58,163 nt of DNA from an uncultured virus (IMG/VR IMGVR_UViG_3300035670_000050) (IMGVR_UViG_3300035670_000050:62001-120163), one strand, 5' to 3'. Counted from the stretch's first letter, positions 1-58,163 are shown. Program-made: numbers and translations. Notes: generated by a model from the sequence alone, not told the origin.

Positions 1-1578
1 CCACAAATTCAAAGAACTAATGTACAAGATGATAGAGTTGTGCCAGTAACAACAACTACTAGTCGTGCAGTTGTATGGACAGACCCATTAGCACAAACTT
101 TCTTAGTGAGTCCAGTTCAATTTCCACAGGGAATTTTCTTGAATAAAATTCGTGTTTGCTTTAAATCAAAAGATGATAGTATCCCAGTAACATTACAAAT
201 AAGACCTGCTGTAAATGGATATCCATCAAGCTCTGTTATATATCCATTTGGAACAGTAACATTGACTCCAGATAAAGTTAAAGTTACTGACACACCAAGT
301 TTAGATGATCCAACAAAATACACAGATTTTATTTTCAATTCACCACTATACATGCAACCTGGTGAACACTGCTTTGTTCTTTTGGCAAATTCTAACAAGT
401 ATGAAATTTATAGTGCTGAGATTGGTAAAACAGATTTAACAACAAATCGTTTAATATCTGAACAACCATATGGTGGTTCACTATTCTTATCTCAGAATGG
501 TTCAACATGGACAGCAGATCAAAACTCTGATATGATGTTTAGACTGTTTAGATATACTTTCTCTACAAGTCCAGTAAACGCACAATTCTTAGTAGATTTT
601 CCAGAAACATCAGCCGTTCCTTACGATCTCACGCATTTGATTACCGCAGATGTCACAATGGGTAATACAGCATTAAAGTATGAGTTTAACTCCGAAACAT
701 TAACTGGTGATTATGTTGGCTACAAAGCAATCAATCCATTCAGTGATTATGATATGAATGATGGTGGTGGAACTAGACAATTATCTGTAGAAAAAGGTGA
801 TGCATCATTTATATTAAGTGCTCAATTACAATCATCAAACCCAGACATTTCTCCTTTTATTGATATTTCTAGAATGGGTTTCTTGGCAGTACACAATCAA
901 ATTAATGATTTAGGGCTGTCAAATAATAACATCGTCATATTAAATGGTGGTACTGGCATAGTTGGTCCTGAAGATGTTACTATAACAATTAGTGGTGGAA
1001 ATGGTAGTGGTGCAACCGCTGAAGCAAATGTTGTTAATGGTTCAATAGATGCAATTAATATTGTTGATGCTGGTTCTGGTTACACTACAACACCAACGAT
1101 AAACATATCTTTGGCCAGTGGTTCTGGTGCTCAAGCAATAATTTTAGGTGAAACAAGTAAACGAGGTGGGCCAGCAAAAGCAAGATACATAACTAGAAGA
1201 GTCACACTAAACGATGGATTTGATTCCAGTGACTTGCGTGTTTATCTCAATGTGTATAAACCGGCACAGTCTGAAGTATATGTTTATGCTAAAATGTTGT
1301 CTGCATCTGACCCAAGTATTTTTGAAGATGTAGAATGGCAATTAATGACCCCAATTACAAGTACAAACTTTGTATCAACTAATAAGAATGATTTTAGAGA
1401 AATGATTTATGCTCCAGGTACAAATGGTGTTGCAAGTAATTCAATAACATACACTTCAAACAACATTACATACAATACATTTAAAACTTTTGCAATTAAG
1501 ATTGTTATGGCAAGTAATGATTCTGTAAATGTGCCAAGAATTAAAGAACTTCGTGCAATCGCATTACCTGGAGGTTAA
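1..1578 (+). CDS. Large virion structural protein, C-terminal part (DUF4815/VrlC-like); 5' end lies outside the window
   Basis: Frame is open from base 1 (PQIQRTNVQDDRVVP...). Motifs PLAQTF, 'F.SKD..IPVTLQIRP..NGYP', 'QPYGGSLFLSQNGSTWTADQNSD' and C-terminal 'FKTFAIKIVM...PRIKELRAIAL' match the DUF4815-type structural proteins of T4-like phages. Confidence 0.8.
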   Translation, partial: PQIQRTNVQDDRVVPVTTTTSRAVVWTDPLAQTFLVSPVQFPQGIFLNKIRVCFKSKDDSIPVTLQIRPAVNGYPSSSVIYPFGTVTLTPDKVKVTDTPSLDDPTKYTDFIFNSPLYMQPGEHCFVLLANSNKYEIYSAEIGKTDLTTNRLISEQPYGGSLFLSQNGSTWTADQNSDMMFRLFRYTFSTSPVNAQFLVDFPETSAVPYDLTHLITADVTMGNTALKYEFNSETLTGDYVGYKAINPFSDYDMNDGGGTRQLSVEKGDASFILSAQLQSSNPDISPFIDISRMGFLAVHNQINDLGLSNNNIVILNGGTGIVGPEDVTITISGGNGSGATAEANVVNGSIDAINIVDAGSGYTTTPTINISLASGSGAQAIILGETSKRGGPAKARYITRRVTLNDGFDSSDLRVYLNVYKPAQSEVYVYAKMLSASDPSIFEDVEWQLMTPITSTNFVSTNKNDFREMIYAPGTNGVASNSITYTSNNITYNTFKTFAIKIVMASNDSVNVPRIKELRAIALPGG

Positions 1579-1580
1579 TC

Positions 1581-1823
1581 ATGTCAACTTTAGTGAAGAT
1601 AAAGGATAACAGAGGTTTAGTCAGAGATATTCATTCTAAGGCTGTTTTGAGTACAGATAAAAATGGGTTAAATGAATATCTTATGAAGAAAGAATTAAGT
1701 AGAAAACAAAACGAAGAAAAAGAAGAAATGAAATTAAGAATGGAACAGATGGAAAAAGATATGCAGATAATCAAATCTTTGTTATTAGATATCGCAGAGG
1801 TAAAAAATAATGCCAATAGTTAA
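1581..1823 (+). CDS. Small conserved phage protein with C-terminal coiled coil
   Basis: 80 aa; 'LVRDIHSKAVL' start and heptad-rich tail; GGAGG RBS at the end of the upstream gene. Confidence 0.7.
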   Translation: MSTLVKIKDNRGLVRDIHSKAVLSTDKNGLNEYLMKKELSRKQNEEKEEMKLRMEQMEKDMQIIKSLLLDIAEVKNNANS

Positions 1824-2058
1824 TCAGATAAATACATCAAATACTTTTTTAGATTGGTTGACAACCACACAATCATTAGTAGACCTTGCGAACAATACTA
1901 TTTTTTATGTAGATACTGCTCCTACTAGTCCTGTTGGTACAACTGGAGATATTAAAGGTTCAGTTTATTTGGCAAATAATTATCTATATTATTGTTCAGA
2001 AGATTATACTGGAGTTTCTAATATTTGGAGTAGAATTTCTTCTACTGATTCTTGGTAA
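1810..2058 (+). CDS. Small virion protein (fibritin-like N-terminal 'NTF.dW...T' motif)
   Basis: 82 aa; N-terminal 'INTSNTFLDWLTTTQ' and C-terminal 'PTSPVGTTGDIKG...YLYYC...WSRI' fibre-type motif. Confidence 0.55.
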   Translation: MPIVNQINTSNTFLDWLTTTQSLVDLANNTIFYVDTAPTSPVGTTGDIKGSVYLANNYLYYCSEDYTGVSNIWSRISSTDSW

Positions 2059-2082
2059 TAATACGGATAAAGGAGAGCATTA

Positions 2083-2448
2083 ATGGCATTTAGAATTAAC
2101 GGCAGTGATGTAGTTTACGATAGTGAAGTCGTAAGAGTATCTGCCAATACCACACAAAACAGACCTTTTCCGCCGGTTGTTGGTATGCTTCGTTTTAATA
2201 CAGATGAAGATACCTTTGAGGGGTACGATGGAATCGAATGGGGACCAATAGGTGGTGGAGGAGGAGACGCCGATTCTGCCAATACTGCCAATACTGCTAA
2301 AGAATTAGTTACAAGTCCAACTACATTTTCAATCAAAGAAGCTGATGGCAAATTATCTTTTTATTATGGAACAACAAAAATAGCATCATTAGATCAATAT
2401 GGAAGATTCATTACTTCCAACAACATTACTGCTTTAGGTACGCCATAA
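2083..2448 (+). CDS. Virion fibre/baseplate-associated protein
   Basis: AAGGAG RBS; 'GMLRFNTDEDTFEGYDGIEWGPIGGG' motif typical of T4-like fibre/baseplate proteins, also present near the end of 13830..16136. Confidence 0.65.
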   Translation: MAFRINGSDVVYDSEVVRVSANTTQNRPFPPVVGMLRFNTDEDTFEGYDGIEWGPIGGGGGDADSANTANTAKELVTSPTTFSIKEADGKLSFYYGTTKIASLDQYGRFITSNNITALGTP

Positions 2449-2481
2449 TTAATAGCATAAATAGAATTAGAGGAGAGTATT

Positions 2482-2817
2482 TTGGCAGATTTTGTTGAAC
2501 TACAAATAGAAGCAGGTTCTACATTTGTCACACAAGTTGATGTGAGTGATGCCTCTGGTTTACCAAAAAATTTAAATGGTTATACTGTTAGATCACAATT
2601 AAGAAAATCTTATTATTCTACAAATGCAGTAAATTTCACAATTACTATGATAGATGCTCCAAATGGTTCCATAGAGTTAAAACTAGGTGCAGATGTTACG
2701 TCTAGTATACGAGCAGGTAGATATGTTTATGATGTAGAAATTGAAGAAGTTAGTACTGGAACAGTGACAAGAATATTTGAAGGTATAGCTACAATATTGC
2801 CTAATGTAACTAGATAA
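2482..2817 (+). CDS. Beta-sandwich virion adaptor protein
   Basis: GAGGAG RBS, TTG start; 'LNGYTVRSQLRKSY', 'GRYVYDVEI', 'RIFEG...P.VTR' typical of T4-like fibre adaptors. Confidence 0.7.
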   Translation: MADFVELQIEAGSTFVTQVDVSDASGLPKNLNGYTVRSQLRKSYYSTNAVNFTITMIDAPNGSIELKLGADVTSSIRAGRYVYDVEIEEVSTGTVTRIFEGIATILPNVTR

Positions 2818-2827
2818 AAACATAAAT

Positions 2828-3028
2828 ATGTCAATAAAAGTAACAATTAAACCTAATAAGTCTTCTGTTTCATCTGTTAATATTGGTCCTAAACCTAGTA
2901 TTTCTCTAGGACAAATAACAAATGTTGATGCTACAAATCCAGATAATGGTGAGATTTTAGTTTATGATGCGAATACGAATTCTTATACAGTAAAAACAAT
3001 ACCATTCATTGCCGGAGGCTCGTTTTAA
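2828..3028 (+). CDS. Small virion protein ending in GGSF
   Basis: 66 aa; 'DNGEILVYD' fibre motif; preceded by CATAAATA. Confidence 0.6.
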   Translation: MSIKVTIKPNKSSVSSVNIGPKPSISLGQITNVDATNPDNGEILVYDANTNSYTVKTIPFIAGGSF

Positions 3029-3031
3029 AAA

Positions 3032-4447
3032 ATGGCTAATACACTCATACAACTAAAATACTCGACAGTAACGGATATTCCTGTTTCTCTTAATACAGCT
3101 GAACCGGCATATTCATATAGTAGTAACACTCTGTTTATTGGAAATCCTGCTGGCAATGGAACTCTAAATATTGGTGGTTATTTTTATACCAAAACAATCG
3201 ATGATGCAACTGATGCTTCTACACCAGGAACATTAGTTCTTCGTGATGCTCAAGGTTCAGCATCGTTCAATGTTATTACTGGTAATCTTATTATTGCAGA
3301 AATTGATGGTAATTCAAATTCTGCTACACAATTAAAAGAACCATTTGATTTGGGATTAGATGGAGATGTAACTGGTAATGTTTCAATCGATGGAGCTGCT
3401 AATGTAACACTCACAGTAGAACTTGTCAATACTGGAGTAAATGCAGGATCATATGGTTCAACAACACAGATACCTGTCTTTACTGTCGATGAAGACGGTA
3501 GACTTACTGATGCAAACACAGTCAATGTTGCAACAACACTTGCATTTTCAGCAGATGGTCCCACAACAGGTTCTTTAGATTTACTTACTGACACCTTCAC
3601 ACTTGAAGGTGGTGATGGTATCACAACAACTGCAAATGATACAACAAACACAATCGTTGTTGATGTTGATAATACAGTTATTCGAACAACTGGTAATCAA
3701 AGTATTACTGGTGATTTAGGAATTACTGGTAACTTAATTGTTTCTGGCAATACAATTACTCTCGATACGGAAACAATAAGAGTAAACGACTCTATAATGT
3801 TATTAGCTGCAAACAATGATCAAGGAGATTTACTTGATATTGGTATGACAGCACATTATGGTGTTGGTGGAAATAATCATACAGGTCTTGTTCGTCATGC
3901 AGCAGATGGAAAATGGTATCTGTTTGAAAATTATACAGATCATTTTATACATGATTTTAATACGATTAATATTGCTGACCCAACATTTGTTACTGCAAAT
4001 CTTGTAGCAAATATTACTGGTGGTAAAGTATCGGGACTAACTGAAGTCATTGTAGTTTCAGATGGTGGTACAGGCCAAAATACATTCACAACAGGTTCAA
4101 TTATAATTGGTAATGGAACTGGTGGTTTATTAGAACTTGCAAATACAACATCAACAGGAACATATGCTAATGCGTCACATGTTCCAGTAATTACTGTAGA
4201 CGAATATGGTAGAGTATCAAATGTAGTAAACACATTAATTGATATCGACACATCTCAAGTAACAACTGGTATACTTGGGGTTCCAAGAGGTGGTACTGGT
4301 GCAAACACATTTACAACAAATGGAGTCCTTTTAGGCCAAGGAACTAGTGCAATAACTACAGTTTCTTCTTCTACAGAAGGTCATGTATTAACAATCAATT
4401 CTTCAGGTGTTCCAACATTTGAAATGATATCTGGCGGTACATTTTAA
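3032..4447 (+). CDS. Tail/head fibre protein with Mtd-N-like N-terminal domain
   Basis: N-terminal 'IQLKYS...L..AEPAY'; two 'GSYG/TY....IPV.TVD..GR' repeats; 'GGTG.NTFT' repeats; ends GGTF. Confidence 0.75.
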   Translation: MANTLIQLKYSTVTDIPVSLNTAEPAYSYSSNTLFIGNPAGNGTLNIGGYFYTKTIDDATDASTPGTLVLRDAQGSASFNVITGNLIIAEIDGNSNSATQLKEPFDLGLDGDVTGNVSIDGAANVTLTVELVNTGVNAGSYGSTTQIPVFTVDEDGRLTDANTVNVATTLAFSADGPTTGSLDLLTDTFTLEGGDGITTTANDTTNTIVVDVDNTVIRTTGNQSITGDLGITGNLIVSGNTITLDTETIRVNDSIMLLAANNDQGDLLDIGMTAHYGVGGNNHTGLVRHAADGKWYLFENYTDHFIHDFNTINIADPTFVTANLVANITGGKVSGLTEVIVVSDGGTGQNTFTTGSIIIGNGTGGLLELANTTSTGTYANASHVPVITVDEYGRVSNVVNTLIDIDTSQVTTGILGVPRGGTGANTFTTNGVLLGQGTSAITTVSSSTEGHVLTINSSGVPTFEMISGGTF

Positions 4448-4467
4448 ATTATTTAATAGGAGAGTTT

Positions 4468-4980
4468 ATGAGTGTTGAATTTAGTAATGCTTATCAAGAA
4501 ATTTTACTTGACAACTTGATTTCAGTTATTAAACAAAATTTTGTATTTCAAACGCAACTAAAGTTGGTAGATAAAACAGGTAAAGAGAAGGAAGAACTTC
4601 AAAAAAAATTTGAAGAAATAAATTCTCTTTACAATTCTACTAAAAATGAAGTTAATCAGTTACAAACTTACAAAGTAAAGGCTGAACAAAATAGTTCTGC
4701 ACATGAAGAAAAAAATAGAATACAAGCAGCATTAAATGATTCTATGAAGAAAAACTCTTCTTTACAGAAAGAAATAGATTCAATAAAGATAGAAAAAAAT
4801 AAAGAGTTAGAAGAATTAAAAGAAGAATTAAATAATTTAAAAGCATACATCACAAAACTAGAAGAGAATATCTCAATTACTAAATTGAAAAAAATTAACC
4901 CAGAAAAAGTTGCAGCAGAGAATGAAATTAAAGTTATTGAAAATAATCTACAGAAGGTTTTAGATGGTAGTTCATTTTAA
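4468..4980 (+). CDS. Coiled-coil protein
   Basis: AGGAG RBS; 170 aa K/E/N-rich heptads; ends DGSSF. Confidence 0.7.
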   Translation: MSVEFSNAYQEILLDNLISVIKQNFVFQTQLKLVDKTGKEKEELQKKFEEINSLYNSTKNEVNQLQTYKVKAEQNSSAHEEKNRIQAALNDSMKKNSSLQKEIDSIKIEKNKELEELKEELNNLKAYITKLEENISITKLKKINPEKVAAENEIKVIENNLQKVLDGSSF

Positions 4981-5573
4981 TGTCAAATACAGTAATCCAA
5001 CTAAAGTATTCTACAGCCAGCGGAAATACACCAAGTCAATTAGAATTTGGTGAATTAGCAATAAATTCATACGATGGTAAGATATTTTATAGAAACCATC
5101 TAAACACAATCAGTTCAATTGAAAACTATCCAGGCCCTTCTGGATTAGATACTGAAATACAATTTAATGATTCTGGCGTTCTTGGTGCAAATTCTAATTT
5201 CACATATGACAAAGCAAATTCAACATTAAATGTAGTAAAGACAAATGTTAATTCTGCCTTTGATATAGTTGGTACTGAATTAACTACAACCAGTAATACT
5301 TCCACAGTTTTATATTCTTTTTCCACAAACAAATATGGTTCTGGCAAATTTGTTATTCAAGCATCAGATTCAAATAAAAGGCAAGTTACTGAACTTCTAG
5401 TTGTACATGATTCTGTTACTGCCTATGCTACGGAATATGCCATCATAAGAACAAATGGCAATCTATTTGATTTGGAAGTAGACATAGATTCTAACACAGT
5501 TCGATTAATGACTACAAGCACTTCTTCAAATAACACCGTATATAAAGTATCTGGCAATCTATTGCTAATATAA
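4980..5573 (+). CDS. Virion protein with Mtd-N-like N-terminal domain
   Basis: 'IQLKYS...P..LEFGELAINSYDGKIFY', 'IQFNDSG.LG' and C-terminal 'ELLVVHD...AY.TEYA' beta domain. Confidence 0.7.
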   Translation: MSNTVIQLKYSTASGNTPSQLEFGELAINSYDGKIFYRNHLNTISSIENYPGPSGLDTEIQFNDSGVLGANSNFTYDKANSTLNVVKTNVNSAFDIVGTELTTTSNTSTVLYSFSTNKYGSGKFVIQASDSNKRQVTELLVVHDSVTAYATEYAIIRTNGNLFDLEVDIDSNTVRLMTTSTSSNNTVYKVSGNLLLI

Positions 5574-5576
5574 ATA
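5569..5576 (+). promoter_or_regulatory. T4-type late promoter
   Basis: Exact TATAAATA about 43 nt upstream of the ATG at 5619. Confidence 0.7.
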
Positions 5577-5618
5577 TAATAATAACATCCATTGGGGATA
5601 GGGAACCAAGGAACATAA

Positions 5619-7022
5619 ATGGCAAATGATAAAAAATTTGTAGTCAAAAACGGACTACAAACTCAAAATATAGATTTTGTATATGATGCAGAATCTAACA
5701 CAGCAACAATTTCCATAAATGAAAATGGTTTAATATCTGTTAATGGTGATATAAAGCTTTCCAATGCTCTTTATGATTTTACAAAATCAAAAGGTAATGT
5801 TGGTGAAGCTTTATTTGCTACAGCAGAAGGTGTTAAATGGCAAATTCCTTCTTCTTTAATTGGTGTAGATAGTGTTCTCTATGTATCAAAATCTGGAAAT
5901 GATTCAAATGATGGCAAAAGTTTAGATAAACCTTTCCTAACAATTAAAGCTGCACTTGCAGTTGCAAATACTGGAACTACTGTTTTCGTAAAGTCTGGAG
6001 ATTATACTGAGATAAATCCAGTTACAGTTCCAGAGGGTGTTGCAATTATTGGTGATAATTTAAGAACAGTAACAGTAAGACCACAAACAACAAATCAAGA
6101 TTTATTTTATGTGAATAATGGATGTTATCTTTCAGGTATGACATTCAGAGATCATGTTTCTCCTGCAGCAGCAGTAGCATTTAATCCTAATGGCTCTGCT
6201 GGAAATATAACCACAAGTCCTTATGTTCAAGATTGCTCTTCAATAACCACTACTGGAACAGGCATGAGAATTGATGGTTCTCATGTAACTGGCAATTTAA
6301 AATCTATGGTATTGGATGCATATACACAATTTAATCAAGGTGGAATAGGCGTTCATATTTTAAATTCTGGTTATGCACAATTAGTAAGTTTGTTTACTAT
6401 TTGCTGTACTGAATCTGTTCTTTGCGAATCAGGTGGTCAATGTTCAATTACAAACTCAAATAGTTCTTTTGGAGACAGAGGTCTCGTTGCAAATGGCAAA
6501 AGTTCACTATTATTTTCTGGTTCAACAAACGGTGTAAACCCAGACACTAACCGTGCAAATGTAGTTATTGATGGTCTTTCAACTAAACCTGCTGTGAATG
6601 ATGTTGCAACTTTTGATGGAGGAAATACTTTCTATACAATTATTTCAACAACTGGCTTAGTATCTGGTCAAACAACCATTACAGTAGCAGAAACATTGCC
6701 AACATCAATTCCTAATGACACACAGGTAGATTTTTATCGTAGAAGTTTTATTAGTGCATCTGGGCATACTTTTGAATATGTTGGTGCAGGAACAACATTA
6801 GCTAATGCAATACCTATAGCAGGTGGAGAACCTATACCTGCAAATGAAGCAGTTCAATTAAATGGTGGTAAAGTGTTTTATTCAAGTACAGATCAATATG
6901 GTAATTTTCAAATAGGTGGTGAATTGTCATTTATAAATGCAAAGGGTACTATTGAAGGTAGAACATTCAATCGAAGTTTATTCACAGTAATGACGCCATA
7001 TATATTGGCGTTAGAAGGATAA
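5619..7022 (+). CDS. Tailspike-like protein with pectin-lyase-like beta-helix
   Basis: 'LYVSKSGNDSNDG...PFLTIKAAL', 'VFVKSGDYTE.NP', 'GDNLR', 'SPYVQDCSS' beta-helix motifs. Confidence 0.75.
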   Translation: MANDKKFVVKNGLQTQNIDFVYDAESNTATISINENGLISVNGDIKLSNALYDFTKSKGNVGEALFATAEGVKWQIPSSLIGVDSVLYVSKSGNDSNDGKSLDKPFLTIKAALAVANTGTTVFVKSGDYTEINPVTVPEGVAIIGDNLRTVTVRPQTTNQDLFYVNNGCYLSGMTFRDHVSPAAAVAFNPNGSAGNITTSPYVQDCSSITTTGTGMRIDGSHVTGNLKSMVLDAYTQFNQGGIGVHILNSGYAQLVSLFTICCTESVLCESGGQCSITNSNSSFGDRGLVANGKSSLLFSGSTNGVNPDTNRANVVIDGLSTKPAVNDVATFDGGNTFYTIISTTGLVSGQTTITVAETLPTSIPNDTQVDFYRRSFISASGHTFEYVGAGTTLANAIPIAGGEPIPANEAVQLNGGKVFYSSTDQYGNFQIGGELSFINAKGTIEGRTFNRSLFTVMTPYILALEG

Positions 7023-7025
7023 AAT

Positions 7026-7358
7026 ATGGCAACAGCTTTAAATAGTTTTAAAACAATTACTGCAAATGTAACAACAAATTTAGAAACAATTTATACTTCT
7101 CCATCTGGTTATACTGGTATAGTTTTGATGGCTCAAATAAGTAATGTATCAGAAAATACATCAAATGTCACATTTGTATTAAATGATGGAGTTGCAGATT
7201 ATGAATTGTTAAAACAGTTTGATGTTCCTAAAACTGATGCTATATCTGGAACAGTTGGTAAATTAGTTTTGGAAACAGGCAGTTCAGTTAAAATTTCTGC
7301 ATCTGCAAATAATGAATTAAAAATAGTCTTAAGTATATTAGAATCAGCAAATGAATAA
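7026..7358 (+). CDS. Small beta-sandwich fibre adaptor (paralog of 10038..10400)
   Basis: 110 aa; 'IYTSP', 'ISNV', 'LVLETGSSVKISAS...IVLSILE'. Confidence 0.65.
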   Translation: MATALNSFKTITANVTTNLETIYTSPSGYTGIVLMAQISNVSENTSNVTFVLNDGVADYELLKQFDVPKTDAISGTVGKLVLETGSSVKISASANNELKIVLSILESANE

Positions 7359-10023
7359 TAGAATACACAGCGGAAAAGTAAAAAAGATACCTTCATCTAA
7401 TGTATCTTCAAGTAGATATGAATTTTTAAGTTTAGGTGAAGCTGAACCAGACTTAGGATTACCTCAAGGAAATTCTTATGTTTTAACAGCAAACACAGAT
7501 GGAACTAGAACATGGGTAAATACTGCGGATGTACAAGGTCTATCTGGGTACAGTGGAGCTCCAGGTTCATCGATTGAAATTAAAGGTTCAGTATCCGATT
7601 TTTCTAATTTACCTGAAAATGATAATACGCAAGGTGATGTTTATTATGTTGAGAGTGAAGGAAACTTATATTATTGGGATGGAACTTCTTGGGTACTTAT
7701 AGGACAAATTAAAGGATCACCAGGCGCATCTGGTTATTCTGGTTACTCAGGAATCTCTGGTCATTCTGGCATTTCTGGTTATTCTGGTAGATCAGGATGG
7801 TCTGGTTATTCTGGTGATTCAGGACTTTCAGGTTATTCAGGACTTTCAGGATTCTCTGGTGATTCAGGACTTTCAGGATTCTCTGGTGAATCTGGCTTCT
7901 CAGGTTACTCTGGTGAATCAGGTTACTCTGGAGAATCTGGTTTCTCAGGTTACTCTGGAGAATCTGGCTTCTCAGGTTATTCTGGTATTTCAGGTTATTC
8001 AGGACTTTCAGGTTACTCTGGTGAATCAGGTTACTCTGGTGAATCAGGTTTCTCAGGTATTTCAGGATTCTCTGGTGATTCAGGACTTTCAGGATTCTCT
8101 GGTGAATCTGGCTTCTCAGGTTACTCTGGTGAATCTGGGTTCTCAGGAATTTCTGGATATTCTGGTATTTCTGGATTTTCTGGTGATTCAGGTTTCTCAG
8201 GTTATTCAGGATCAGGTATTTCAGGTTATAGTGGTTTTAGTGGTGTTGCACCAGATTCAATTTTCTATGATGCTAATTCTATAACAACAGTTACAGGAAC
8301 ATATGTTTCAGGTGATGTAACAGACATTCAAACTTTTGGTGATGACAATTACTATGTTGTTTCTGAAGTCAGTGGATCTCCAGGTTATTCTATCGAGATT
8401 GATTTTACAGGTGTTGCTAATTTTAATAGAGTAGAATTAGCATTAAAATATACACACACGAATCATATAATTTATTTTGAAATCTATAATAATAACTCTT
8501 CTTCTTGGGATATAATAGGTACATTTACAGGAACAAATTTAGTTTTTGCTTCACATATATTTGATGTAATTAGTGATGTACCATATATTAATAATGGATA
8601 TGTCAACACAAGAATATATCATTATTCTGAGGGTTTTGCTAATATTAATGTAGAAATAGATTATGTTACTATTGGTCTTACAACACAAGGCCCTCAAGGT
8701 ATTTCTGGACTTTCTGGATTTAGTGGTAACTCAACTTCAGGATTCTCTGGTGAATCTGGCTTCTCAGGAATTTCTGGTTATTCTGGTGATTCAGGACTTT
8801 CAGGATTCTCTGGTGAATCTGGATTCTCAGGTTACTCTGGTATTTCAGGATTTTCTGGTGATTCAGGACTTTCAGGATATTCTGGTGAATCTGGCTTCTC
8901 AGGATATTCTGGCGAATTAGGTTTCTCAGGTTACTCTGGTGAATCAGGTTACTCTGGTGAACCAGGACTTTCAGGTTATTCTGGTTTTGGTTTATCTGGG
9001 TATTCTGGGTATTCTGGTTTACCAGGAGGTTCTTCGACATGGATTCGTAAAACTGAAAACTATGTAGCATCTTCTGGTGAAAAAATTATTGCAGATACAA
9101 GTAATAGTTCGTTTACTATAACTTTACCTTTATCACCTTCTATTGGGAATTATGTTGAGATCATGGATGGTTCTAGTTGGGCCATTAATAATTTAACAAT
9201 AGATAGAAATGGTTCTACTATTGAAAATGAAGCTGAAAATTTACTATTGGATGTATTGGGTATTTCTGTCGTTTTTGTTTATGATGGAACAACATGGCAA
9301 GTAGTTACTAGTATTGGATCTCAAGGAGTTTCAGGTTACTCAGGAATTGGTTCTTCTTGGGATCGTATAACTAGTAATTATACAGCATCACATAAACAAA
9401 GAATAATAGCTGATACAAGTAGTGGTCCGTTTACTATATCTTTGCCTTTAACTCCAAATTTAAATGATAATATAGAACTTGTTGATGGGGATAGTTGGGC
9501 AAACAATAATTTAACAATAGATAGAAATGGTTCTACTATTGAAAATGAAGCTGAAAATTTACTATTGGATGTAACTGGTATATTTTTAATATTGATATAT
9601 AATGGAAGTACTTGGAAAATAATTAGTTCAGCTGGTTCTTCTGGTGTATCCGGTTATTCTGGAGAAGGAACTGGAGGTCTTGGATCATCTGGTTACTCTG
9701 GTTATTCTGGAGAAGGGTTGTCTGGTTTTTCTGGTATATCTGGTTTTTCTGGTAGATCAGGATGGTCTGGTTATTCTGGTGCTGGAACATCAGGTTACTC
9801 TGGTTATTCTGGTGCTGGAATTTCTGGGTATTCTGGATTAGGGGTATCTGGTTACTCAGGAATCTCTGGTCATTCTGGCATTTCTGGTTATTCTGGTAGA
9901 TCAGGATGGTCTGGTTATTCTGGTACTGGAATATCTGGTTTCTCAGGTATTTCTGGTTATTCTGGTTCAGCAGCATCAGCCAGTGTTGGTAAAGCCATAA
10001 CAATGGCACTCGTTTTCGGATAA
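7351..10023 (+). CDS. Collagen-like (Gly-X-Ser) fibre protein with two gp9/gp10-like beta domains
   Basis: 890 aa; three long (G-X-S)n tracts; duplicated 'ADTS...FTI.LP..P......DG.SWA.NNLTIDRNGSTIENEAENLLLDV' domain; ends 'GKAITMALVFG'. Confidence 0.85.
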   Translation: MNNRIHSGKVKKIPSSNVSSSRYEFLSLGEAEPDLGLPQGNSYVLTANTDGTRTWVNTADVQGLSGYSGAPGSSIEIKGSVSDFSNLPENDNTQGDVYYVESEGNLYYWDGTSWVLIGQIKGSPGASGYSGYSGISGHSGISGYSGRSGWSGYSGDSGLSGYSGLSGFSGDSGLSGFSGESGFSGYSGESGYSGESGFSGYSGESGFSGYSGISGYSGLSGYSGESGYSGESGFSGISGFSGDSGLSGFSGESGFSGYSGESGFSGISGYSGISGFSGDSGFSGYSGSGISGYSGFSGVAPDSIFYDANSITTVTGTYVSGDVTDIQTFGDDNYYVVSEVSGSPGYSIEIDFTGVANFNRVELALKYTHTNHIIYFEIYNNNSSSWDIIGTFTGTNLVFASHIFDVISDVPYINNGYVNTRIYHYSEGFANINVEIDYVTIGLTTQGPQGISGLSGFSGNSTSGFSGESGFSGISGYSGDSGLSGFSGESGFSGYSGISGFSGDSGLSGYSGESGFSGYSGELGFSGYSGESGYSGEPGLSGYSGFGLSGYSGYSGLPGGSSTWIRKTENYVASSGEKIIADTSNSSFTITLPLSPSIGNYVEIMDGSSWAINNLTIDRNGSTIENEAENLLLDVLGISVVFVYDGTTWQVVTSIGSQGVSGYSGIGSSWDRITSNYTASHKQRIIADTSSGPFTISLPLTPNLNDNIELVDGDSWANNNLTIDRNGSTIENEAENLLLDVTGIFLILIYNGSTWKIISSAGSSGVSGYSGEGTGGLGSSGYSGYSGEGLSGFSGISGFSGRSGWSGYSGAGTSGYSGYSGAGISGYSGLGVSGYSGISGHSGISGYSGRSGWSGYSGTGISGFSGISGYSGSAASASVGKAITMALVFG
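7738..7815 (+). repeat. 78-bp exact direct repeat, second copy at 9847..9924
   Basis: tctggttactcaggaatctctggtcat...tcaggatggtctggttattctggt is identical at both sites. Confidence 0.85.
9187..9255 (+). repeat. 69-bp exact direct repeat, second copy at 9505..9573
   Basis: aataatttaacaatagatagaaatggttctactattgaaaatgaagctgaaaatttactattggatgta is identical in the two duplicated domains. Confidence 0.85.
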
Positions 10024-10037
10024 GGAAAAAATAAAAA

Positions 10038-10400
10038 ATGGCAGCGCCAAACATATTTAATGTTGCAACTATTACAGGAAAGACAGTTGGTTTAGCTGTT
10101 ACAACATCAGCTCAAGCAATTGTTACAAACTCTTCTGGATCAAATAAAGTATTTAAAATTAATTCTCTTACAATATCTAATGTTGATGGAAGTGCTCCAG
10201 CAGATATTACTGCTGATGTTTTGAAAAATGGTGCTACTTCATTTAGACTAGCATTTACGATTTCTGTTCCAGCAGATTCTACTTTAGTTTTAATTTCTAA
10301 AGATACATCAATTTATCTAGAAGAAAATGATAGTATTAGACTTACAGCTAGTGCTACTGGTGATTTAGAAGCAGTTTGTTCTTATGAAGAATTGAGTTAA
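10038..10400 (+). CDS. Small beta-sandwich fibre adaptor
   Basis: 'MAAPNIFNV.TI.GKT', 'KVFKINSL..SNVDG', 'TISVPADSTL', 'YLEENDSI'. Confidence 0.75.
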   Translation: MAAPNIFNVATITGKTVGLAVTTSAQAIVTNSSGSNKVFKINSLTISNVDGSAPADITADVLKNGATSFRLAFTISVPADSTLVLISKDTSIYLEENDSIRLTASATGDLEAVCSYEELS

Positions 10401-10406
10401 AAATAA

Positions 10407-11588
10407 ATGGGGTTTTATACTAAAGATGGTGGTTTAATTGGAACAGGCCAAAAAAATAGTTTTACTGGTGTTGGAGATTTACATTTAAAATTTTTAAATT
10501 CATCTTCAACATTAGATGTTGGTACTGGTTTTTCATTAACAAGTGGTACAGCAATAGTTAATACAATAGTTGTACAACCTGATGGTAAATTATTAGTTGG
10601 AGGAAATTTTGATACCTATAAAGGAACCACCCAAAATAGAATAGTTAGATTATTGCCTAATGGCAGTGTAGATACTACTTTTAATCCAGGCGGTTCTGGT
10701 TTTGATTCTGTAGTATCAGATATTGTTTTGCAACCTGATGGTAAAATATTAGTTGGAGGAAATTTTAATGGTTATAATGGCGTCCAACAGATTCGTTTTT
10801 TAAGATTAAATAGTGATGGCACATTAGACACATCTTTTAATACTGGTGGAATTGGACCTACAGGACAAGTTCAAACTATTTTTTTACATTCAACTGGAAA
10901 AATATGGATTGGTGGAGATTTTCAATTTTATAATGGAGTGAGTGCTAATAGAATAGCAGGATTAAATAGTGATGGAACAAGAGATACAACTACTTTTAAT
11001 TTTGGTGGAGGTGCTAATGGTACAGTTTTTAAAATAACAAGCACATCTTCCAGTCAATTTATTGTTGTTGGTAGTTTCACACAATTTAATTCTATTACTA
11101 GAAATTATAATGTTAGATTAAATTATGATGGTAGTGCAGTTACTTCTTATACATACAATTCTAGTATTGTAAATTCTTTAACAATATCAAGCACTGAAAT
11201 ATATTTCACTGGAAATTTTATTGCTGGAAATGCTAGAGGTCTTAGCCGAAGAATAGGTGCTACTCTTGTCGAAGATACAACTTTTAATAGTAATATTGGT
11301 ACAGGTTCTGACGGGGGAACTGTATCTGGTGTGCATATACAACCTGATAATAAAATATTAGTTTATGGTTATTTTGGTGCTTTTAATGGTATTACTCACG
11401 GAAGATTATTTAGATTGAACTCTGATGGTACTTTAGATACGAACTTTAATATAGGAACTGGTTTTAATAACGCTGTTGCTACATTAGTTTTAAAACCAGG
11501 AACAACCAAAACATTTTATGTTGGCGGACAGTTTACAAGTTTTAATGGCACTAGTTATAACAGATTAGCAGAATTGACATTCCTATGA
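10407..11588 (+). CDS. Delta-60 repeat (DUF5122-like) beta-propeller, putative adhesin
   Basis: Repeats 'vQPDGKILVGG.F..YNG.......RLNSDGTLDT.FN.G.G'. Confidence 0.85.
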   Translation: MGFYTKDGGLIGTGQKNSFTGVGDLHLKFLNSSSTLDVGTGFSLTSGTAIVNTIVVQPDGKLLVGGNFDTYKGTTQNRIVRLLPNGSVDTTFNPGGSGFDSVVSDIVLQPDGKILVGGNFNGYNGVQQIRFLRLNSDGTLDTSFNTGGIGPTGQVQTIFLHSTGKIWIGGDFQFYNGVSANRIAGLNSDGTRDTTTFNFGGGANGTVFKITSTSSSQFIVVGSFTQFNSITRNYNVRLNYDGSAVTSYTYNSSIVNSLTISSTEIYFTGNFIAGNARGLSRRIGATLVEDTTFNSNIGTGSDGGTVSGVHIQPDNKILVYGYFGAFNGITHGRLFRLNSDGTLDTNFNIGTGFNNAVATLVLKPGTTKTFYVGGQFTSFNGTSYNRLAELTFL

Positions 11589-13327
11589 GAAGAAATACTG
11601 GTTTAATTGGTGTAAAAAGAGAAACTTCTTTAGCAGAAGCACCAGGTGTTTACGATAGGTTTGATGCTTACAATGCAAAAAAATCTAATCTTTGGCCACA
11701 AACAATTAAATATTTGTCATTATCACTTAACAGCGGAACAATTTTAGAATATACATCACAAGTAATAACTTTAACAACTGAAGGTATTTTAACAAACACA
11801 ACATTATATTATACAATATTACATTCAAATTCAAGTTCAGCTGATTTTGCAAGTGGTGTTACTTCTGGAAGTTTTACTGTGTTTAGTGCTACACAAACTG
11901 GTTCTTTTTACGTAGCTACAAAATTTATAGGAAATACATCAAAAACAACTAAAACATTTCAAATTGAAATTAGAACAGGTAGCACTAGTGGTCCAGTTGT
12001 ATACACTTCTGGAACCTACAACATCCCTGCTTGTACTAGTTCTGTAACTTTAACATCTTCTACAATAAATGAAAATTCTTCATCAAGCACTCTACAGATT
12101 ACGATTGGAAATGTAGGTTCATTATCTTCTATTTTTACCGATGCAGCTGCTAGCCTTTCATATACTGGTTCTACAGCAAATGCTTCGGATTTTACATCTT
12201 TACCTAGTTTGATTGATATAGGTCCTGGAACTACAAATGTTACTTATACAACAATTGCAGATGTTACTACTGAAGGTACAGAAACTTTAAATGTTCAAGT
12301 CAGTTATAATGGTTTCAATTTAGGTAGTGCTTCTTTAACTATTACGGATAGTTCTACTCCAATTACAGCTACTGTTACTCCAACTACAAGTTCAGTTAAT
12401 GAAGGTAGTTCTGTCACATTTAATATAAGCATTACTAGTGGTAATTTTTCTAGTGGAACATTATATTGGGAAATGATTACTTCTGGTTCTGTTACTGCTG
12501 CTGATTTTAGTTCACCTGCTAATGCTACTAGTGGAGGTAGTGTTGCTATATCCGGTAGTGCTGGCTCAGTAACATTTACATTAAATTCAGATTTAACTAC
12601 TGAAAGTGCAGCAGAATCTTTTCAATTTCGTTTAAGAGCTAACAGCATTAGTGGAACCATAATAGCAACTTCAAGTTCAGTAACTATCAATGATACATCA
12701 CAAACTCCAGCTGGGTCATCATACACAAGAGTATCTGGAACAAAAGCGCCAACATTAGGTGCTGGTGGAGCTTCATATCCTGGATCAGGTTGGACAGGAT
12801 TACAAAACTCTTCTTCTGATGATGCGAATATATCCGTAACTATACCAACATTCACTATCAATTCTACTAATTATACAACTGTTTTTGTTGGTTCAAATAC
12901 ATATTTAACTTTTGGTTCTGGTTCAACTGCATACAGCAGTTTAAGTGCAACTAATCCACCTTTTAATAAAATACATATTGGAGCTGCTGACAATTCATAT
13001 CAAAGGGTATCAACTATTTCTTCTGGAACAAATTATACCCGTATAAGATACGAAGGAAATGCAAGTACTAGTGGTACAGTAGGTTCGCCAGGAATTGTAT
13101 ATGAAGCTACATTTTTTAATAAAACTTCAACTGGAAATGTTCCTGTTGTAGAAATTTTAGTTGGAAATCATAATCGAACAACTGGCCAAAGAATGATAGC
13201 CTCAACAAATACAGCTTACGCATCATTTACTTTGACTGCAAACCAAAGTTATGTATTTGTTGGCAATTCAACTGGAACATCATGGACGATATATGCTGGT
13301 AGTTATATGTCAGGCACTGGTTATTAA
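11585..13327 (+). CDS. Ser/Thr-rich virion protein with Ig/Calx-beta-like repeats
   Basis: 'SVNEGSSVTF', 'ADF', 'D.TTEG.E.....V' and 'TI.DTS' motifs; ATGA coupling to the upstream gene. Confidence 0.7.
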   Translation: MRRNTGLIGVKRETSLAEAPGVYDRFDAYNAKKSNLWPQTIKYLSLSLNSGTILEYTSQVITLTTEGILTNTTLYYTILHSNSSSADFASGVTSGSFTVFSATQTGSFYVATKFIGNTSKTTKTFQIEIRTGSTSGPVVYTSGTYNIPACTSSVTLTSSTINENSSSSTLQITIGNVGSLSSIFTDAAASLSYTGSTANASDFTSLPSLIDIGPGTTNVTYTTIADVTTEGTETLNVQVSYNGFNLGSASLTITDSSTPITATVTPTTSSVNEGSSVTFNISITSGNFSSGTLYWEMITSGSVTAADFSSPANATSGGSVAISGSAGSVTFTLNSDLTTESAAESFQFRLRANSISGTIIATSSSVTINDTSQTPAGSSYTRVSGTKAPTLGAGGASYPGSGWTGLQNSSSDDANISVTIPTFTINSTNYTTVFVGSNTYLTFGSGSTAYSSLSATNPPFNKIHIGAADNSYQRVSTISSGTNYTRIRYEGNASTSGTVGSPGIVYEATFFNKTSTGNVPVVEILVGNHNRTTGQRMIASTNTAYASFTLTANQSYVFVGNSTGTSWTIYAGSYMSGTGY

Positions 13328-13341
13328 AGGAGTTTTAAAAA

Positions 13342-13785
13342 ATGAGTTTATATAGTTATAAAGGTGGTTATCCAAGTTCTTTACCAGACAGGATTAGATT
13401 GTCTAATGGTTTGACTCGTACAGAAAAAAACACTTTCACAGAAGAAGAAATTGCTAATGCTGGTTATGTTTTAGCTGAAGACCCACCAATTCATAATGAA
13501 AGACAAAGACTTGTATGGTCAGGTACAACTTGGCAAATTGTAGATTTCTCAGAAGAAGAGATAGCAGAAATAGTTGAAAGAGAATGGCAAACGATAAGAT
13601 TCAAAAGAGACGAAAAGATAAAAGAAGTTGAATGGAGATTATTTAGATATCAGTCTCAAATTAGATTGGGAATACCAACAGATGACAGTCCAGAAGAGAT
13701 AAATAAGATAGATGTCTATATACAAAACTTACGAGATGTGACAAATCAAAATGATCCATCTAACATAGTATGGCCGACTTTATAA
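13342..13785 (+). CDS. Tail fibre assembly chaperone-like protein
   Basis: AAGGAG RBS; C-terminal 'W..IR..RD......W...Y.Q.LRD...Q.DP..I.WP'. Confidence 0.75.
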   Translation: MSLYSYKGGYPSSLPDRIRLSNGLTRTEKNTFTEEEIANAGYVLAEDPPIHNERQRLVWSGTTWQIVDFSEEEIAEIVEREWQTIRFKRDEKIKEVEWRLFRYQSQIRLGIPTDDSPEEINKIDVYIQNLRDVTNQNDPSNIVWPTL

Positions 13786-13829
13786 TCAAAAACATTAAAA
13801 AAAATATAAAAAGCACCGAGGGTTTATAA

Positions 13830-16136
13830 ATGATCAGATTAAGTAATTTTTTAGGCAGCACTTATGTTGGAGTATCAGGTTATTCTGGGTACTCTGGCGT
13901 TTCGGCAGAAGGTGGCCAAGCTGACCTTTCTCAAATAATGGAAGATGTTGTTCCAGCAATTGATGGTGTATATGACATAGGTCTATCAACTAACTCTTGG
14001 TACAACATATATTTGAAAAATGGAATTTACTTTGAAGAGATAAATCTTTTGGCAGATCAATCAGTTTCTACAGAAATTCAAGATGTAGAAACTGATGTAC
14101 AAGTATTAATTGCAGCATGGTCAGTTGGTGGTGATTTAATTACAGGTAGAATGTTTCATGCTGGTGCTGGTACTCAAGATGCAGCATTAGCTTTTGGTGG
14201 TCAATCTAGTGATTATCTATCCTCAACAGAAGAATACAATGGTACATCATGGTCAGCTGGTGGTAATTTAATTCAAGCTAAAGATGATTTAGCTAGTGCT
14301 GGTACTCAAGATGCAGGATTAGCTATTGGTGGCCAAACTGATGGTGGTTTTCAATTCTCAACAGAAGAATATGATGGTACATCATGGTCAGCTGGTGGTA
14401 ATTTAATTACAGCTAGAGGCTGGAATGCTGGTGCTGGTACTCAAGATGCAGGATTAACTTTTGGTGGGAATAACACTTATCTATCCTCAACAGAAGAATA
14501 CAATGGTACATCATGGTCATCTGGTGGTAATTTAATTACAGCTAGATCAAATCATGCTGGTGCTGGTACTCAAGATGCAGGATTAGCTTTTGGTGGGTAT
14601 AGTGTTGACAATTATCTATCTTCAACAGAAGAATACGATGGTACATCATGGTCAGCTGGTGGTAGTTTAAGTACAGCTAGATCAAGTCATGCTGGTGCTG
14701 GTACTCAAAATGCAGGATTAGCTTTTGGTGGTATTGCTAATTATACATATTTTTCCTCAACAGAAGAATACGATGGTACATCATGGTCATATGGTGGTTA
14801 TTTAATTGCAGGTAGAGCCTGGCATGCTGGTGCTGGTACTCAAGATGCAGCATTAGCTTTTGGTGGTGATAGATATAACACTAGTTATGTATCCTCAACA
14901 GAAGAATATAATAAAAGTCTAACAACTATAAAAGAGTTGGTACCTACTGAAATAGAAGTTGTTACTCCTTTATTAAACATTAACTCTGACATATCTGTTA
15001 AAGATATTTTTGGTGAAAACATTTTTGGTACTTCATTGGTATTGACCGATATTGTTATTGTAGACAATGTTATCACACCAATAAACACTCAGTTATATGC
15101 CACTCCAGAAATTATTGTTGACGGAGGAATAACAGTTTCTTCGACTAATCCAACATATTTAAAATTTAATCAAATAGTTCCATCTGAAACAACTGAACCA
15201 TTTGAAATGAATCTTAATACATCTGTAGTTGAAGCTAATGGAACTGCAACTACAAATGATGAATGTATTAATATAGTTTTAAATATGGACACTCTGTATC
15301 CTCAAATTGGTGTTACAGATAGAACTTCAAGAATGTGGATATATGCACCAACTGGCACTTTCACAACAACCAAATCATTTGACGATTTAGTGCCTGGTGA
15401 GCTGTATGATATTACTATCCCTACTGTCTATTATTCTAGTCAATATCCAAGTTTTTTACAGAATAGAAGTTCTCCAACAACAATACAATTAGAATTTGTA
15501 GAAAAAATTGATAATTATCTAGGTTTCTTTGATGCTTTAGAATTTAGAATTCCACCAGAACTTACAGAACTATACAATACTCCATCAGATGCAGCATTAA
15601 CTGTTGTGACGAATCAACCAGCAACTAATTATATCATAACAATTTATCAAAGTGAGTCAACAACATTTGATTATTCTATTTTAGACACATACGGTTCAGA
15701 AGGAATGTTCAGATATAATCCACAAACAAAAGGATTTGAAGGACATAATGGTACAGAATGGGGACCAATTGGAGGTAGTGTAGACCTTGATTGGGCCAAT
15801 ATGACCAATAAACCTGATCCAGTCATAACAGTTACACTTACTGGAGATGTTACAGGTACAGCTAATACGACATTAACAGATTTAGCATCTGGTACAATTT
15901 CTGTTGCAACATCAGTTACATTATCATATTCAAGACAAAAATTTACTGGTAATGGTACTACAACTTCTTTTTCATTATGGGAATCTGGAAGAAATGTTGA
16001 TAATATTTTAGTATTTGTGAATGGTCTTTGTTTTGAACCAACTGAAGATTATACTGTAAGCGGTACTAGTTTAGTGTTTGTAGAAGCTCCAAGCGCTCAA
16101 GCTGAAATTGTCGTAAGATATCTTCCTATTTTATAG
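13830..16136 (+). CDS. Multidomain virion protein containing six-bladed Kelch-like propeller 1
   Basis: Six 'WS.GGNLI..R..HAGAGTQ.A.LAFGG...SSTEEY.GTS' repeats; C-terminal 'FTGNG.TT.F....LVFVNG....P..DYTVSGT.L.F..AP' fibre-anchor domain. Confidence 0.85.
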   Translation: MIRLSNFLGSTYVGVSGYSGYSGVSAEGGQADLSQIMEDVVPAIDGVYDIGLSTNSWYNIYLKNGIYFEEINLLADQSVSTEIQDVETDVQVLIAAWSVGGDLITGRMFHAGAGTQDAALAFGGQSSDYLSSTEEYNGTSWSAGGNLIQAKDDLASAGTQDAGLAIGGQTDGGFQFSTEEYDGTSWSAGGNLITARGWNAGAGTQDAGLTFGGNNTYLSSTEEYNGTSWSSGGNLITARSNHAGAGTQDAGLAFGGYSVDNYLSSTEEYDGTSWSAGGSLSTARSSHAGAGTQNAGLAFGGIANYTYFSSTEEYDGTSWSYGGYLIAGRAWHAGAGTQDAALAFGGDRYNTSYVSSTEEYNKSLTTIKELVPTEIEVVTPLLNINSDISVKDIFGENIFGTSLVLTDIVIVDNVITPINTQLYATPEIIVDGGITVSSTNPTYLKFNQIVPSETTEPFEMNLNTSVVEANGTATTNDECINIVLNMDTLYPQIGVTDRTSRMWIYAPTGTFTTTKSFDDLVPGELYDITIPTVYYSSQYPSFLQNRSSPTTIQLEFVEKIDNYLGFFDALEFRIPPELTELYNTPSDAALTVVTNQPATNYIITIYQSESTTFDYSILDTYGSEGMFRYNPQTKGFEGHNGTEWGPIGGSVDLDWANMTNKPDPVITVTLTGDVTGTANTTLTDLASGTISVATSVTLSYSRQKFTGNGTTTSFSLWESGRNVDNILVFVNGLCFEPTEDYTVSGTSLVFVEAPSAQAEIVVRYLPIL

Positions 16137-16147
16137 TAAATAAAAAA

Positions 16148-17161
16148 ATGTCTAAAGCTAGAAAATTTGCAAACAGTATTTATGGTAATGGTCCTGTTGG
16201 TATTCCTTTAGTTAAAAGGTCTACTGATTATGAACCAAATTCAAGCAACAATGCTTTAATATGGTATAACACAACTGAAAACAAATTAAAGTTTATAGAA
16301 CTCTATTTCGATGGATATCATATTCGTACAATAGTTCCACAAACTAAAATTTGGACTTATATATCCAATATGATCAGTAGTAGGAATACTCATCGTGGTT
16401 CTGGCACTCAAAATGCAGCACTAGCTTTTAGTGGTCGGATTGTTTGGGACTATACAAACACAACAGAAGAATATAATGGTATAACATGGTCAGCTGAGGG
16501 TAACATAATTACATCTAGAATATATTTCGCTGGAACTGGTGGTCCAAACGCAGCATTAGCTATTGGTGGTTGGGATGTTAATAGTAATACATTAAACTCA
16601 ACAGAAGAATACAATGGTACATCATGGTCAGCTGGTGGTAATTTAATTACAAATAGGTTTAGGAATGATGCTACTGGCACTCAAGATGCAGCATTAACTT
16701 TTGGTAATGCTGGAGTAACCTCAACAACAGAAGAATATAATGGCACATCATGGTCAGCTGGTGGTAATTTAGTTACAGGTAGAAATGTACCTTCTGCTGC
16801 TGGTAGTCAAGATGCAGCATTAGCTATTGGTGGTACTTTTAGTAATGCACCTTATCTTACATACTCAACAGAAGAATACAATGGTACATCATGGTCAACT
16901 AGCACTAATACCAATCGAGCTCGAGTAGAAGCAAATGCGTGTTCTTTAAATATAGATCAAACTATTATTTATGGAAGTATTACATATGTTGAAGTTACTT
17001 GGGGGTCAAATATTGTAGAAGAATATGATGGCATATCATGGACAAATACTAGTACATTATTATTTCGAGAAACTAACAATTATGATAGAACTGGAGCATC
17101 TCATGGATCAAAAACAGCTGCTTTACATTCAGAAACAACTAGAAGTATGGTTTATAATTAA
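16148..17161 (+). CDS. Kelch-like propeller protein 2 (last two blades degenerate)
   Basis: Six blade repeats; N-terminus MSKARKFA. Confidence 0.85.
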   Translation: MSKARKFANSIYGNGPVGIPLVKRSTDYEPNSSNNALIWYNTTENKLKFIELYFDGYHIRTIVPQTKIWTYISNMISSRNTHRGSGTQNAALAFSGRIVWDYTNTTEEYNGITWSAEGNIITSRIYFAGTGGPNAALAIGGWDVNSNTLNSTEEYNGTSWSAGGNLITNRFRNDATGTQDAALTFGNAGVTSTTEEYNGTSWSAGGNLVTGRNVPSAAGSQDAALAIGGTFSNAPYLTYSTEEYNGTSWSTSTNTNRARVEANACSLNIDQTIIYGSITYVEVTWGSNIVEEYDGISWTNTSTLLFRETNNYDRTGASHGSKTAALHSETTRSMVYN

Positions 17162-17175
17162 ATAAAGGAAAATAT

Positions 17176-17484
17176 ATGAAATATATTCAAGCAATAAATA
17201 CTGGTAAAGGTTTTATCACTCATCAAGACAGAGAACTTGGTCATTTTAGTGGGCATGCTGGAAATATTTACGCTGTTGCTGATAATGTTGCATTAGAATG
17301 GAAAAATAGAGTTAATGGCGTTGAAAAAACTTTAGAAGAAGCTCAAAATATATGTTTAGAGTCTATGCAAACCAATTGGGATGAACAGTTTAATTTAGTT
17401 ATAGAGAACGAAACAGATGAGATGAAAAATAGAAGAATACAAATGTTAGGTGAAAGACCAACATCTGTCGATTTGCCTGTTTGA
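17176..17484 (+). CDS. Hypothetical protein embedded in the Kelch cluster
   Basis: AAGGA RBS; 102 aa; no family recognised. Confidence 0.7.
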   Translation: MKYIQAINTGKGFITHQDRELGHFSGHAGNIYAVADNVALEWKNRVNGVEKTLEEAQNICLESMQTNWDEQFNLVIENETDEMKNRRIQMLGERPTSVDLPV

Positions 17485-17495
17485 AATAATAAAAT

Positions 17496-18527
17496 ATGGG
17501 AACAATTACCAGAAAATTTGCAAGCAAAATTCGTGGAGAAAGTTCATCTTTTATTCTTAGAAATGTATTTTTTTATGATTTAAATGACAGAAAATTTGGT
17601 CAGGTGTTAACCTATAATATTGGTGATAACCTAAGATATGTATCTGGAAAAAGATTACCTGGAACATGGTCAACTGGTGGTAATTTAATTCGATCCAGAA
17701 TTTCTGCTGCTGGTGCTGGTAATCAAGATGGAGGATTAGGATTAGCTTTTGGTGGGCTTGATTTTTTTGCTAGAAACTCATCAGAAACATATAATGGCAC
17801 AATATGGATATCCCGTGGTAATCTAATTACAGCTAGATATGATCATGCTGGTGCTGGTACTCACGATACAGCATTACTTTTTGGTGGGACATCTACTGTT
17901 GATTTTACCATTACATCCTCAACAGAAGAATATAATGGGTTTTCATGGTCAACTGGAGGTAATTTAATTACAGCTAGATATGATCATGCTGGTGCTGGTA
18001 CTCAAGATGCAGCATTAGCTATTGGTGGGATATCTGGTGTTACTTTTACCGTTACATCCTCAACAGAAGAATATAATGGTACATCATGGTCAACTGGTGG
18101 TAATTTAATTCAAGCTAGATATAGTCATGCTGGTGCTGGCACTCAAGATGCAGGATTAGCTATTGGTGGGATTCCTTCTAATGTTGTTGGTAATTCAACA
18201 GAAGAATACAATGGTACATCATGGTCAGCTGGAGGTAATTTAATTACAACTAGATATAGTCATGCTGGTGCTGGTACTCAATATGCAGGATTAGTTTTTG
18301 GTGGGTATTATTTTAGTGATCTATCCTCAACAGAAGAATATAATGGTACATCATGGTCAACTGGTGGTAATTTAATTCAAGCTAGATATGAACATGCTGG
18401 TGCTGGTACTCAATATGCAGCATTAGCTTTTGGTGGGTATATTAGTGGTTCATCATCTAATTCAACAGAAGAATACTCAATTACTGCTAATACTGATCTA
18501 TTCGAACAAATTTTTTTATCAGAGTGA
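17496..18527 (+). CDS. Kelch-like propeller protein 3
   Basis: Six blade repeats; N-terminus MGTITRKFA. Confidence 0.85.
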   Translation: MGTITRKFASKIRGESSSFILRNVFFYDLNDRKFGQVLTYNIGDNLRYVSGKRLPGTWSTGGNLIRSRISAAGAGNQDGGLGLAFGGLDFFARNSSETYNGTIWISRGNLITARYDHAGAGTHDTALLFGGTSTVDFTITSSTEEYNGFSWSTGGNLITARYDHAGAGTQDAALAIGGISGVTFTVTSSTEEYNGTSWSTGGNLIQARYSHAGAGTQDAGLAIGGIPSNVVGNSTEEYNGTSWSAGGNLITTRYSHAGAGTQYAGLVFGGYYFSDLSSTEEYNGTSWSTGGNLIQARYEHAGAGTQYAALAFGGYISGSSSNSTEEYSITANTDLFEQIFLSE

Positions 18528-18530
18528 AAA

Positions 18531-19565
18531 ATGGGCGTTATAACACGATTATTGGCAAAAGAAATTTCAAATACTAATTTAGAAAATTCTAGTTTGGTAA
18601 ATAGTTATATTGGCGATATGCCTAATCCAACTGTATCTGATATTGGCGATATTTTTTATAATATGTCTACAGGTAAAATAAAGGCGGTAGGTTTAATTTT
18701 AAATTATGCTATAACTCAAACATGGTCAACTAGTGGTAATTTAATTCAAGCTAGATTAGAACATGCTGGTGCTGGTACTCAATATGCAGCATTAGCTTTT
18801 GGTGGTTTTGCTAATTATAATAGTGGTTTTACTCGTTTATCCTCAACAGAAGAATACAATGGTACATCATGGTCAGCTGGTGGTAGTTTAATTACAGGTA
18901 GATATAAACATTCTGGTGCTGGTACTCAAGATGCAGGATTAGCTTTTGGTGGTTTTGATATAAATAATGCTTATCTATCCTCAACAGAAGAATATAATGG
19001 TACATCATGGTCAGCTGGTGGTAATTTAATTACAGGTAGATATGAACATGCTGGTGCTGGTACTCAAGATGCAGGATTAGCTTTTAGTGGTTTTAACTCC
19101 AGTGGTCTGTTATCAACCTCAACAGAAGAATACAATGGTACATCATGGTCAGCTGGAGGTAATTTAATTACAGGTAGGTATTCTTTTGCTGGTACTGGTA
19201 CTCAAGATGCAGCATTAGCTTTTGGTGGTTGGGCTAGTGGTCTTACACTCTCAACAGAAGAATACAATGGTACATCATGGTCAGCTGGTGGTAATTTAAG
19301 TACAGGTAGAGATTCTCTAGTTGGTGCTGGTACCGCAGACGCAGGATTAGCTTTTGGTGGTTATAATTGGGGTCGTCTTTCATTAACAGAAGAATACGAT
19401 GGTACATCATGGTCAGCTGGTGGTAATTTAATTCAAGCTAGAGTAGAACATGCTGGTGCTGGCATTCAAAATGCAGCATTAACTTTTGGTGGGGATAGTT
19501 TTGGTTATCCATCATCTTCAACAGAAGAATACAATCAAATTGTACCTGCAATAAATACAATATAA
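18531..19565 (+). CDS. Kelch-like propeller protein 4
   Basis: Six blade repeats; N-terminus MGVITRLLA. Confidence 0.85.
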   Translation: MGVITRLLAKEISNTNLENSSLVNSYIGDMPNPTVSDIGDIFYNMSTGKIKAVGLILNYAITQTWSTSGNLIQARLEHAGAGTQYAALAFGGFANYNSGFTRLSSTEEYNGTSWSAGGSLITGRYKHSGAGTQDAGLAFGGFDINNAYLSSTEEYNGTSWSAGGNLITGRYEHAGAGTQDAGLAFSGFNSSGLLSTSTEEYNGTSWSAGGNLITGRYSFAGTGTQDAALAFGGWASGLTLSTEEYNGTSWSAGGNLSTGRDSLVGAGTADAGLAFGGYNWGRLSLTEEYDGTSWSAGGNLIQARVEHAGAGIQNAALTFGGDSFGYPSSSTEEYNQIVPAINTI

Positions 19566-19591
19566 TTTACATAATTTTTATAGGATTTAAT

Positions 19592-20311
19592 ATGGAAAAC
19601 AACAATGAATTGCGTAATATAATACCAACTTTTGCCAATCAAAAAGAATTTTTAATTAATATTCTTGATGAAGACGATTTCTCTAAATTGGTAAAACTCA
19701 AAGACGAACTAAAAGATACATGGTCCAAAAAACAAATTTTTAGAACTGAAACGGAAATGAGAGTGTCGGTTTTAAATGATGCTAAATTTCCAACTAATGC
19801 ATCAAAATATTGGCAATGTGTCCGTGAGCAAAATGCTTTTTTTGAAACTACAATGCAACTTTCTTTTGAATATCGTAAAAACGAAATAGAGATTAAAAAA
19901 CTTCAAAGAAATTTAGAAAAAGAAGAAGATGAATTAGAGAAAGAACTTATTCAAATTGAAATTGAACAAAAACTTTATGGTAGAGCCAACATGCAATTAG
20001 TTGCTAAAGATAGAATTCGTGAACTTGATCTTTGGTCTAAAATAAAAGCTGAACTTGATGATGGTTCTTTTGACACACAAAATGTAAATACACATCAAGA
20101 AGAATCTTTATTGTTGACTCTACAAAATAGAGCAAATATGATCTCACCAAATGCAGCTCCAGCTGAAGTCATGAATATTTTAGGACCATTAAAAACTGCT
20201 CAAAGAATTTCTACAGAAAAAACTCAAGAAAATTTAAAGTTGTCAACAGTAACAAATAATTTAAATACTTTTACTTTGAAAGATTTAAATAAAGAGTATA
20301 TTCAAAAATGA
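19592..20311 (+). CDS. Helical/coiled-coil hypothetical protein
   Basis: 239 aa; 'FRTETEMRVSVLND.KFPT.ASKYWQCVREQ' followed by coiled coil; AATAAATA at 19550. Confidence 0.7.
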   Translation: MENNNELRNIIPTFANQKEFLINILDEDDFSKLVKLKDELKDTWSKKQIFRTETEMRVSVLNDAKFPTNASKYWQCVREQNAFFETTMQLSFEYRKNEIEIKKLQRNLEKEEDELEKELIQIEIEQKLYGRANMQLVAKDRIRELDLWSKIKAELDDGSFDTQNVNTHQEESLLLTLQNRANMISPNAAPAEVMNILGPLKTAQRISTEKTQENLKLSTVTNNLNTFTLKDLNKEYIQK

Positions 20312-21861
20312 TACCTAATATATTATGGCAAACTTGGAAAACTGAAGATATTCCAAAGTCTTTAAAGAATCAATACAATTCTTGGAAGTATAGTAATCCA
20401 CATTTAAAAAGAAAAATTAGTAGTGATGAAATGTGTTCTGCTTTTATATTACAGAATTTTGGAGAAGAAGTGCATAGGTTGTATGAATCATTGCCACAAC
20501 CAATTATGCGAGCAGATTTTTGGCGTTTAGCAGTAATTTATATTTATGGAGGTTACTATTCAGATTTGGATGTTACTTGTAAGAAAAATTTAAATGAGTT
20601 TGTAAATGGTAAAGTAAAAGCAGTATTCATGAAAGAATTAGACAACATAGCTAATTTCTTTTTTGGAGCTGAAAGAAATCATCCAGTTTTAAAATTAGCA
20701 TTAGACTATATGATTGAAGAAGCAAAATCAATAACAGATAAAGATACACAATCATATGGTATGCATAATTTACATCGAGCAGTGCGTGAATACTATTCTG
20801 TTATAGGAAATAATTATATTGACAATGAAGATGTTCAATTTTTAAATAATGAATTACTAATAGAAAAAAATATTTTTATTCATCATGCAGCTAGTAATAT
20901 GAATCATTTAAATGATTATGATTCTTGGAGAATGTCTAATTTAATAATGCAAGAAAAAAGAAACCAATCTAACAATATATTATTTTTTACAACATTTAAT
21001 GAAAATGGTTTTTTATTGTATGGTAAAAAATGGATAGAAACATTTATACAAGTTTCAAATTTTTATACTTCTTTTAAAGCTAAAATTTATTATGAAGGAA
21101 ATGTACCACAAATAAATCATCCTAATATCACATATGTAGATTTTAATACAGAAATACCACATCATGACAGTTGGAAAAAAGAATTGAGAAAAAAATCAAA
21201 ACATGCTGATTATGTAAAAACAATGATAGAGAGATTTAGTTATAAATCTTTTGTTATTCAAGATGTATTACAAAAACATAATGACGATTATTTAATTTGG
21301 CTTGATGGAGATTGCGTATTTAAACAAGCCGATTATACAAATTTTCCAAAAAATATTTTGGGAGATAATTTTTTAGCTTGTCAAGTAGAAGAAAATTGGG
21401 ATTTAAATCATGTTGAAAGTGGTATTTTAATTTTTAATGGTAAACATAATGACATTAAAATATTCAATGAAGCTTTTATAGAAAATTATAAATTTGAAAG
21501 ACTTCTTCCTATGGGTGAACCATATGATGGATTTGTAGTTTTTAAGTCATTAAAAGAAACTGATTTAAAATATGTAAATTTAAATTCCAAGTATGGTAAA
21601 GGAGGAATACAGTCTGATCCTAACTGTACTTTTCAACACCCAGAAATTAAATCTAAATTTATACACAATATTGGTTGGACTGGTAAAAATCAATATGAAA
21701 ATTGGGATAGAATTTTCAGAATTGACGATACTTATAAAAAAATGAAATCATTTTTGTTTGGTAATCCAAGTAATTCATCTGAAGAAATGAAAAAACGCAA
21801 AACAAAAATTGAATCTCTGTTAAATAAAAAAGGTAGTTTTTTATCTTCAAAAAAATTATGA
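20308..21861 (+). CDS. Two-domain glycosyltransferase (GT32/OCH1-like plus a second GT-A domain)
   Basis: 'MIP.I.WQTW', 'RADFWRL..IY..GG.Y.DLD' (DxD); second domain 'RFSYK', 'IWLDGD', 'ESG'. Confidence 0.85.
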   Translation: MIPNILWQTWKTEDIPKSLKNQYNSWKYSNPHLKRKISSDEMCSAFILQNFGEEVHRLYESLPQPIMRADFWRLAVIYIYGGYYSDLDVTCKKNLNEFVNGKVKAVFMKELDNIANFFFGAERNHPVLKLALDYMIEEAKSITDKDTQSYGMHNLHRAVREYYSVIGNNYIDNEDVQFLNNELLIEKNIFIHHAASNMNHLNDYDSWRMSNLIMQEKRNQSNNILFFTTFNENGFLLYGKKWIETFIQVSNFYTSFKAKIYYEGNVPQINHPNITYVDFNTEIPHHDSWKKELRKKSKHADYVKTMIERFSYKSFVIQDVLQKHNDDYLIWLDGDCVFKQADYTNFPKNILGDNFLACQVEENWDLNHVESGILIFNGKHNDIKIFNEAFIENYKFERLLPMGEPYDGFVVFKSLKETDLKYVNLNSKYGKGGIQSDPNCTFQHPEIKSKFIHNIGWTGKNQYENWDRIFRIDDTYKKMKSFLFGNPSNSSEEMKKRKTKIESLLNKKGSFLSSKKL

Positions 21862-22625
21862 AAGACAATATCGTTATAGTAACTGGAGGTTTTGACCCCA
21901 TTCATTCTGGGCATATTTCTTATATACATGATGCTCAAAATTATGGAAGAGTTGTTGTGGGTGTTAATAGTGATGAGTGGTTGATAAAGAAAAAAGGCCA
22001 AGCATTCATGCCATTTGAAGAGAGAATTAATATAGTTAAAAATATAAAGGGCGTGATGTTGGCGATAGGTTTTAATGACTCTGATGGATCTGCTTGTGAT
22101 TCTATCTCTGTAGTAAAAAGTATGTTCCCAAAACAAAAAATCATATTTGCAAATGGTGGAGATAGAACAAAAACCAACATACCAGAAATGAATAATTTTA
22201 AAGACGATCCTCAAGTAGAATTTAAATTTGGTGTAGGTGGCGAAAATAAAAAGAATAGTTCTAGTTGGATATTGTCTGAATGGAAACACCCTACCGAAAA
22301 TAGAGTATGGGGTAAATTTATGACATATTATGATTCTAAAACAACAAAGATTAAAAGATTGATATTGGAACCTGGCAAATCAATTTCAATGCAATACCAT
22401 GAAAACAGAAATGAGTTTTGGTTTGTTGAAGAAGGGTTTGGTAAAATAACGACATTGATTAATGACGAAGAAGTTTTAGTAAAAAATATTCAAAAACATG
22501 ACAGTTATTTCGTTGAACTTAAAAAATGGCACAGGTTAGAAAATGTAGGTAAAGATAATTTATGTATTATTGAAATACAGTATGGAAAAGAATGTATAGA
22601 AGAAGATATTATTAGAAAGCTTTAA
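21858..22625 (+). CDS. Cytidylyltransferase-like (HxGH) domain fused to a mannose-6-phosphate isomerase type II-like cupin
   Basis: 'TGGFDPIHSGH', 'GVNSD.WL..KKG', 'FANGGDR', 'NSSS'; then 'R.WG', 'PGKSISMQYH..R.EFW', 'WHRL.N', 'EIQYG..C.EEDI.R'. Confidence 0.85.
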   Translation: MKDNIVIVTGGFDPIHSGHISYIHDAQNYGRVVVGVNSDEWLIKKKGQAFMPFEERINIVKNIKGVMLAIGFNDSDGSACDSISVVKSMFPKQKIIFANGGDRTKTNIPEMNNFKDDPQVEFKFGVGGENKKNSSSWILSEWKHPTENRVWGKFMTYYDSKTTKIKRLILEPGKSISMQYHENRNEFWFVEEGFGKITTLINDEEVLVKNIQKHDSYFVELKKWHRLENVGKDNLCIIEIQYGKECIEEDIIRKL

Positions 22626-22636
22626 ATTATTGTTCG

Positions 22637-22644
22637 TATAAATA
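22637..22644 (+). promoter_or_regulatory. T4-type late promoter for the neck operon
   Basis: Exact TATAAATA 24 nt upstream of gp13. Confidence 0.8.
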
Positions 22645-22667
22645 GACTATAAAACAAAGGGTTTTAT

Positions 22668-23621
22668 ATGTCTACACCAACAACTAGAGCACAATTTAAA
22701 GATTATTGTCTTCGTAGATTAGGATGGCCAGTAATCGATATAAATGTTGATGATGATCAAATTGATGATCGTATAGATGATGCATTACAGTTTTTTCAAG
22801 ACTATCACTATGATGGTACAGAAAAATTGTATATGAAACATCAAATCACTCAAGCTGATATTGATCGTCGTTGGATTTACTGCCCAGATCCCGTAACTTT
22901 TGTAACTGGTGTATTAAGATTTGATGACTCAAATTCATCAATCAATATGTTTGATCTGCGTTACCAATTAAGACTTCATGATCTGTATGATTTTACATCG
23001 GTATCTTATGTGTCTTATGAAATAACAATGCAACATATCACAACACTCAATCTTCTTTTCTCTGGTACTCCACAATTTAGATTCAATCGTAAACAAAACA
23101 AATTGTTTCTTGACATAGATTGGACAAGAGATTTAGATGTTGGTGAATATGTAATTGTAGAATGTTATCGTAAGTTAATACCAGATGTTATAAACCTTAC
23201 AGGTACAGTTACATTAGATAACACATCTAAAATTGTAATTGGAACTAACACAATTTTTGATCAAGAAATTGTTGAAAACGATGTTGTGAGTTTTGGCAAT
23301 GAAAGTCTTCAAGTCCGTAAAATAAAATCTCCAACAGAAATAGAATTGGTATATGAACCAACACAATCTGGTTCAAATGTATCTATGACAGTTGCTGGAA
23401 ATACAGATGTTTGGAATGACAGATTTTTAAAACGATACGCTACTGCAAAAATTAAATATCAATGGGGAACTAATTTAAGTAAGTTTGCAGGTATACAATT
23501 ACCTGGTGGAGTTACATTAGATGGCCCTCGTATCATGCAAGAAGCACAAGAAGAACTAAGTAAGATAGAAGAAGAAATGTATCAGATGGGATCTCTTCCT
23601 TCTGAAATCTTTATTGGATAA
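22668..23621 (+). CDS. gp13: Neck protein gp13
   Basis: 'YCLRRLG.PVI.INV.DDQ..DRIDDALQ', 'QWG.NLSKF.G.QLPGGVTLDG'. Confidence 0.93.
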   Translation: MSTPTTRAQFKDYCLRRLGWPVIDINVDDDQIDDRIDDALQFFQDYHYDGTEKLYMKHQITQADIDRRWIYCPDPVTFVTGVLRFDDSNSSINMFDLRYQLRLHDLYDFTSVSYVSYEITMQHITTLNLLFSGTPQFRFNRKQNKLFLDIDWTRDLDVGEYVIVECYRKLIPDVINLTGTVTLDNTSKIVIGTNTIFDQEIVENDVVSFGNESLQVRKIKSPTEIELVYEPTQSGSNVSMTVAGNTDVWNDRFLKRYATAKIKYQWGTNLSKFAGIQLPGGVTLDGPRIMQEAQEELSKIEEEMYQMGSLPSEIFIG

Positions 23622-23624
23622 ATT

Positions 23625-24527
23625 GTGGCAACAAATTTCTATTTTAACAATTTTCCAGCAAATCATATAACACAAGAACAACTTCTTGTAGAAGACCTTG
23701 TAATTGAGGCCATGCAGATACATGGTATGGATGTATATTATTTACCTAAATCTAATGAATCAGAAACAGACTATTTGTTTGGAGATGAACCACTAAAACA
23801 ATTTACTAGAGCTCATTCAATTGAAATGTATCTAGAGAATGTCTCTGGCATGGATGGTGAAGGTGATTTTATTTCTAAATTTGGTTTAGAGATTCGTGAT
23901 GAAGTTCAATTATTAGTATCTAGAAGAAGATTTAAATTTGCTACAGCCGGGTCTAATCTAATACGACCAAGAGAAGGCGATTTAGTTTACATACCTTTAG
24001 TTGAGAATTTTTTTGAGATTACATTTGTAGAACATGAAAATGATCAGGCTATGTTCTATACTTTAGGCAGAGGTCGTGGTGGTAATGTTTATGTATATGC
24101 TCTTAAATTAAAACAATTTGTTTTCTCTAATGAGATTGTAGAAACTGGCATAGAAGAAATTGATAGTCAAATTAGAGATAGTTATGCAAGAACAAAAATT
24201 ACATTATCAAGCGGTTCTGGCCAATATATAAATGATGAAATTGTTTACCAAGGAACAGATTTAGCAAATGCAACAGCACAAGCTTTAGTTTATAGTTCTG
24301 TAACAAATGGCCCAAATAAATTTGTTGAACTTTATAGAGTAAACGGTACTTTTGGATCAGGTAGTTTAATTGGCAATACTTCTGGTTCAATTTACACTTC
24401 AAATATAATTTCAGACTTTGCCACTTTAGATAATGCATTTGAAGATATTATAGACAACAATCGTATACAAACTGAGAGTGATGAAATATTAGATTGGTCT
24501 GAAAAAAATCCATTTGGAGAAGGTTAA
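23625..24527 (+). CDS. gp14: Neck protein gp14
   Basis: GTG start; 'EQ.LVEDL..E..Q..G.DVYYLP', 'SKFGLEIRD', 'PREGDL.Y.P', 'E.NPFG'. Confidence 0.92.
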   Translation: MATNFYFNNFPANHITQEQLLVEDLVIEAMQIHGMDVYYLPKSNESETDYLFGDEPLKQFTRAHSIEMYLENVSGMDGEGDFISKFGLEIRDEVQLLVSRRRFKFATAGSNLIRPREGDLVYIPLVENFFEITFVEHENDQAMFYTLGRGRGGNVYVYALKLKQFVFSNEIVETGIEEIDSQIRDSYARTKITLSSGSGQYINDEIVYQGTDLANATAQALVYSSVTNGPNKFVELYRVNGTFGSGSLIGNTSGSIYTSNIISDFATLDNAFEDIIDNNRIQTESDEILDWSEKNPFGEG

Positions 24528-25423
24528 TGTTAGGTAACCCACATTTTTATAATCGAACTATAAGAAAAGTTGTTGTAGCATTTGGCACACTTTTTAATGA
24601 TTTAGAAATTATTCGTTTTAATAAAGCCAATCAACCACAATTAAAAATGACTGTACCATTATCTTATGGTGCTAAAGAAAAATATTTAACACGAATTCTT
24701 TCTGATCCAAATTTAACAAAATCTGTAAACACAGTAGTACCAAGAATGTCTTTCAATCTTGATAGTTTGTCATATGACATATCTAGAAAACAACAAAGTC
24801 TTTTACAAAATTTTGCATATAATTCTGAGAGTGGTTTAAGTACACAGTTTGTTCCAGTACCATATAATTTTGAATTTTCTTTGTCTATATTTGTTAGACA
24901 CACAGAAGACGGTACTCAAATACTTGAACAGATACTTCCATTTTTTACACCAGATTTTACTGTAACAGTTGATTTTATAAATGCATTTGAACAAAAATAT
25001 GATATGCCAATCATATTGAATTCTGTAACATCAAATGTTGATTATGAAGGTGATATGTCAACAACAAGACTTATTATTTGGGACTTATCATTTACTGCAA
25101 AAGGTTACATATGGCCACCAGTTAAAGTTGGTGGTGGTTTAATTGGTCAATATAGTGATGTAGGTGGTCTAGATGGTACAGGTGGATTTGGTGGAGTTAT
25201 AGGTAATGTATATGTTGATCCTACTTTGAATACTAAAACTGCAAAAGTTGAAGTTCAATCTAATCCATTAGATGCTGAACCAGATGATGGATTTGGTTTT
25301 ACTGAAACAATAACTGAATATTTTAATGCTCAACAATATTCAAATAATATTATTTCTTTATTTACAACAGATTCTACAATTTTTTCTACAGATTCAATTA
25401 TTATAACTACGGATAAACAATAA
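24527..25423 (+). CDS. gp15: Tail sheath stabiliser/terminator gp15
   Basis: 'FY...IRK.VVAFGTLFN', 'VPL.YG.KEK', 'PRMSF', 'QILEQILPFF.P'. Confidence 0.92.
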   Translation: MLGNPHFYNRTIRKVVVAFGTLFNDLEIIRFNKANQPQLKMTVPLSYGAKEKYLTRILSDPNLTKSVNTVVPRMSFNLDSLSYDISRKQQSLLQNFAYNSESGLSTQFVPVPYNFEFSLSIFVRHTEDGTQILEQILPFFTPDFTVTVDFINAFEQKYDMPIILNSVTSNVDYEGDMSTTRLIIWDLSFTAKGYIWPPVKVGGGLIGQYSDVGGLDGTGGFGGVIGNVYVDPTLNTKTAKVEVQSNPLDAEPDDGFGFTETITEYFNAQQYSNNIISLFTTDSTIFSTDSIIITTDKQ

Positions 25424-27447
25424 TGGCAAAACAAACAATTAACATAGGCACAGGGCCAAATACTGGTACAGGTGATCCTCTGCGTACAGCATTTATTAAA
25501 GTAAATGATAATTTTACTGAAGTTTATAATATTGCACAAGCATCTTATAATTATGCCAATAGTATTGTTTCAGATACGCAAGTAGATCCTGTAGCTCGAG
25601 AAAAAGCAAATTTAGCATATACAACAGCTCAAGCAGCTGCAAATACAGTAATATACACACATATAGAACTTACTGAAAGACATGAACCTACATCTAATAT
25701 AATTACTTTTACACGAGCAGCAAATACGGATATTTCTGATGTTATAGACACTGGTCTTTCTCTTGCAAGGGCAAACAATGGACAAGGAATTTATAACTCT
25801 GCCGTAGAAGTAAGTTTTAATAGAGATGTAAGTCCAGCAAATACAGAATGGAATTGGACTGGTTGGAGTAATCTTGACAATGTTAAATTTAGACACTATA
25901 GAACTTTTACAGAAGCATTAAGAAAAAAAGTAGGAAGTAACATTGTTGGTGCAGAATTGGTTATGCACGATATTACAAATGATAAGTATTATAAAGTAAA
26001 ATTTACACAATGGGATTTAGGTGGTGTTGGGGGTGCAAATGGTTCTTTTGCTTACACTAGAGAATTGATTGATACTTCTAATCAAGTTGGTGTTATTTTT
26101 GAAGATGGAACAACTCAAATTACTGCATCAGTTCCACTAGATTGGCCTGTTGTTTGGCTTGATAATGATAACTATACAATAAGATCAATTGATTCTAAGA
26201 GAATTCTTCGTGGTTATGATATGACAATATCAGTACCAAGAGACAGTGACTTAGATTTTCCAATAGGTTCAGAAGTTGGAATTATAACTGAAAGTATTGG
26301 AATAACAGTTGAAAGAGTTCAACACATTGAAGAAGTTGAAGCTCAAATTTATGCTGTTGGATCTGGAGAAGCAAGAGCATCATGGTTTATACCTGCCAGA
26401 AGTTTTGCTCGCTTGATTAAAATAGAAGAAAACATTTGGTATTTGGTTGTTGCAAATTATATACAAGATGTTGCAGATTTAACCGATAATTCAAATATTA
26501 TAAGTAGTATTTCTACTATAGCAAATTCAGCAAATGTATTAGCACAAGATGCTTATGATTATGCAAACACTCTTACAATATCAACATCTACGTTATCAAA
26601 CAATTCATATTCTGTTATATTAACTGAAACTGGCAATTTATCTGTTTCTGAACCATTTGTGATAGAACAAACAAGTGGTATTCCAGTATCTTATATATTT
26701 CAAGGTGGTTCTTTAACATTACCACAAATTGATTTGAAACCAGGTGATTCAGAAACAACAAATACTTGGATAAATGAAACGGGTCTTGAATCTTACAATG
26801 ACACTTTGGCGATTGCTTTTACTGGAGCTGGGTTTTGGCAATTTAATAGAGATTTAACTTTAACATTTCCAGATAATACAAATCAAAGCACGGCATTTAC
26901 TGGGAATGCCGCAACAGTTGACATATTGGCTACAAATGGTTTAACCACTACGATGTATCCAACATTCGTAGATGCTACAACTGGATCTGTGGTTGTAAGA
27001 GCAGATACAGATTTATCCTATCGAACAGACAGTAACTTATTAACCGTTGGAAATATAACAACAAATGTTCTTAAAATTGAAGACGGTGTTCACGAAGTTT
27101 TAACCATCAGAGCTGGAGATGGTGGCGGATTTACATCAGATTTTGATTGTAGCACTGGATACATATCTTACTGCACATCAGTAAGTGGTAACTGGACTGC
27201 TAACTTTACTAATTTAAACTTGGCCGAAGGTTATGCTACTGTATTAACCATAGTTATAGAACAAACAGGAACTCCTGGATATCCTAGTGCTGTTCAAATT
27301 GAAGGTAGTGCAAAAACACTCATATGGCAAGGCAATACTCTTCCAACACCAACTAACACTGGAATAGATGTGGTAACATTTAGCATACTTTGCACCGGTA
27401 TTAGCGGTAACGAATATGTTGTATTGGGTCAGATGACAGGATTCTAA
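25423..27447 (+). CDS. Fibre-like virion protein with gp9/gp10-type N-terminus
   Basis: 'MAKQTINIG..PN.GTGDPLRTAF.KVNDNF.E.Y' gp9/gp10 N-terminal motif, followed by mosaic beta domains. Confidence 0.75.
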   Translation: MAKQTINIGTGPNTGTGDPLRTAFIKVNDNFTEVYNIAQASYNYANSIVSDTQVDPVAREKANLAYTTAQAAANTVIYTHIELTERHEPTSNIITFTRAANTDISDVIDTGLSLARANNGQGIYNSAVEVSFNRDVSPANTEWNWTGWSNLDNVKFRHYRTFTEALRKKVGSNIVGAELVMHDITNDKYYKVKFTQWDLGGVGGANGSFAYTRELIDTSNQVGVIFEDGTTQITASVPLDWPVVWLDNDNYTIRSIDSKRILRGYDMTISVPRDSDLDFPIGSEVGIITESIGITVERVQHIEEVEAQIYAVGSGEARASWFIPARSFARLIKIEENIWYLVVANYIQDVADLTDNSNIISSISTIANSANVLAQDAYDYANTLTISTSTLSNNSYSVILTETGNLSVSEPFVIEQTSGIPVSYIFQGGSLTLPQIDLKPGDSETTNTWINETGLESYNDTLAIAFTGAGFWQFNRDLTLTFPDNTNQSTAFTGNAATVDILATNGLTTTMYPTFVDATTGSVVVRADTDLSYRTDSNLLTVGNITTNVLKIEDGVHEVLTIRAGDGGGFTSDFDCSTGYISYCTSVSGNWTANFTNLNLAEGYATVLTIVIEQTGTPGYPSAVQIEGSAKTLIWQGNTLPTPTNTGIDVVTFSILCTGISGNEYVVLGQMTGF

Positions 27448-27870
27448 ATGATAGAAAATAAGAAAATTATGCATAAAACAAATGAAAAATTATCTGAAAT
27501 ATTTGATGTAGAACCTATTCCTTTAGAAGTTCAAGAACCACAAAAAGAAACTGTTCCAATTGAGTTTTCTAATCCTATAGAGTCAGACACAGAGATTGCA
27601 AGACAAAACATTAAAGATTTACTTCAAAAAGGAAGTAAGGCTGTAGATGAATTGGCAGTTGTTGCTCGTGATAGTCAACATCCTCGTGCATATGAAGTTA
27701 TGGCAACTTTGATTAAGAATATGTCTGATCTAAATAAAGACTTGTTAGAGATACAGAAACGCAAAAAAGATTTGATGGTAACATCACAAAACAAAGCTGG
27801 AGATGTAAATGTTGAGAAAGCTTTATTTGTTGGTTCTACAGCAGAGTTAATGAAACTACTTAAGAAATAA
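27448..27870 (+). CDS. gp16: Terminase small subunit gp16 (start may be 27469)
   Basis: 'VA..S.HPRAYEV...LIK', 'ALFVGST.EL.K.LK'. Confidence 0.9.
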   Translation: MIENKKIMHKTNEKLSEIFDVEPIPLEVQEPQKETVPIEFSNPIESDTEIARQNIKDLLQKGSKAVDELAVVARDSQHPRAYEVMATLIKNMSDLNKDLLEIQKRKKDLMVTSQNKAGDVNVEKALFVGSTAELMKLLKK

Positions 27871-29564
27871 TGTCTGATACAAGTTACTTAGGAAATGCCA
27901 ACCTTAAAAAAGTTGGTATTCCAATATCATTTAGTGAAGAACAAATTATAGAATACCAAAAGTGTTCTGAAGATCCTATTTACTTTATTGATAACTACTG
28001 TTACATCGTTACACTTGATCACGGTATACAACAGTTCAAACTCTACGATTGTCAAAAGAAAAAAATAAAAACCATTCATGATAACCGTAGAGTTATCATT
28101 ATGGAATCTCGTCAGGCAGGAAAAACTACAACATCTGCTGCATATATTTTATGGTATACTTTGTTTCAAGCAGATAAGAATGTTGCGATTCTAGCAAACA
28201 AAGACAAAACAGCCAGAGAAATTCTTTCTCGTTATCAGTTGATGTATGAGAATTTACCTATATGGATGCAACAAGGTATTAAGACATGGAACAAAGGAGA
28301 CATAGAACTAGAGAATGGTTCTAAAGTATTTACTGCTGCAACTACTGCGGCAGGTATTCGTTCCAAGTCAGTCAACCTTCTGTATATTGACGAGGCTGCA
28401 ATCATTCCAAACAATATTGCAGACCAGTTCTTTACTTCTGTTTACCCTGTAGTTTCTGCTGGTAAGACAACAAAAATTCTAATTACTTCTACACCTCTTG
28501 GTTACAATCACTTTTGGAAGTTTTGGAATGATGCAGAGAATGGTAGAAACGGTTTTGTTCCTTTGTTCATTCCATATTGGGAAATTCCAGGTCGTGATGA
28601 TAAATGGGCAGCAGAACAACGAGGTGTTCTTGGAGAAGTAAAATATAATCAAGAAGTTCTATGTAAGTTTCTTGGTTCTGCACTTACTCTTATTCGTGCA
28701 GATGCAATTGAACAAATGTCGTATAACACTCCAATATTACAAGATGAGGGTCTTGATGTATATGAGTATCCTGTTGTAGGACAAAAAGATCAACATGGTA
28801 AAGTTTTAGTTAAACCTAGATCATATGTTCTTGTCGTTGATACCGCACAAGGCGTAGGTGGTGATTATTCTGCATTTGTTGTCATAGATGTTACAGAAAT
28901 ACCATATAAATTGGTTGCCAAATATAGAAACAATAGTATAGCTCCACTCGTATATCCATCTGTCATTTATAAAGTTGCATCGCAGTACAATCAGGCTTAT
29001 GTTTTACTTGAAGTAAATATGTCTGAACAAGTCGCACACATTTTATATACCGAATATGAGTATGAAAATATATTCTTTGTATCAAAAACTTCAAGAGGGC
29101 AACAAATAACTGGTGGTTTTGGTGGTGCAGGTAAGACAAGACTTGGAGTTCATACAGATAGAAAGATAAAACGCATAGGTTGTTTTAACTTTAAATCTTT
29201 AATTGAAGAGAAAAAGTTATTAGTTTTTGACTCTGATGTGATATCAGAGATGTCAACATTTATTGAAAAAAGAGATTCATATGAGGCCGACGAAGGTTAT
29301 CATGACGATTTAGTTATGTGTCTAGTTCTTTTTGGATGGTTAACTACCAATCCATACTTCAAAGAAATAACGGATGTTAATTTAAGACAAGCAATCTACG
29401 AAGAAAAAATTAAACAGATCGAAGAAGAGATGTTACCTATAGGATTTTTAAATGATGGACAACAAGAAGAGTTGATGATAGAAGGTGGAGATGTTTGGGG
29501 CAATTACAACATGGCAGAAGAGAAAACTGCTTTGCCTCCAGGGTATTTATCGTCTAGATTGTAA
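27870..29564 (+). CDS. gp17: Terminase large subunit gp17
   Basis: 'YLGN.NLKK', Walker A 'SRQAGKTT', Walker B 'LLYIDEAA', nuclease 'D.A.G.G.DYSAF', 'HDDLVM.L'. Confidence 0.96.
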   Translation: MSDTSYLGNANLKKVGIPISFSEEQIIEYQKCSEDPIYFIDNYCYIVTLDHGIQQFKLYDCQKKKIKTIHDNRRVIIMESRQAGKTTTSAAYILWYTLFQADKNVAILANKDKTAREILSRYQLMYENLPIWMQQGIKTWNKGDIELENGSKVFTAATTAAGIRSKSVNLLYIDEAAIIPNNIADQFFTSVYPVVSAGKTTKILITSTPLGYNHFWKFWNDAENGRNGFVPLFIPYWEIPGRDDKWAAEQRGVLGEVKYNQEVLCKFLGSALTLIRADAIEQMSYNTPILQDEGLDVYEYPVVGQKDQHGKVLVKPRSYVLVVDTAQGVGGDYSAFVVIDVTEIPYKLVAKYRNNSIAPLVYPSVIYKVASQYNQAYVLLEVNMSEQVAHILYTEYEYENIFFVSKTSRGQQITGGFGGAGKTRLGVHTDRKIKRIGCFNFKSLIEEKKLLVFDSDVISEMSTFIEKRDSYEADEGYHDDLVMCLVLFGWLTTNPYFKEITDVNLRQAIYEEKIKQIEEEMLPIGFLNDGQQEELMIEGGDVWGNYNMAEEKTALPPGYLSSRL

Positions 29565-29568
29565 AAAC

Positions 29569-29576
29569 ACTAAATA
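29569..29576 (+). promoter_or_regulatory. Late promoter variant upstream of gp18
   Basis: ACTAAATA in the intergenic region before the AAGGAG RBS. Confidence 0.55.
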
Positions 29577-29618
29577 CACAATAAAGAAAATTGATCCAAA
29601 CAATATAAGGAGAAATCC

Positions 29619-31538
29619 ATGGCATTTCAATTATCAGCTGGCGTAAATGTATCAGAAATTGATCTGAGTACAGTTGTGCCTTCAATTGCCAGTTCTATTG
29701 GCGCATTTGCCGGGAAGTTTGCTTGGGGTCCAGCTAATGAAGTAGTTACTATTTCTGACGAGATTCGTTTAGTCGAAAGATTTGGTAAACCTACAAATGA
29801 TAATTATGAATACTGGTTTTCAGCCGCAAATTTTCTAGCATACTCAAACAATCTCAAAGTAGTTCGTTCAGTCGCATCAGATTCTTATAATGCAACTTCA
29901 AAAAATCCAATTGGTAGTGCAATTATTCAAGTTAATGGTGTGTTATATGAACCAAATGTTAATACCACTATAACATTGCTAGGTAATGAATCTGATGCAG
30001 TAATACAAGTTACAACTGATGCAAATGGTACTATTAATACAGCTACTGTTTTACAAGGCGGTTCATTTTTTGAAATACCCACAATAAGTCCTGCTACTTT
30101 AACTGCTGCTTTAGGTGCGAATGGTCAATCAGGTTTAATTGAATTGAGATTTGATAATATTCAAATTGAAAATGAAATTGATTATCAATTAAATCATACA
30201 ACTGGCGCAAATAGTTATGGTGAATTTGCTGCAAAATATCCAGGTGTTTTAGGGAATTCTATTACTATAGAGATGGCAGATTCAAACACATTTACTGGTT
30301 GGGCATATGCATCTTTATTCACAGATGAACCAGCTACATCAGATTATGTTTCAAATTTAAGTGGTGCTAACGATGAATTACATATTGTAGTAGTTGATAC
30401 AGGAGGTTCATTTAGTGGAACAGCAAATGCTGTACTAGAAAGATTTGCATTTGTATCTAAAGCAGCTGATGCTAAAAACCCAGATGGAACTTCAAATTAT
30501 TACAAAGATGTTTTAAATAATCGTTCAAAATATGTTTGGTGGTTATCTCACCCATTACCTACAACGAATTGGGGCGAAAATGCCACAACAGATTTTAATT
30601 TATTAGAAGATGCAATTACAGTATCACTTAGAGGTGGTGCAGATGGTGATGTAAATGAAAATTATATAGCAAATTCATACTCACAAGTTTCCAATCCTGA
30701 CTCTGTAGACATATCTCTAATTATTGCTGGTCCTGCTGGAAATACTGTTGCATCTCAGATTATTGATATTGCAGAAGATCGCAAAGATTGTGTTGCATTT
30801 ATATCACCATTAAAAGCTGATGTTGTAGATAATTACGGATCAGAATCAACTGATGTATTATTATACCGTAATACAACATTAAACAAATCTTCTTCATTTG
30901 CAGTGATGGATTCTGGTTGGAAATATCAGTACGACAAGTACAATGATACTTATCGTTGGGTTCCACTTAATGCTGACATTGCAGGTCTATGTGCAAGAAC
31001 AGACTTAGAAAGAGATCCTTGGTATTCACCTGCAGGTTCAAATAGAGGCATAATTAAAAATATCATTAAACTTTCTTGGAATCCAACTAAAGCTGAAAGA
31101 GATGATTTATATGTCAAAGGTATTAATCCTGTAGTTAGTTTCCCAGGCGAAGGTACAATGTTATTTGGAGACAAAACTCTTCTTGCCAGACCAAGTGCAT
31201 TTGATCGTATCAATGTTCGTAGACTCTTTATTGTACTTGAAAAAGCAATTGCAAGAGCTGCTCGTTCTTCATTGTTTGAATTTAATGATCAATTCACAAG
31301 AGCACAATTTGTAAACTTAGTTGAACCATATCTTCGTGATGTTCAAGGACGCCGTGGTATTAGTGACTTCAGAGTTGTATGCGATGAAACAAATAATACA
31401 GCCGAAGTAATTGATCGCAATGAATTTATTGGCGACATTTACATTAAACCTGCTCGTTCAATCAACTTTATTCAACTTAACTTTATTGCAGTAAGAACTG
31501 GAGTAAGATTTGAAGAAATAGTTGGTCGTTTTGGTTAA
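29619..31538 (+). CDS. gp18: Tail sheath protein gp18
   Basis: 'S.GV.VSEIDL', 'F.WGP', 'YDKYND..RWVPLN.DIAGL', 'FDRINVRRLF'. Confidence 0.97.
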   Translation: MAFQLSAGVNVSEIDLSTVVPSIASSIGAFAGKFAWGPANEVVTISDEIRLVERFGKPTNDNYEYWFSAANFLAYSNNLKVVRSVASDSYNATSKNPIGSAIIQVNGVLYEPNVNTTITLLGNESDAVIQVTTDANGTINTATVLQGGSFFEIPTISPATLTAALGANGQSGLIELRFDNIQIENEIDYQLNHTTGANSYGEFAAKYPGVLGNSITIEMADSNTFTGWAYASLFTDEPATSDYVSNLSGANDELHIVVVDTGGSFSGTANAVLERFAFVSKAADAKNPDGTSNYYKDVLNNRSKYVWWLSHPLPTTNWGENATTDFNLLEDAITVSLRGGADGDVNENYIANSYSQVSNPDSVDISLIIAGPAGNTVASQIIDIAEDRKDCVAFISPLKADVVDNYGSESTDVLLYRNTTLNKSSSFAVMDSGWKYQYDKYNDTYRWVPLNADIAGLCARTDLERDPWYSPAGSNRGIIKNIIKLSWNPTKAERDDLYVKGINPVVSFPGEGTMLFGDKTLLARPSAFDRINVRRLFIVLEKAIARAARSSLFEFNDQFTRAQFVNLVEPYLRDVQGRRGISDFRVVCDETNNTAEVIDRNEFIGDIYIKPARSINFIQLNFIAVRTGVRFEEIVGRFG

Positions 31539-31544
31539 TAAATA
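31537..31544 (+). promoter_or_regulatory. Late promoter variant upstream of gp19
   Basis: AATAAATA followed by CAGGAG RBS. Confidence 0.6.
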
Positions 31545-31564
31545 GAAAAACAGGAGATAATTAA

Positions 31565-32110
31565 ATGGCATTTTCAGTAAACGAATTTAGATCACAAATG
31601 ACTGGAGACGGAGCTCGTCCCAATCTATTTGAAGTATCCATGCCGTTTCCTGTATTCTCACTACCAGGAAACGCACAACAAAAACTAACATTCATGTGTA
31701 AGACAGCACAACTACCAGGATCAACTCTTGGTGTTGTGCCAGTTCAATACTTTGGTAGAGAATTAAAGTTTGTAGGTAATAGATCATTTGTAGATTGGAC
31801 AATTACAATTATTAACGACGAAGACTTCATCATTCGTAACGCTTTTGAAAGATGGATGAACGCCCTAAATACTCATAGTACTAATGTAAGAAGTCCAATT
31901 GCATTAACACCATTAGGTTATAGTGTTGATGGAGATGTTACTCAGTTTGGTAAAGCTGGTAATGTTCTGAAGAAGTATAAATTTATAGGTCTATTCCCAT
32001 CAGATATCACTCCAATTGATGTTGATTGGGGTGCAAATGATACAATTGAAGAGTTCTCTGTAACTCTGTCTTATCAGTGGTGGGAATCTGTAGAGACTGG
32101 TGTAGTGTAA
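31565..32110 (+). CDS. gp19: Tail tube protein gp19
   Basis: 'GARPNLFEV', 'LPGS', 'GR..K..G.R.F..WT.TI.NDEDF..R..FE.W', 'IEEF.VT..YQ.W'. Confidence 0.96.
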   Translation: MAFSVNEFRSQMTGDGARPNLFEVSMPFPVFSLPGNAQQKLTFMCKTAQLPGSTLGVVPVQYFGRELKFVGNRSFVDWTITIINDEDFIIRNAFERWMNALNTHSTNVRSPIALTPLGYSVDGDVTQFGKAGNVLKKYKFIGLFPSDITPIDVDWGANDTIEEFSVTLSYQWWESVETGVV

Positions 32111-32142
32111 TAGGTGGGGGTAACCCCATCTATTATTTTTTT
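32109..32142 (+). terminator. Rho-independent terminator after gp19
   Basis: AATAGGTGGGG-GTAA-CCCCATCTATT followed by ATTTTTTT. Confidence 0.75.
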
Positions 32143-32161
32143 ATAGGATGAAAGACACCGT

Positions 32162-32806
32162 ATGGCATTATATTTACTAGTCAAAGAACATGTAGATACA
32201 GGTATGAAATACTTGTGTAAACATGTTGCATCTTCATTTTCTGAATGTGAAAAATATACTGGTTCTGGAATATATTGGAAAAGACATTTAAAGCAACATG
32301 GTAATAATGTTAAAACCACTTGTCTTTTTGTAACTGAAAATGAAAAAGAATTTCGTGAAATTGCCAAAAAATATTCTTTAAAATTTAATGTTACACAATC
32401 TAAAGAATGGGCAAATTTATGTGACGAAGAAGGACAAGGTGGACATACTGTTATTGATAAAGAAAAACATGGTAAATTAATGGAACAAATCCATAAAAAA
32501 CCAGAAGTCAAACAAAAAGTTAAAAAACATTTAGATGATATTAGATTTTGGACTCAACCTTTAGCTGCACAAGCCGCAAAAGAAAAATTAACAGGTGTTC
32601 TTAAAACAGAAGAACACAAACAAAAAATGCGTGGTAAAAGACCTCATGTAAATCAATCTGGTAGTAAAAACAATAATTCTAAAAAAATAGAAACTCCATT
32701 TGGTATTTTTGGTAGTATTAGTGAAGCCTCACGCCAAATTGAAGGTTATACATATATGATGATATGGTGTAGATTGCAAAATAATAAAGAATGGAGATAC
32801 ATCTGA
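32162..32806 (+). mobile_element. Free-standing GIY-YIG (Seg-like) homing endonuclease between gp19 and gp20
   Basis: 'LYLLVKEH..TG.KYLCK...Y.GSG.YW..HLK.HG', 'WANL..E.G.GG' and NUMOD-like 'KTEEHKQKM'; sits between conserved neighbours. Confidence 0.75.
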
Positions 32807-34455
32807 TGGCAATTCGGCTTTTTGGTTTCAATATAGGCAAAAAAGATGTTGTTCAGGAACAACCACCTGAGCAAAAAACTTTTGCACTTCCAACATCTGC
32901 ACTTGATGATGGTGCAGTTACTATCACTCAAAACGCTTATTATGGCACATATGTAGATTTAGAAGGCGCAGTTCGTAATGAATTAGAATTGATCACTCGT
33001 TATCGTGAGATGGCAAATCATCCAGAATTGGAACAGGCCATTGATGATATCGTAAATGAATCTATAACACATGATGAATCAGGTGAAGTTGTGTCTATTA
33101 ACATGGACAAACTAAAACAACCACAGACAATTAAAAAGAAAATTGAAGAAGAGTTTGAAAATATTTTAACTCTTTTAAATTTCAATAATTTGGCAGATGA
33201 TCTTTTCAAGAGATGGTACATTGACGGTAGAATATACTATCATGTTCTAGTTGATGATACTAATCCAAAAGAAGGCATACAAGAATTAAGATATATTGAT
33301 CCACGAAAGATCAGAAAAGTTCGTGAGATTCAAAAAGAAAAAGATCCTAAAACTGGTGCTATGGTAATTAAATCTATAGCAGAATACTATGTTTATAATG
33401 ATCGTGGTACAACAACACAAACTTACACCGCACAAGTAAATGCTGGTGTAAGAATTGCACCAGATTCAATTATCAATGTGAACTCTGGGTTGATGGATGC
33501 AAAGAATACTTTTGTTATTTCTTATTTGCACAAGGCCATCAAACCACTCAATCAATTAAGAATGATTGAGGATGCAGTTGTAATCTATAGACTATCAAGA
33601 GCACCAGAACGCCGTGTGTTCTATATTGATGTAGGTAATTTGCCAAAAGGTAAAGCAGAACAATACCTTCGTGATATTATGATCAAGTATCGTAACAAGA
33701 TGGTATATGATGCCAATACTGGTGAGTTGCGTGATGATCGTAAACACATGTCAATGCTTGAAGATTTTTGGTTGCCACGAAGAGAAGGTGGTAAAGGTAC
33801 AGAGATTACTACACTTCCAGCAGGTCAAAATCTTGGCCAAATAGAAGATGTAGATTACTTCCGTAAAAAATTATTGCAGTCTTTAAATGTACCTTATTCT
33901 AGAATGGATCAAACACAAGGTGGTGGTTTTGCATCACTTGGCAGATCAACAGAAGTAACTAGAGATGAATTAAAATTTGCCAAATTTATCAATAGACTTC
34001 GTAATAAGTTCTCACAGATTTTTGATAATGCTCTAAAAACACAATTAGTTTTAAAAGGCATTTGTACTAAAGAAGAATGGGAACAATTTAAAGAAGACAT
34101 TTATTATGACTTCAAGAAAGATAATAATTTTACAGAGTTAAGAGAAGCAGAACTTCTTCGTGAAAGAGTACAGACACTTACCATGTTAGAACCATTTGTT
34201 GGTAAATATTTTTCACAAACATGGATTAAAAAGAATGTTCTTCGTATGACACAAGAAGAAGTTGATGAGATGGAAAAAGAAATACAAGAAGATGGCTCTG
34301 CTGAACAATATGAACAAATGCAACAACAACAAAATGGTGGTATGATACCTCAACCACCAGTAGATAATGTAACAGAACAAGATCAACAACAAGAATCTAT
34401 GACACCAGAATTAGATGCTCAAGTTGACAAGTATACTAATATAAATAGAAAATAA
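32806..34455 (+). CDS. gp20: Portal protein gp20
   Basis: Start ATG 32806 (GGAG at 32793; MAIRLFGF); 'WY.DGR', 'LHKAIKP.NQLRMIEDA.VIYR..RAPERR.FYIDVGNLP', 'EDFWLPRREGGKGTEI.TLP'. Confidence 0.97.
   Translation: MAIRLFGFNIGKKDVVQEQPPEQKTFALPTSALDDGAVTITQNAYYGTYVDLEGAVRNELELITRYREMANHPELEQAIDDIVNESITHDESGEVVSINMDKLKQPQTIKKKIEEEFENILTLLNFNNLADDLFKRWYIDGRIYYHVLVDDTNPKEGIQELRYIDPRKIRKVREIQKEKDPKTGAMVIKSIAEYYVYNDRGTTTQTYTAQVNAGVRIAPDSIINVNSGLMDAKNTFVISYLHKAIKPLNQLRMIEDAVVIYRLSRAPERRVFYIDVGNLPKGKAEQYLRDIMIKYRNKMVYDANTGELRDDRKHMSMLEDFWLPRREGGKGTEITTLPAGQNLGQIEDVDYFRKKLLQSLNVPYSRMDQTQGGGFASLGRSTEVTRDELKFAKFINRLRNKFSQIFDNALKTQLVLKGICTKEEWEQFKEDIYYDFKKDNNFTELREAELLRERVQTLTMLEPFVGKYFSQTWIKKNVLRMTQEEVDEMEKEIQEDGSAEQYEQMQQQQNGGMIPQPPVDNVTEQDQQQESMTPELDAQVDKYTNINRK
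34440..34447 (+). promoter_or_regulatory. T4-type late promoter
   Basis: Exact TATAAATA at the end of gp20, upstream of the prohead core genes. Confidence 0.75.
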
Positions 34456-34471
34456 TTTAAAGGAGTTTAAC

Positions 34472-34870
34472 ATGTCTCAAATTAAAGATTTTATTGAACA
34501 GTTAGCAGCAGGAGACAATGTTGCAGCTAAAGAATCAATTAATAATGCTCTTTCAACAAAAGCATTTGAATCATTAGATGCATTTAAAAAAGAAATTGCA
34601 TCAACATTATTCAACAACGGTCAAGAAAAAGTAGAAGTACAAGATACTGCTGATACTCCTATTGAAGATGAAGAGACTGTTACTCAAGAAGAAGTAGAAC
34701 AGATTGATGAACTTTCAAATGAAACTTTAAAGTCTTATGCTGGAAAAGTAGTTGACAAAACTAGAACAATGCCACAAGGTGCAAAGAAACAAAAACATTT
34801 AGCTGGTTTTGGAAAAGCAATGGATAAGATGCAAGGTCGTTTACACAGAGACCTTGATCGTATGCCTTAA
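34472..34870 (+). CDS. Prohead core protein (gp67-like) with C-terminal extension
   Basis: Directly after the portal; 'GDNV.A.......L..K....L...K.EIA..LF'; acidic linker; 'IDELSNETLKSY'. Confidence 0.65.
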   Translation: MSQIKDFIEQLAAGDNVAAKESINNALSTKAFESLDAFKKEIASTLFNNGQEKVEVQDTADTPIEDEETVTQEEVEQIDELSNETLKSYAGKVVDKTRTMPQGAKKQKHLAGFGKAMDKMQGRLHRDLDRMP

Positions 34871-34883
34871 TAGAATTAATAAC

Positions 34884-35732
34884 ATGAAATCATTAACAGA
34901 ATTTAAACAACCAATTATAGAAGAAGAATCAGACTACGCAAAGTTTGATATGCTTGTTCGTGCTGGGCTTGCAAACAAAGCACAGTTACAAAGAATTCAT
35001 AAGATTCTTGACAAAATGAAAGAAGATAGACCTGTATTCAACAATGCAGATAGAATGATTCTTCAAAATCTTTTTAATAAAATGGTTGATTTAATTTCTA
35101 ATAACAAACAAATATTTCAACAAACTCGCCGTGCTGTTCGTGAAGAATTAGAAGAAAGTATTCTAGATACTTCTGATTATAAAACAACTAAGTCAGGTAA
35201 AAAATATAAAGCACATAGAATTAAAATTGGTGATGAACAGTATGGTAGAGAAGAAGACGAACAACAAAAAGAAGAAGTAGAAGTTTTACATAAAGTAGAA
35301 CTAGATGAGTCACTATCTCAAATAGAACCACCTTTTGTTTTAGTTCTCAAAAGAAAAGCAATTAGATTATTTCCAAATGATACAAGAATAGCATTATACT
35401 ACAGTGATAAAATTAATAAGTATTTTAGTGTTCCTTATTCTACAGATAAAAATCTTGATGCACCAGTTCAGGCTGAAAGTGTAGAAAATGTTGAGTTAGA
35501 AGAAGCAGTAATGGATCAACTACATAAAATAGTTGCAGCTAAACAAAAACAAAGTGTTAAATTTGGTAATGGTCAAACACAATCAGTTGATCACTATACT
35601 GCATCGGCAATTACACAAGTTCATAAAGCATTGAACGATGATAACAAAAAGAAGTTTGCAGATATGGTTCATAAATCACCTGCACATTTGGCAAAAGCAG
35701 CAGACTTTGCATTTAGTAAAGTTAAAAAATGA
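34884..35732 (+). CDS. Putative internal head/prohead protein
   Basis: Likely start MKSLTEF at 34884; several 'LEE/LDE' protease-like sites; lies in the prohead cluster. Confidence 0.6.
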   Translation: MKSLTEFKQPIIEEESDYAKFDMLVRAGLANKAQLQRIHKILDKMKEDRPVFNNADRMILQNLFNKMVDLISNNKQIFQQTRRAVREELEESILDTSDYKTTKSGKKYKAHRIKIGDEQYGREEDEQQKEEVEVLHKVELDESLSQIEPPFVLVLKRKAIRLFPNDTRIALYYSDKINKYFSVPYSTDKNLDAPVQAESVENVELEEAVMDQLHKIVAAKQKQSVKFGNGQTQSVDHYTASAITQVHKALNDDNKKKFADMVHKSPAHLAKAADFAFSKVKK

Positions 35733-36184
35733 AATTTATAGATTTTATTTTAAATAATAAATTACAAGAAGCAAAAGATGATATTAGAAATCATCTAAAT
35801 GAAATATTGAGAAAAAGATTAGCAGAAGCAAAAAAATATATTGCAGCTGATATATTTGAAGAAGTTGAAATTATAGATGAAGCTGCACCAAAAAGAAATC
35901 CAAACATTGTTAAGATGGGTAGAGTGCAAAGAATTCGTAGAAGAATTCGTAGAAATGCTAAAGGTAGAATTGTTGTACAAAAAAATGCTAGAAGATCAAG
36001 TATTAAAGGTTTTAGAATAGCAGGTAAAGGTAATACAATTAAAAGAATACCTACTATTGAAAGATTAAGAAAAGCAAGACTGTTAAAACGATCATGGAAA
36101 ACAACACGGAGAGCAAAAATACGCAGGACATTAATGAAGAGAAAGATGTCAATGCGTAGAAGAGCCTCGATAGGATTAAGGTAA
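35729..36184 (+). CDS. Arg/Lys-rich prohead core protein (gp68-like)
   Basis: Very basic C-terminal half ending 'RKMSMRRRASIGL'; located before gp21. Confidence 0.65.
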   Translation: MKFIDFILNNKLQEAKDDIRNHLNEILRKRLAEAKKYIAADIFEEVEIIDEAAPKRNPNIVKMGRVQRIRRRIRRNAKGRIVVQKNARRSSIKGFRIAGKGNTIKRIPTIERLRKARLLKRSWKTTRRAKIRRTLMKRKMSMRRRASIGLR

Positions 36185-36185
36185 A

Positions 36186-36551
36186 ATGGCATACGAAATT
36201 TTAAATGCTCTTAGAGCTAAATCTACAATTAGAGTTACAGGTAATACTGCAACTACTATTACACTTTCACAATTGGCAGCAAGTCCAGCTGAAACTGTAA
36301 CTGAAGCTGCTATCGCACAAGTCTCTGCAACAACAGATGGTGTTTGGAGAGTATACAGAGGCGATAACACTAGTGGAGAATTGATCTTAGAATTATTGAA
36401 CACGACACATTTTGTTCTTTATGAATATGATATTTCTTTTGCTAATAGTGCTACATCAAATGTTCATATTACCAATTCTGGTTCAGGTGGAACATTAATT
36501 ATACAATTGGCAAAAACAGCAACATACAGCCCATCACTAACAGGAATGTAA
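36186..36551 (+). CDS. Hypothetical virion protein
   Basis: 121 aa beta-rich ORF tightly coupled between the gp68-like gene and gp21. Confidence 0.6.
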   Translation: MAYEILNALRAKSTIRVTGNTATTITLSQLAASPAETVTEAAIAQVSATTDGVWRVYRGDNTSGELILELLNTTHFVLYEYDISFANSATSNVHITNSGSGGTLIIQLAKTATYSPSLTGM

Positions 36552-36552
36552 A

Positions 36553-37203
36553 ATGAAACTAATTAGAGAAACAGTAGAGAATGTAAAATATCTTACCGAA
36601 GAAACAGAAGACGGTAAGAAAAAACTTTACATTGAAGGAACTTTTCTTGTTGGTGATAGAGTCAACAAGAACAATCGTATGTACAAAATGGATACATTGC
36701 GTAATGAGGTTGCTAGATATACCGAAGAGTATATTAAAGAAGGTCGTGCATTAGGTGAACTTGGTCACCCAGATACGCCTTCACTCAATTTAGAAAGAGT
36801 CTCACACAAAATTCTATCACTTACTGAAAATGGTAATACATTTTTTGGTAAAGCACTTATTCTTGAAACACCATATGGTCAAATTGTCAGAAACTTTATT
36901 GAGAACGACATAAGTGTAGGTGTTTCATCCAGAGCACTAGGTTCTCTTGTTCAAACTAAAGAAGGTTATAATTTGGTACAAGATGACCTTAGACTTGCAA
37001 CTGCTGCTGATATTGTGGCTGATCCATCTGCACCTGGTGCTTTCGTTAACGGCATCATGGAAAATAAAGAATGGATGTTAATTGACGGTAAATTTGTAGA
37101 GGCAGACCATGACCGTGCAAAGAAAACTATTCAGAGAGCTTCTAAGAAACAAATCGAAGAAGTTGCTCTAAAACTGTTTGAAAATTACCTCAGAAAACTT
37201 TAA
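36553..37203 (+). CDS. gp21: Prohead protease gp21
   Basis: 'MKLIRE', 'N.N.R.Y', 'ALGELGHP', 'GVSSRALGS', 'DIVADPSAP.AFV.GIME.KEW'. Confidence 0.96.
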   Translation: MKLIRETVENVKYLTEETEDGKKKLYIEGTFLVGDRVNKNNRMYKMDTLRNEVARYTEEYIKEGRALGELGHPDTPSLNLERVSHKILSLTENGNTFFGKALILETPYGQIVRNFIENDISVGVSSRALGSLVQTKEGYNLVQDDLRLATAADIVADPSAPGAFVNGIMENKEWMLIDGKFVEADHDRAKKTIQRASKKQIEEVALKLFENYLRKL

Positions 37204-37206
37204 TTT

Positions 37207-37214
37207 TATAAATA
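37207..37214 (+). promoter_or_regulatory. T4-type late promoter for gp22/gp23
   Basis: Exact TATAAATA before the AAGGAG RBS. Confidence 0.85.
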
Positions 37215-37236
37215 AGAAATCATAAGGAGAATCCTA

Positions 37237-38274
37237 ATGGCAACAAATCAACTAATGGAAGCAGCAGCAGAAATTCTTGCAGGAAGCAAGAGTAAAGCTA
37301 CAGCAATGCCTCCACAAAAATTAGAAGGTGGTGTTGTAGACCTTGGCGGTCCAACTCCACAAAATAGCAAACCTGATGATGATTCTAACAAGATTCATAC
37401 AACAAAGGCAGCTAAGAGTGCAACTGCACCAACAACAAAACCTTCTGATGCATCTTCAGCAATGCCTTCTACTAACTTGAGAAAAGAAGAAGAAGAGACT
37501 GATGAAGATCAAGAATTAATTGATTCTGAAGAAGAGTTTCAAAACTCTATTAAAGAAGATGTAGATGCAATCTTTGGTGATGATTCTACAATCTCTGAAG
37601 ATTTCAGATCAAAAGTTTCTACAATTTTTGAAGCTCGTGTTAATGACAGAGTTCTTCAGATTCAAGAACAATTAGAAGCTGATTATGCTTCTATGCTTGA
37701 AGAAGCAGTAGAAACAATCAAAACAGAATTAACCGAAAAGGTTGATGACTATCTCAACTATGTTGTTGAGCAGTGGTTAAAAGAAAACGAATTGGCAATT
37801 GAATCAGGTCTTCGTGCAGAACTCTCTGAGGAATTTATTGCTGGTCTTCGTAATCTATTTGCAGAACATTATATTGATGTTCCTGCTGAAAAAGTCGATC
37901 TCGTTGATGAACTTGCTGGTAAAGTTGAAGAACTTGAAGGTAAACTTAATGAAGAGATTGAGCGTGCAGTTGAGTATAAAAAGGCTCTTGTCGAGTCTGT
38001 CAAATCCCAAATTACTTATGAAGTATGTGATGGTTTAACGGCAACTCAAGTTGAAAAAATCAAATCACTCGCAGAGAGTGTAGAGTTTTCCACAGAGGAA
38101 GAGTACAAAGAAAAACTTGAAACAATCCGTGAAAACTATTTCCCATCTGGCGTTAAAAAGGCAGATGCAGAACAACTTCATGAACAAGTAGAAGATACTG
38201 AAGATGCAAACAAAAATATCAATGATCCTTTTGTTGCCGCAGTATCAAAAGCAATTTCTAAAACTAAAATTTAA
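37237..38274 (+). CDS. gp22: Prohead scaffold protein gp22
   Basis: 'SE.F..K..TIFEA', 'VD.YL.YVVE.W..EN..AI..G.R.E', 'LF.EHYIDVP.EK.D'. Confidence 0.93.
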   Translation: MATNQLMEAAAEILAGSKSKATAMPPQKLEGGVVDLGGPTPQNSKPDDDSNKIHTTKAAKSATAPTTKPSDASSAMPSTNLRKEEEETDEDQELIDSEEEFQNSIKEDVDAIFGDDSTISEDFRSKVSTIFEARVNDRVLQIQEQLEADYASMLEEAVETIKTELTEKVDDYLNYVVEQWLKENELAIESGLRAELSEEFIAGLRNLFAEHYIDVPAEKVDLVDELAGKVEELEGKLNEEIERAVEYKKALVESVKSQITYEVCDGLTATQVEKIKSLAESVEFSTEEEYKEKLETIRENYFPSGVKKADAEQLHEQVEDTEDANKNINDPFVAAVSKAISKTKI

Positions 38275-38288
38275 TTAAGGAGTATTTT

Positions 38289-39644
38289 ATGTATCTTTCA
38301 GAACAACTTCAAAAGAAATGGGAAGGTGTATTAGAGCACCCAGACCTTCCAAAAATTTCTGATCCTTATCGTAAGGCAGTTACAGCTGTTATTCTTGAGA
38401 ACCAAGCTGTAGAAATGAAGAAAGCTTCTAATATTCTTACAGAAGCAGGTCCAACATCACAAGTAGGCACAGGCGGTTTTGGTGGTTCTGCTGATGCATA
38501 CGGCCCAGTTGCAGGTTTCGACCCAATTCTTATTTCTTTAGTTCGCCGTTCTTTACCAAATCTTATTGCTTATGATGTTTGCGGCGTTCAGCCAATGACA
38601 GGTCCAACAGGACTTATTTTTGCAATGAGAACTCGTTACGACGGTCAGGCAAATACTAATACTGAAGCCTTCTACAATGAAGCAAATACAGTATTCTCTG
38701 GTGCAGGTACATCACAGACTGATCTCGCACTTGCTGCTAATACTGCATTAGGTTCTGGTAACACATTTACATCTGCATCTGTTGCTGCTGGTGCTGGTAT
38801 GGCAACTGCTACAGCTGAATCTCTTGGAGATGTTGCTGGTGGTTCCGCAGACTTTAATGAAATGGCCTTCTCAATTGAGAAAGTCACTGTTACTGCTAAG
38901 ACCCGTGCTCTTAAGGCTGAGTACTCTATGGAACTCGCACAAGACCTTAAGGCAGTTCATGGTCTTGACGCTGAAACAGAACTCGCAAATATTCTTTCTT
39001 CTGAAATTCTTGCAGAGATCAACCGTGAAGTTATTCGTACAATCTACAAGATTGCCAAAGTTGGTGCTCAAGTAGGTACAACAACTGCCGGTACTTTCAA
39101 CCTTGACACAGATTCAAATGGTCGCTGGATGGTTGAAAAAGTTAAAGGTCTTGCTTTCCAAATCGAAAGAGAAGCAAACACAATTGCAAAACTTACTCGT
39201 AGAGGGAAAGGTAACATCATGATTTGTTCTTCTGATGTTGCTTCCGCATTTGCAATGGCTGGTATTCTTGATTATCAGTCTGCTCTACAAGGTCAAGTTA
39301 ATCTAACAGTTGACGATACAGGTAACACATACGCTGGTACATTGTTTGGTCGTATCAAAGTTTATATCGACCCATATTTCCCAGTTGGTGCAACATCTGA
39401 GTTCGCAGTTGTTGGTTACAAAGGTTCTAATGCCTATGACGCTGGTATGTTCTACTGCCCATACGTACCATTGCAAATGGTTCGTGCAGTTGATACAGGT
39501 ACTTTCCAACCAAAGATTGGTTTCAAGACTCGTTACGGTCTAGTTGCCAACCCATTTGCAGAAGGTACTACACAAGGTCTTGGCGCTCTTGGTGCTATGA
39601 GCAACGTATACTACCGTGGCTTCAAGATTGCAAACTTAATGTAA
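38289..39644 (+). CDS. gp23: Major capsid protein gp23
   Basis: 'LISLVRR..PNLIA.D.CGVQPM.GPTGLIFAMR', 'ELAQDLKAVHGLDAE.EL', 'YCPYVPL', 'FQPKIGFKTRYG'. Confidence 0.98.
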   Translation: MYLSEQLQKKWEGVLEHPDLPKISDPYRKAVTAVILENQAVEMKKASNILTEAGPTSQVGTGGFGGSADAYGPVAGFDPILISLVRRSLPNLIAYDVCGVQPMTGPTGLIFAMRTRYDGQANTNTEAFYNEANTVFSGAGTSQTDLALAANTALGSGNTFTSASVAAGAGMATATAESLGDVAGGSADFNEMAFSIEKVTVTAKTRALKAEYSMELAQDLKAVHGLDAETELANILSSEILAEINREVIRTIYKIAKVGAQVGTTTAGTFNLDTDSNGRWMVEKVKGLAFQIEREANTIAKLTRRGKGNIMICSSDVASAFAMAGILDYQSALQGQVNLTVDDTGNTYAGTLFGRIKVYIDPYFPVGATSEFAVVGYKGSNAYDAGMFYCPYVPLQMVRAVDTGTFQPKIGFKTRYGLVANPFAEGTTQGLGALGAMSNVYYRGFKIANLM

Positions 39645-39682
39645 TTCAGTCTCAAATTATTCTTATAACAATAAGAGACTTT

Positions 39683-39713
39683 AAAAGGGAACTAGAAATA
39701 GTTCCCTTTTTTT
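39683..39713 (+). terminator. Rho-independent terminator after gp23
   Basis: AAAAGGGAACTA-GAAA-TAGTTCCCTTTT plus T run. Confidence 0.9.
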
Positions 39714-39715
39714 AT

Positions 39716-39723
39716 TATAAATA
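39716..39723 (+). promoter_or_regulatory. T4-type late promoter
   Basis: Exact TATAAATA immediately after the terminator. Confidence 0.8.
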
Positions 39724-39728
39724 ATGGT

Positions 39729-39935
39729 ATGAGCGAGATACTAATGATAACAGATTTGCTCGACATGCGGGCAAGAAAACAACAAGAGCTAGAATTCTAT
39801 AATCAACAATTGAAAGAACTTCAGTTGAAAATGTTGTTCATTCAACAAGAAATAAGCTTAACAAGTAAGATTATAACTATGATAGAGCAAGAACAAATCA
39901 TAGACATAGCACTTCATATAAAGAAAACTACATGA
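39729..39935 (+). CDS. Small coiled-coil protein
   Basis: 68 aa; ATGA-coupled to gp3; would be nearly leaderless from the late promoter. Confidence 0.6.
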   Translation: MSEILMITDLLDMRARKQQELEFYNQQLKELQLKMLFIQQEISLTSKIITMIEQEQIIDIALHIKKTT

Positions 39936-40486
39936 CAGCAATAGTTAGAAATCCAAAAAATCCAAATCTATATCAATCAAACAAATTTCTTTTGTCGTTC
40001 GCAAGAGCGCCAAATTTACAATTCTTTTGCCAAACAATAAATGTACCAGGTATAGCAACATCTGAAGTGCCTCAAACAAATCCATTTGTTGAAATATATT
40101 TACCTGGAGAAAAACCAGTATACGATGTATTGAATATTACATTCTATGTTGACGAAGAACTAACAGCTTGGAAAGAAATACACGATTGGATTCGTGCAAT
40201 GACATTCCCATTTAACTATGATGAATATAAAGCATTGCCTCAATTAAATTCATATGCCAGATCAATCAACACAAGATTGCCTCAATATTCTGACGCAACA
40301 CTTACCTTATTGACTTCTTCTAATCAGCCAAGTATTCGTTTCAAATTCTATGATGTATTCCCCATTTCGGTATCATCATTTGTTGTTTCAACTACCGAAA
40401 GTCCAGATTCTATCATAACGGCAGATGCAACATTCCGTTTTACATTGTTTGATGTAGAAAAAGTAGAAACTGCAAATACTGCTTGA
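39932..40486 (+). CDS. gp3: Tail completion/tube terminator gp3
   Basis: 'P...FFCQ..N.PG', 'PG.K..Y..L...F.VDE.L..W.EI..W', 'SDATL'; usual position after gp23. Confidence 0.88.
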   Translation: MTAIVRNPKNPNLYQSNKFLLSFARAPNLQFFCQTINVPGIATSEVPQTNPFVEIYLPGEKPVYDVLNITFYVDEELTAWKEIHDWIRAMTFPFNYDEYKALPQLNSYARSINTRLPQYSDATLTLLTSSNQPSIRFKFYDVFPISVSSFVVSTTESPDSIITADATFRFTLFDVEKVETANTA

Positions 40487-40511
40487 CAACTAATATTGTT
40501 TATGTTATCCT
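40483..40511 (+). promoter_or_regulatory. Sigma70-type promoter for uvsY
   Basis: TTGACA-17 bp-TATCCT, then AGGAGG RBS. Confidence 0.7.
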
Positions 40512-40529
40512 ATAGATAGGAGGATAACT

Positions 40530-40964
40530 ATGGTTAAATTAAATGAACTTTTAGAGATGTGGGGTAAAGATAGTGAGATTGATCGTACTGAACCAGGTAA
40601 AGCACTTCTAGACATTCCAAAACTTCACAGTAAATATCTTAACATACTTTCTCATTATCGTCTAGCAATTCGTGACTCTGAGTTTAAGTATAACAAGATG
40701 AAGAAGTTAAAGTGGGAATACTATACTGGCAAATTAGATGATGCTCAACTGAAACAGTATGGTTGGGAACCATTTCCTTTTGTACTTAAATCCGATATCA
40801 CTACATACTTAGATAGTGATGAAGATATGAACAAGTACAAGGCTCAAAAAATTATGTATGAAGAAATCGTTGAGGTTTGCATCAGCATTATAAAAGAGCT
40901 AAATAGTAGAACATATCAATTGAGAGGATTCATAGAGTATGAAAAATTTATACAAGGTGTTTAA
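40530..40964 (+). CDS. uvsY: Recombination mediator UvsY
   Basis: 'W.KDS.ID', 'IPKLH.KYL', 'YY.GK', 'YL..D', 'R.YQ....I..EKF..G'. Confidence 0.9.
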   Translation: MVKLNELLEMWGKDSEIDRTEPGKALLDIPKLHSKYLNILSHYRLAIRDSEFKYNKMKKLKWEYYTGKLDDAQLKQYGWEPFPFVLKSDITTYLDSDEDMNKYKAQKIMYEEIVEVCISIIKELNSRTYQLRGFIEYEKFIQGV

Positions 40965-42434
40965 TTGGCAGATTTAGTTCTACATAAAATAAATGAGTCT
41001 TACATACGCATAGAATGTGAGAAACATTTTGCTCAAGAGTTACATCAATACTTTTCTTTTAGAGTACCAGGATTTCAATTTGTACCTGCATACAAAAATA
41101 AAATGTGGGATGGATACATTCGTCTGTTTTCATTACGAGAACAGACTTTGTATTTTGGATTAGTACCGTATGTTGAAAAATTTTGTAAAGAAAGAGAATA
41201 CACATTAGAAATAGATTCTGATGTGTCAACTACTGAGAATTATTCGTTAGTTGAAGCAAAAGCATTTATCGATACATTAAATATACCACATGAAGTTCGT
41301 GACTATCAATTAAAATCTTTTGTACATTCTGTAAGAAACAAAAGAATGTTGCTCGTATCTCCTACGGCATCAGGTAAATCACTTATCATATATCTAATTG
41401 TAAGATACCTATTAGAGGCTGACTACAAGAAAGGCCTGTTGATTGTACCAACAACTTCTCTTGTTGAACAGATGTTTAAAGATTTTTCATCATACGGTTT
41501 TGATTCAGATGAATATTGCCATAGATTGTATTCAGGTAAAGATCGCACGATAGATAAGTTTCTTACTATATCTACATGGCAATCTATCTACAAAAATGAT
41601 CCTGAATATTTTGAACAGTTTGATTTTGTTCTTGGTGACGAAGCACACCAGTTCAAAGCAAAATCACTTACCACTATTCTAACAGGTTGCACTAATGCCA
41701 AATATAGAATTGGCACAACAGGTACACTTGATGGAACACAAACACATAGACTCGTACTAGAAGGATTGTTTGGGCCTGTATATCAATCAACAACAACTTC
41801 AGAATTGATTGAACAAAAACATTTGGCAGATTTTAAGATCAAGTGTTTAATACTTAAGTACCCAGAAGAAATTTGCAAACAAGCAACGAAATGGGACTAT
41901 CAAACAGAGATTAACTACATAGTAAGTAACACTAAAAGAAATGAATTCATTAAGAATTTAACTCTTTCTTTAGAAGGCAATACACTTGTGTTGTTTAATC
42001 TTGTAGATAAACATGGCAGACAATTACACTCATTGATTAAAGAAGCCGCAAGTAAAAGACATGTATTTTTTGTGTTTGGAGGCACAGATGTCGAAGTCAG
42101 AGAATCAGTCAGAGAAATCACAGAAAAAGAAAACAATGCAATCATTGTGGCATCTTATGGAACATTCAGCACAGGTATTAACATTCGTAATCTTCACAAC
42201 ATTGTTTTTGCTTCTCCTTCCAAGTCTCGTATCCGTAATCTTCAGTCCATAGGTCGTGGGCTTCGTAAAGGTGATAACAAAGAAGAAGCAACTTTATTTG
42301 ATATCACAGATGATTTTCGTATAGGCAAATATGCCAATTACACCTTGAAACATTTCATTGCTAGGTGTATAATCTATGATGAAGAGAAGTTCAATTATAA
42401 ATTTTACAACATAGAGTTAAAAGATGGAAAATAA
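40965..42434 (+). CDS. uvsW: RNA-DNA/DNA helicase UvsW
   Basis: TTG start; 'RDYQ', 'SPTASGKS', 'DEAH', 'GTTGT', 'LQSIGRGLR'. Confidence 0.96.
   Translation: MADLVLHKINESYIRIECEKHFAQELHQYFSFRVPGFQFVPAYKNKMWDGYIRLFSLREQTLYFGLVPYVEKFCKEREYTLEIDSDVSTTENYSLVEAKAFIDTLNIPHEVRDYQLKSFVHSVRNKRMLLVSPTASGKSLIIYLIVRYLLEADYKKGLLIVPTTSLVEQMFKDFSSYGFDSDEYCHRLYSGKDRTIDKFLTISTWQSIYKNDPEYFEQFDFVLGDEAHQFKAKSLTTILTGCTNAKYRIGTTGTLDGTQTHRLVLEGLFGPVYQSTTTSELIEQKHLADFKIKCLILKYPEEICKQATKWDYQTEINYIVSNTKRNEFIKNLTLSLEGNTLVLFNLVDKHGRQLHSLIKEAASKRHVFFVFGGTDVEVRESVREITEKENNAIIVASYGTFSTGINIRNLHNIVFASPSKSRIRNLQSIGRGLRKGDNKEEATLFDITDDFRIGKYANYTLKHFIARCIIYDEEKFNYKFYNIELKDGK
42345..42373 (+). promoter_or_regulatory. Internal sigma70-type promoter in the uvsW 3' end
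   Basis: TTGAAA-17 bp-TATAAT about 50 nt before the next start. Confidence 0.6.
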
Positions 42435-42855
42435 CATAAAAATAGTTCGACTACAATCTGGTGAAGATATCATTGCAAATTATTCTGATGATAAAGATAA
42501 TGATATGGTTCTACTAGATAAGCCAATGCATGTTGTCTTTAAAAGATTACCTACTGGTAAAACTGTTATGATGATGATGCCTTGGTTACCTGTTGAACTC
42601 ATTAAAGAGAATTCAGCAATTATTGATGCATCTGACATTCTTACTATTGTAGAACCAAGAGATGAACTTGTTTCTTATTATATCAATGCAGCTTTTCAAA
42701 CAGAAGAACTACTTGGGGATGAACAGATTGGTGAATCTTTAATGATGTCTGATGAAGAAGATGAAGATGAGTACTACGATGAGGAAGAACAACAACTAAC
42801 TTTAGAAGAGATGCAAGAGATAATGAAAGAGCAAAAGAATAATAAGCTACATTAA
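42424..42855 (+). CDS. Conserved T4-like protein (Sm-like fold) with acidic tail
   Basis: 'KIVRL.SGEDIIA', 'PW.P'; usual uvsW-gp55 position. Confidence 0.7.
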   Translation: MENNIKIVRLQSGEDIIANYSDDKDNDMVLLDKPMHVVFKRLPTGKTVMMMMPWLPVELIKENSAIIDASDILTIVEPRDELVSYYINAAFQTEELLGDEQIGESLMMSDEEDEDEYYDEEEQQLTLEEMQEIMKEQKNNKLH

Positions 42856-42875
42856 TTTTCAAACGGGACACCCAG

Positions 42876-42904
42876 ACTATAACACCTGTCAAGCTCCATG
42901 TCAA
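42876..42904 (-). promoter_or_regulatory. Antisense sigma70-type promoter
   Basis: Minus strand TTGACA(42904-42899)-17 bp-TATAGT(42881-42876), intergenic. Confidence 0.65.
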
Positions 42905-42931
42905 CAACATTTAACCAAGATTGCCTATATC

Positions 42932-43438
42932 ATGAGTAGAAAAACAAATCATTACATTAACAACCCAGACTTCCTAAAAGCCCTTATAGATTACAAAGAG
43001 GCATGTACTGTAGCTGAAAAAGAGAATAGACCAGACCCACCTATACCAAATTATATTGGTGAATGTTTTCTAAAGATAGCTGATCACCTTTCTCGTAAAC
43101 CAAATTTTGTATCCTATTCTTTTAGAGATGAAATGATTTCAGATGGTATAGAAAATTGCCTTATGTACTTTCGTAACTTTAACCCGGCAAAGAGTAACAA
43201 TCCATTTGCATATTTTACTCAAATCATATATTATGCTTTTCTAAGAAGAATAGTTAGAGAAAAAAAGCAACTATATGTCAAGTATAAGGCAACAGAACAA
43301 TTTGGCATATTTGATGAAATGGAAATGTTTGAAGACGCAGATGGCCATATGCAACAGTTTCAACTTTATGACAACATCTCTGAATTCATTCATAACTTTG
43401 AAGAAGCAAAAGAAAACAAAAAGAAACAAAAAGCATGA
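42932..43438 (+). CDS. gp55: Late-transcription sigma factor gp55
   Basis: 'HY.NN..F', 'YIG.CFLKIA..LS.KPNF..Y..R.EMI.DGIENC', 'NPFAYFTQI.YYAFLRRI..EK'. Confidence 0.96.
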   Translation: MSRKTNHYINNPDFLKALIDYKEACTVAEKENRPDPPIPNYIGECFLKIADHLSRKPNFVSYSFRDEMISDGIENCLMYFRNFNPAKSNNPFAYFTQIIYYAFLRRIVREKKQLYVKYKATEQFGIFDEMEMFEDADGHMQQFQLYDNISEFIHNFEEAKENKKKQKA

Positions 43439-43451
43439 ATAGGAAAATATT

Positions 43452-43652
43452 ATGGATAAAGAAAAACTTGAACATCATCTGGTACACTTAGAGAAAGTAC
43501 ATCGTGAACTAGATGCCGAAATAATTAAAGAAGAAAAACATTATGGTAATGATGCACTTGTTACCTCAATGAAGAAAAAGAAGTTGCAATTAAAAACAGA
43601 AATTGAACATTTGAAGACACAATTACAACATGAAACTTTGTATACTCGGTGA
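43452..43652 (+). CDS. DUF465/YdcH-like small helical protein
   Basis: 'H..LD.EI........L...KKKKL.LK.EI'. Confidence 0.7.
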   Translation: MDKEKLEHHLVHLEKVHRELDAEIIKEEKHYGNDALVTSMKKKKLQLKTEIEHLKTQLQHETLYTR

Positions 43653-44700
43653 CACACACTTTGGGGCTAGAGGTGATTCGTTAGACTTTCACAATTACTT
43701 CAAAAAATTTTATGATGAGATATTCTTTCCTTATCTAAAGGCAAATGATATTGAAGTTATATTTCAGATGGGTGATTTGTTTGATCGCAGAAAATTCATC
43801 AACTTCAATACACTACATCTCTGCCGTAGATACTTTTTTGATCGTTGTGAAAATCTTGGCATCAAACTACATACACTACTTGGCAATCACGATGTTGCAT
43901 TTAAAAATACACTTGAGGTAAACTCAACTGGTCTATTGTTAAATGAATACCAGTGTATCAAATACTATGACGTTTTTGATACCGTAGAATTTGATGGTGT
44001 GCCGATTGATATCGTACCTTGGATGTGTGACGAGAATGAGAAACAAATCTTTCAGAAAATGAAAAAAACAAAGTCTGAGATATGTTTTGGTCACTTTGAG
44101 ATTGCAGGCTTTGAAATGGATAAAGGCAATGTTTGTGATCATGGGCTTGACAAAAAGGTTCTTTCCAAGTATGATATAGTTCTGTCTGGGCATTTTCATC
44201 ACAAATCTACAGACGGTAATATTACCTATGTTGGTACGCCATACGAAATGACATGGGCAGATCACAATGATCCAAAAGGGTTTCATATATTTGATACTGC
44301 TACTAGAGAGATGCAGTTTGTGAAGAATACTAATACTATGTTTAATAAAGTAGTATATGATGACACTAAAACAGACTTTGAATCTTGGAAGAATTATGAT
44401 TTCTCGTCACTCAAAGATACCTATGTGAAAGTTGTTGTAGTGAATAAACAAAACCCATTTCTCTTTGATCATGTAGTAGATTTGATTTACAAAACTGGTG
44501 TGGCTGATTTGTCTATTGTTGAAGACTTTAATGATCTGATTCTAGAAGACGATCAAGAACTAATAGATCAGGCAGAAGATACTCTAACTATTATAAATAA
44601 GGTAATAGACAATTTGACGGAAGATATTGATCCAAAAAAAATGAAGTCTATTATAAAAGAAATATACTTAGAGGCTTTAAATGTCGATCAAAACTCATAA
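43630..44700 (+). CDS. gp47: Recombination endonuclease subunit gp47 (Mre11/SbcD-like)
   Basis: 'DTHFG', 'GDLFD.R', 'GNHD', 'GHFE', 'SGHFH'. Confidence 0.95.
   Translation: MKLCILGDTHFGARGDSLDFHNYFKKFYDEIFFPYLKANDIEVIFQMGDLFDRRKFINFNTLHLCRRYFFDRCENLGIKLHTLLGNHDVAFKNTLEVNSTGLLLNEYQCIKYYDVFDTVEFDGVPIDIVPWMCDENEKQIFQKMKKTKSEICFGHFEIAGFEMDKGNVCDHGLDKKVLSKYDIVLSGHFHHKSTDGNITYVGTPYEMTWADHNDPKGFHIFDTATREMQFVKNTNTMFNKVVYDDTKTDFESWKNYDFSSLKDTYVKVVVVNKQNPFLFDHVVDLIYKTGVADLSIVEDFNDLILEDDQELIDQAEDTLTIINKVIDNLTEDIDPKKMKSIIKEIYLEALNVDQNS
44147..44175 (+). promoter_or_regulatory. Internal sigma70-type promoter within gp47
   Basis: TTGACA-17 bp-TATGAT. Confidence 0.5.
44592..44599 (+). promoter_or_regulatory. 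Late promoter inside gp47, probably for the HNH endonuclease
   Basis: Exact TATAAATA about 80 nt upstream of the ATG at 44681. Confidence 0.6.
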
Positions 44701-45325
44701 ACATCATATTATACCTAAACATATGGGTGGAACCGATGACCCATCAAATATTGTTGAATTGACAATAGAAGAACACGCTGAAGCACATAAATTGCTTTGG
44801 GAAAATCATGGATGTTGGCAAGATGAAATTGCTTGGAAAGCTTTGAGTGGAAGAATAGGAAAAGAAGATATAATCAGAGAAATTCAAAGAAAAACGCATT
44901 TGGGAAAAAAGAAAAAACCTGAAGCAATAGAAAAAATTGTTAAAAAACTAACTGGCAAAAAACAAAAACCAGAAACAATAGAAAAGAGAAGAAATAAATT
45001 AATAGGACAAAAAAGAAATTTTACTGATGAATGGAAAGAAAATATTTCAAAAGGAAAAAAAGGTCAAAAACCTTGGATTGCTGGCAAAAAACATTCTGAA
45101 GAATCTAAAGAAAAAAATAGATTGGCACATTTAGGACACACATACAATAGAGGACGAATTCATTCTGATAAATCAAGAACAAATATGAGTAATGCCCACA
45201 AAGGTCAAATACCCTATAATAAAGGATTAAAATATGAAACTATTGAATGTCCACATTGTAAAAAAACTGGTGGTTCTAACTCGATGAAAAGATATCATTT
45301 TGATAATTGTAAAAATAAAATATGA
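44681..45325 (+). mobile_element. Free-standing HNH homing endonuclease (Mob-like) with NUMOD3 repeats
   Basis: 'HKHHIIPKHMGGTDD.SN...LT.EEH..AH..L', 'GKKHSEESKEK', C-terminal 'CPHC...RYHF.NCK'; inserted between gp47 and gp46. Confidence 0.88.
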
Positions 45326-47034
45326 TTATATTCCGAACAATTAAATGGAAAAACTTACTATCAACAGGCAATCACTTTACAGAAGTTAATCTTAACACTA
45401 ACGCCAATACATTGATAGTGGGTTCAAATGGATCAGGTAAGTCAACCTTACTTGATGCATTGTGTTTTGCATTGTTCGGTAAAGCCTTTCGCAATATCAA
45501 CAAACCTAATCTGATTAATTCAATCAATGGTAAAGATTGTGTTGTAGAGTTAGAGTTTAATACCAATAACAAGTCATATAAAATTGTTCGTGGTATTAAA
45601 CCAAATGTTTTTGAAATCTACTGCAACAATGAACTACTGAATCAAGATGCGGCATCTAGAGACTATCAAGAATACCTTGAACGATTTGTACTGAAACTAA
45701 ACTACAAATCATTTACACAGATCGTAATTCTTGGTTCAGCTTCATTCACACCTTTCATGCAATTGTCTGCATCAGATCGCCGTGCAATCATTGAAGACTT
45801 GTTAGACATTCAAATCTTTTCTACAATGAATTCTTTGGTGAAAGAAAGACTGTCTGCCAATAAAACTTTGATTGTTGATTTAAAGCATGAACTTGAATTG
45901 AACAAACAGAAGTATGATCTACAGAAGAAACATCTAGATCAATTGAAACAAAACAATGAAGACAAGGTGAAAGAATATGAAAGTGAGATTGAATGTCATA
46001 GCAATACCGTATCCTCCTTACTCGAAACTGTTGCAACACTTACCCAACAGACAAGAGGATTGCAATTGGTTACTGCAAGTAAAATTGACACAGAGGCTAA
46101 AGTCAAGAAAATTACAAAACTTGAATCGCAGATTGAAAGCAACTTATCCAAATTTCAGAAAGATATCAGTTTCTTTCAGACACATGATAATTGCCCAACA
46201 TGTAGGCAAACCATTGCCAGTGAATTTAAAGAGGAAGAACTTAATGATCTCTCCGCTAAAGTCACTAGTTGCAAACATGGTCTCTCAGAACTCGAAAAGA
46301 AACTGAATGAAGAACAGACTAAGTTAAACGAGATTGCTGATATTCAGAAAGAGATAACTGAGAAACAAGTAGAGATTGCAAAGACAAATACAACAATCAC
46401 TGAGACAAATAAATTGATTGATCGTTTGAGAAAAATGATTGCTGATCTTAAAGCAACGTCAGTATCGTCCACGCAAGAAGAACAACTGCTGCAAGAACTA
46501 CGGGAGAGTTTGATAAAACAGCAATCGCACTTAAAAGAATTATTGCAAGAAAATACATATTATGAGGTATCCTCTAATTTGTTAAAAGATACTGGTATCA
46601 AAACCAAAATCATAAAACAGTACTTGCCAGTAATCAATAAGTTAGTAAACAAGTATTTATCGTCACTAGATTTCTTTGTAAACTTTAACCTTGATGAATC
46701 GTTTAAAGAATCAATTAAGTCCAGACATCGTGACGATTTTTCGTACCATAACTTTTCTGAGGGTGAGAAACAAAGAATTGATATGGCATTGATGTTGACT
46801 TGGCGTGCTGTAGCTAAACTGAAGAATTCTGCAAATACAAATCTACTGATACTAGATGAGACATTTGATTCTTCACTTGATGCAAACGGCACAGAAGAGT
46901 TGATGAAGTTGTTACATATGTTAGAAGGTGTAAATATCTTTGTGATATCGCATAAAGGTGATATACTACAAGATAAGTTTAGTAATGTAATTCGTTTTGA
47001 GAAGGTAAAGAATTTTTCAAAGATAATAAAATGA
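45322..47034 (+). CDS. gp46: Recombination endonuclease subunit gp46 (Rad50/SbcC-like)
   Basis: Walker A 'GSNGSGKST', zinc hook 'CPTC', signature 'FSEGEK.RID', 'LILDE.FDSSLD'. Confidence 0.96.
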   Translation: MIIFRTIKWKNLLSTGNHFTEVNLNTNANTLIVGSNGSGKSTLLDALCFALFGKAFRNINKPNLINSINGKDCVVELEFNTNNKSYKIVRGIKPNVFEIYCNNELLNQDAASRDYQEYLERFVLKLNYKSFTQIVILGSASFTPFMQLSASDRRAIIEDLLDIQIFSTMNSLVKERLSANKTLIVDLKHELELNKQKYDLQKKHLDQLKQNNEDKVKEYESEIECHSNTVSSLLETVATLTQQTRGLQLVTASKIDTEAKVKKITKLESQIESNLSKFQKDISFFQTHDNCPTCRQTIASEFKEEELNDLSAKVTSCKHGLSELEKKLNEEQTKLNEIADIQKEITEKQVEIAKTNTTITETNKLIDRLRKMIADLKATSVSSTQEEQLLQELRESLIKQQSHLKELLQENTYYEVSSNLLKDTGIKTKIIKQYLPVINKLVNKYLSSLDFFVNFNLDESFKESIKSRHRDDFSYHNFSEGEKQRIDMALMLTWRAVAKLKNSANTNLLILDETFDSSLDANGTEELMKLLHMLEGVNIFVISHKGDILQDKFSNVIRFEKVKNFSKIIK

Positions 47035-47600
47035 GTGAAATTTTAACAATTGATACTTCTGAAGAAGTAGTTAAGAAACAAGAGACAATAGAACCATTAC
47101 CTTTATATGGTGAAAACTATGTAATGTTAGATGATGAGATACCTGAGTATACAGATCAGTTACCTAATCCTGTAATGAATAAATTGATTGCACGATTGAA
47201 GATGACGATGAAACTGTATGGTGGTGTTGGTCTTTCTGCAAATCAATGTGGTGTATATGAAAGAGTGTTTGTAATTGGTACAGATCAGTTTCAGATGGCG
47301 TGTATCAATCCAAAAGTACTAGAAGTTTCTGGTGGAGTTGCCAAGGACAATGAAGGTTGTCTTTCTTTTCCAGGTTTGTTTTTGAAAGTAGAGAGGCCTG
47401 TGTCTGTACATGCAGAATATATTGATGAACAAGGACAAGTACAAAGGAAATGGCTTGACGGTTTGACTGCAAGATGTTACCTTCATGAACTAGATCATAT
47501 GAACGGTGTTAAGTTTACTTCTAAAGTAGGTAAAGTTTCTCTTTCTCAAGGTCGTAGGAAACAAACCAAGATAATTAAAAGGGCACAGAGACGCAAATGA
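47031..47600 (+). CDS. def: Peptide deformylase
   Basis: 'GVGLSANQ', 'EGCLS', 'HELDH..G'. Confidence 0.93.
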   Translation: MSEILTIDTSEEVVKKQETIEPLPLYGENYVMLDDEIPEYTDQLPNPVMNKLIARLKMTMKLYGGVGLSANQCGVYERVFVIGTDQFQMACINPKVLEVSGGVAKDNEGCLSFPGLFLKVERPVSVHAEYIDEQGQVQRKWLDGLTARCYLHELDHMNGVKFTSKVGKVSLSQGRRKQTKIIKRAQRRK

Positions 47601-48205
47601 AAAGGCCAGTTGCTAAAAAATTAAATATACCAAAGTATGAAGGTGATGATAAACTTGATATTGCTGTAAAGTATATTGAAAACATGTCTCTGTCTTTAGT
47701 TAAGACAAAATACAATGATGGTAATTGGGAAGCTATCTCGTTGAGAGGTTATAGTTCTGATCCAGAAAATATTTTAAAACCTGGTGTATTAAAGTCAGGT
47801 ATTGATGAATCAGAACTACAAGATACTTCTCTGAGAAGATTACCAGAGATGCAAGCCTTAAATGAAATACTATATAAAATACCTGCAACCTTTGAACGAG
47901 TTCGTGTGATGCGTTTGAAGGCAGGTACTAAGATAGAAAAACATACCGATAAGATAGATAAGAGTATTGGATTTGATGATGGACAAATTGTTCGTATACA
48001 CATTCCAATCAAAACTGATCCCAAAGTTATCTTCTCTTTGTATGAAGGAAAAGAAAAGATCGACTTCTTTTTTGAGAAAGGCCATTACTACTATGCAGAT
48101 GTGACCAAAGCTCATGAAGTACATAACACATGGGATCAAGATCGACTACATTTAGTAGTCGACTGCTATTCAAACCCAACAATTAGGAAATTAATTCTAG
48201 AATGA
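47597..48205 (+). CDS. Asp/Asn-beta-hydroxylase-like 2OG-Fe(II) dioxygenase
   Basis: 'W..ISLR', 'RVR.M.L..G..I..H.D', 'RIHIPI.T', 'H.V.N.....R.HLV.D'. Confidence 0.8.
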   Translation: MKRPVAKKLNIPKYEGDDKLDIAVKYIENMSLSLVKTKYNDGNWEAISLRGYSSDPENILKPGVLKSGIDESELQDTSLRRLPEMQALNEILYKIPATFERVRVMRLKAGTKIEKHTDKIDKSIGFDDGQIVRIHIPIKTDPKVIFSLYEGKEKIDFFFEKGHYYYADVTKAHEVHNTWDQDRLHLVVDCYSNPTIRKLILE

Positions 48206-48666
48206 AAATTGCAACACTTGAAAATTTAGATTCTGTAAAACTTACTTTTGCACCATATCAAAAAACATATTTTCCACACATTCGTTCTGATTACATTGCA
48301 AGAAAGATTCAAAGTGGTAATGTGGTTTATGAAGATGGAGTAGTGATCATCTTTGGTGTGTATAAAAGAAAACAAAAGATAGGCAACACTGAAGCTCAAA
48401 AAGGTGATGCACACATTGGTCAAATTGTTACCTTAGAACAAGGCAATGGTGTTGCGTCTAAAGTATTACAAAAATTTTTTGCCGAAATGAAAACGAATGT
48501 TTGGCTTACAGTTCGTGCCGAAAATCTTAGAGCAAGATTGTTCTATGGTAAAAACGGTATGAAAGAAGTCGGCATGATTAGTTGGTCTGACGGTAAGATA
48601 CCAGGTGTTGTCTACCTCTATTCATCTCCAGCACATGCTGATTTTTCTTCGGTAACTACTGGTTGA
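48202..48666 (+). CDS. GNAT-family acetyltransferase
   Basis: 'QG.G.A..VL' acetyl-CoA motif and 'L.VR..N..A..FY.K.G'. Confidence 0.75.
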   Translation: MKIATLENLDSVKLTFAPYQKTYFPHIRSDYIARKIQSGNVVYEDGVVIIFGVYKRKQKIGNTEAQKGDAHIGQIVTLEQGNGVASKVLQKFFAEMKTNVWLTVRAENLRARLFYGKNGMKEVGMISWSDGKIPGVVYLYSSPAHADFSSVTTG

Positions 48667-48731
48667 TTAATTACTACCGGTGGTGGTGCTTGCGTTGTGT
48701 TCAACAATAGTGTTATAATGAGTGAGTTCAT
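48618..48731 (-). CDS. Unannotated 37-aa antisense peptide MNSLIITLLLNTTQAPPPVVINQPVVTEEKSACAGDE
   Basis: AGGAGG RBS 5 nt before the ATG; TATACATA late-promoter-like box upstream (48757-48750). Confidence 0.5.
   Translation of the reverse strand: MNSLIITLLLNTTQAPPPVVINQPVVTEEKSACAGDE
48690..48719 (+). promoter_or_regulatory. Extended -10 sigma70-type promoter for the methyltransferase
   Basis: TTGCGT-18 bp-TATAAT with TGn extension (TGTTATAAT). Confidence 0.5.
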
Positions 48732-48788
48732 TTGTTCCTCCTAAATAATTATGTATAAAAAAATGACACAACCAGAAGTGATATAGAT

Positions 48789-50366
48789 ATGACAAAATAT
48801 TTTTACGAACGAAATACCGACTTTCTAAATTCAAGCCTTAACAAATCATTTGAAGAGATTCTATGGATGTCTATGGATGATTTTCGTCAATGGGTAATTG
48901 ATATGCGAAAGGAAGTAGTTCGTCTTTGGGATGAACAAGGACAACCACCAAGAGTAGGCTGTAATGAGAATGAGATCATTGATCAGTTCAATGAGATGTC
49001 AACATATCCTGTCCATAAGTTTCTTATGAAAGATGAATTGACAAATGAGTTAGATGTAATTCGTAACACTAGTATTACTGGTAATGCTGTTAATCAATGG
49101 TTTCCAACCATGATGAAAACAAAGATCAACTATACGAAAGATGTTGAGAAAGGCAAATCAATCTATGATTACTTTGCCAAAGATGAATTGCTTGAAACAT
49201 TTGTTACATATGCATCACGACATTTCAAAAGAGATTCTTTCTACAGTCATTCAACACCAGTAAAAGAAGGTCAAGTAATTTCGAACATAGGTTCTGTACC
49301 ATTCAAAGTAACATCTGTTGAAAGTTTTGTTGAGTGGTTCGAAACAACAGCTCGTAAGTACGATACACATGATTACTGGTTTGAAGGAACATCTGGTGAT
49401 AATGAGTACACTGGTTATTGTGAAGAACTAAAGAATCAAAAGTATGTTTTGATTTCAAAGAACGATCTTCTCAAACTAAATGTACCTGATCAATGCAAAA
49501 CAAATGTTGATCATAAAGAGGCTCAAACATTTCGTATTCGTTTGTTCAAAAAGGGAAGTAAAATATTCCCTGTAGGATTTAAAGCCTTTCGTGTTTCTTT
49601 TTGTCAATATGCAGTAAACTTTCCCCCACTAACTGCAAAATATCTGTATGAAAGATATACTGAACATATTAAGGCACAAGAACAAATAAACATCTATGAT
49701 CCATCTTCTGGTTGGGGTGGTCGTTTACTTGGAGCTCTATCTGTAGATGATGCAAGAAACATTCACTACATTGGTACTGATCCAAATACAGATCACAATA
49801 CAGAGAATGGTAGAACTAAGTACCATGAGTTTGCTGATTTCTTCAATACAAAAACATATCGTGCAGTAGGTTTGTTTCCTAAGACACACACATATGAAAT
49901 TTACCAATTAGGTTCAGAAGAAATACACAAGAACAAAAACTTTCAGAAGTATAAAGGTAAACTTGATTTGATATTTACTTCTCCACCATATTTTGCAAAA
50001 GAAGCATACTCACAAGATGCCGAACAGTCATACAAGAAATTCAATCAGTATGAATTGTGGAGAGAAGGTTTTCTTCGCAAGACATTAGAAACTTGTGTCG
50101 AATGGCTTGCATCAGATCGGTATCTTCTTTGGAATATTGCCGATGCAGAATTTGGTGGAGAAATGTTGCCTCTTGAACAAGACTCTATCGATATTTTGCA
50201 ATCTTTAGGTATGCAATACAAAGGCAAACTTAAAATGAGTTTGGCACAAATGCCTGGTGGTAACAGAGTTGATGCCGAAACGGGGTTGCCAAAATCTAAA
50301 AACTTCTGTAAAGTAAACGGTCTCTGGCTCAAATATGAACCGATTTTCGTATTTTACAAGGGTTAG
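48789..50366 (+). CDS. Amino (N4-C/N6-A) DNA methyltransferase-like protein
   Basis: SAM motif 'YDPSSGWGGR..GA', 'YIGTDPN', catalytic 'FTSPPY'; long N-terminal region. Confidence 0.82.
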   Translation: MTKYFYERNTDFLNSSLNKSFEEILWMSMDDFRQWVIDMRKEVVRLWDEQGQPPRVGCNENEIIDQFNEMSTYPVHKFLMKDELTNELDVIRNTSITGNAVNQWFPTMMKTKINYTKDVEKGKSIYDYFAKDELLETFVTYASRHFKRDSFYSHSTPVKEGQVISNIGSVPFKVTSVESFVEWFETTARKYDTHDYWFEGTSGDNEYTGYCEELKNQKYVLISKNDLLKLNVPDQCKTNVDHKEAQTFRIRLFKKGSKIFPVGFKAFRVSFCQYAVNFPPLTAKYLYERYTEHIKAQEQINIYDPSSGWGGRLLGALSVDDARNIHYIGTDPNTDHNTENGRTKYHEFADFFNTKTYRAVGLFPKTHTYEIYQLGSEEIHKNKNFQKYKGKLDLIFTSPPYFAKEAYSQDAEQSYKKFNQYELWREGFLRKTLETCVEWLASDRYLLWNIADAEFGGEMLPLEQDSIDILQSLGMQYKGKLKMSLAQMPGGNRVDAETGLPKSKNFCKVNGLWLKYEPIFVFYKG

Positions 50367-50402
50367 TGAGTACTAACTTACTACAATATATAGTAGCAGT
50401 AC

Positions 50403-50455
50403 TGTTGTTTTTATACAACATCTCGTATTGACAATTCCCCCATTTCTGATATAAT
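50403..50455 (+). promoter_or_regulatory. Early sigma70-type promoter with upstream palindrome
   Basis: TGTTGT-N6-ACAACA (50403-50420), 7 bp, TTGACA (50428)-16 bp-TATAAT (50450). Confidence 0.8.
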
Positions 50456-50480
50456 AGTCGTATATTCGATAGGAACTGTT

Positions 50481-52718
50481 ATGACTACTTTTACTTCCCA
50501 AACTAAATCTCAGCTAGCTAAATTGCTTGCGACCGAGAATATTCGTATTGAACACCGTAAAATGAATACGGCTGCATTTGATCCTAAGAACCGTGTTCTA
50601 TACTGTCCCATTTGGAAAGATATGAGTGGCGATCTTTATGACCTTTTGATGGGTCATGAAGTCGGTCACGCTCTTTATACACCTGCACAAGGTTGGCATG
50701 ATGCCGTTTGTGACAATGGTAAGAATTTCAAAGCATTTTTGAATGTTATTGAAGATGCCCGTATTGAGAAGAAAATCAAACGCAAGTATCCTGGTTTGCG
50801 TCCTTCTTTTGTCCGTGCATACAAAACTCTAATAGATCAAGACTTCTTTGGTATTGGAAACAAAGATATCAATGATCTGTCTTTCATTAACCGTTTGAAT
50901 CTCTATACTAAATCTGACTATACTCTGCCTGTTACTTTTGGTGCAGAAGAAAAAGATTTGGTTGACCGTGTTCGTGCTTGTGAAACCTGGGATGATGTAA
51001 TCAAAATCACTGGTGAAGTCTGGGATTATTCCAAGAAAGAACAAGAAGAACAATTCAATTTCAATTATGATTCACCTATGGATGATGCTGAATTCTCTGA
51101 AGGTGAAGAATCAGATGACGGCGAATCTTTCGGTGATGATTATGACGAATCAGAAGATGTTGAAGGTCAAGGTAAAGCTGAAGGCGATACTGATGACGAT
51201 GGTGATGATGATATTGATGAAGAAGGCAATCAAATCAATCGTTTCAAAGATTCATCGCCTTGTGATTCTTTTGATGAACCTACTTGTGAAACTGACGATA
51301 ACTTTCGTAATCGTGAGGGTGATCTTCTTGATGCCAAATCAAAAGACTATCTGTATCTGACATTACCAAAACCTGTTATGAAACAGATTGTCACACCTGC
51401 AAAACGAGTTCATGAGCAGATCGAACAAGATCGTAATGCACGATTCTCTGATGCACAAAAGTGCAAACTTGAGTCTTTGATTCAAGAGTTCAAGAAACGC
51501 AATGAGAAATATGTTTCGCTTCTTGTCAAAGAATTTGAGATGAAGAAGGCTGCATCTCGTTTTGCAAAGGCAAAAGTTGCGAACACTGGTGATATTGATG
51601 TATCTCGCATTTACAAATATCAGGTAGATGACAATATCTTCCGTAAAGTAATGCGTGTACCCAAAGGTAAATCGCACGGTCTTGTGCTTCTTCTTGATCG
51701 TTCTGGTTCTATGACTGAGAACATGGCTGGTTCTATTGAACAGATTCTTGTGCTTACATCATTTTGCCGCAAAGTGAATATTCCCTTTGTCGTTTACGGT
51801 TTCGGTGATCAAGTTCTCGTTCGTAATACTTGTGACTTTCCGAATGAGTTTTCGCCTAATGCTAAAGAGCGTATTACTTGCTTTAGTATGAACCCGAAAG
51901 AACTTCAAATGGGTACCGTATTTTTGCGTGAGTATATGAATTCTAAAATGTCCAATTCAGAGTACACTAAAGTACTTCGTAACATGGTTCAATTGATGAA
52001 TTCGTATGGCCCTGATCGTTTGTTTACTGCTGCAATGTCTGAATCATTGAGTAATACACCAATGAATCAGGCTATGATTGCTCTTTCTGACCTCACTAAC
52101 GAGTTTCGCAAAGTGAACAATCTTGACATTGTAAACACCGTTTTGATTCACGATGGTGATTCTGATTTTTGCAGTTACTACTACAACCCTACCATCGAAA
52201 AGTCTTGGCAAGTAAACGGTATTAGTTACTCATACACCAATGTCTTTATTGTTGACAAGACTACTAAGAAAGAATATCAGATTAAACAATCAGAAGATAT
52301 TCAACCACAGATCATGAACTGGTATTCAGATAAAACTGGTTCAAAGATTTTCGGTTTCTTTGTTTCTTCTGGTAGTCGTTCTACTATTCCAGCTATGATT
52401 CGTGATCACTATGTTGATGAAAAAGGTATTGATCTGAACAATCGTTCCATTTACAAAGATTGGGAATCATCTAAAGAGAAAGTGAATCTTCTTGTGAAAG
52501 AATTCAAGAAAGAAAAACTTTTGATCTCGTACAAACCTGGTTACAATAAGTTCTTTCTGATTTCTGGTGGCAAAGACCTTAAGATTGAAGATGAAGATTT
52601 TACTGTAGAAGGCAAAGTTACTGCATCAAAACTTGCCAATGCGTTTCTGAAACACAATCAAAAACGCCAAGTAAGCCGTGTCCTAGTCTCTAAATTCATT
52701 GATGGGATTGCGGTCTAG
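50481..52718 (+). CDS. CobT-like protein: HExxH metallopeptidase-like domain, acidic linker and vWA domain
   Basis: 'LAKLLATE', 'GHEVGHAL.T', 'N..ED.RIE', MIDAS 'LLDRSGSM'. Confidence 0.85.
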   Translation: MTTFTSQTKSQLAKLLATENIRIEHRKMNTAAFDPKNRVLYCPIWKDMSGDLYDLLMGHEVGHALYTPAQGWHDAVCDNGKNFKAFLNVIEDARIEKKIKRKYPGLRPSFVRAYKTLIDQDFFGIGNKDINDLSFINRLNLYTKSDYTLPVTFGAEEKDLVDRVRACETWDDVIKITGEVWDYSKKEQEEQFNFNYDSPMDDAEFSEGEESDDGESFGDDYDESEDVEGQGKAEGDTDDDGDDDIDEEGNQINRFKDSSPCDSFDEPTCETDDNFRNREGDLLDAKSKDYLYLTLPKPVMKQIVTPAKRVHEQIEQDRNARFSDAQKCKLESLIQEFKKRNEKYVSLLVKEFEMKKAASRFAKAKVANTGDIDVSRIYKYQVDDNIFRKVMRVPKGKSHGLVLLLDRSGSMTENMAGSIEQILVLTSFCRKVNIPFVVYGFGDQVLVRNTCDFPNEFSPNAKERITCFSMNPKELQMGTVFLREYMNSKMSNSEYTKVLRNMVQLMNSYGPDRLFTAAMSESLSNTPMNQAMIALSDLTNEFRKVNNLDIVNTVLIHDGDSDFCSYYYNPTIEKSWQVNGISYSYTNVFIVDKTTKKEYQIKQSEDIQPQIMNWYSDKTGSKIFGFFVSSGSRSTIPAMIRDHYVDEKGIDLNNRSIYKDWESSKEKVNLLVKEFKKEKLLISYKPGYNKFFLISGGKDLKIEDEDFTVEGKVTASKLANAFLKHNQKRQVSRVLVSKFIDGIAV

Positions 52719-52720
52719 AG

Positions 52721-52774
52721 TGTTGTTTTTATACAACAGAGGGGGTTGACAATTCCCCCTTTTTTCGTTATAAT
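52721..52774 (+). promoter_or_regulatory. Early sigma70-type promoter with the same palindrome and an overlapping terminator hairpin
   Basis: TGTTGT-N6-ACAACA (52721-52738), 7 bp, TTGACA (52746)-17 bp-TATAAT (52769); AGGGGG...CCCCCT-TTTTT hairpin around the -35. Confidence 0.85.
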
Positions 52775-52805
52775 GTTTTATATACTTTGATAGGAGTTCT
52801 ATATT

Positions 52806-53990
52806 ATGCCTCGCACTATTAATCGCCAACTTTTCATTGACGCCCTTGTTGCAACCGGTAAAACTTCTTTGACTCGTACTGAAGTCAAAGATGTTGCCAA
52901 AAAAGTAGGAATTGGAAGTATTCAATGGTTTACCAGTGACGAACAAAATCGTCTGAAGCGTGGACTATATAAAGTACCCACTGCTGTTGCAAAACCTGCA
53001 ACAGCTGCTCCCGTAACTATTGAAATGCAAGCTCAGGTTATTCCTATGCAAACTTCTAAAAATCGTATCAGTTCGGTTGTGACTGATCTTGAGGTCGAAA
53101 ACCTTGTACCGAATGTATACAAAAATTATGTACCGTTCGGTCATTTTGACGATCTCGTTTCGATCATCGGTTCGAATCGATTCTATCCGATCTTCATTAC
53201 TGGTCAATCAGGTAATGGTAAAACAATGTCTGTTGAACAGGCTTGTGCCAAACTAAAACGCAAATTCGTTTGCGTCTCTATGACACCTGAAACTGATGAA
53301 AGTGATCTGTTCGGTAATTTCGTTTTGATCAATGGTCAAATGGAATGGCGTGATGGTCCTGTGACTGTTGCTGCTCGTCAAGGTGCAGTACTCTGTATTG
53401 ATGAGATTGACTACGGTTCACAAAACCTTTCCAGTTTGCAGCGTGTTCTTGAAGGCAAACCATTCTTGCTTAAAAAGAAGAATGAACTGATTCAACCTGC
53501 ACCTGGTTTTACAGTTGTTGCCACTGCGAACACAAAAGGTAAAGGTTCAGAAGATGGTCGTTACATGTTCACCAATGTTCTGAACGAAGCATTTCTTGAG
53601 CGTTTTCTCAATACTTACGAACAAGAATGGCCTTCCAACAAAACTGAACAAAAGATTCTTAAGAAAGAACTTGAATCTCTTGGTCGTGCTGATGATGAAT
53701 TTGCTCAGAAACTTGTTACTTGGGCAGAAGTCATTCGCAAAACCTTTGTTGAAGGCGGTGTTGACGAAGTGATTTCCACTCGCCGTCTTGTGCATATTGC
53801 CAAGACCTACTCTGTGTTCGGAGATCGCATTAAGGCAATTACGCTTTGTTTGAATCGTTTCGATGATGATACAAAGATTTCTTTCCTTGATCTCTACACT
53901 AAAGTAGATGCCGGTGCCAACACTGAAACTCTGATGACACAAACACAACCTGTGCCTGAAGAGATTGGCAAAGAAGATATTCCTTTCTAA
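52806..53990 (+). CDS. cobS: CobS/MoxR-like AAA+ ATPase
   Basis: Walker A 'GQSGNGKT', Walker B 'CIDEID', 'ATANTKG.G', 'NEAFLERF', 'ISTRRL'. Confidence 0.9.
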   Translation: MPRTINRQLFIDALVATGKTSLTRTEVKDVAKKVGIGSIQWFTSDEQNRLKRGLYKVPTAVAKPATAAPVTIEMQAQVIPMQTSKNRISSVVTDLEVENLVPNVYKNYVPFGHFDDLVSIIGSNRFYPIFITGQSGNGKTMSVEQACAKLKRKFVCVSMTPETDESDLFGNFVLINGQMEWRDGPVTVAARQGAVLCIDEIDYGSQNLSSLQRVLEGKPFLLKKKNELIQPAPGFTVVATANTKGKGSEDGRYMFTNVLNEAFLERFLNTYEQEWPSNKTEQKILKKELESLGRADDEFAQKLVTWAEVIRKTFVEGGVDEVISTRRLVHIAKTYSVFGDRIKAITLCLNRFDDDTKISFLDLYTKVDAGANTETLMTQTQPVPEEIGKEDIPF

Positions 53991-54006
53991 TTTGCCTTAA
54001 AAAGTA

Positions 54007-54035
54007 TTGACAAATGTATGACCCTGTAGTATGAT
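54007..54035 (+). promoter_or_regulatory. Sigma70-type promoter
   Basis: TTGACA-17 bp-TATGAT. Confidence 0.8.
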
Positions 54036-54039
54036 GTAC

Positions 54040-54089
54040 ACATGTCTGAGAGAACAGTCGCCTTTCAGACATGTTTCTAACCTGCGACT
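54040..54089 (+). promoter_or_regulatory. Putative 5'-UTR H-type RNA pseudoknot
   Basis: 13-bp stem 54040-52/54062-74; loop AGTCGC (54056-61) complementary to GCGACT (54084-89). Confidence 0.6.
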
Positions 54090-54113
54090 ATTTTACTTTA
54101 TGGAGTATTTTGA

Positions 54114-54383
54114 ATGTCTGTTAAATCTAAAGTTCTTAACTATCTGTCCAAGTCCACTGGTTACAACACCCTGACCCCTGCAAAGATGCAGAGCATGTTC
54201 GGTGTTGCAAATCCCTCCGCAACCATTAATGATCTTCGCAATGAAGGTCATGCAATCTACCTGAACAGCCGCATTGTGAACGGCGAGAAAGTTTCTTTCT
54301 ATCGTTTGGGTACACCTACTAAACGAATGATTGCTGCAGGCATCTCTGCTCTGCGCTCGGCAGGAGTTCGTACTTTTGCTTAA
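54114..54383 (+). CDS. Small basic winged-HTH-like protein
   Basis: GGAG RBS; 'KVL.YL....LT.......FGV.N..A.I.DLR..G..I.......Y.LG'. Confidence 0.7.
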   Translation: MSVKSKVLNYLSKSTGYNTLTPAKMQSMFGVANPSATINDLRNEGHAIYLNSRIVNGEKVSFYRLGTPTKRMIAAGISALRSAGVRTFA

Positions 54384-54399
54384 GAAGTAGTAAAAAAAC

Positions 54400-54440
54400 A
54401 AAGAGGAAGCATATATACAAGTGTATGCTTCCTCTTTTTT
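54400..54440 (+). terminator. Rho-independent terminator
   Basis: AAAGAGGAAGCATAT...GTATGCTTCCTCTTT plus T run. Confidence 0.85.
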
Positions 54441-54456
54441 CGTTTATGGGTGAATT

Positions 54457-55272
54457 ATGGAAATTAAAGTTGATATTGAAAAACTAAGACAGAATAAACT
54501 ATTTGTTGCTACACCAATGTACGGTGGAATGGCACATGGTCTTTATATGAAGTCTTCGTTAGATTTGCAAAATGTAATGAACAAATATGGAATTGAATGT
54601 AAATTTTCATTTCTATTTAATGAATCTTTGATCACTAGGGCTAGAAATTATCTCGTTGATGAATTTCTCAGATCAAATTGTACACATATGTTGTTTCTTG
54701 ATTCTGATATTGGTTATTCAGCTCAAGATGTTCTTGCTCTTCTAGCATTAGATAAAGAAGTTATTGGTGCCCCATATCCAAAGAAGGCAATTAATTGGCG
54801 TAACATTATTGAAGCCATCAAAAAGAATCCTGATATCGAAGTTGATGAAGTTCAGAAACTTGTTGGTGACTATGTATTCAATGTAGTGAAAGGTACTAAA
54901 TCATTTTCTGTAACAGAACCTCTTGAAGTGATGGAAATTGGTACTGGTTATATGATGATTAAACGAGAAGTTTTTGATAAGATGAAAGAAGCTTATCCAA
55001 TGATTCATTATAAACCAGATCATGTTGGCCAGAAAAACTTTGACGGTTCAAGGTATATTCATGCTTTCTTTGATACTGTAATTGACTACAAAGAATCTAT
55101 TACTGGTGGTGGTTCAGATCGTTACCTAAGTGAAGACTATATGTTCTGTCAGATGTGGCGTAAAATTGGTGGACAGATTTTCTTGTGTCCTTGGATGAAA
55201 ACTCAACATATTGGCACTTACGCTTTCAATGGTAATATGCCTGCTGTTGCCAATTATACAGGTAAACTATGA
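54457..55272 (+). CDS. GT-A fold (GT2-like) glycosyltransferase
   Basis: 'VATP.YGG', 'ESLITRARN', 'FLDSDI' (DxD), 'GTG.M.I.R.VF', 'SEDY.FC'. Confidence 0.75.
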   Translation: MEIKVDIEKLRQNKLFVATPMYGGMAHGLYMKSSLDLQNVMNKYGIECKFSFLFNESLITRARNYLVDEFLRSNCTHMLFLDSDIGYSAQDVLALLALDKEVIGAPYPKKAINWRNIIEAIKKNPDIEVDEVQKLVGDYVFNVVKGTKSFSVTEPLEVMEIGTGYMMIKREVFDKMKEAYPMIHYKPDHVGQKNFDGSRYIHAFFDTVIDYKESITGGGSDRYLSEDYMFCQMWRKIGGQIFLCPWMKTQHIGTYAFNGNMPAVANYTGKL

Positions 55273-55541
55273 TTGATTACAAATATGATGAAGATCGTCT
55301 TTTGAAAGAATTCAAAGACTATATAGATAGCACTTATGGCGAGCATTACTCAATGAATAAGTTTCAGGCAACTGAATTTATTCTTGATGCTGGCCATGGT
55401 GACGGATTTTGTATAGGAAATATTATGAAGTATGCACAAAGATACGGCAAAAAAGGTGGTTATAACCGAAAAGATTTGCTAAAAGTGTTGCATTACGGAT
55501 TAATTTTACTATATAATCATGACAGTCTAAAAAGAAATTAG
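55269..55541 (+). CDS. DUF3310/SaV-like protein (putative nucleotide kinase family)
   Basis: 'Y..HY', 'GFCIGN..KY..RYGKK.G...DL.K..HY'. Confidence 0.8.
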   Translation: MIDYKYDEDRLLKEFKDYIDSTYGEHYSMNKFQATEFILDAGHGDGFCIGNIMKYAQRYGKKGGYNRKDLLKVLHYGLILLYNHDSLKRN

Positions 55542-55629
55542 ACTGTTAGTGTGAGTAAAATCACACTTTGTTGTGACCCTGTCGAAAAACAGGTATTTAA
55601 AACTTTAACCCTTAAAAAGGAGAATTACC

Positions 55630-56796
55630 ATGGCTGTAAAACCTATTGTAGCATTATCAAAAAACTTCAGATTTACTGACGATCACTTAGAATTCGTAAA
55701 ACAGTCAATCAAAAAAGAATCTTATCCAGCTTATCCAGAACTCTTTGGGGAATTACTTCCTGAAGGATTGGAATTCGTAGATTTCATCTTGATGGAAACT
55801 GATTCAATCTCCCGCTCTTCTGCTCAGTCAAACAGTCAGTTTGTTCGACATGGGGGTGGTAATGATCGTTATGCAGATCACTTGCATGACCTCACAACAA
55901 ATGGATGGAGACTACATGGTCGACCAATCTGTGTTGTTGAAGAAGACAAAGGTTCATATACACTTTTAGATGGACGCACAAAAGATTCTATTCTTGAGTT
56001 GCCAACTCTGAAAGTACGAAACCGCATCGTCGCTTTGTACAAATACACAACAAAAGATACAAGTGTTCGTTCATTTGCTACATTAACATTTGGACTCAAC
56101 GCAAATAAAGAGAACGGTCCTTCTGGTACTGTAAAACTCGATGATATCATTAGTGTTGGAAAGAAGCTTGTTGCTGAAGGTTCTCTTTCATTCAACCGTG
56201 ATGTTGTTGAGAGTTGGGTAAAAGTTGTTGGTGCAGATTTCACACCTTCAAAAATCGAACGAATGACTAGTCTCATTTTTGATCACTCTGCTTATTCTGC
56301 AAGAACTGGTCTTGAACCAAAAGAGTGGAAATTTGGGAATGTAGATTCTTGGTTGAAACAGAACAAATACATCGATACAAACACAGTAATTTATTTTCCT
56401 GTATCTTACAGTACTGTTTCGAAATCAATCTTTGATGCTGCAAAAGTATCACTTATGAACCCCACAAAAGAAGTTCGTGTTGTTATTCACACTGGTCTGT
56501 TGTCTGGCGCTTCATTGGAATCAACTTTCATCACCAGAGTACTACGATTCAAAGAAATGTGGTATGAGAAATTGAGCTACATCAGTTCCGGTTTCTTTGA
56601 TGGAAAAAGCACTTCTGATTTCAAAATCAAATTATATGGTGTAGTTCCTGCTAATTTGGAAGGGCTTTGTCCTGATGATGGAAAATTAATTGTGTTTGGT
56701 AAGAACGATCAGAACATCACAACACAATACTTAACAAACAAAAGTTTATATTCAAAGTTTATTGAAGAAGACGAAGAAGATTCGGAAGAAGTTTAA
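55630..56796 (+). CDS. Hypothetical protein with a possible ParB/Srx-like N-terminal domain
   Basis: AAGGAG RBS; 'L...GW.....PI.V.......LLDGRT'; acidic tail. Confidence 0.55.
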   Translation: MAVKPIVALSKNFRFTDDHLEFVKQSIKKESYPAYPELFGELLPEGLEFVDFILMETDSISRSSAQSNSQFVRHGGGNDRYADHLHDLTTNGWRLHGRPICVVEEDKGSYTLLDGRTKDSILELPTLKVRNRIVALYKYTTKDTSVRSFATLTFGLNANKENGPSGTVKLDDIISVGKKLVAEGSLSFNRDVVESWVKVVGADFTPSKIERMTSLIFDHSAYSARTGLEPKEWKFGNVDSWLKQNKYIDTNTVIYFPVSYSTVSKSIFDAAKVSLMNPTKEVRVVIHTGLLSGASLESTFITRVLRFKEMWYEKLSYISSGFFDGKSTSDFKIKLYGVVPANLEGLCPDDGKLIVFGKNDQNITTQYLTNKSLYSKFIEEDEEDSEEV

Positions 56797-56816
56797 TTTA
56801 AAGGAAAAATTATATT

Positions 56817-57506
56817 ATGAAATTATCTGATACTACATTGGCTGTTTTGAAAAACTTTGGAACCATCAATCAAGGTCTTTTCTTGAAGAAAGGGAAGACC
56901 TTGAAAACTGTTTCCAATCTTAAAAACATTTTTGCTAAGGCTACAATTACAGACGAACTACCAAAAGACTTTGGTATCTATGATATCAATGAATTTTTGT
57001 CTGTTCTTTCTCTACACAAAAACGACCTTGAGTTGGAGTTTGATGAGAAGAATGTAATTATATCTGGGCAAAAAGGCCGTAGTAAAATTAAGTATCGGTT
57101 TTGTGAACCTACAATGATCGTGACCCCTCCAGAAAAAGATTTGCAGATGCCAAGTCCTGAAATTCAAGTCAAACTTTCGGCTGAAGATTTTCGTTGGATT
57201 TTGGACTCTGCAAATGTTTTGGGGTCACCTCAGATCGCTGTAGAATCTGATGGTAGTACAGTCAAAGTACTTACCATCGATCTCGCAAACGATTCTGCAC
57301 ACACACAGTCACTTGAATTAGAATCTGAAGGCAATGGTAATAAGTATCGTATGATTTTCAAAACGGAAAACATTCAGAAACTTTTGACCGGTGCATATGA
57401 TCTTTCTATTTCATCTAAAGGCATTGCTCATTTCAAAAACACAAAGTTTTCGATTGAGTATTACATTACTACTGAAGTTGGTTCTACATTTGAGGCTAAG
57501 AAATGA
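56817..57506 (+). CDS. gp45: Sliding clamp gp45
   Basis: 'MKLS..T...LKNF..IN', 'FGIYD.NEFL', 'G.Y...IS..G'. Confidence 0.93.
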   Translation: MKLSDTTLAVLKNFGTINQGLFLKKGKTLKTVSNLKNIFAKATITDELPKDFGIYDINEFLSVLSLHKNDLELEFDEKNVIISGQKGRSKIKYRFCEPTMIVTPPEKDLQMPSPEIQVKLSAEDFRWILDSANVLGSPQIAVESDGSTVKVLTIDLANDSAHTQSLELESEGNGNKYRMIFKTENIQKLLTGAYDLSISSKGIAHFKNTKFSIEYYITTEVGSTFEAKK

Positions 57507-57679
57507 GATTCAAATACTTTATTGATAAAGAAAAAAATGTTAGTATAGCCATCAATCCAGATGAAGTATATCTTGTAGAAGATTCTCCACTAGGAACAAG
57601 AATTCTTTTCACTAATAATTCTTATGTTGTAGTGACAGAGAACTACATGATGGCTGTTACGAGGTTGAGTGAGTTTTAA
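57503..57679 (+). CDS. 58-aa protein, FlbD-like pattern (not in ORF track)
   Basis: ATGA overlap with the gp45 stop; MRFKYFIDKEKNVSIAINPDEVYLVEDSPLGTRILFTNNSYVVVTENYMMAVTRLSEF. Confidence 0.55.
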   Translation: MRFKYFIDKEKNVSIAINPDEVYLVEDSPLGTRILFTNNSYVVVTENYMMAVTRLSEF

Positions 57680-57712
57680 TTTCAATGATTTATTTGATGA
57701 AGGATTTATATA

Positions 57713-58163
57713 ATGACAAATCTAGAACACTTGTTGTTCACAGAGAAGTATCGTCCAAAAACAATTCAGGACTGTATTCTACCAGAAAGGTTGAAGAAAC
57801 CATTTCAAGAGTACGTCAATCAGAAGAGCATACCAAATCTTCTTCTGGCTGGCGGACCAGGAATTGGAAAAACGACAGTTGCGAAAGCAATGTGCAACGA
57901 AATCGGTTGCGACTTTCTAGTAATCAATGGTTCTGATGAGAGTGGCATTGATACATTTAGAACGAAGATTAAAAACTATGCATCGTCAATGAGTCTTTCT
58001 GGTGGCCGCAAGGTCATCATCATTGACGAGGCAGATTATCTTAATCCAAATTCTACTCAACCTGCTTTGCGTAATGCAATCGAAGAGTTCTCAGGTAACT
58101 GTTCTTTTATCTTTACCTGTAATTACAAGAATCGTATCATAGAACCATTACATTCTCGTTGTG
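57713..58163 (+). CDS. gp44: Clamp loader subunit gp44 (3' truncated by window; not in ORF track)
   Basis: MTNLEHLLFTEKYRPKTIQDCILP..., Walker A 'GGPGIGKTT', 'INGSDE.GID..R', 'IIDEAD', 'PLHSRC'. Confidence 0.95.
   Translation, partial: MTNLEHLLFTEKYRPKTIQDCILPERLKKPFQEYVNQKSIPNLLLAGGPGIGKTTVAKAMCNEIGCDFLVINGSDESGIDTFRTKIKNYASSMSLSGGRKVIIIDEADYLNPNSTQPALRNAIEEFSGNCSFIFTCNYKNRIIEPLHSRC

Follow-up and report, generated by a model that had tools for sequence, protein, structure and literature searches.

An uncultured marine T4-like phage, a myovirus, carries in its tail-fibre region four adjoining genes that are each predicted to encode a six-bladed Kelch-type beta-propeller, and we consider it somewhat better than an even bet, at a rough probability of 0.55, that these propellers are fibre-borne host-binding heads under concerted evolution, where selection keeps the loops distinct and no programmed generator takes part. 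The window, i.e., the whole stretch of 58,163 nucleotides that was analysed, belongs to a 120,163-base record (IMGVR_UViG_3300035670_000050) that is 68% complete, and its features are collected in Table 1. The order of the blades is that of the original metagenome assembly; contigs obtained with k=31 support the pieces and stop at the repeats.

Table 1. Features of the propeller locus, its neighbours and the recombination genes, with positions counted from the first letter of the window.
Feature	Position	Strand	Basis or remark
Collagen-like fibre gene	7351-10023		neighbour
DUF5122 propeller gene	10407-11588		neighbour
Tail-fibre assembly chaperone-like gene	13342..13785	+	directly upstream of propeller genes
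Gene 1, 768 aa	13830..16136	+	ORF; phrog_27227, E 1.2e-44
Gene 1, six blades	14118..14915	+	unit dissection; hmmsearch with blade profile
Gene 2, 337 aa, single propeller	16148..17161	+	ORF; phrog_27227, E 7.4e-27
Gene 2, six blades, units 5 and 6 degenerate	16352..17158	+	unit dissection
Small ORF, 102 aa, between genes 2 and 3	17176..17484	+	ORF
Gene 3, 343 aa, short N-terminal peptide and one propeller	17496..18527	+	ORF; phrog_27227, E 1.5e-47
Gene 3, six blades	17667..18482	+	unit dissection; blade profile
Gene 4, 344 aa, short N-terminal peptide and one propeller	18531..19565	+	ORF; phrog_27227, E 9.4e-50
Gene 4, six blades	18723..19538	+	unit dissection; blade profile
Glycosyltransferase gene	20308-21861		neighbour
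Neck genes (gp13/gp14)	22668-24527		neighbours
UvsY-like gene	40530-40964	+	PHROG
UvsW-type helicase gene	40965-42434	+	PHROG
gp47-like gene	43630-44700	+	PHROG
gp46-like gene	45322-47034	+	PHROG

In gene 1, an N-terminal module is followed by one six-bladed Kelch propeller and by a C-terminal part of about 400 aa made of fibre modules, and the N-termini of genes 2-4 comprise 57-68 residues with low model confidence. The most diverged of the four is gene 2, with scaffold nucleotide identities of 0.78-0.81 to the other genes and only 4 units above the blade-profile threshold of 1e-3 in hmmsearch. The small ORF between genes 2 and 3 is without PHROG match, and a Pfam search with it gave only a chance-level match.

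The first-pass annotation had described six-bladed Kelch-like propellers with two hypervariable loops on a common face, and both points are supported by the AF2 model of gene 4, the only protein folded (mean pLDDT 84.8, pTM 0.78). In this model DSSP assigns 24 propeller strands, i.e., six times four, and since each blade is a four-stranded antiparallel sheet, its D-A and B-C loops necessarily emerge on one common face. When the model is compared with known structures by Foldseek, the designed Kelch protein SAKe6, Plasmodium K13, Keap1 and KLHL12 come out on top (E 1e-17 to 1e-19, probability 1.00); the leading position of designed symmetric Kelch proteins follows from the near-perfect internal symmetry of the propeller. 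The kinship is seen also in sequence, when a profile built from 18 family members is searched against solved Kelch domains: E values range from 1.5e-20 to 1e-9 (SAKe6FR 1.5e-20, KLHL17 5.6e-15, KLHL12 4.7e-14, Keap1 about 4e-9), and the matches at E <= 0.01 comprise 73 distinct chains. None of the single sequences reaches the gathering score of a Pfam Kelch model (Kelch_KLHDC2_KLHL20_DRC7, 18.7 bits with cut-off 50; Kelch_4, 15 with 21.6; Kelch_1, 15.4 with 20.1), and genes 2 and 4 give no Pfam Kelch match of any kind. A Kelch repeat spans some 44-56 residues, in which Gly-Gly comes after a hydrophobic run and spaced Tyr and Trp come later. These hallmarks, together with an Arg, are present in the phage blades, which follow the pattern ...L-A-F-G-G...E-E-Y-N-G-T-S-W...R, with W and Y each in 22/22 blades and the two GG columns in 20/22 and 21/22. 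The phage Kelch-propeller family is large, and we found no published description of it.

Each gene holds six repeats of 42-49 aa, apart from the last, degenerate unit of gene 2 with 40 aa, and Tandem Repeats Finder reports arrays with periods of 126-141 nt. The 24 repeats, 22 of them clear and two degenerate (gene 2, units 5 and 6), agree with the earlier count of about 24. Throughout the family the number of blades per ORF is 6, 12, 18, 24 or 30 in 128 of 138 ORFs, the ten exceptions having 4, 5, 7, 10 or 15. The two variable windows of a blade are its D-A and B-C loops, so that a propeller carries 12 variable loops on one face, six of each kind. All tripeptides that had been listed after the Arg were found again (MFH, DDL, GWN, SNH, AWH, IYF, YDH, YSH, YEH, YKH, YSF and DSL), as was every one of the listed loops of variable length. 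A composition count bears out that the loops are rich in Y, F, W, N and S (enrichment 2.2-fold for Y, 1.6-fold for F, 2.0-fold for W, 1.7-fold for N and 2.35-fold for S), and the loops of the window's blades contain no K, E, H, C or M at all. While the three scaffold blocks have mean pairwise nucleotide identities of 0.82, 0.87 and 0.88, the three codons after the Arg have 0.45 and the loops 0.50, versus 0.47 +/- 0.06 for shuffled loops; neither the D-A nor the B-C loops resemble one another more than shuffled DNA does. Both in the window and family-wide, entropy peaks at columns 12-13 and 29-36, the loops themselves being unalignable.

That the scaffold is homogenised at the level of DNA, synonymous sites included, is confirmed by the use of codons. 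When two of the 22 blades have the same residue in one of 37 scaffold columns, the codon is also the same with frequency 0.89, where the codon usage of the genome predicts 0.45. The choice is, furthermore, specific to the column: Ala is encoded by GCT in five columns but by GCA in two, and the Thr columns use ACA, ACT, ACA and ACA. From these two observations follows that codon bias is no explanation. The 52-nt exact identity between positions 14222 and 16597, in different genes, was recovered, and the longest exact runs for the gene pairs are 38-54 nt. In the blade alignment that had been proposed as a check, scaffold pS is 0.146 and pN 0.147, against loops at the shuffled level. In the three codons after the Arg, pS is 0.52, as would be expected if the variable windows escape homogenisation. 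The scaffolds are almost as similar between genes (0.848) as within genes (0.870), and for each of the 22 window blades the nearest scaffold, in comparison with 1111 other blades, is inside the window. The same-codon fraction is 0.89 within the window versus 0.49 to other loci, and over 36 non-redundant loci it is 0.65 within a locus versus 0.48 between loci. Blades of one genome, in other words, resemble each other more than they do those of other genomes, and blades from different genes are about as similar as blades from the same gene, which is the pattern of concerted evolution. Mosaicism, which had also been proposed as a check, is backed by four gametes in 17 of 36 informative site pairs, at low power as the window has 9 informative sites, but not by the Mantel correlations between blocks, which have little power and are non-significant without gene 2.

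A tail-fibre setting is borne out by the neighbouring chaperone, collagen-like fibre and neck genes. The propeller genes belong to the host-recognition cluster, with fibre or baseplate genes on one side and the neck genes on the other. The chaperone-like product matches Pfam PF16778 (Phage_tail_APC; E 1.4e-8, 34.9 bits, cut-off 26.6) as well as PHROG tail fibre assembly families. In the available part of PMC7029224 a cluster between VrlC and gp14 is described, and the propeller region of the window fits this cluster. Between residues 649-696 of gene 1 and a module that recurs in a PF13884/PF03406 fibre protein the identity is 81%, and residues 24-114 and 620-767 of gene 1 match an Mtd_N-bearing protein. 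The fusion partners of gene 1 and many homologues are collagen, T7 tail-fibre N-terminus, collar, Peptidase_S74 and Mtd_N, and PF13884 occurs in 9 of 120 among the gene 4 homologues listed. In two related loci (L004 and L009) a collagen stalk is joined to the propellers, and one relative has an N-terminal anchor, a collagen stalk and three propellers in a single fusion. When gene 4 was searched by tblastn against 50,697 phage records, the result was one weak match with 28% identity. Judged by sequence, fusion to a fibre shaft or anchor applies to gene 1 and homologues, while genes 2-4 have short N-termini only. Gene context and fusion partners suggest, as the most probable role, that the propellers serve as distal heads for host binding, carried by the tail fibres or next to them, and would give the virion four distinct binding surfaces.

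The first-pass annotation had gone further and proposed an antibody-like repertoire, a new diversification system in which loops are shuffled among the four genes. Such shuffling is not seen in the window: identical loops occur in 0 of 231 blade pairs and similar loops in one, the adjacent blades 2 and 3 of gene 3, whose loops have 0.80 nucleotide identity. Contigs from two runs of one study equal the window exactly with no listed difference, although contigs drop rare variants; most contig pieces of a third run in the same comparison also match without difference, and a contig of another study covers 17233-17490 with 2 differences. The relatives display no loop-specific excess of change in two pairs diverged by 1-2% (8/588 scaffold versus 1/132 loop positions in one pair, 11/585 versus 3/144 in the other), and three propeller ORFs are identical in 7/7 assemblies of a relative, which may share one study. 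What does stand of the proposed exchange is found in relatives rather than within the window genome. Over 5934 within-locus blade pairs, 14 pairs from 9 of 36 loci have identical B-C loops, 11 of them the same in DNA, and the D-A residues differ in all 14. Between L004 and L009 there are 170 differences in 786 nt of propeller 1, 3 in 771 of propeller 2 and 0 in 759 of propeller 3, which points to one whole-propeller swap. Exchange of loops and propellers in relatives thus appears, from these sequences, to be a rare event on the evolutionary time scale.

Three other explanations of the locus were weighed. That the proteins are no virion adhesins is unlikely, and would mean that they are non-structural adaptors of host proteins, like the poxvirus Kelch-like proteins, or carbohydrate-active or decoration proteins merely sited in a variable island. 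The island does code for a non-structural glycosyltransferase and sugar-nucleotide enzyme, in line with the part of PMC7029224 available; a late-promoter consensus is absent immediately upstream of the four genes, and poxvirus Kelch proteins are among the BFVD Foldseek matches. Those same matches, however, include jumbo-phage 'virion structural protein' entries, the co-oriented genes follow the fibre chaperone and fibre genes at spacings of 3-44 nt, and fusions to fibre modules are seen in gene 1 and in many homologues. It is distinctly improbable that one blade was amplified in a recent burst without conversion, so that the scaffold is merely young and the loops have diverged by strong diversifying selection or local hypermutation. 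In its favour, the similarity among the blades is star-like, scaffold dS is low, and the loops of gene 3 blades 2 and 3 are as alike as a tandem duplication would leave them; a scaffold dN/dS of about 1.0 is also compatible with recent duplication. Against it, the N-termini of the four genes are synonymous-saturated (pS 0.47-0.64) and 20-29% identical in amino acids, and the genes must therefore be old though their blades look young. Loops at the shuffled level beside a scaffold pS of 0.15, the high synonymous divergence after the Arg, and loops that change no faster than scaffold in the close pairs also speak against a burst.

The explanation with the smallest probability by far, which we regard as very improbable, is a programmed generator, where a dedicated or co-opted recombination system shuffles loops and blades within the population in the manner of antibodies or VLRs. 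Every variable window is flanked by the exact 38-54-nt homology blocks, the uvsY, uvsW and gp46/47 genes that had been pointed out are confirmed by PHROG matches, rare loop sharing with different D-A residues exists in relatives, and contigs of the same samples join window-like scaffolds to other loops, some at greater depth than the phage, although they may belong to other phages. A generator of this kind is contradicted by the lack of shared loops in the window, by the absence of variants from the contigs of the two runs that hold the phage, by the seven identical assemblies and by blade numbers kept at multiples of six. Searches of the 120-kb record speak against it as well: all blade-like DNA and protein is confined to the four genes (blastn at word size 7; hmmsearch at E <= 1), with neither extra blades nor silent donor cassettes, and PF00078 finds no reverse transcriptase, though positive controls matched. 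This last result is consistent with the earlier statement that no reverse transcriptase is involved; since the record is 68% complete, such a gene or donor cassettes could sit in the absent third. On the preferred reading, the propeller system is not a programmed, per-generation diversity generator.

Under concerted evolution of host-binding heads, the blade frameworks are held near-identical in DNA, both inside each gene and across all four. The likely cause is homologous recombination, as gene conversion or as unequal exchange, through the general T4-type system of the phage; the recombination block at 40530..47034 (+), assigned by PHROG 231, 16, 100 and 77, is presumed to be the machinery of this homogenisation. 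Conversion tracts confined to scaffold blocks of 45-60 nt would be harmless, while tracts that overwrite a loop would mostly be lost when selection retains a different loop set for each blade. Over long times, the same homology may occasionally relocate a B-C loop, or an entire propeller, within a genome or into another one.

Diversity-generating retroelements, as in the Mtd protein of a Bordetella phage, diversify set positions on the surface of a phage receptor-binding protein whose scaffold stays constant; they require a reverse transcriptase and a template repeat, and their variation is visible within populations. A system of this type was rejected here, as the 120-kb record, 68% complete, has neither a reverse transcriptase nor a pair of template and variable repeats, and the contigs display no within-population variation. 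In lamprey VLRs and bacterial pilins, banks of silent donor cassettes are copied into one expressed locus. These systems share with the phage propellers the repeat modules, the constant framework, the variable surface residues and gene conversion, but cassette conversion was likewise rejected: the phage blades are all inside four intact, expressed-looking genes, with no bank of silent copies elsewhere in the 120-kb record. According to the available part of Trojet et al. (2011; PMC3157838), who cite Tetart et al. (1998), the hypervariable segments of the T-even adhesin gp38 lie between conserved glycine-rich motifs, and recombination in or near the motifs yields chimeric adhesins. The likeness is that of a host-recognition protein of the T4 superfamily with conserved motifs framing hypervariable loops; the fold is unrelated, four segments in one small protein contrast with 24 repeated blades, and the part available documents neither an intragenomic repeat family nor concerted evolution.

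With the Kelch propellers (Keap1, KLHL12/17/20, SAKe6) the phage proteins share the fold, homology being detectable at profile level, and in the part of PMC12314335 available the ligand pocket of Keap1 is formed by D-A and B-C loops, i.e., by the loops that are the variable windows of the phage blades. The phage propellers differ in being without BTB/BACK partner domain, in being set in a phage fibre module, in occurring in strings of 1-5, and in having blades homogenised in DNA. In the HNWD/NWD genes of Podospora anserina (het-d, het-e and het-r), WD40 repeats are under concerted evolution, as far as the available part of Paoletti et al. (2007; PMC1805685) describes them. That case, by the same part, has the WD40 fold in a eukaryotic NLR, a varying repeat number and RIP hypermutation, whereas the phage propellers have the Kelch fold, are fixed at six blades and lack a counterpart to RIP; variation is at four point positions there and in whole loops of variable length here. 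By analogy, and within what that part of the paper covers, HNWD/NWD nevertheless appears to be the closest known evolutionary mode, with propeller repeats of a multigene family exchanged within and between loci, a near-identical framework, and a few hypervariable positions on the interaction face.

The four propeller genes form a row with intergenic gaps of 3-44 nt, in which a small ORF separates genes 2 and 3. The product of each gene contains six tandem units. These are 42-49 residues long, or 40 in the degenerate final unit of gene 2, and follow the consensus W-S-x-G-G-N-L-I-x-x-R-[2-3 variable]-H-A-G-A-G-T-Q-D-A-x-L-A-F-G-G-[5-12 variable]-S-T-E-E-Y-N-G-T-S. Dissection into units recovers every motif that the first-pass annotation had listed for the two variable windows, i.e., the residues after the Arg and the loop of variable length after FGG or IGG. 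Twenty-two units are clear; the two degenerate ones are units 5 and 6 of gene 2 (16892-17158, + strand), in which most framework residues are lost, while blades 1-4 retain them. Of the four genes, gene 2 has diverged furthest, which gives the impression that it is either decaying or slipping out of the homogenisation. PHROG 27227, a family without assigned function, matches all four genes with E values from 7e-27 to 9e-50. For the small ORF, PHROG yields no match and Pfam one at chance level; a related phage is represented in another study by a contig that spans positions 17233-17490 and differs there at 2 of 258 nt.

Features of the propeller region and its surroundings (window coordinates)
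Feature	Position	Strand	Product	Remark
Collagen-like fibre gene	7351-10023			first in block
DUF5122 propeller gene	10407-11588	+	393 aa	Pfam DUF5122, E 1.6e-60, four matched stretches
Ser/Thr/Gly-rich ORF with internal repeats	11585-13327	+	580 aa	directly upstream of chaperone-like gene
Fibre-assembly chaperone-like gene	13342-13785			directly before the four propeller genes
Gene 1	13830-16136	+	768 aa	
Gene 2	16148-17161	+	337 aa	
Small ORF	17176-17484	+	102 aa	between genes 2 and 3
Gene 3	17496-18527	+	343 aa	
Gene 4	18531-19565	+	344 aa	
Glycosyltransferase (DXD) and sugar-nucleotide enzyme (cytidylyltransferase/cupin) genes	20308-22625			just downstream of the propeller genes
Neck genes	22668-24527			end of block
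Homing-endonuclease-like gene	44681-45325	+		PHROG 655, E 1.6e-25

Single propeller sequences all score under the cut-offs of the Pfam Kelch models. The family profile, which uses sequence only, recovers solved Kelch domains with E values from 1.5e-20 to 1e-9, and the AlphaFold2 model of gene 4, calculated from an alignment of 18 sequences (mean pLDDT 84.8, pTM 0.78), has 24 propeller strands arranged 6 x 4 and an N-terminus of low confidence. When this model is compared with the PDB by Foldseek, the top matches are the designed symmetric Kelch protein SAKe6, Plasmodium K13, LZTR1, Keap1 and KLHL12 (E 1e-17 to 1e-19, probability 1.00); in the viral library BFVD they are uncharacterised phage proteins, phage entries named 'Kelch repeat' or 'virion structural protein', and poxvirus Kelch entries. 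Judged by model and profile, the fold belongs to the Kelch superfamily. DSSP applied to the model places the variable tripeptide after the Arg between strand D and the next strand A, and the long variable loop between strands B and C. Because the predicted topology is a four-stranded antiparallel meander, the D-A and B-C connections must emerge on one face of the modelled propeller, an argument that is made from topology and not from measured distances. Ser, Tyr, Trp, Asn and Phe are abundant in the loops, and charged residues such as Lys and Glu are absent; this composition is typical of binding surfaces. In Keap1 the ligand pocket is formed by D-A and B-C loop sets, according to the available part of PMC12314335, so that the two variable loop sets of the window are those that line the pocket in Keap1.

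The turn between strands C and D carries E-Y-N-G-T in most blades (14118-19538), which has the form of an N-glycosylation sequon, and the glycosyltransferase and cytidylyltransferase/cupin genes follow shortly after the propeller genes. Since Asp replaces the Asn in 4 of the 22 blades, a purely structural turn is the simpler reading.

The likeness between blades extends to their DNA. The 52-nt exact identity noticed at first pass between positions 14222 and 16597 is confirmed, and the longest exact scaffold runs between genes reach 54 nt. Consider the pairs of blades that have the same residue in a given scaffold column. Over 37 columns and 22 blades, a fraction of 0.89 of such pairs also use the same codon, compared with 0.45 predicted from the codon usage of the other long + strand ORFs of the record. 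The choice of codon is furthermore specific to the column, with Ala encoded by GCT in five columns and by GCA in two, and Thr by ACA or ACT depending on the column. From this follows that the scaffold blocks share DNA ancestry, and codon bias is excluded as the cause of their likeness. Blades compared pairwise have a mean nucleotide identity of 0.82-0.88 over the three scaffold blocks, which falls to 0.45 over the three codons that follow the Arg; in the B-C loops it is 0.50, which is indistinguishable from shuffled loops (0.47 +/- 0.06), and a single loop pair out of 231, in the adjacent blades 2 and 3 of gene 3, is clearly related (0.80). With pS at 0.146 and pN at 0.147 in the scaffold, the proposed combination of low synonymous divergence in the scaffold and high diversity in the loops is borne out. 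The non-repeat N-termini of the four genes have only 20-29% protein identity and a pS of 0.47-0.64, from which it follows that the genes are old, while their blade frameworks look young. Framework identity is almost the same between genes (0.848) as within a gene (0.870), and for genes 1 and 4 it is 0.902, though they lie 3-5 kb apart.

The diversity of the variable windows could be due to selection on amino acids alone, or to these windows escaping the homogenisation that acts on the scaffold. In the three codons after the Arg, which contain few sites, pS is 0.52, and the variable windows have therefore diverged at silent sites too; escape from homogenisation fits this better than amino-acid selection alone. 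As to the expectation that aligned blades would be mosaic, all four gametes occur in 17 of the 36 pairs formed by 9 informative biallelic scaffold sites, and blade distances in one block are uncorrelated with those in another (Mantel tests) once gene 2 is omitted. The outcome is compatible with reticulate exchange, but these 9 sites provide a weak test. The nearest scaffold lies inside the window for all 22 window blades, and the corresponding count in the family is 319 of 605. Among 36 non-redundant loci, the same-codon fraction has a mean of 0.65 within loci and 0.48 between loci, and the value of 0.89 for the window is the second highest. From the codon sharing and the nearest-scaffold counts follows that concerted evolution is a trait of the family, of which the window is an extreme case.

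The first-pass annotation went further and proposed an antibody-like repertoire, in which loops and blades are shuffled among genes. Such a system is not borne out. No reverse transcriptase match and no blade-like copy outside the four genes, which could serve as donor cassette, is found in the 120,163-base record, which is estimated to be 68% complete, and identical B-C loops occur in 0 of the 231 blade pairs of the window. Contigs from two runs of one study have no listed difference from the window and most pieces from a third run are also exact, where it applies that these contigs (k=31) break at repeats and drop rare variants. Blade joints with foreign letters, which could be taken for shuffling, are most simply other blades or other phages that share the scaffold. 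In a 107-nt contig from another study (14159-14265), all 8 differences fall in the B-C loop of blade 1 in gene 1; this contig is not counted, because its flanks are generic scaffold and orthology is not demonstrable. In a relative, three ORFs with one propeller each are the same in 7 of 7 contigs, which come from different assemblies. No loop-specific excess of change is seen in two pairs of relatives at 1-2% divergence: the differences are 8/588 in scaffold, 2/54 in D-A and 1/132 in B-C positions for one pair, and 11/585, 0/54 and 3/144, respectively, for the other.

What remains of the shuffling proposal are rare transfers in relatives. In a fibre protein with three propellers, compared between two relatives' loci (L004 and L009), all loops of propeller 1 have been replaced and 170 of its 786 nt differ, while propeller 2 differs at 3 of 771 nt and propeller 3 at 0 of 759 nt. 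Between the same two proteins, whose genomes are otherwise nearly identical, the collagen-like stalk (first 198 residues) differs by in-frame deletions of Gly-X-Y triplets, and shaft length therefore varies too. Identical B-C loops of at least 6 aa are found in 14 of 5934 within-locus blade pairs, distributed over 9 of 36 loci; 11 of these are identical also in DNA and the D-A residues differ in all 14, which requires that the breakpoint fell within the scaffold separating the two windows, or else that D-A diverges fast. Exchange of loops and propellers is, in other words, occasional in the relatives and takes place over evolutionary time.

The homogenisation would arise by homologous recombination between scaffold blocks of 45-60 nt, presumably performed by the general UvsY, UvsW and gp46/47 system of the phage, and selection would remove those conversions that erase a loop. 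The T4-type genes for these proteins are, as first noted, present in the window by PHROG match. A homing-endonuclease-like gene lies between the gp47-like and gp46-like recombination nuclease genes, overlapping the end of the former by 20 nt and the start of the latter by 4 nt. A bolder reading is that the scaffold DNA is itself a selected trait, a portable recombination adaptor common to paralogues and co-occurring phages, by which B-C loops, blades and whole propellers would move between positions and genomes without a dedicated enzyme. To this we assign a probability of about 0.15. The homogenised scaffold and the rare transfers are observed; second-order selection for evolvability is a conjecture beyond them, and an improbable one. 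If the adaptor reading were true, uncultured T4-like phages would share, across the community, a combinatorial and RT-independent set of binding surfaces from which their tail-fibre heads are supplied.

The record is linear, with the window as its second half (62001-120163), and belongs to a T4-like myovirus, whose portal, sheath, tube, terminase, neck and scaffold genes all match PHROG families and whose major capsid protein is 64% identical to that of cyanophage P-TIM40 and 63% to that of Methylophilales phage Melnitz. The motif TATAAATA, the T4 late-promoter consensus, has 7 matches compared with 7.98 expected, and none directly upstream of the four propeller genes. All 7 are on the + strand, and five (5569, 22637, 34440, 37207, 39716), judged by the ORF table, lie just upstream of late structural genes, although the total count is at chance level. 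The DUF5122 product is a second beta-propeller within the same fibre block, unrelated to the Kelch propellers, and the 580-aa ORF has no Pfam or PHROG family match except a weak one to the Rib domain. Residues 649-696 of gene 1 are 81% identical to a repeated module of a protein that carries Peptidase_S74 and Phage_fiber_2, and both ends of gene 1 match a protein with Mtd_N; in homologues, the modules are also joined to collagen, T7 tail fibre, collar and T4 gp9/10 N-terminal domains. By these sequence matches, gene 1 is a mosaic of fibre modules, and we infer that the propellers are putative host-binding heads. The fibre-to-neck block agrees with the 'host recognition cluster' between VrlC and gp14 that the accessible text of PMC7029224 describes for pelagimyophages and cyanomyophages.

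The family is very large. An exhaustive comparison of gene 4 with 1.84 billion cluster representatives gives 8025 matches at E <= 1e-3, 4770 at <= 1e-10 and 1530 at <= 1e-30, with lengths that in some cases reach 2803 aa, and 14 matched stretches. In a separate comparison, 2861 of 8000 scored candidate proteins match gene 4 at E <= 1e-3. Gene 1 matches at least 710 stretches in IMG/VR, 701 of those listed being confirmed, and among the matches listed the propeller identity is at most about 60% in amino acids. Matches in cultured phage genomes are almost lacking, with 1 weak tblastn match in 50,697 phage records, and megablast of the 5.7-kb region against phage records gives no match. Species-representative prokaryote genomes contain 23 loci. 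Every one of them belongs to a MAG, the taxa are scattered and many of the contigs short, and no clue to the host emerges. Three Methanothrix MAG loci hold propeller relatives with 40-42% identity, one (L065) on a 3.6-Mb chromosome and the others L067 and L068; a provirus, or else a branch of the family in archaeal viruses, may explain them. Applied to 56 loci of the family together with the window, a blade profile recovers 1133 blades, distributed over 138 ORFs; 128 of these ORFs carry 6, 12, 18, 24 or 30 blades, and more than one propeller ORF is present in 33 of the 56 loci. The entropy in the family is 2.4-3.0 bits at columns 12-13 and at most of columns 29-35 (column 33: 1.7) and 0-1.6 in the scaffold, with a profile like that of the window, and the framework consensus differs from lineage to lineage. 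The most similar scaffold elsewhere, in locus L049 of a relative, reaches a per-blade maximum of 0.89 nucleotide identity; a recent lateral transfer was considered, but there is no sign of it, the propeller and a tail-sheath segment being all that the two genomes have in common.

If the propellers are host-binding heads, a major class of receptor-binding modules would so far have gone unrecognised in aquatic T4-like phages, and the propellers would be useful markers of host-range evolution for phages with hosts that are hard to grow. Since the SAKe6 designs are the top structural matches, the family also offers protein engineering a naturally symmetric Kelch scaffold with 12 free loops per propeller, near to what designers build, and it illustrates cleanly, in a phage, the coupling of concerted evolution with diverse loops. 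The feature is real, and consists of known kinds in a new variation. What is new is the carrier: the Kelch propellers, as putative heads, make up a very large phage family, of which no published description was found in the literature searched; the mentions found are passing ones, of a Kelch-repeat protein of cyanophage P-HM2 and of the enrichment of Kelch repeats in long-read viral data (in the available portions of PMC3037559 and PMC9238414, respectively). The closest evolutionary mode is that of the HNWD WD40 genes in Podospora, as far as the accessible extract of PMC1805685 goes, and recombination at conserved motifs that frame hypervariable segments is, by the part of PMC3157838 at hand, already established for the gp38 adhesins of T4-type phages, where these motifs act as recombination sites.
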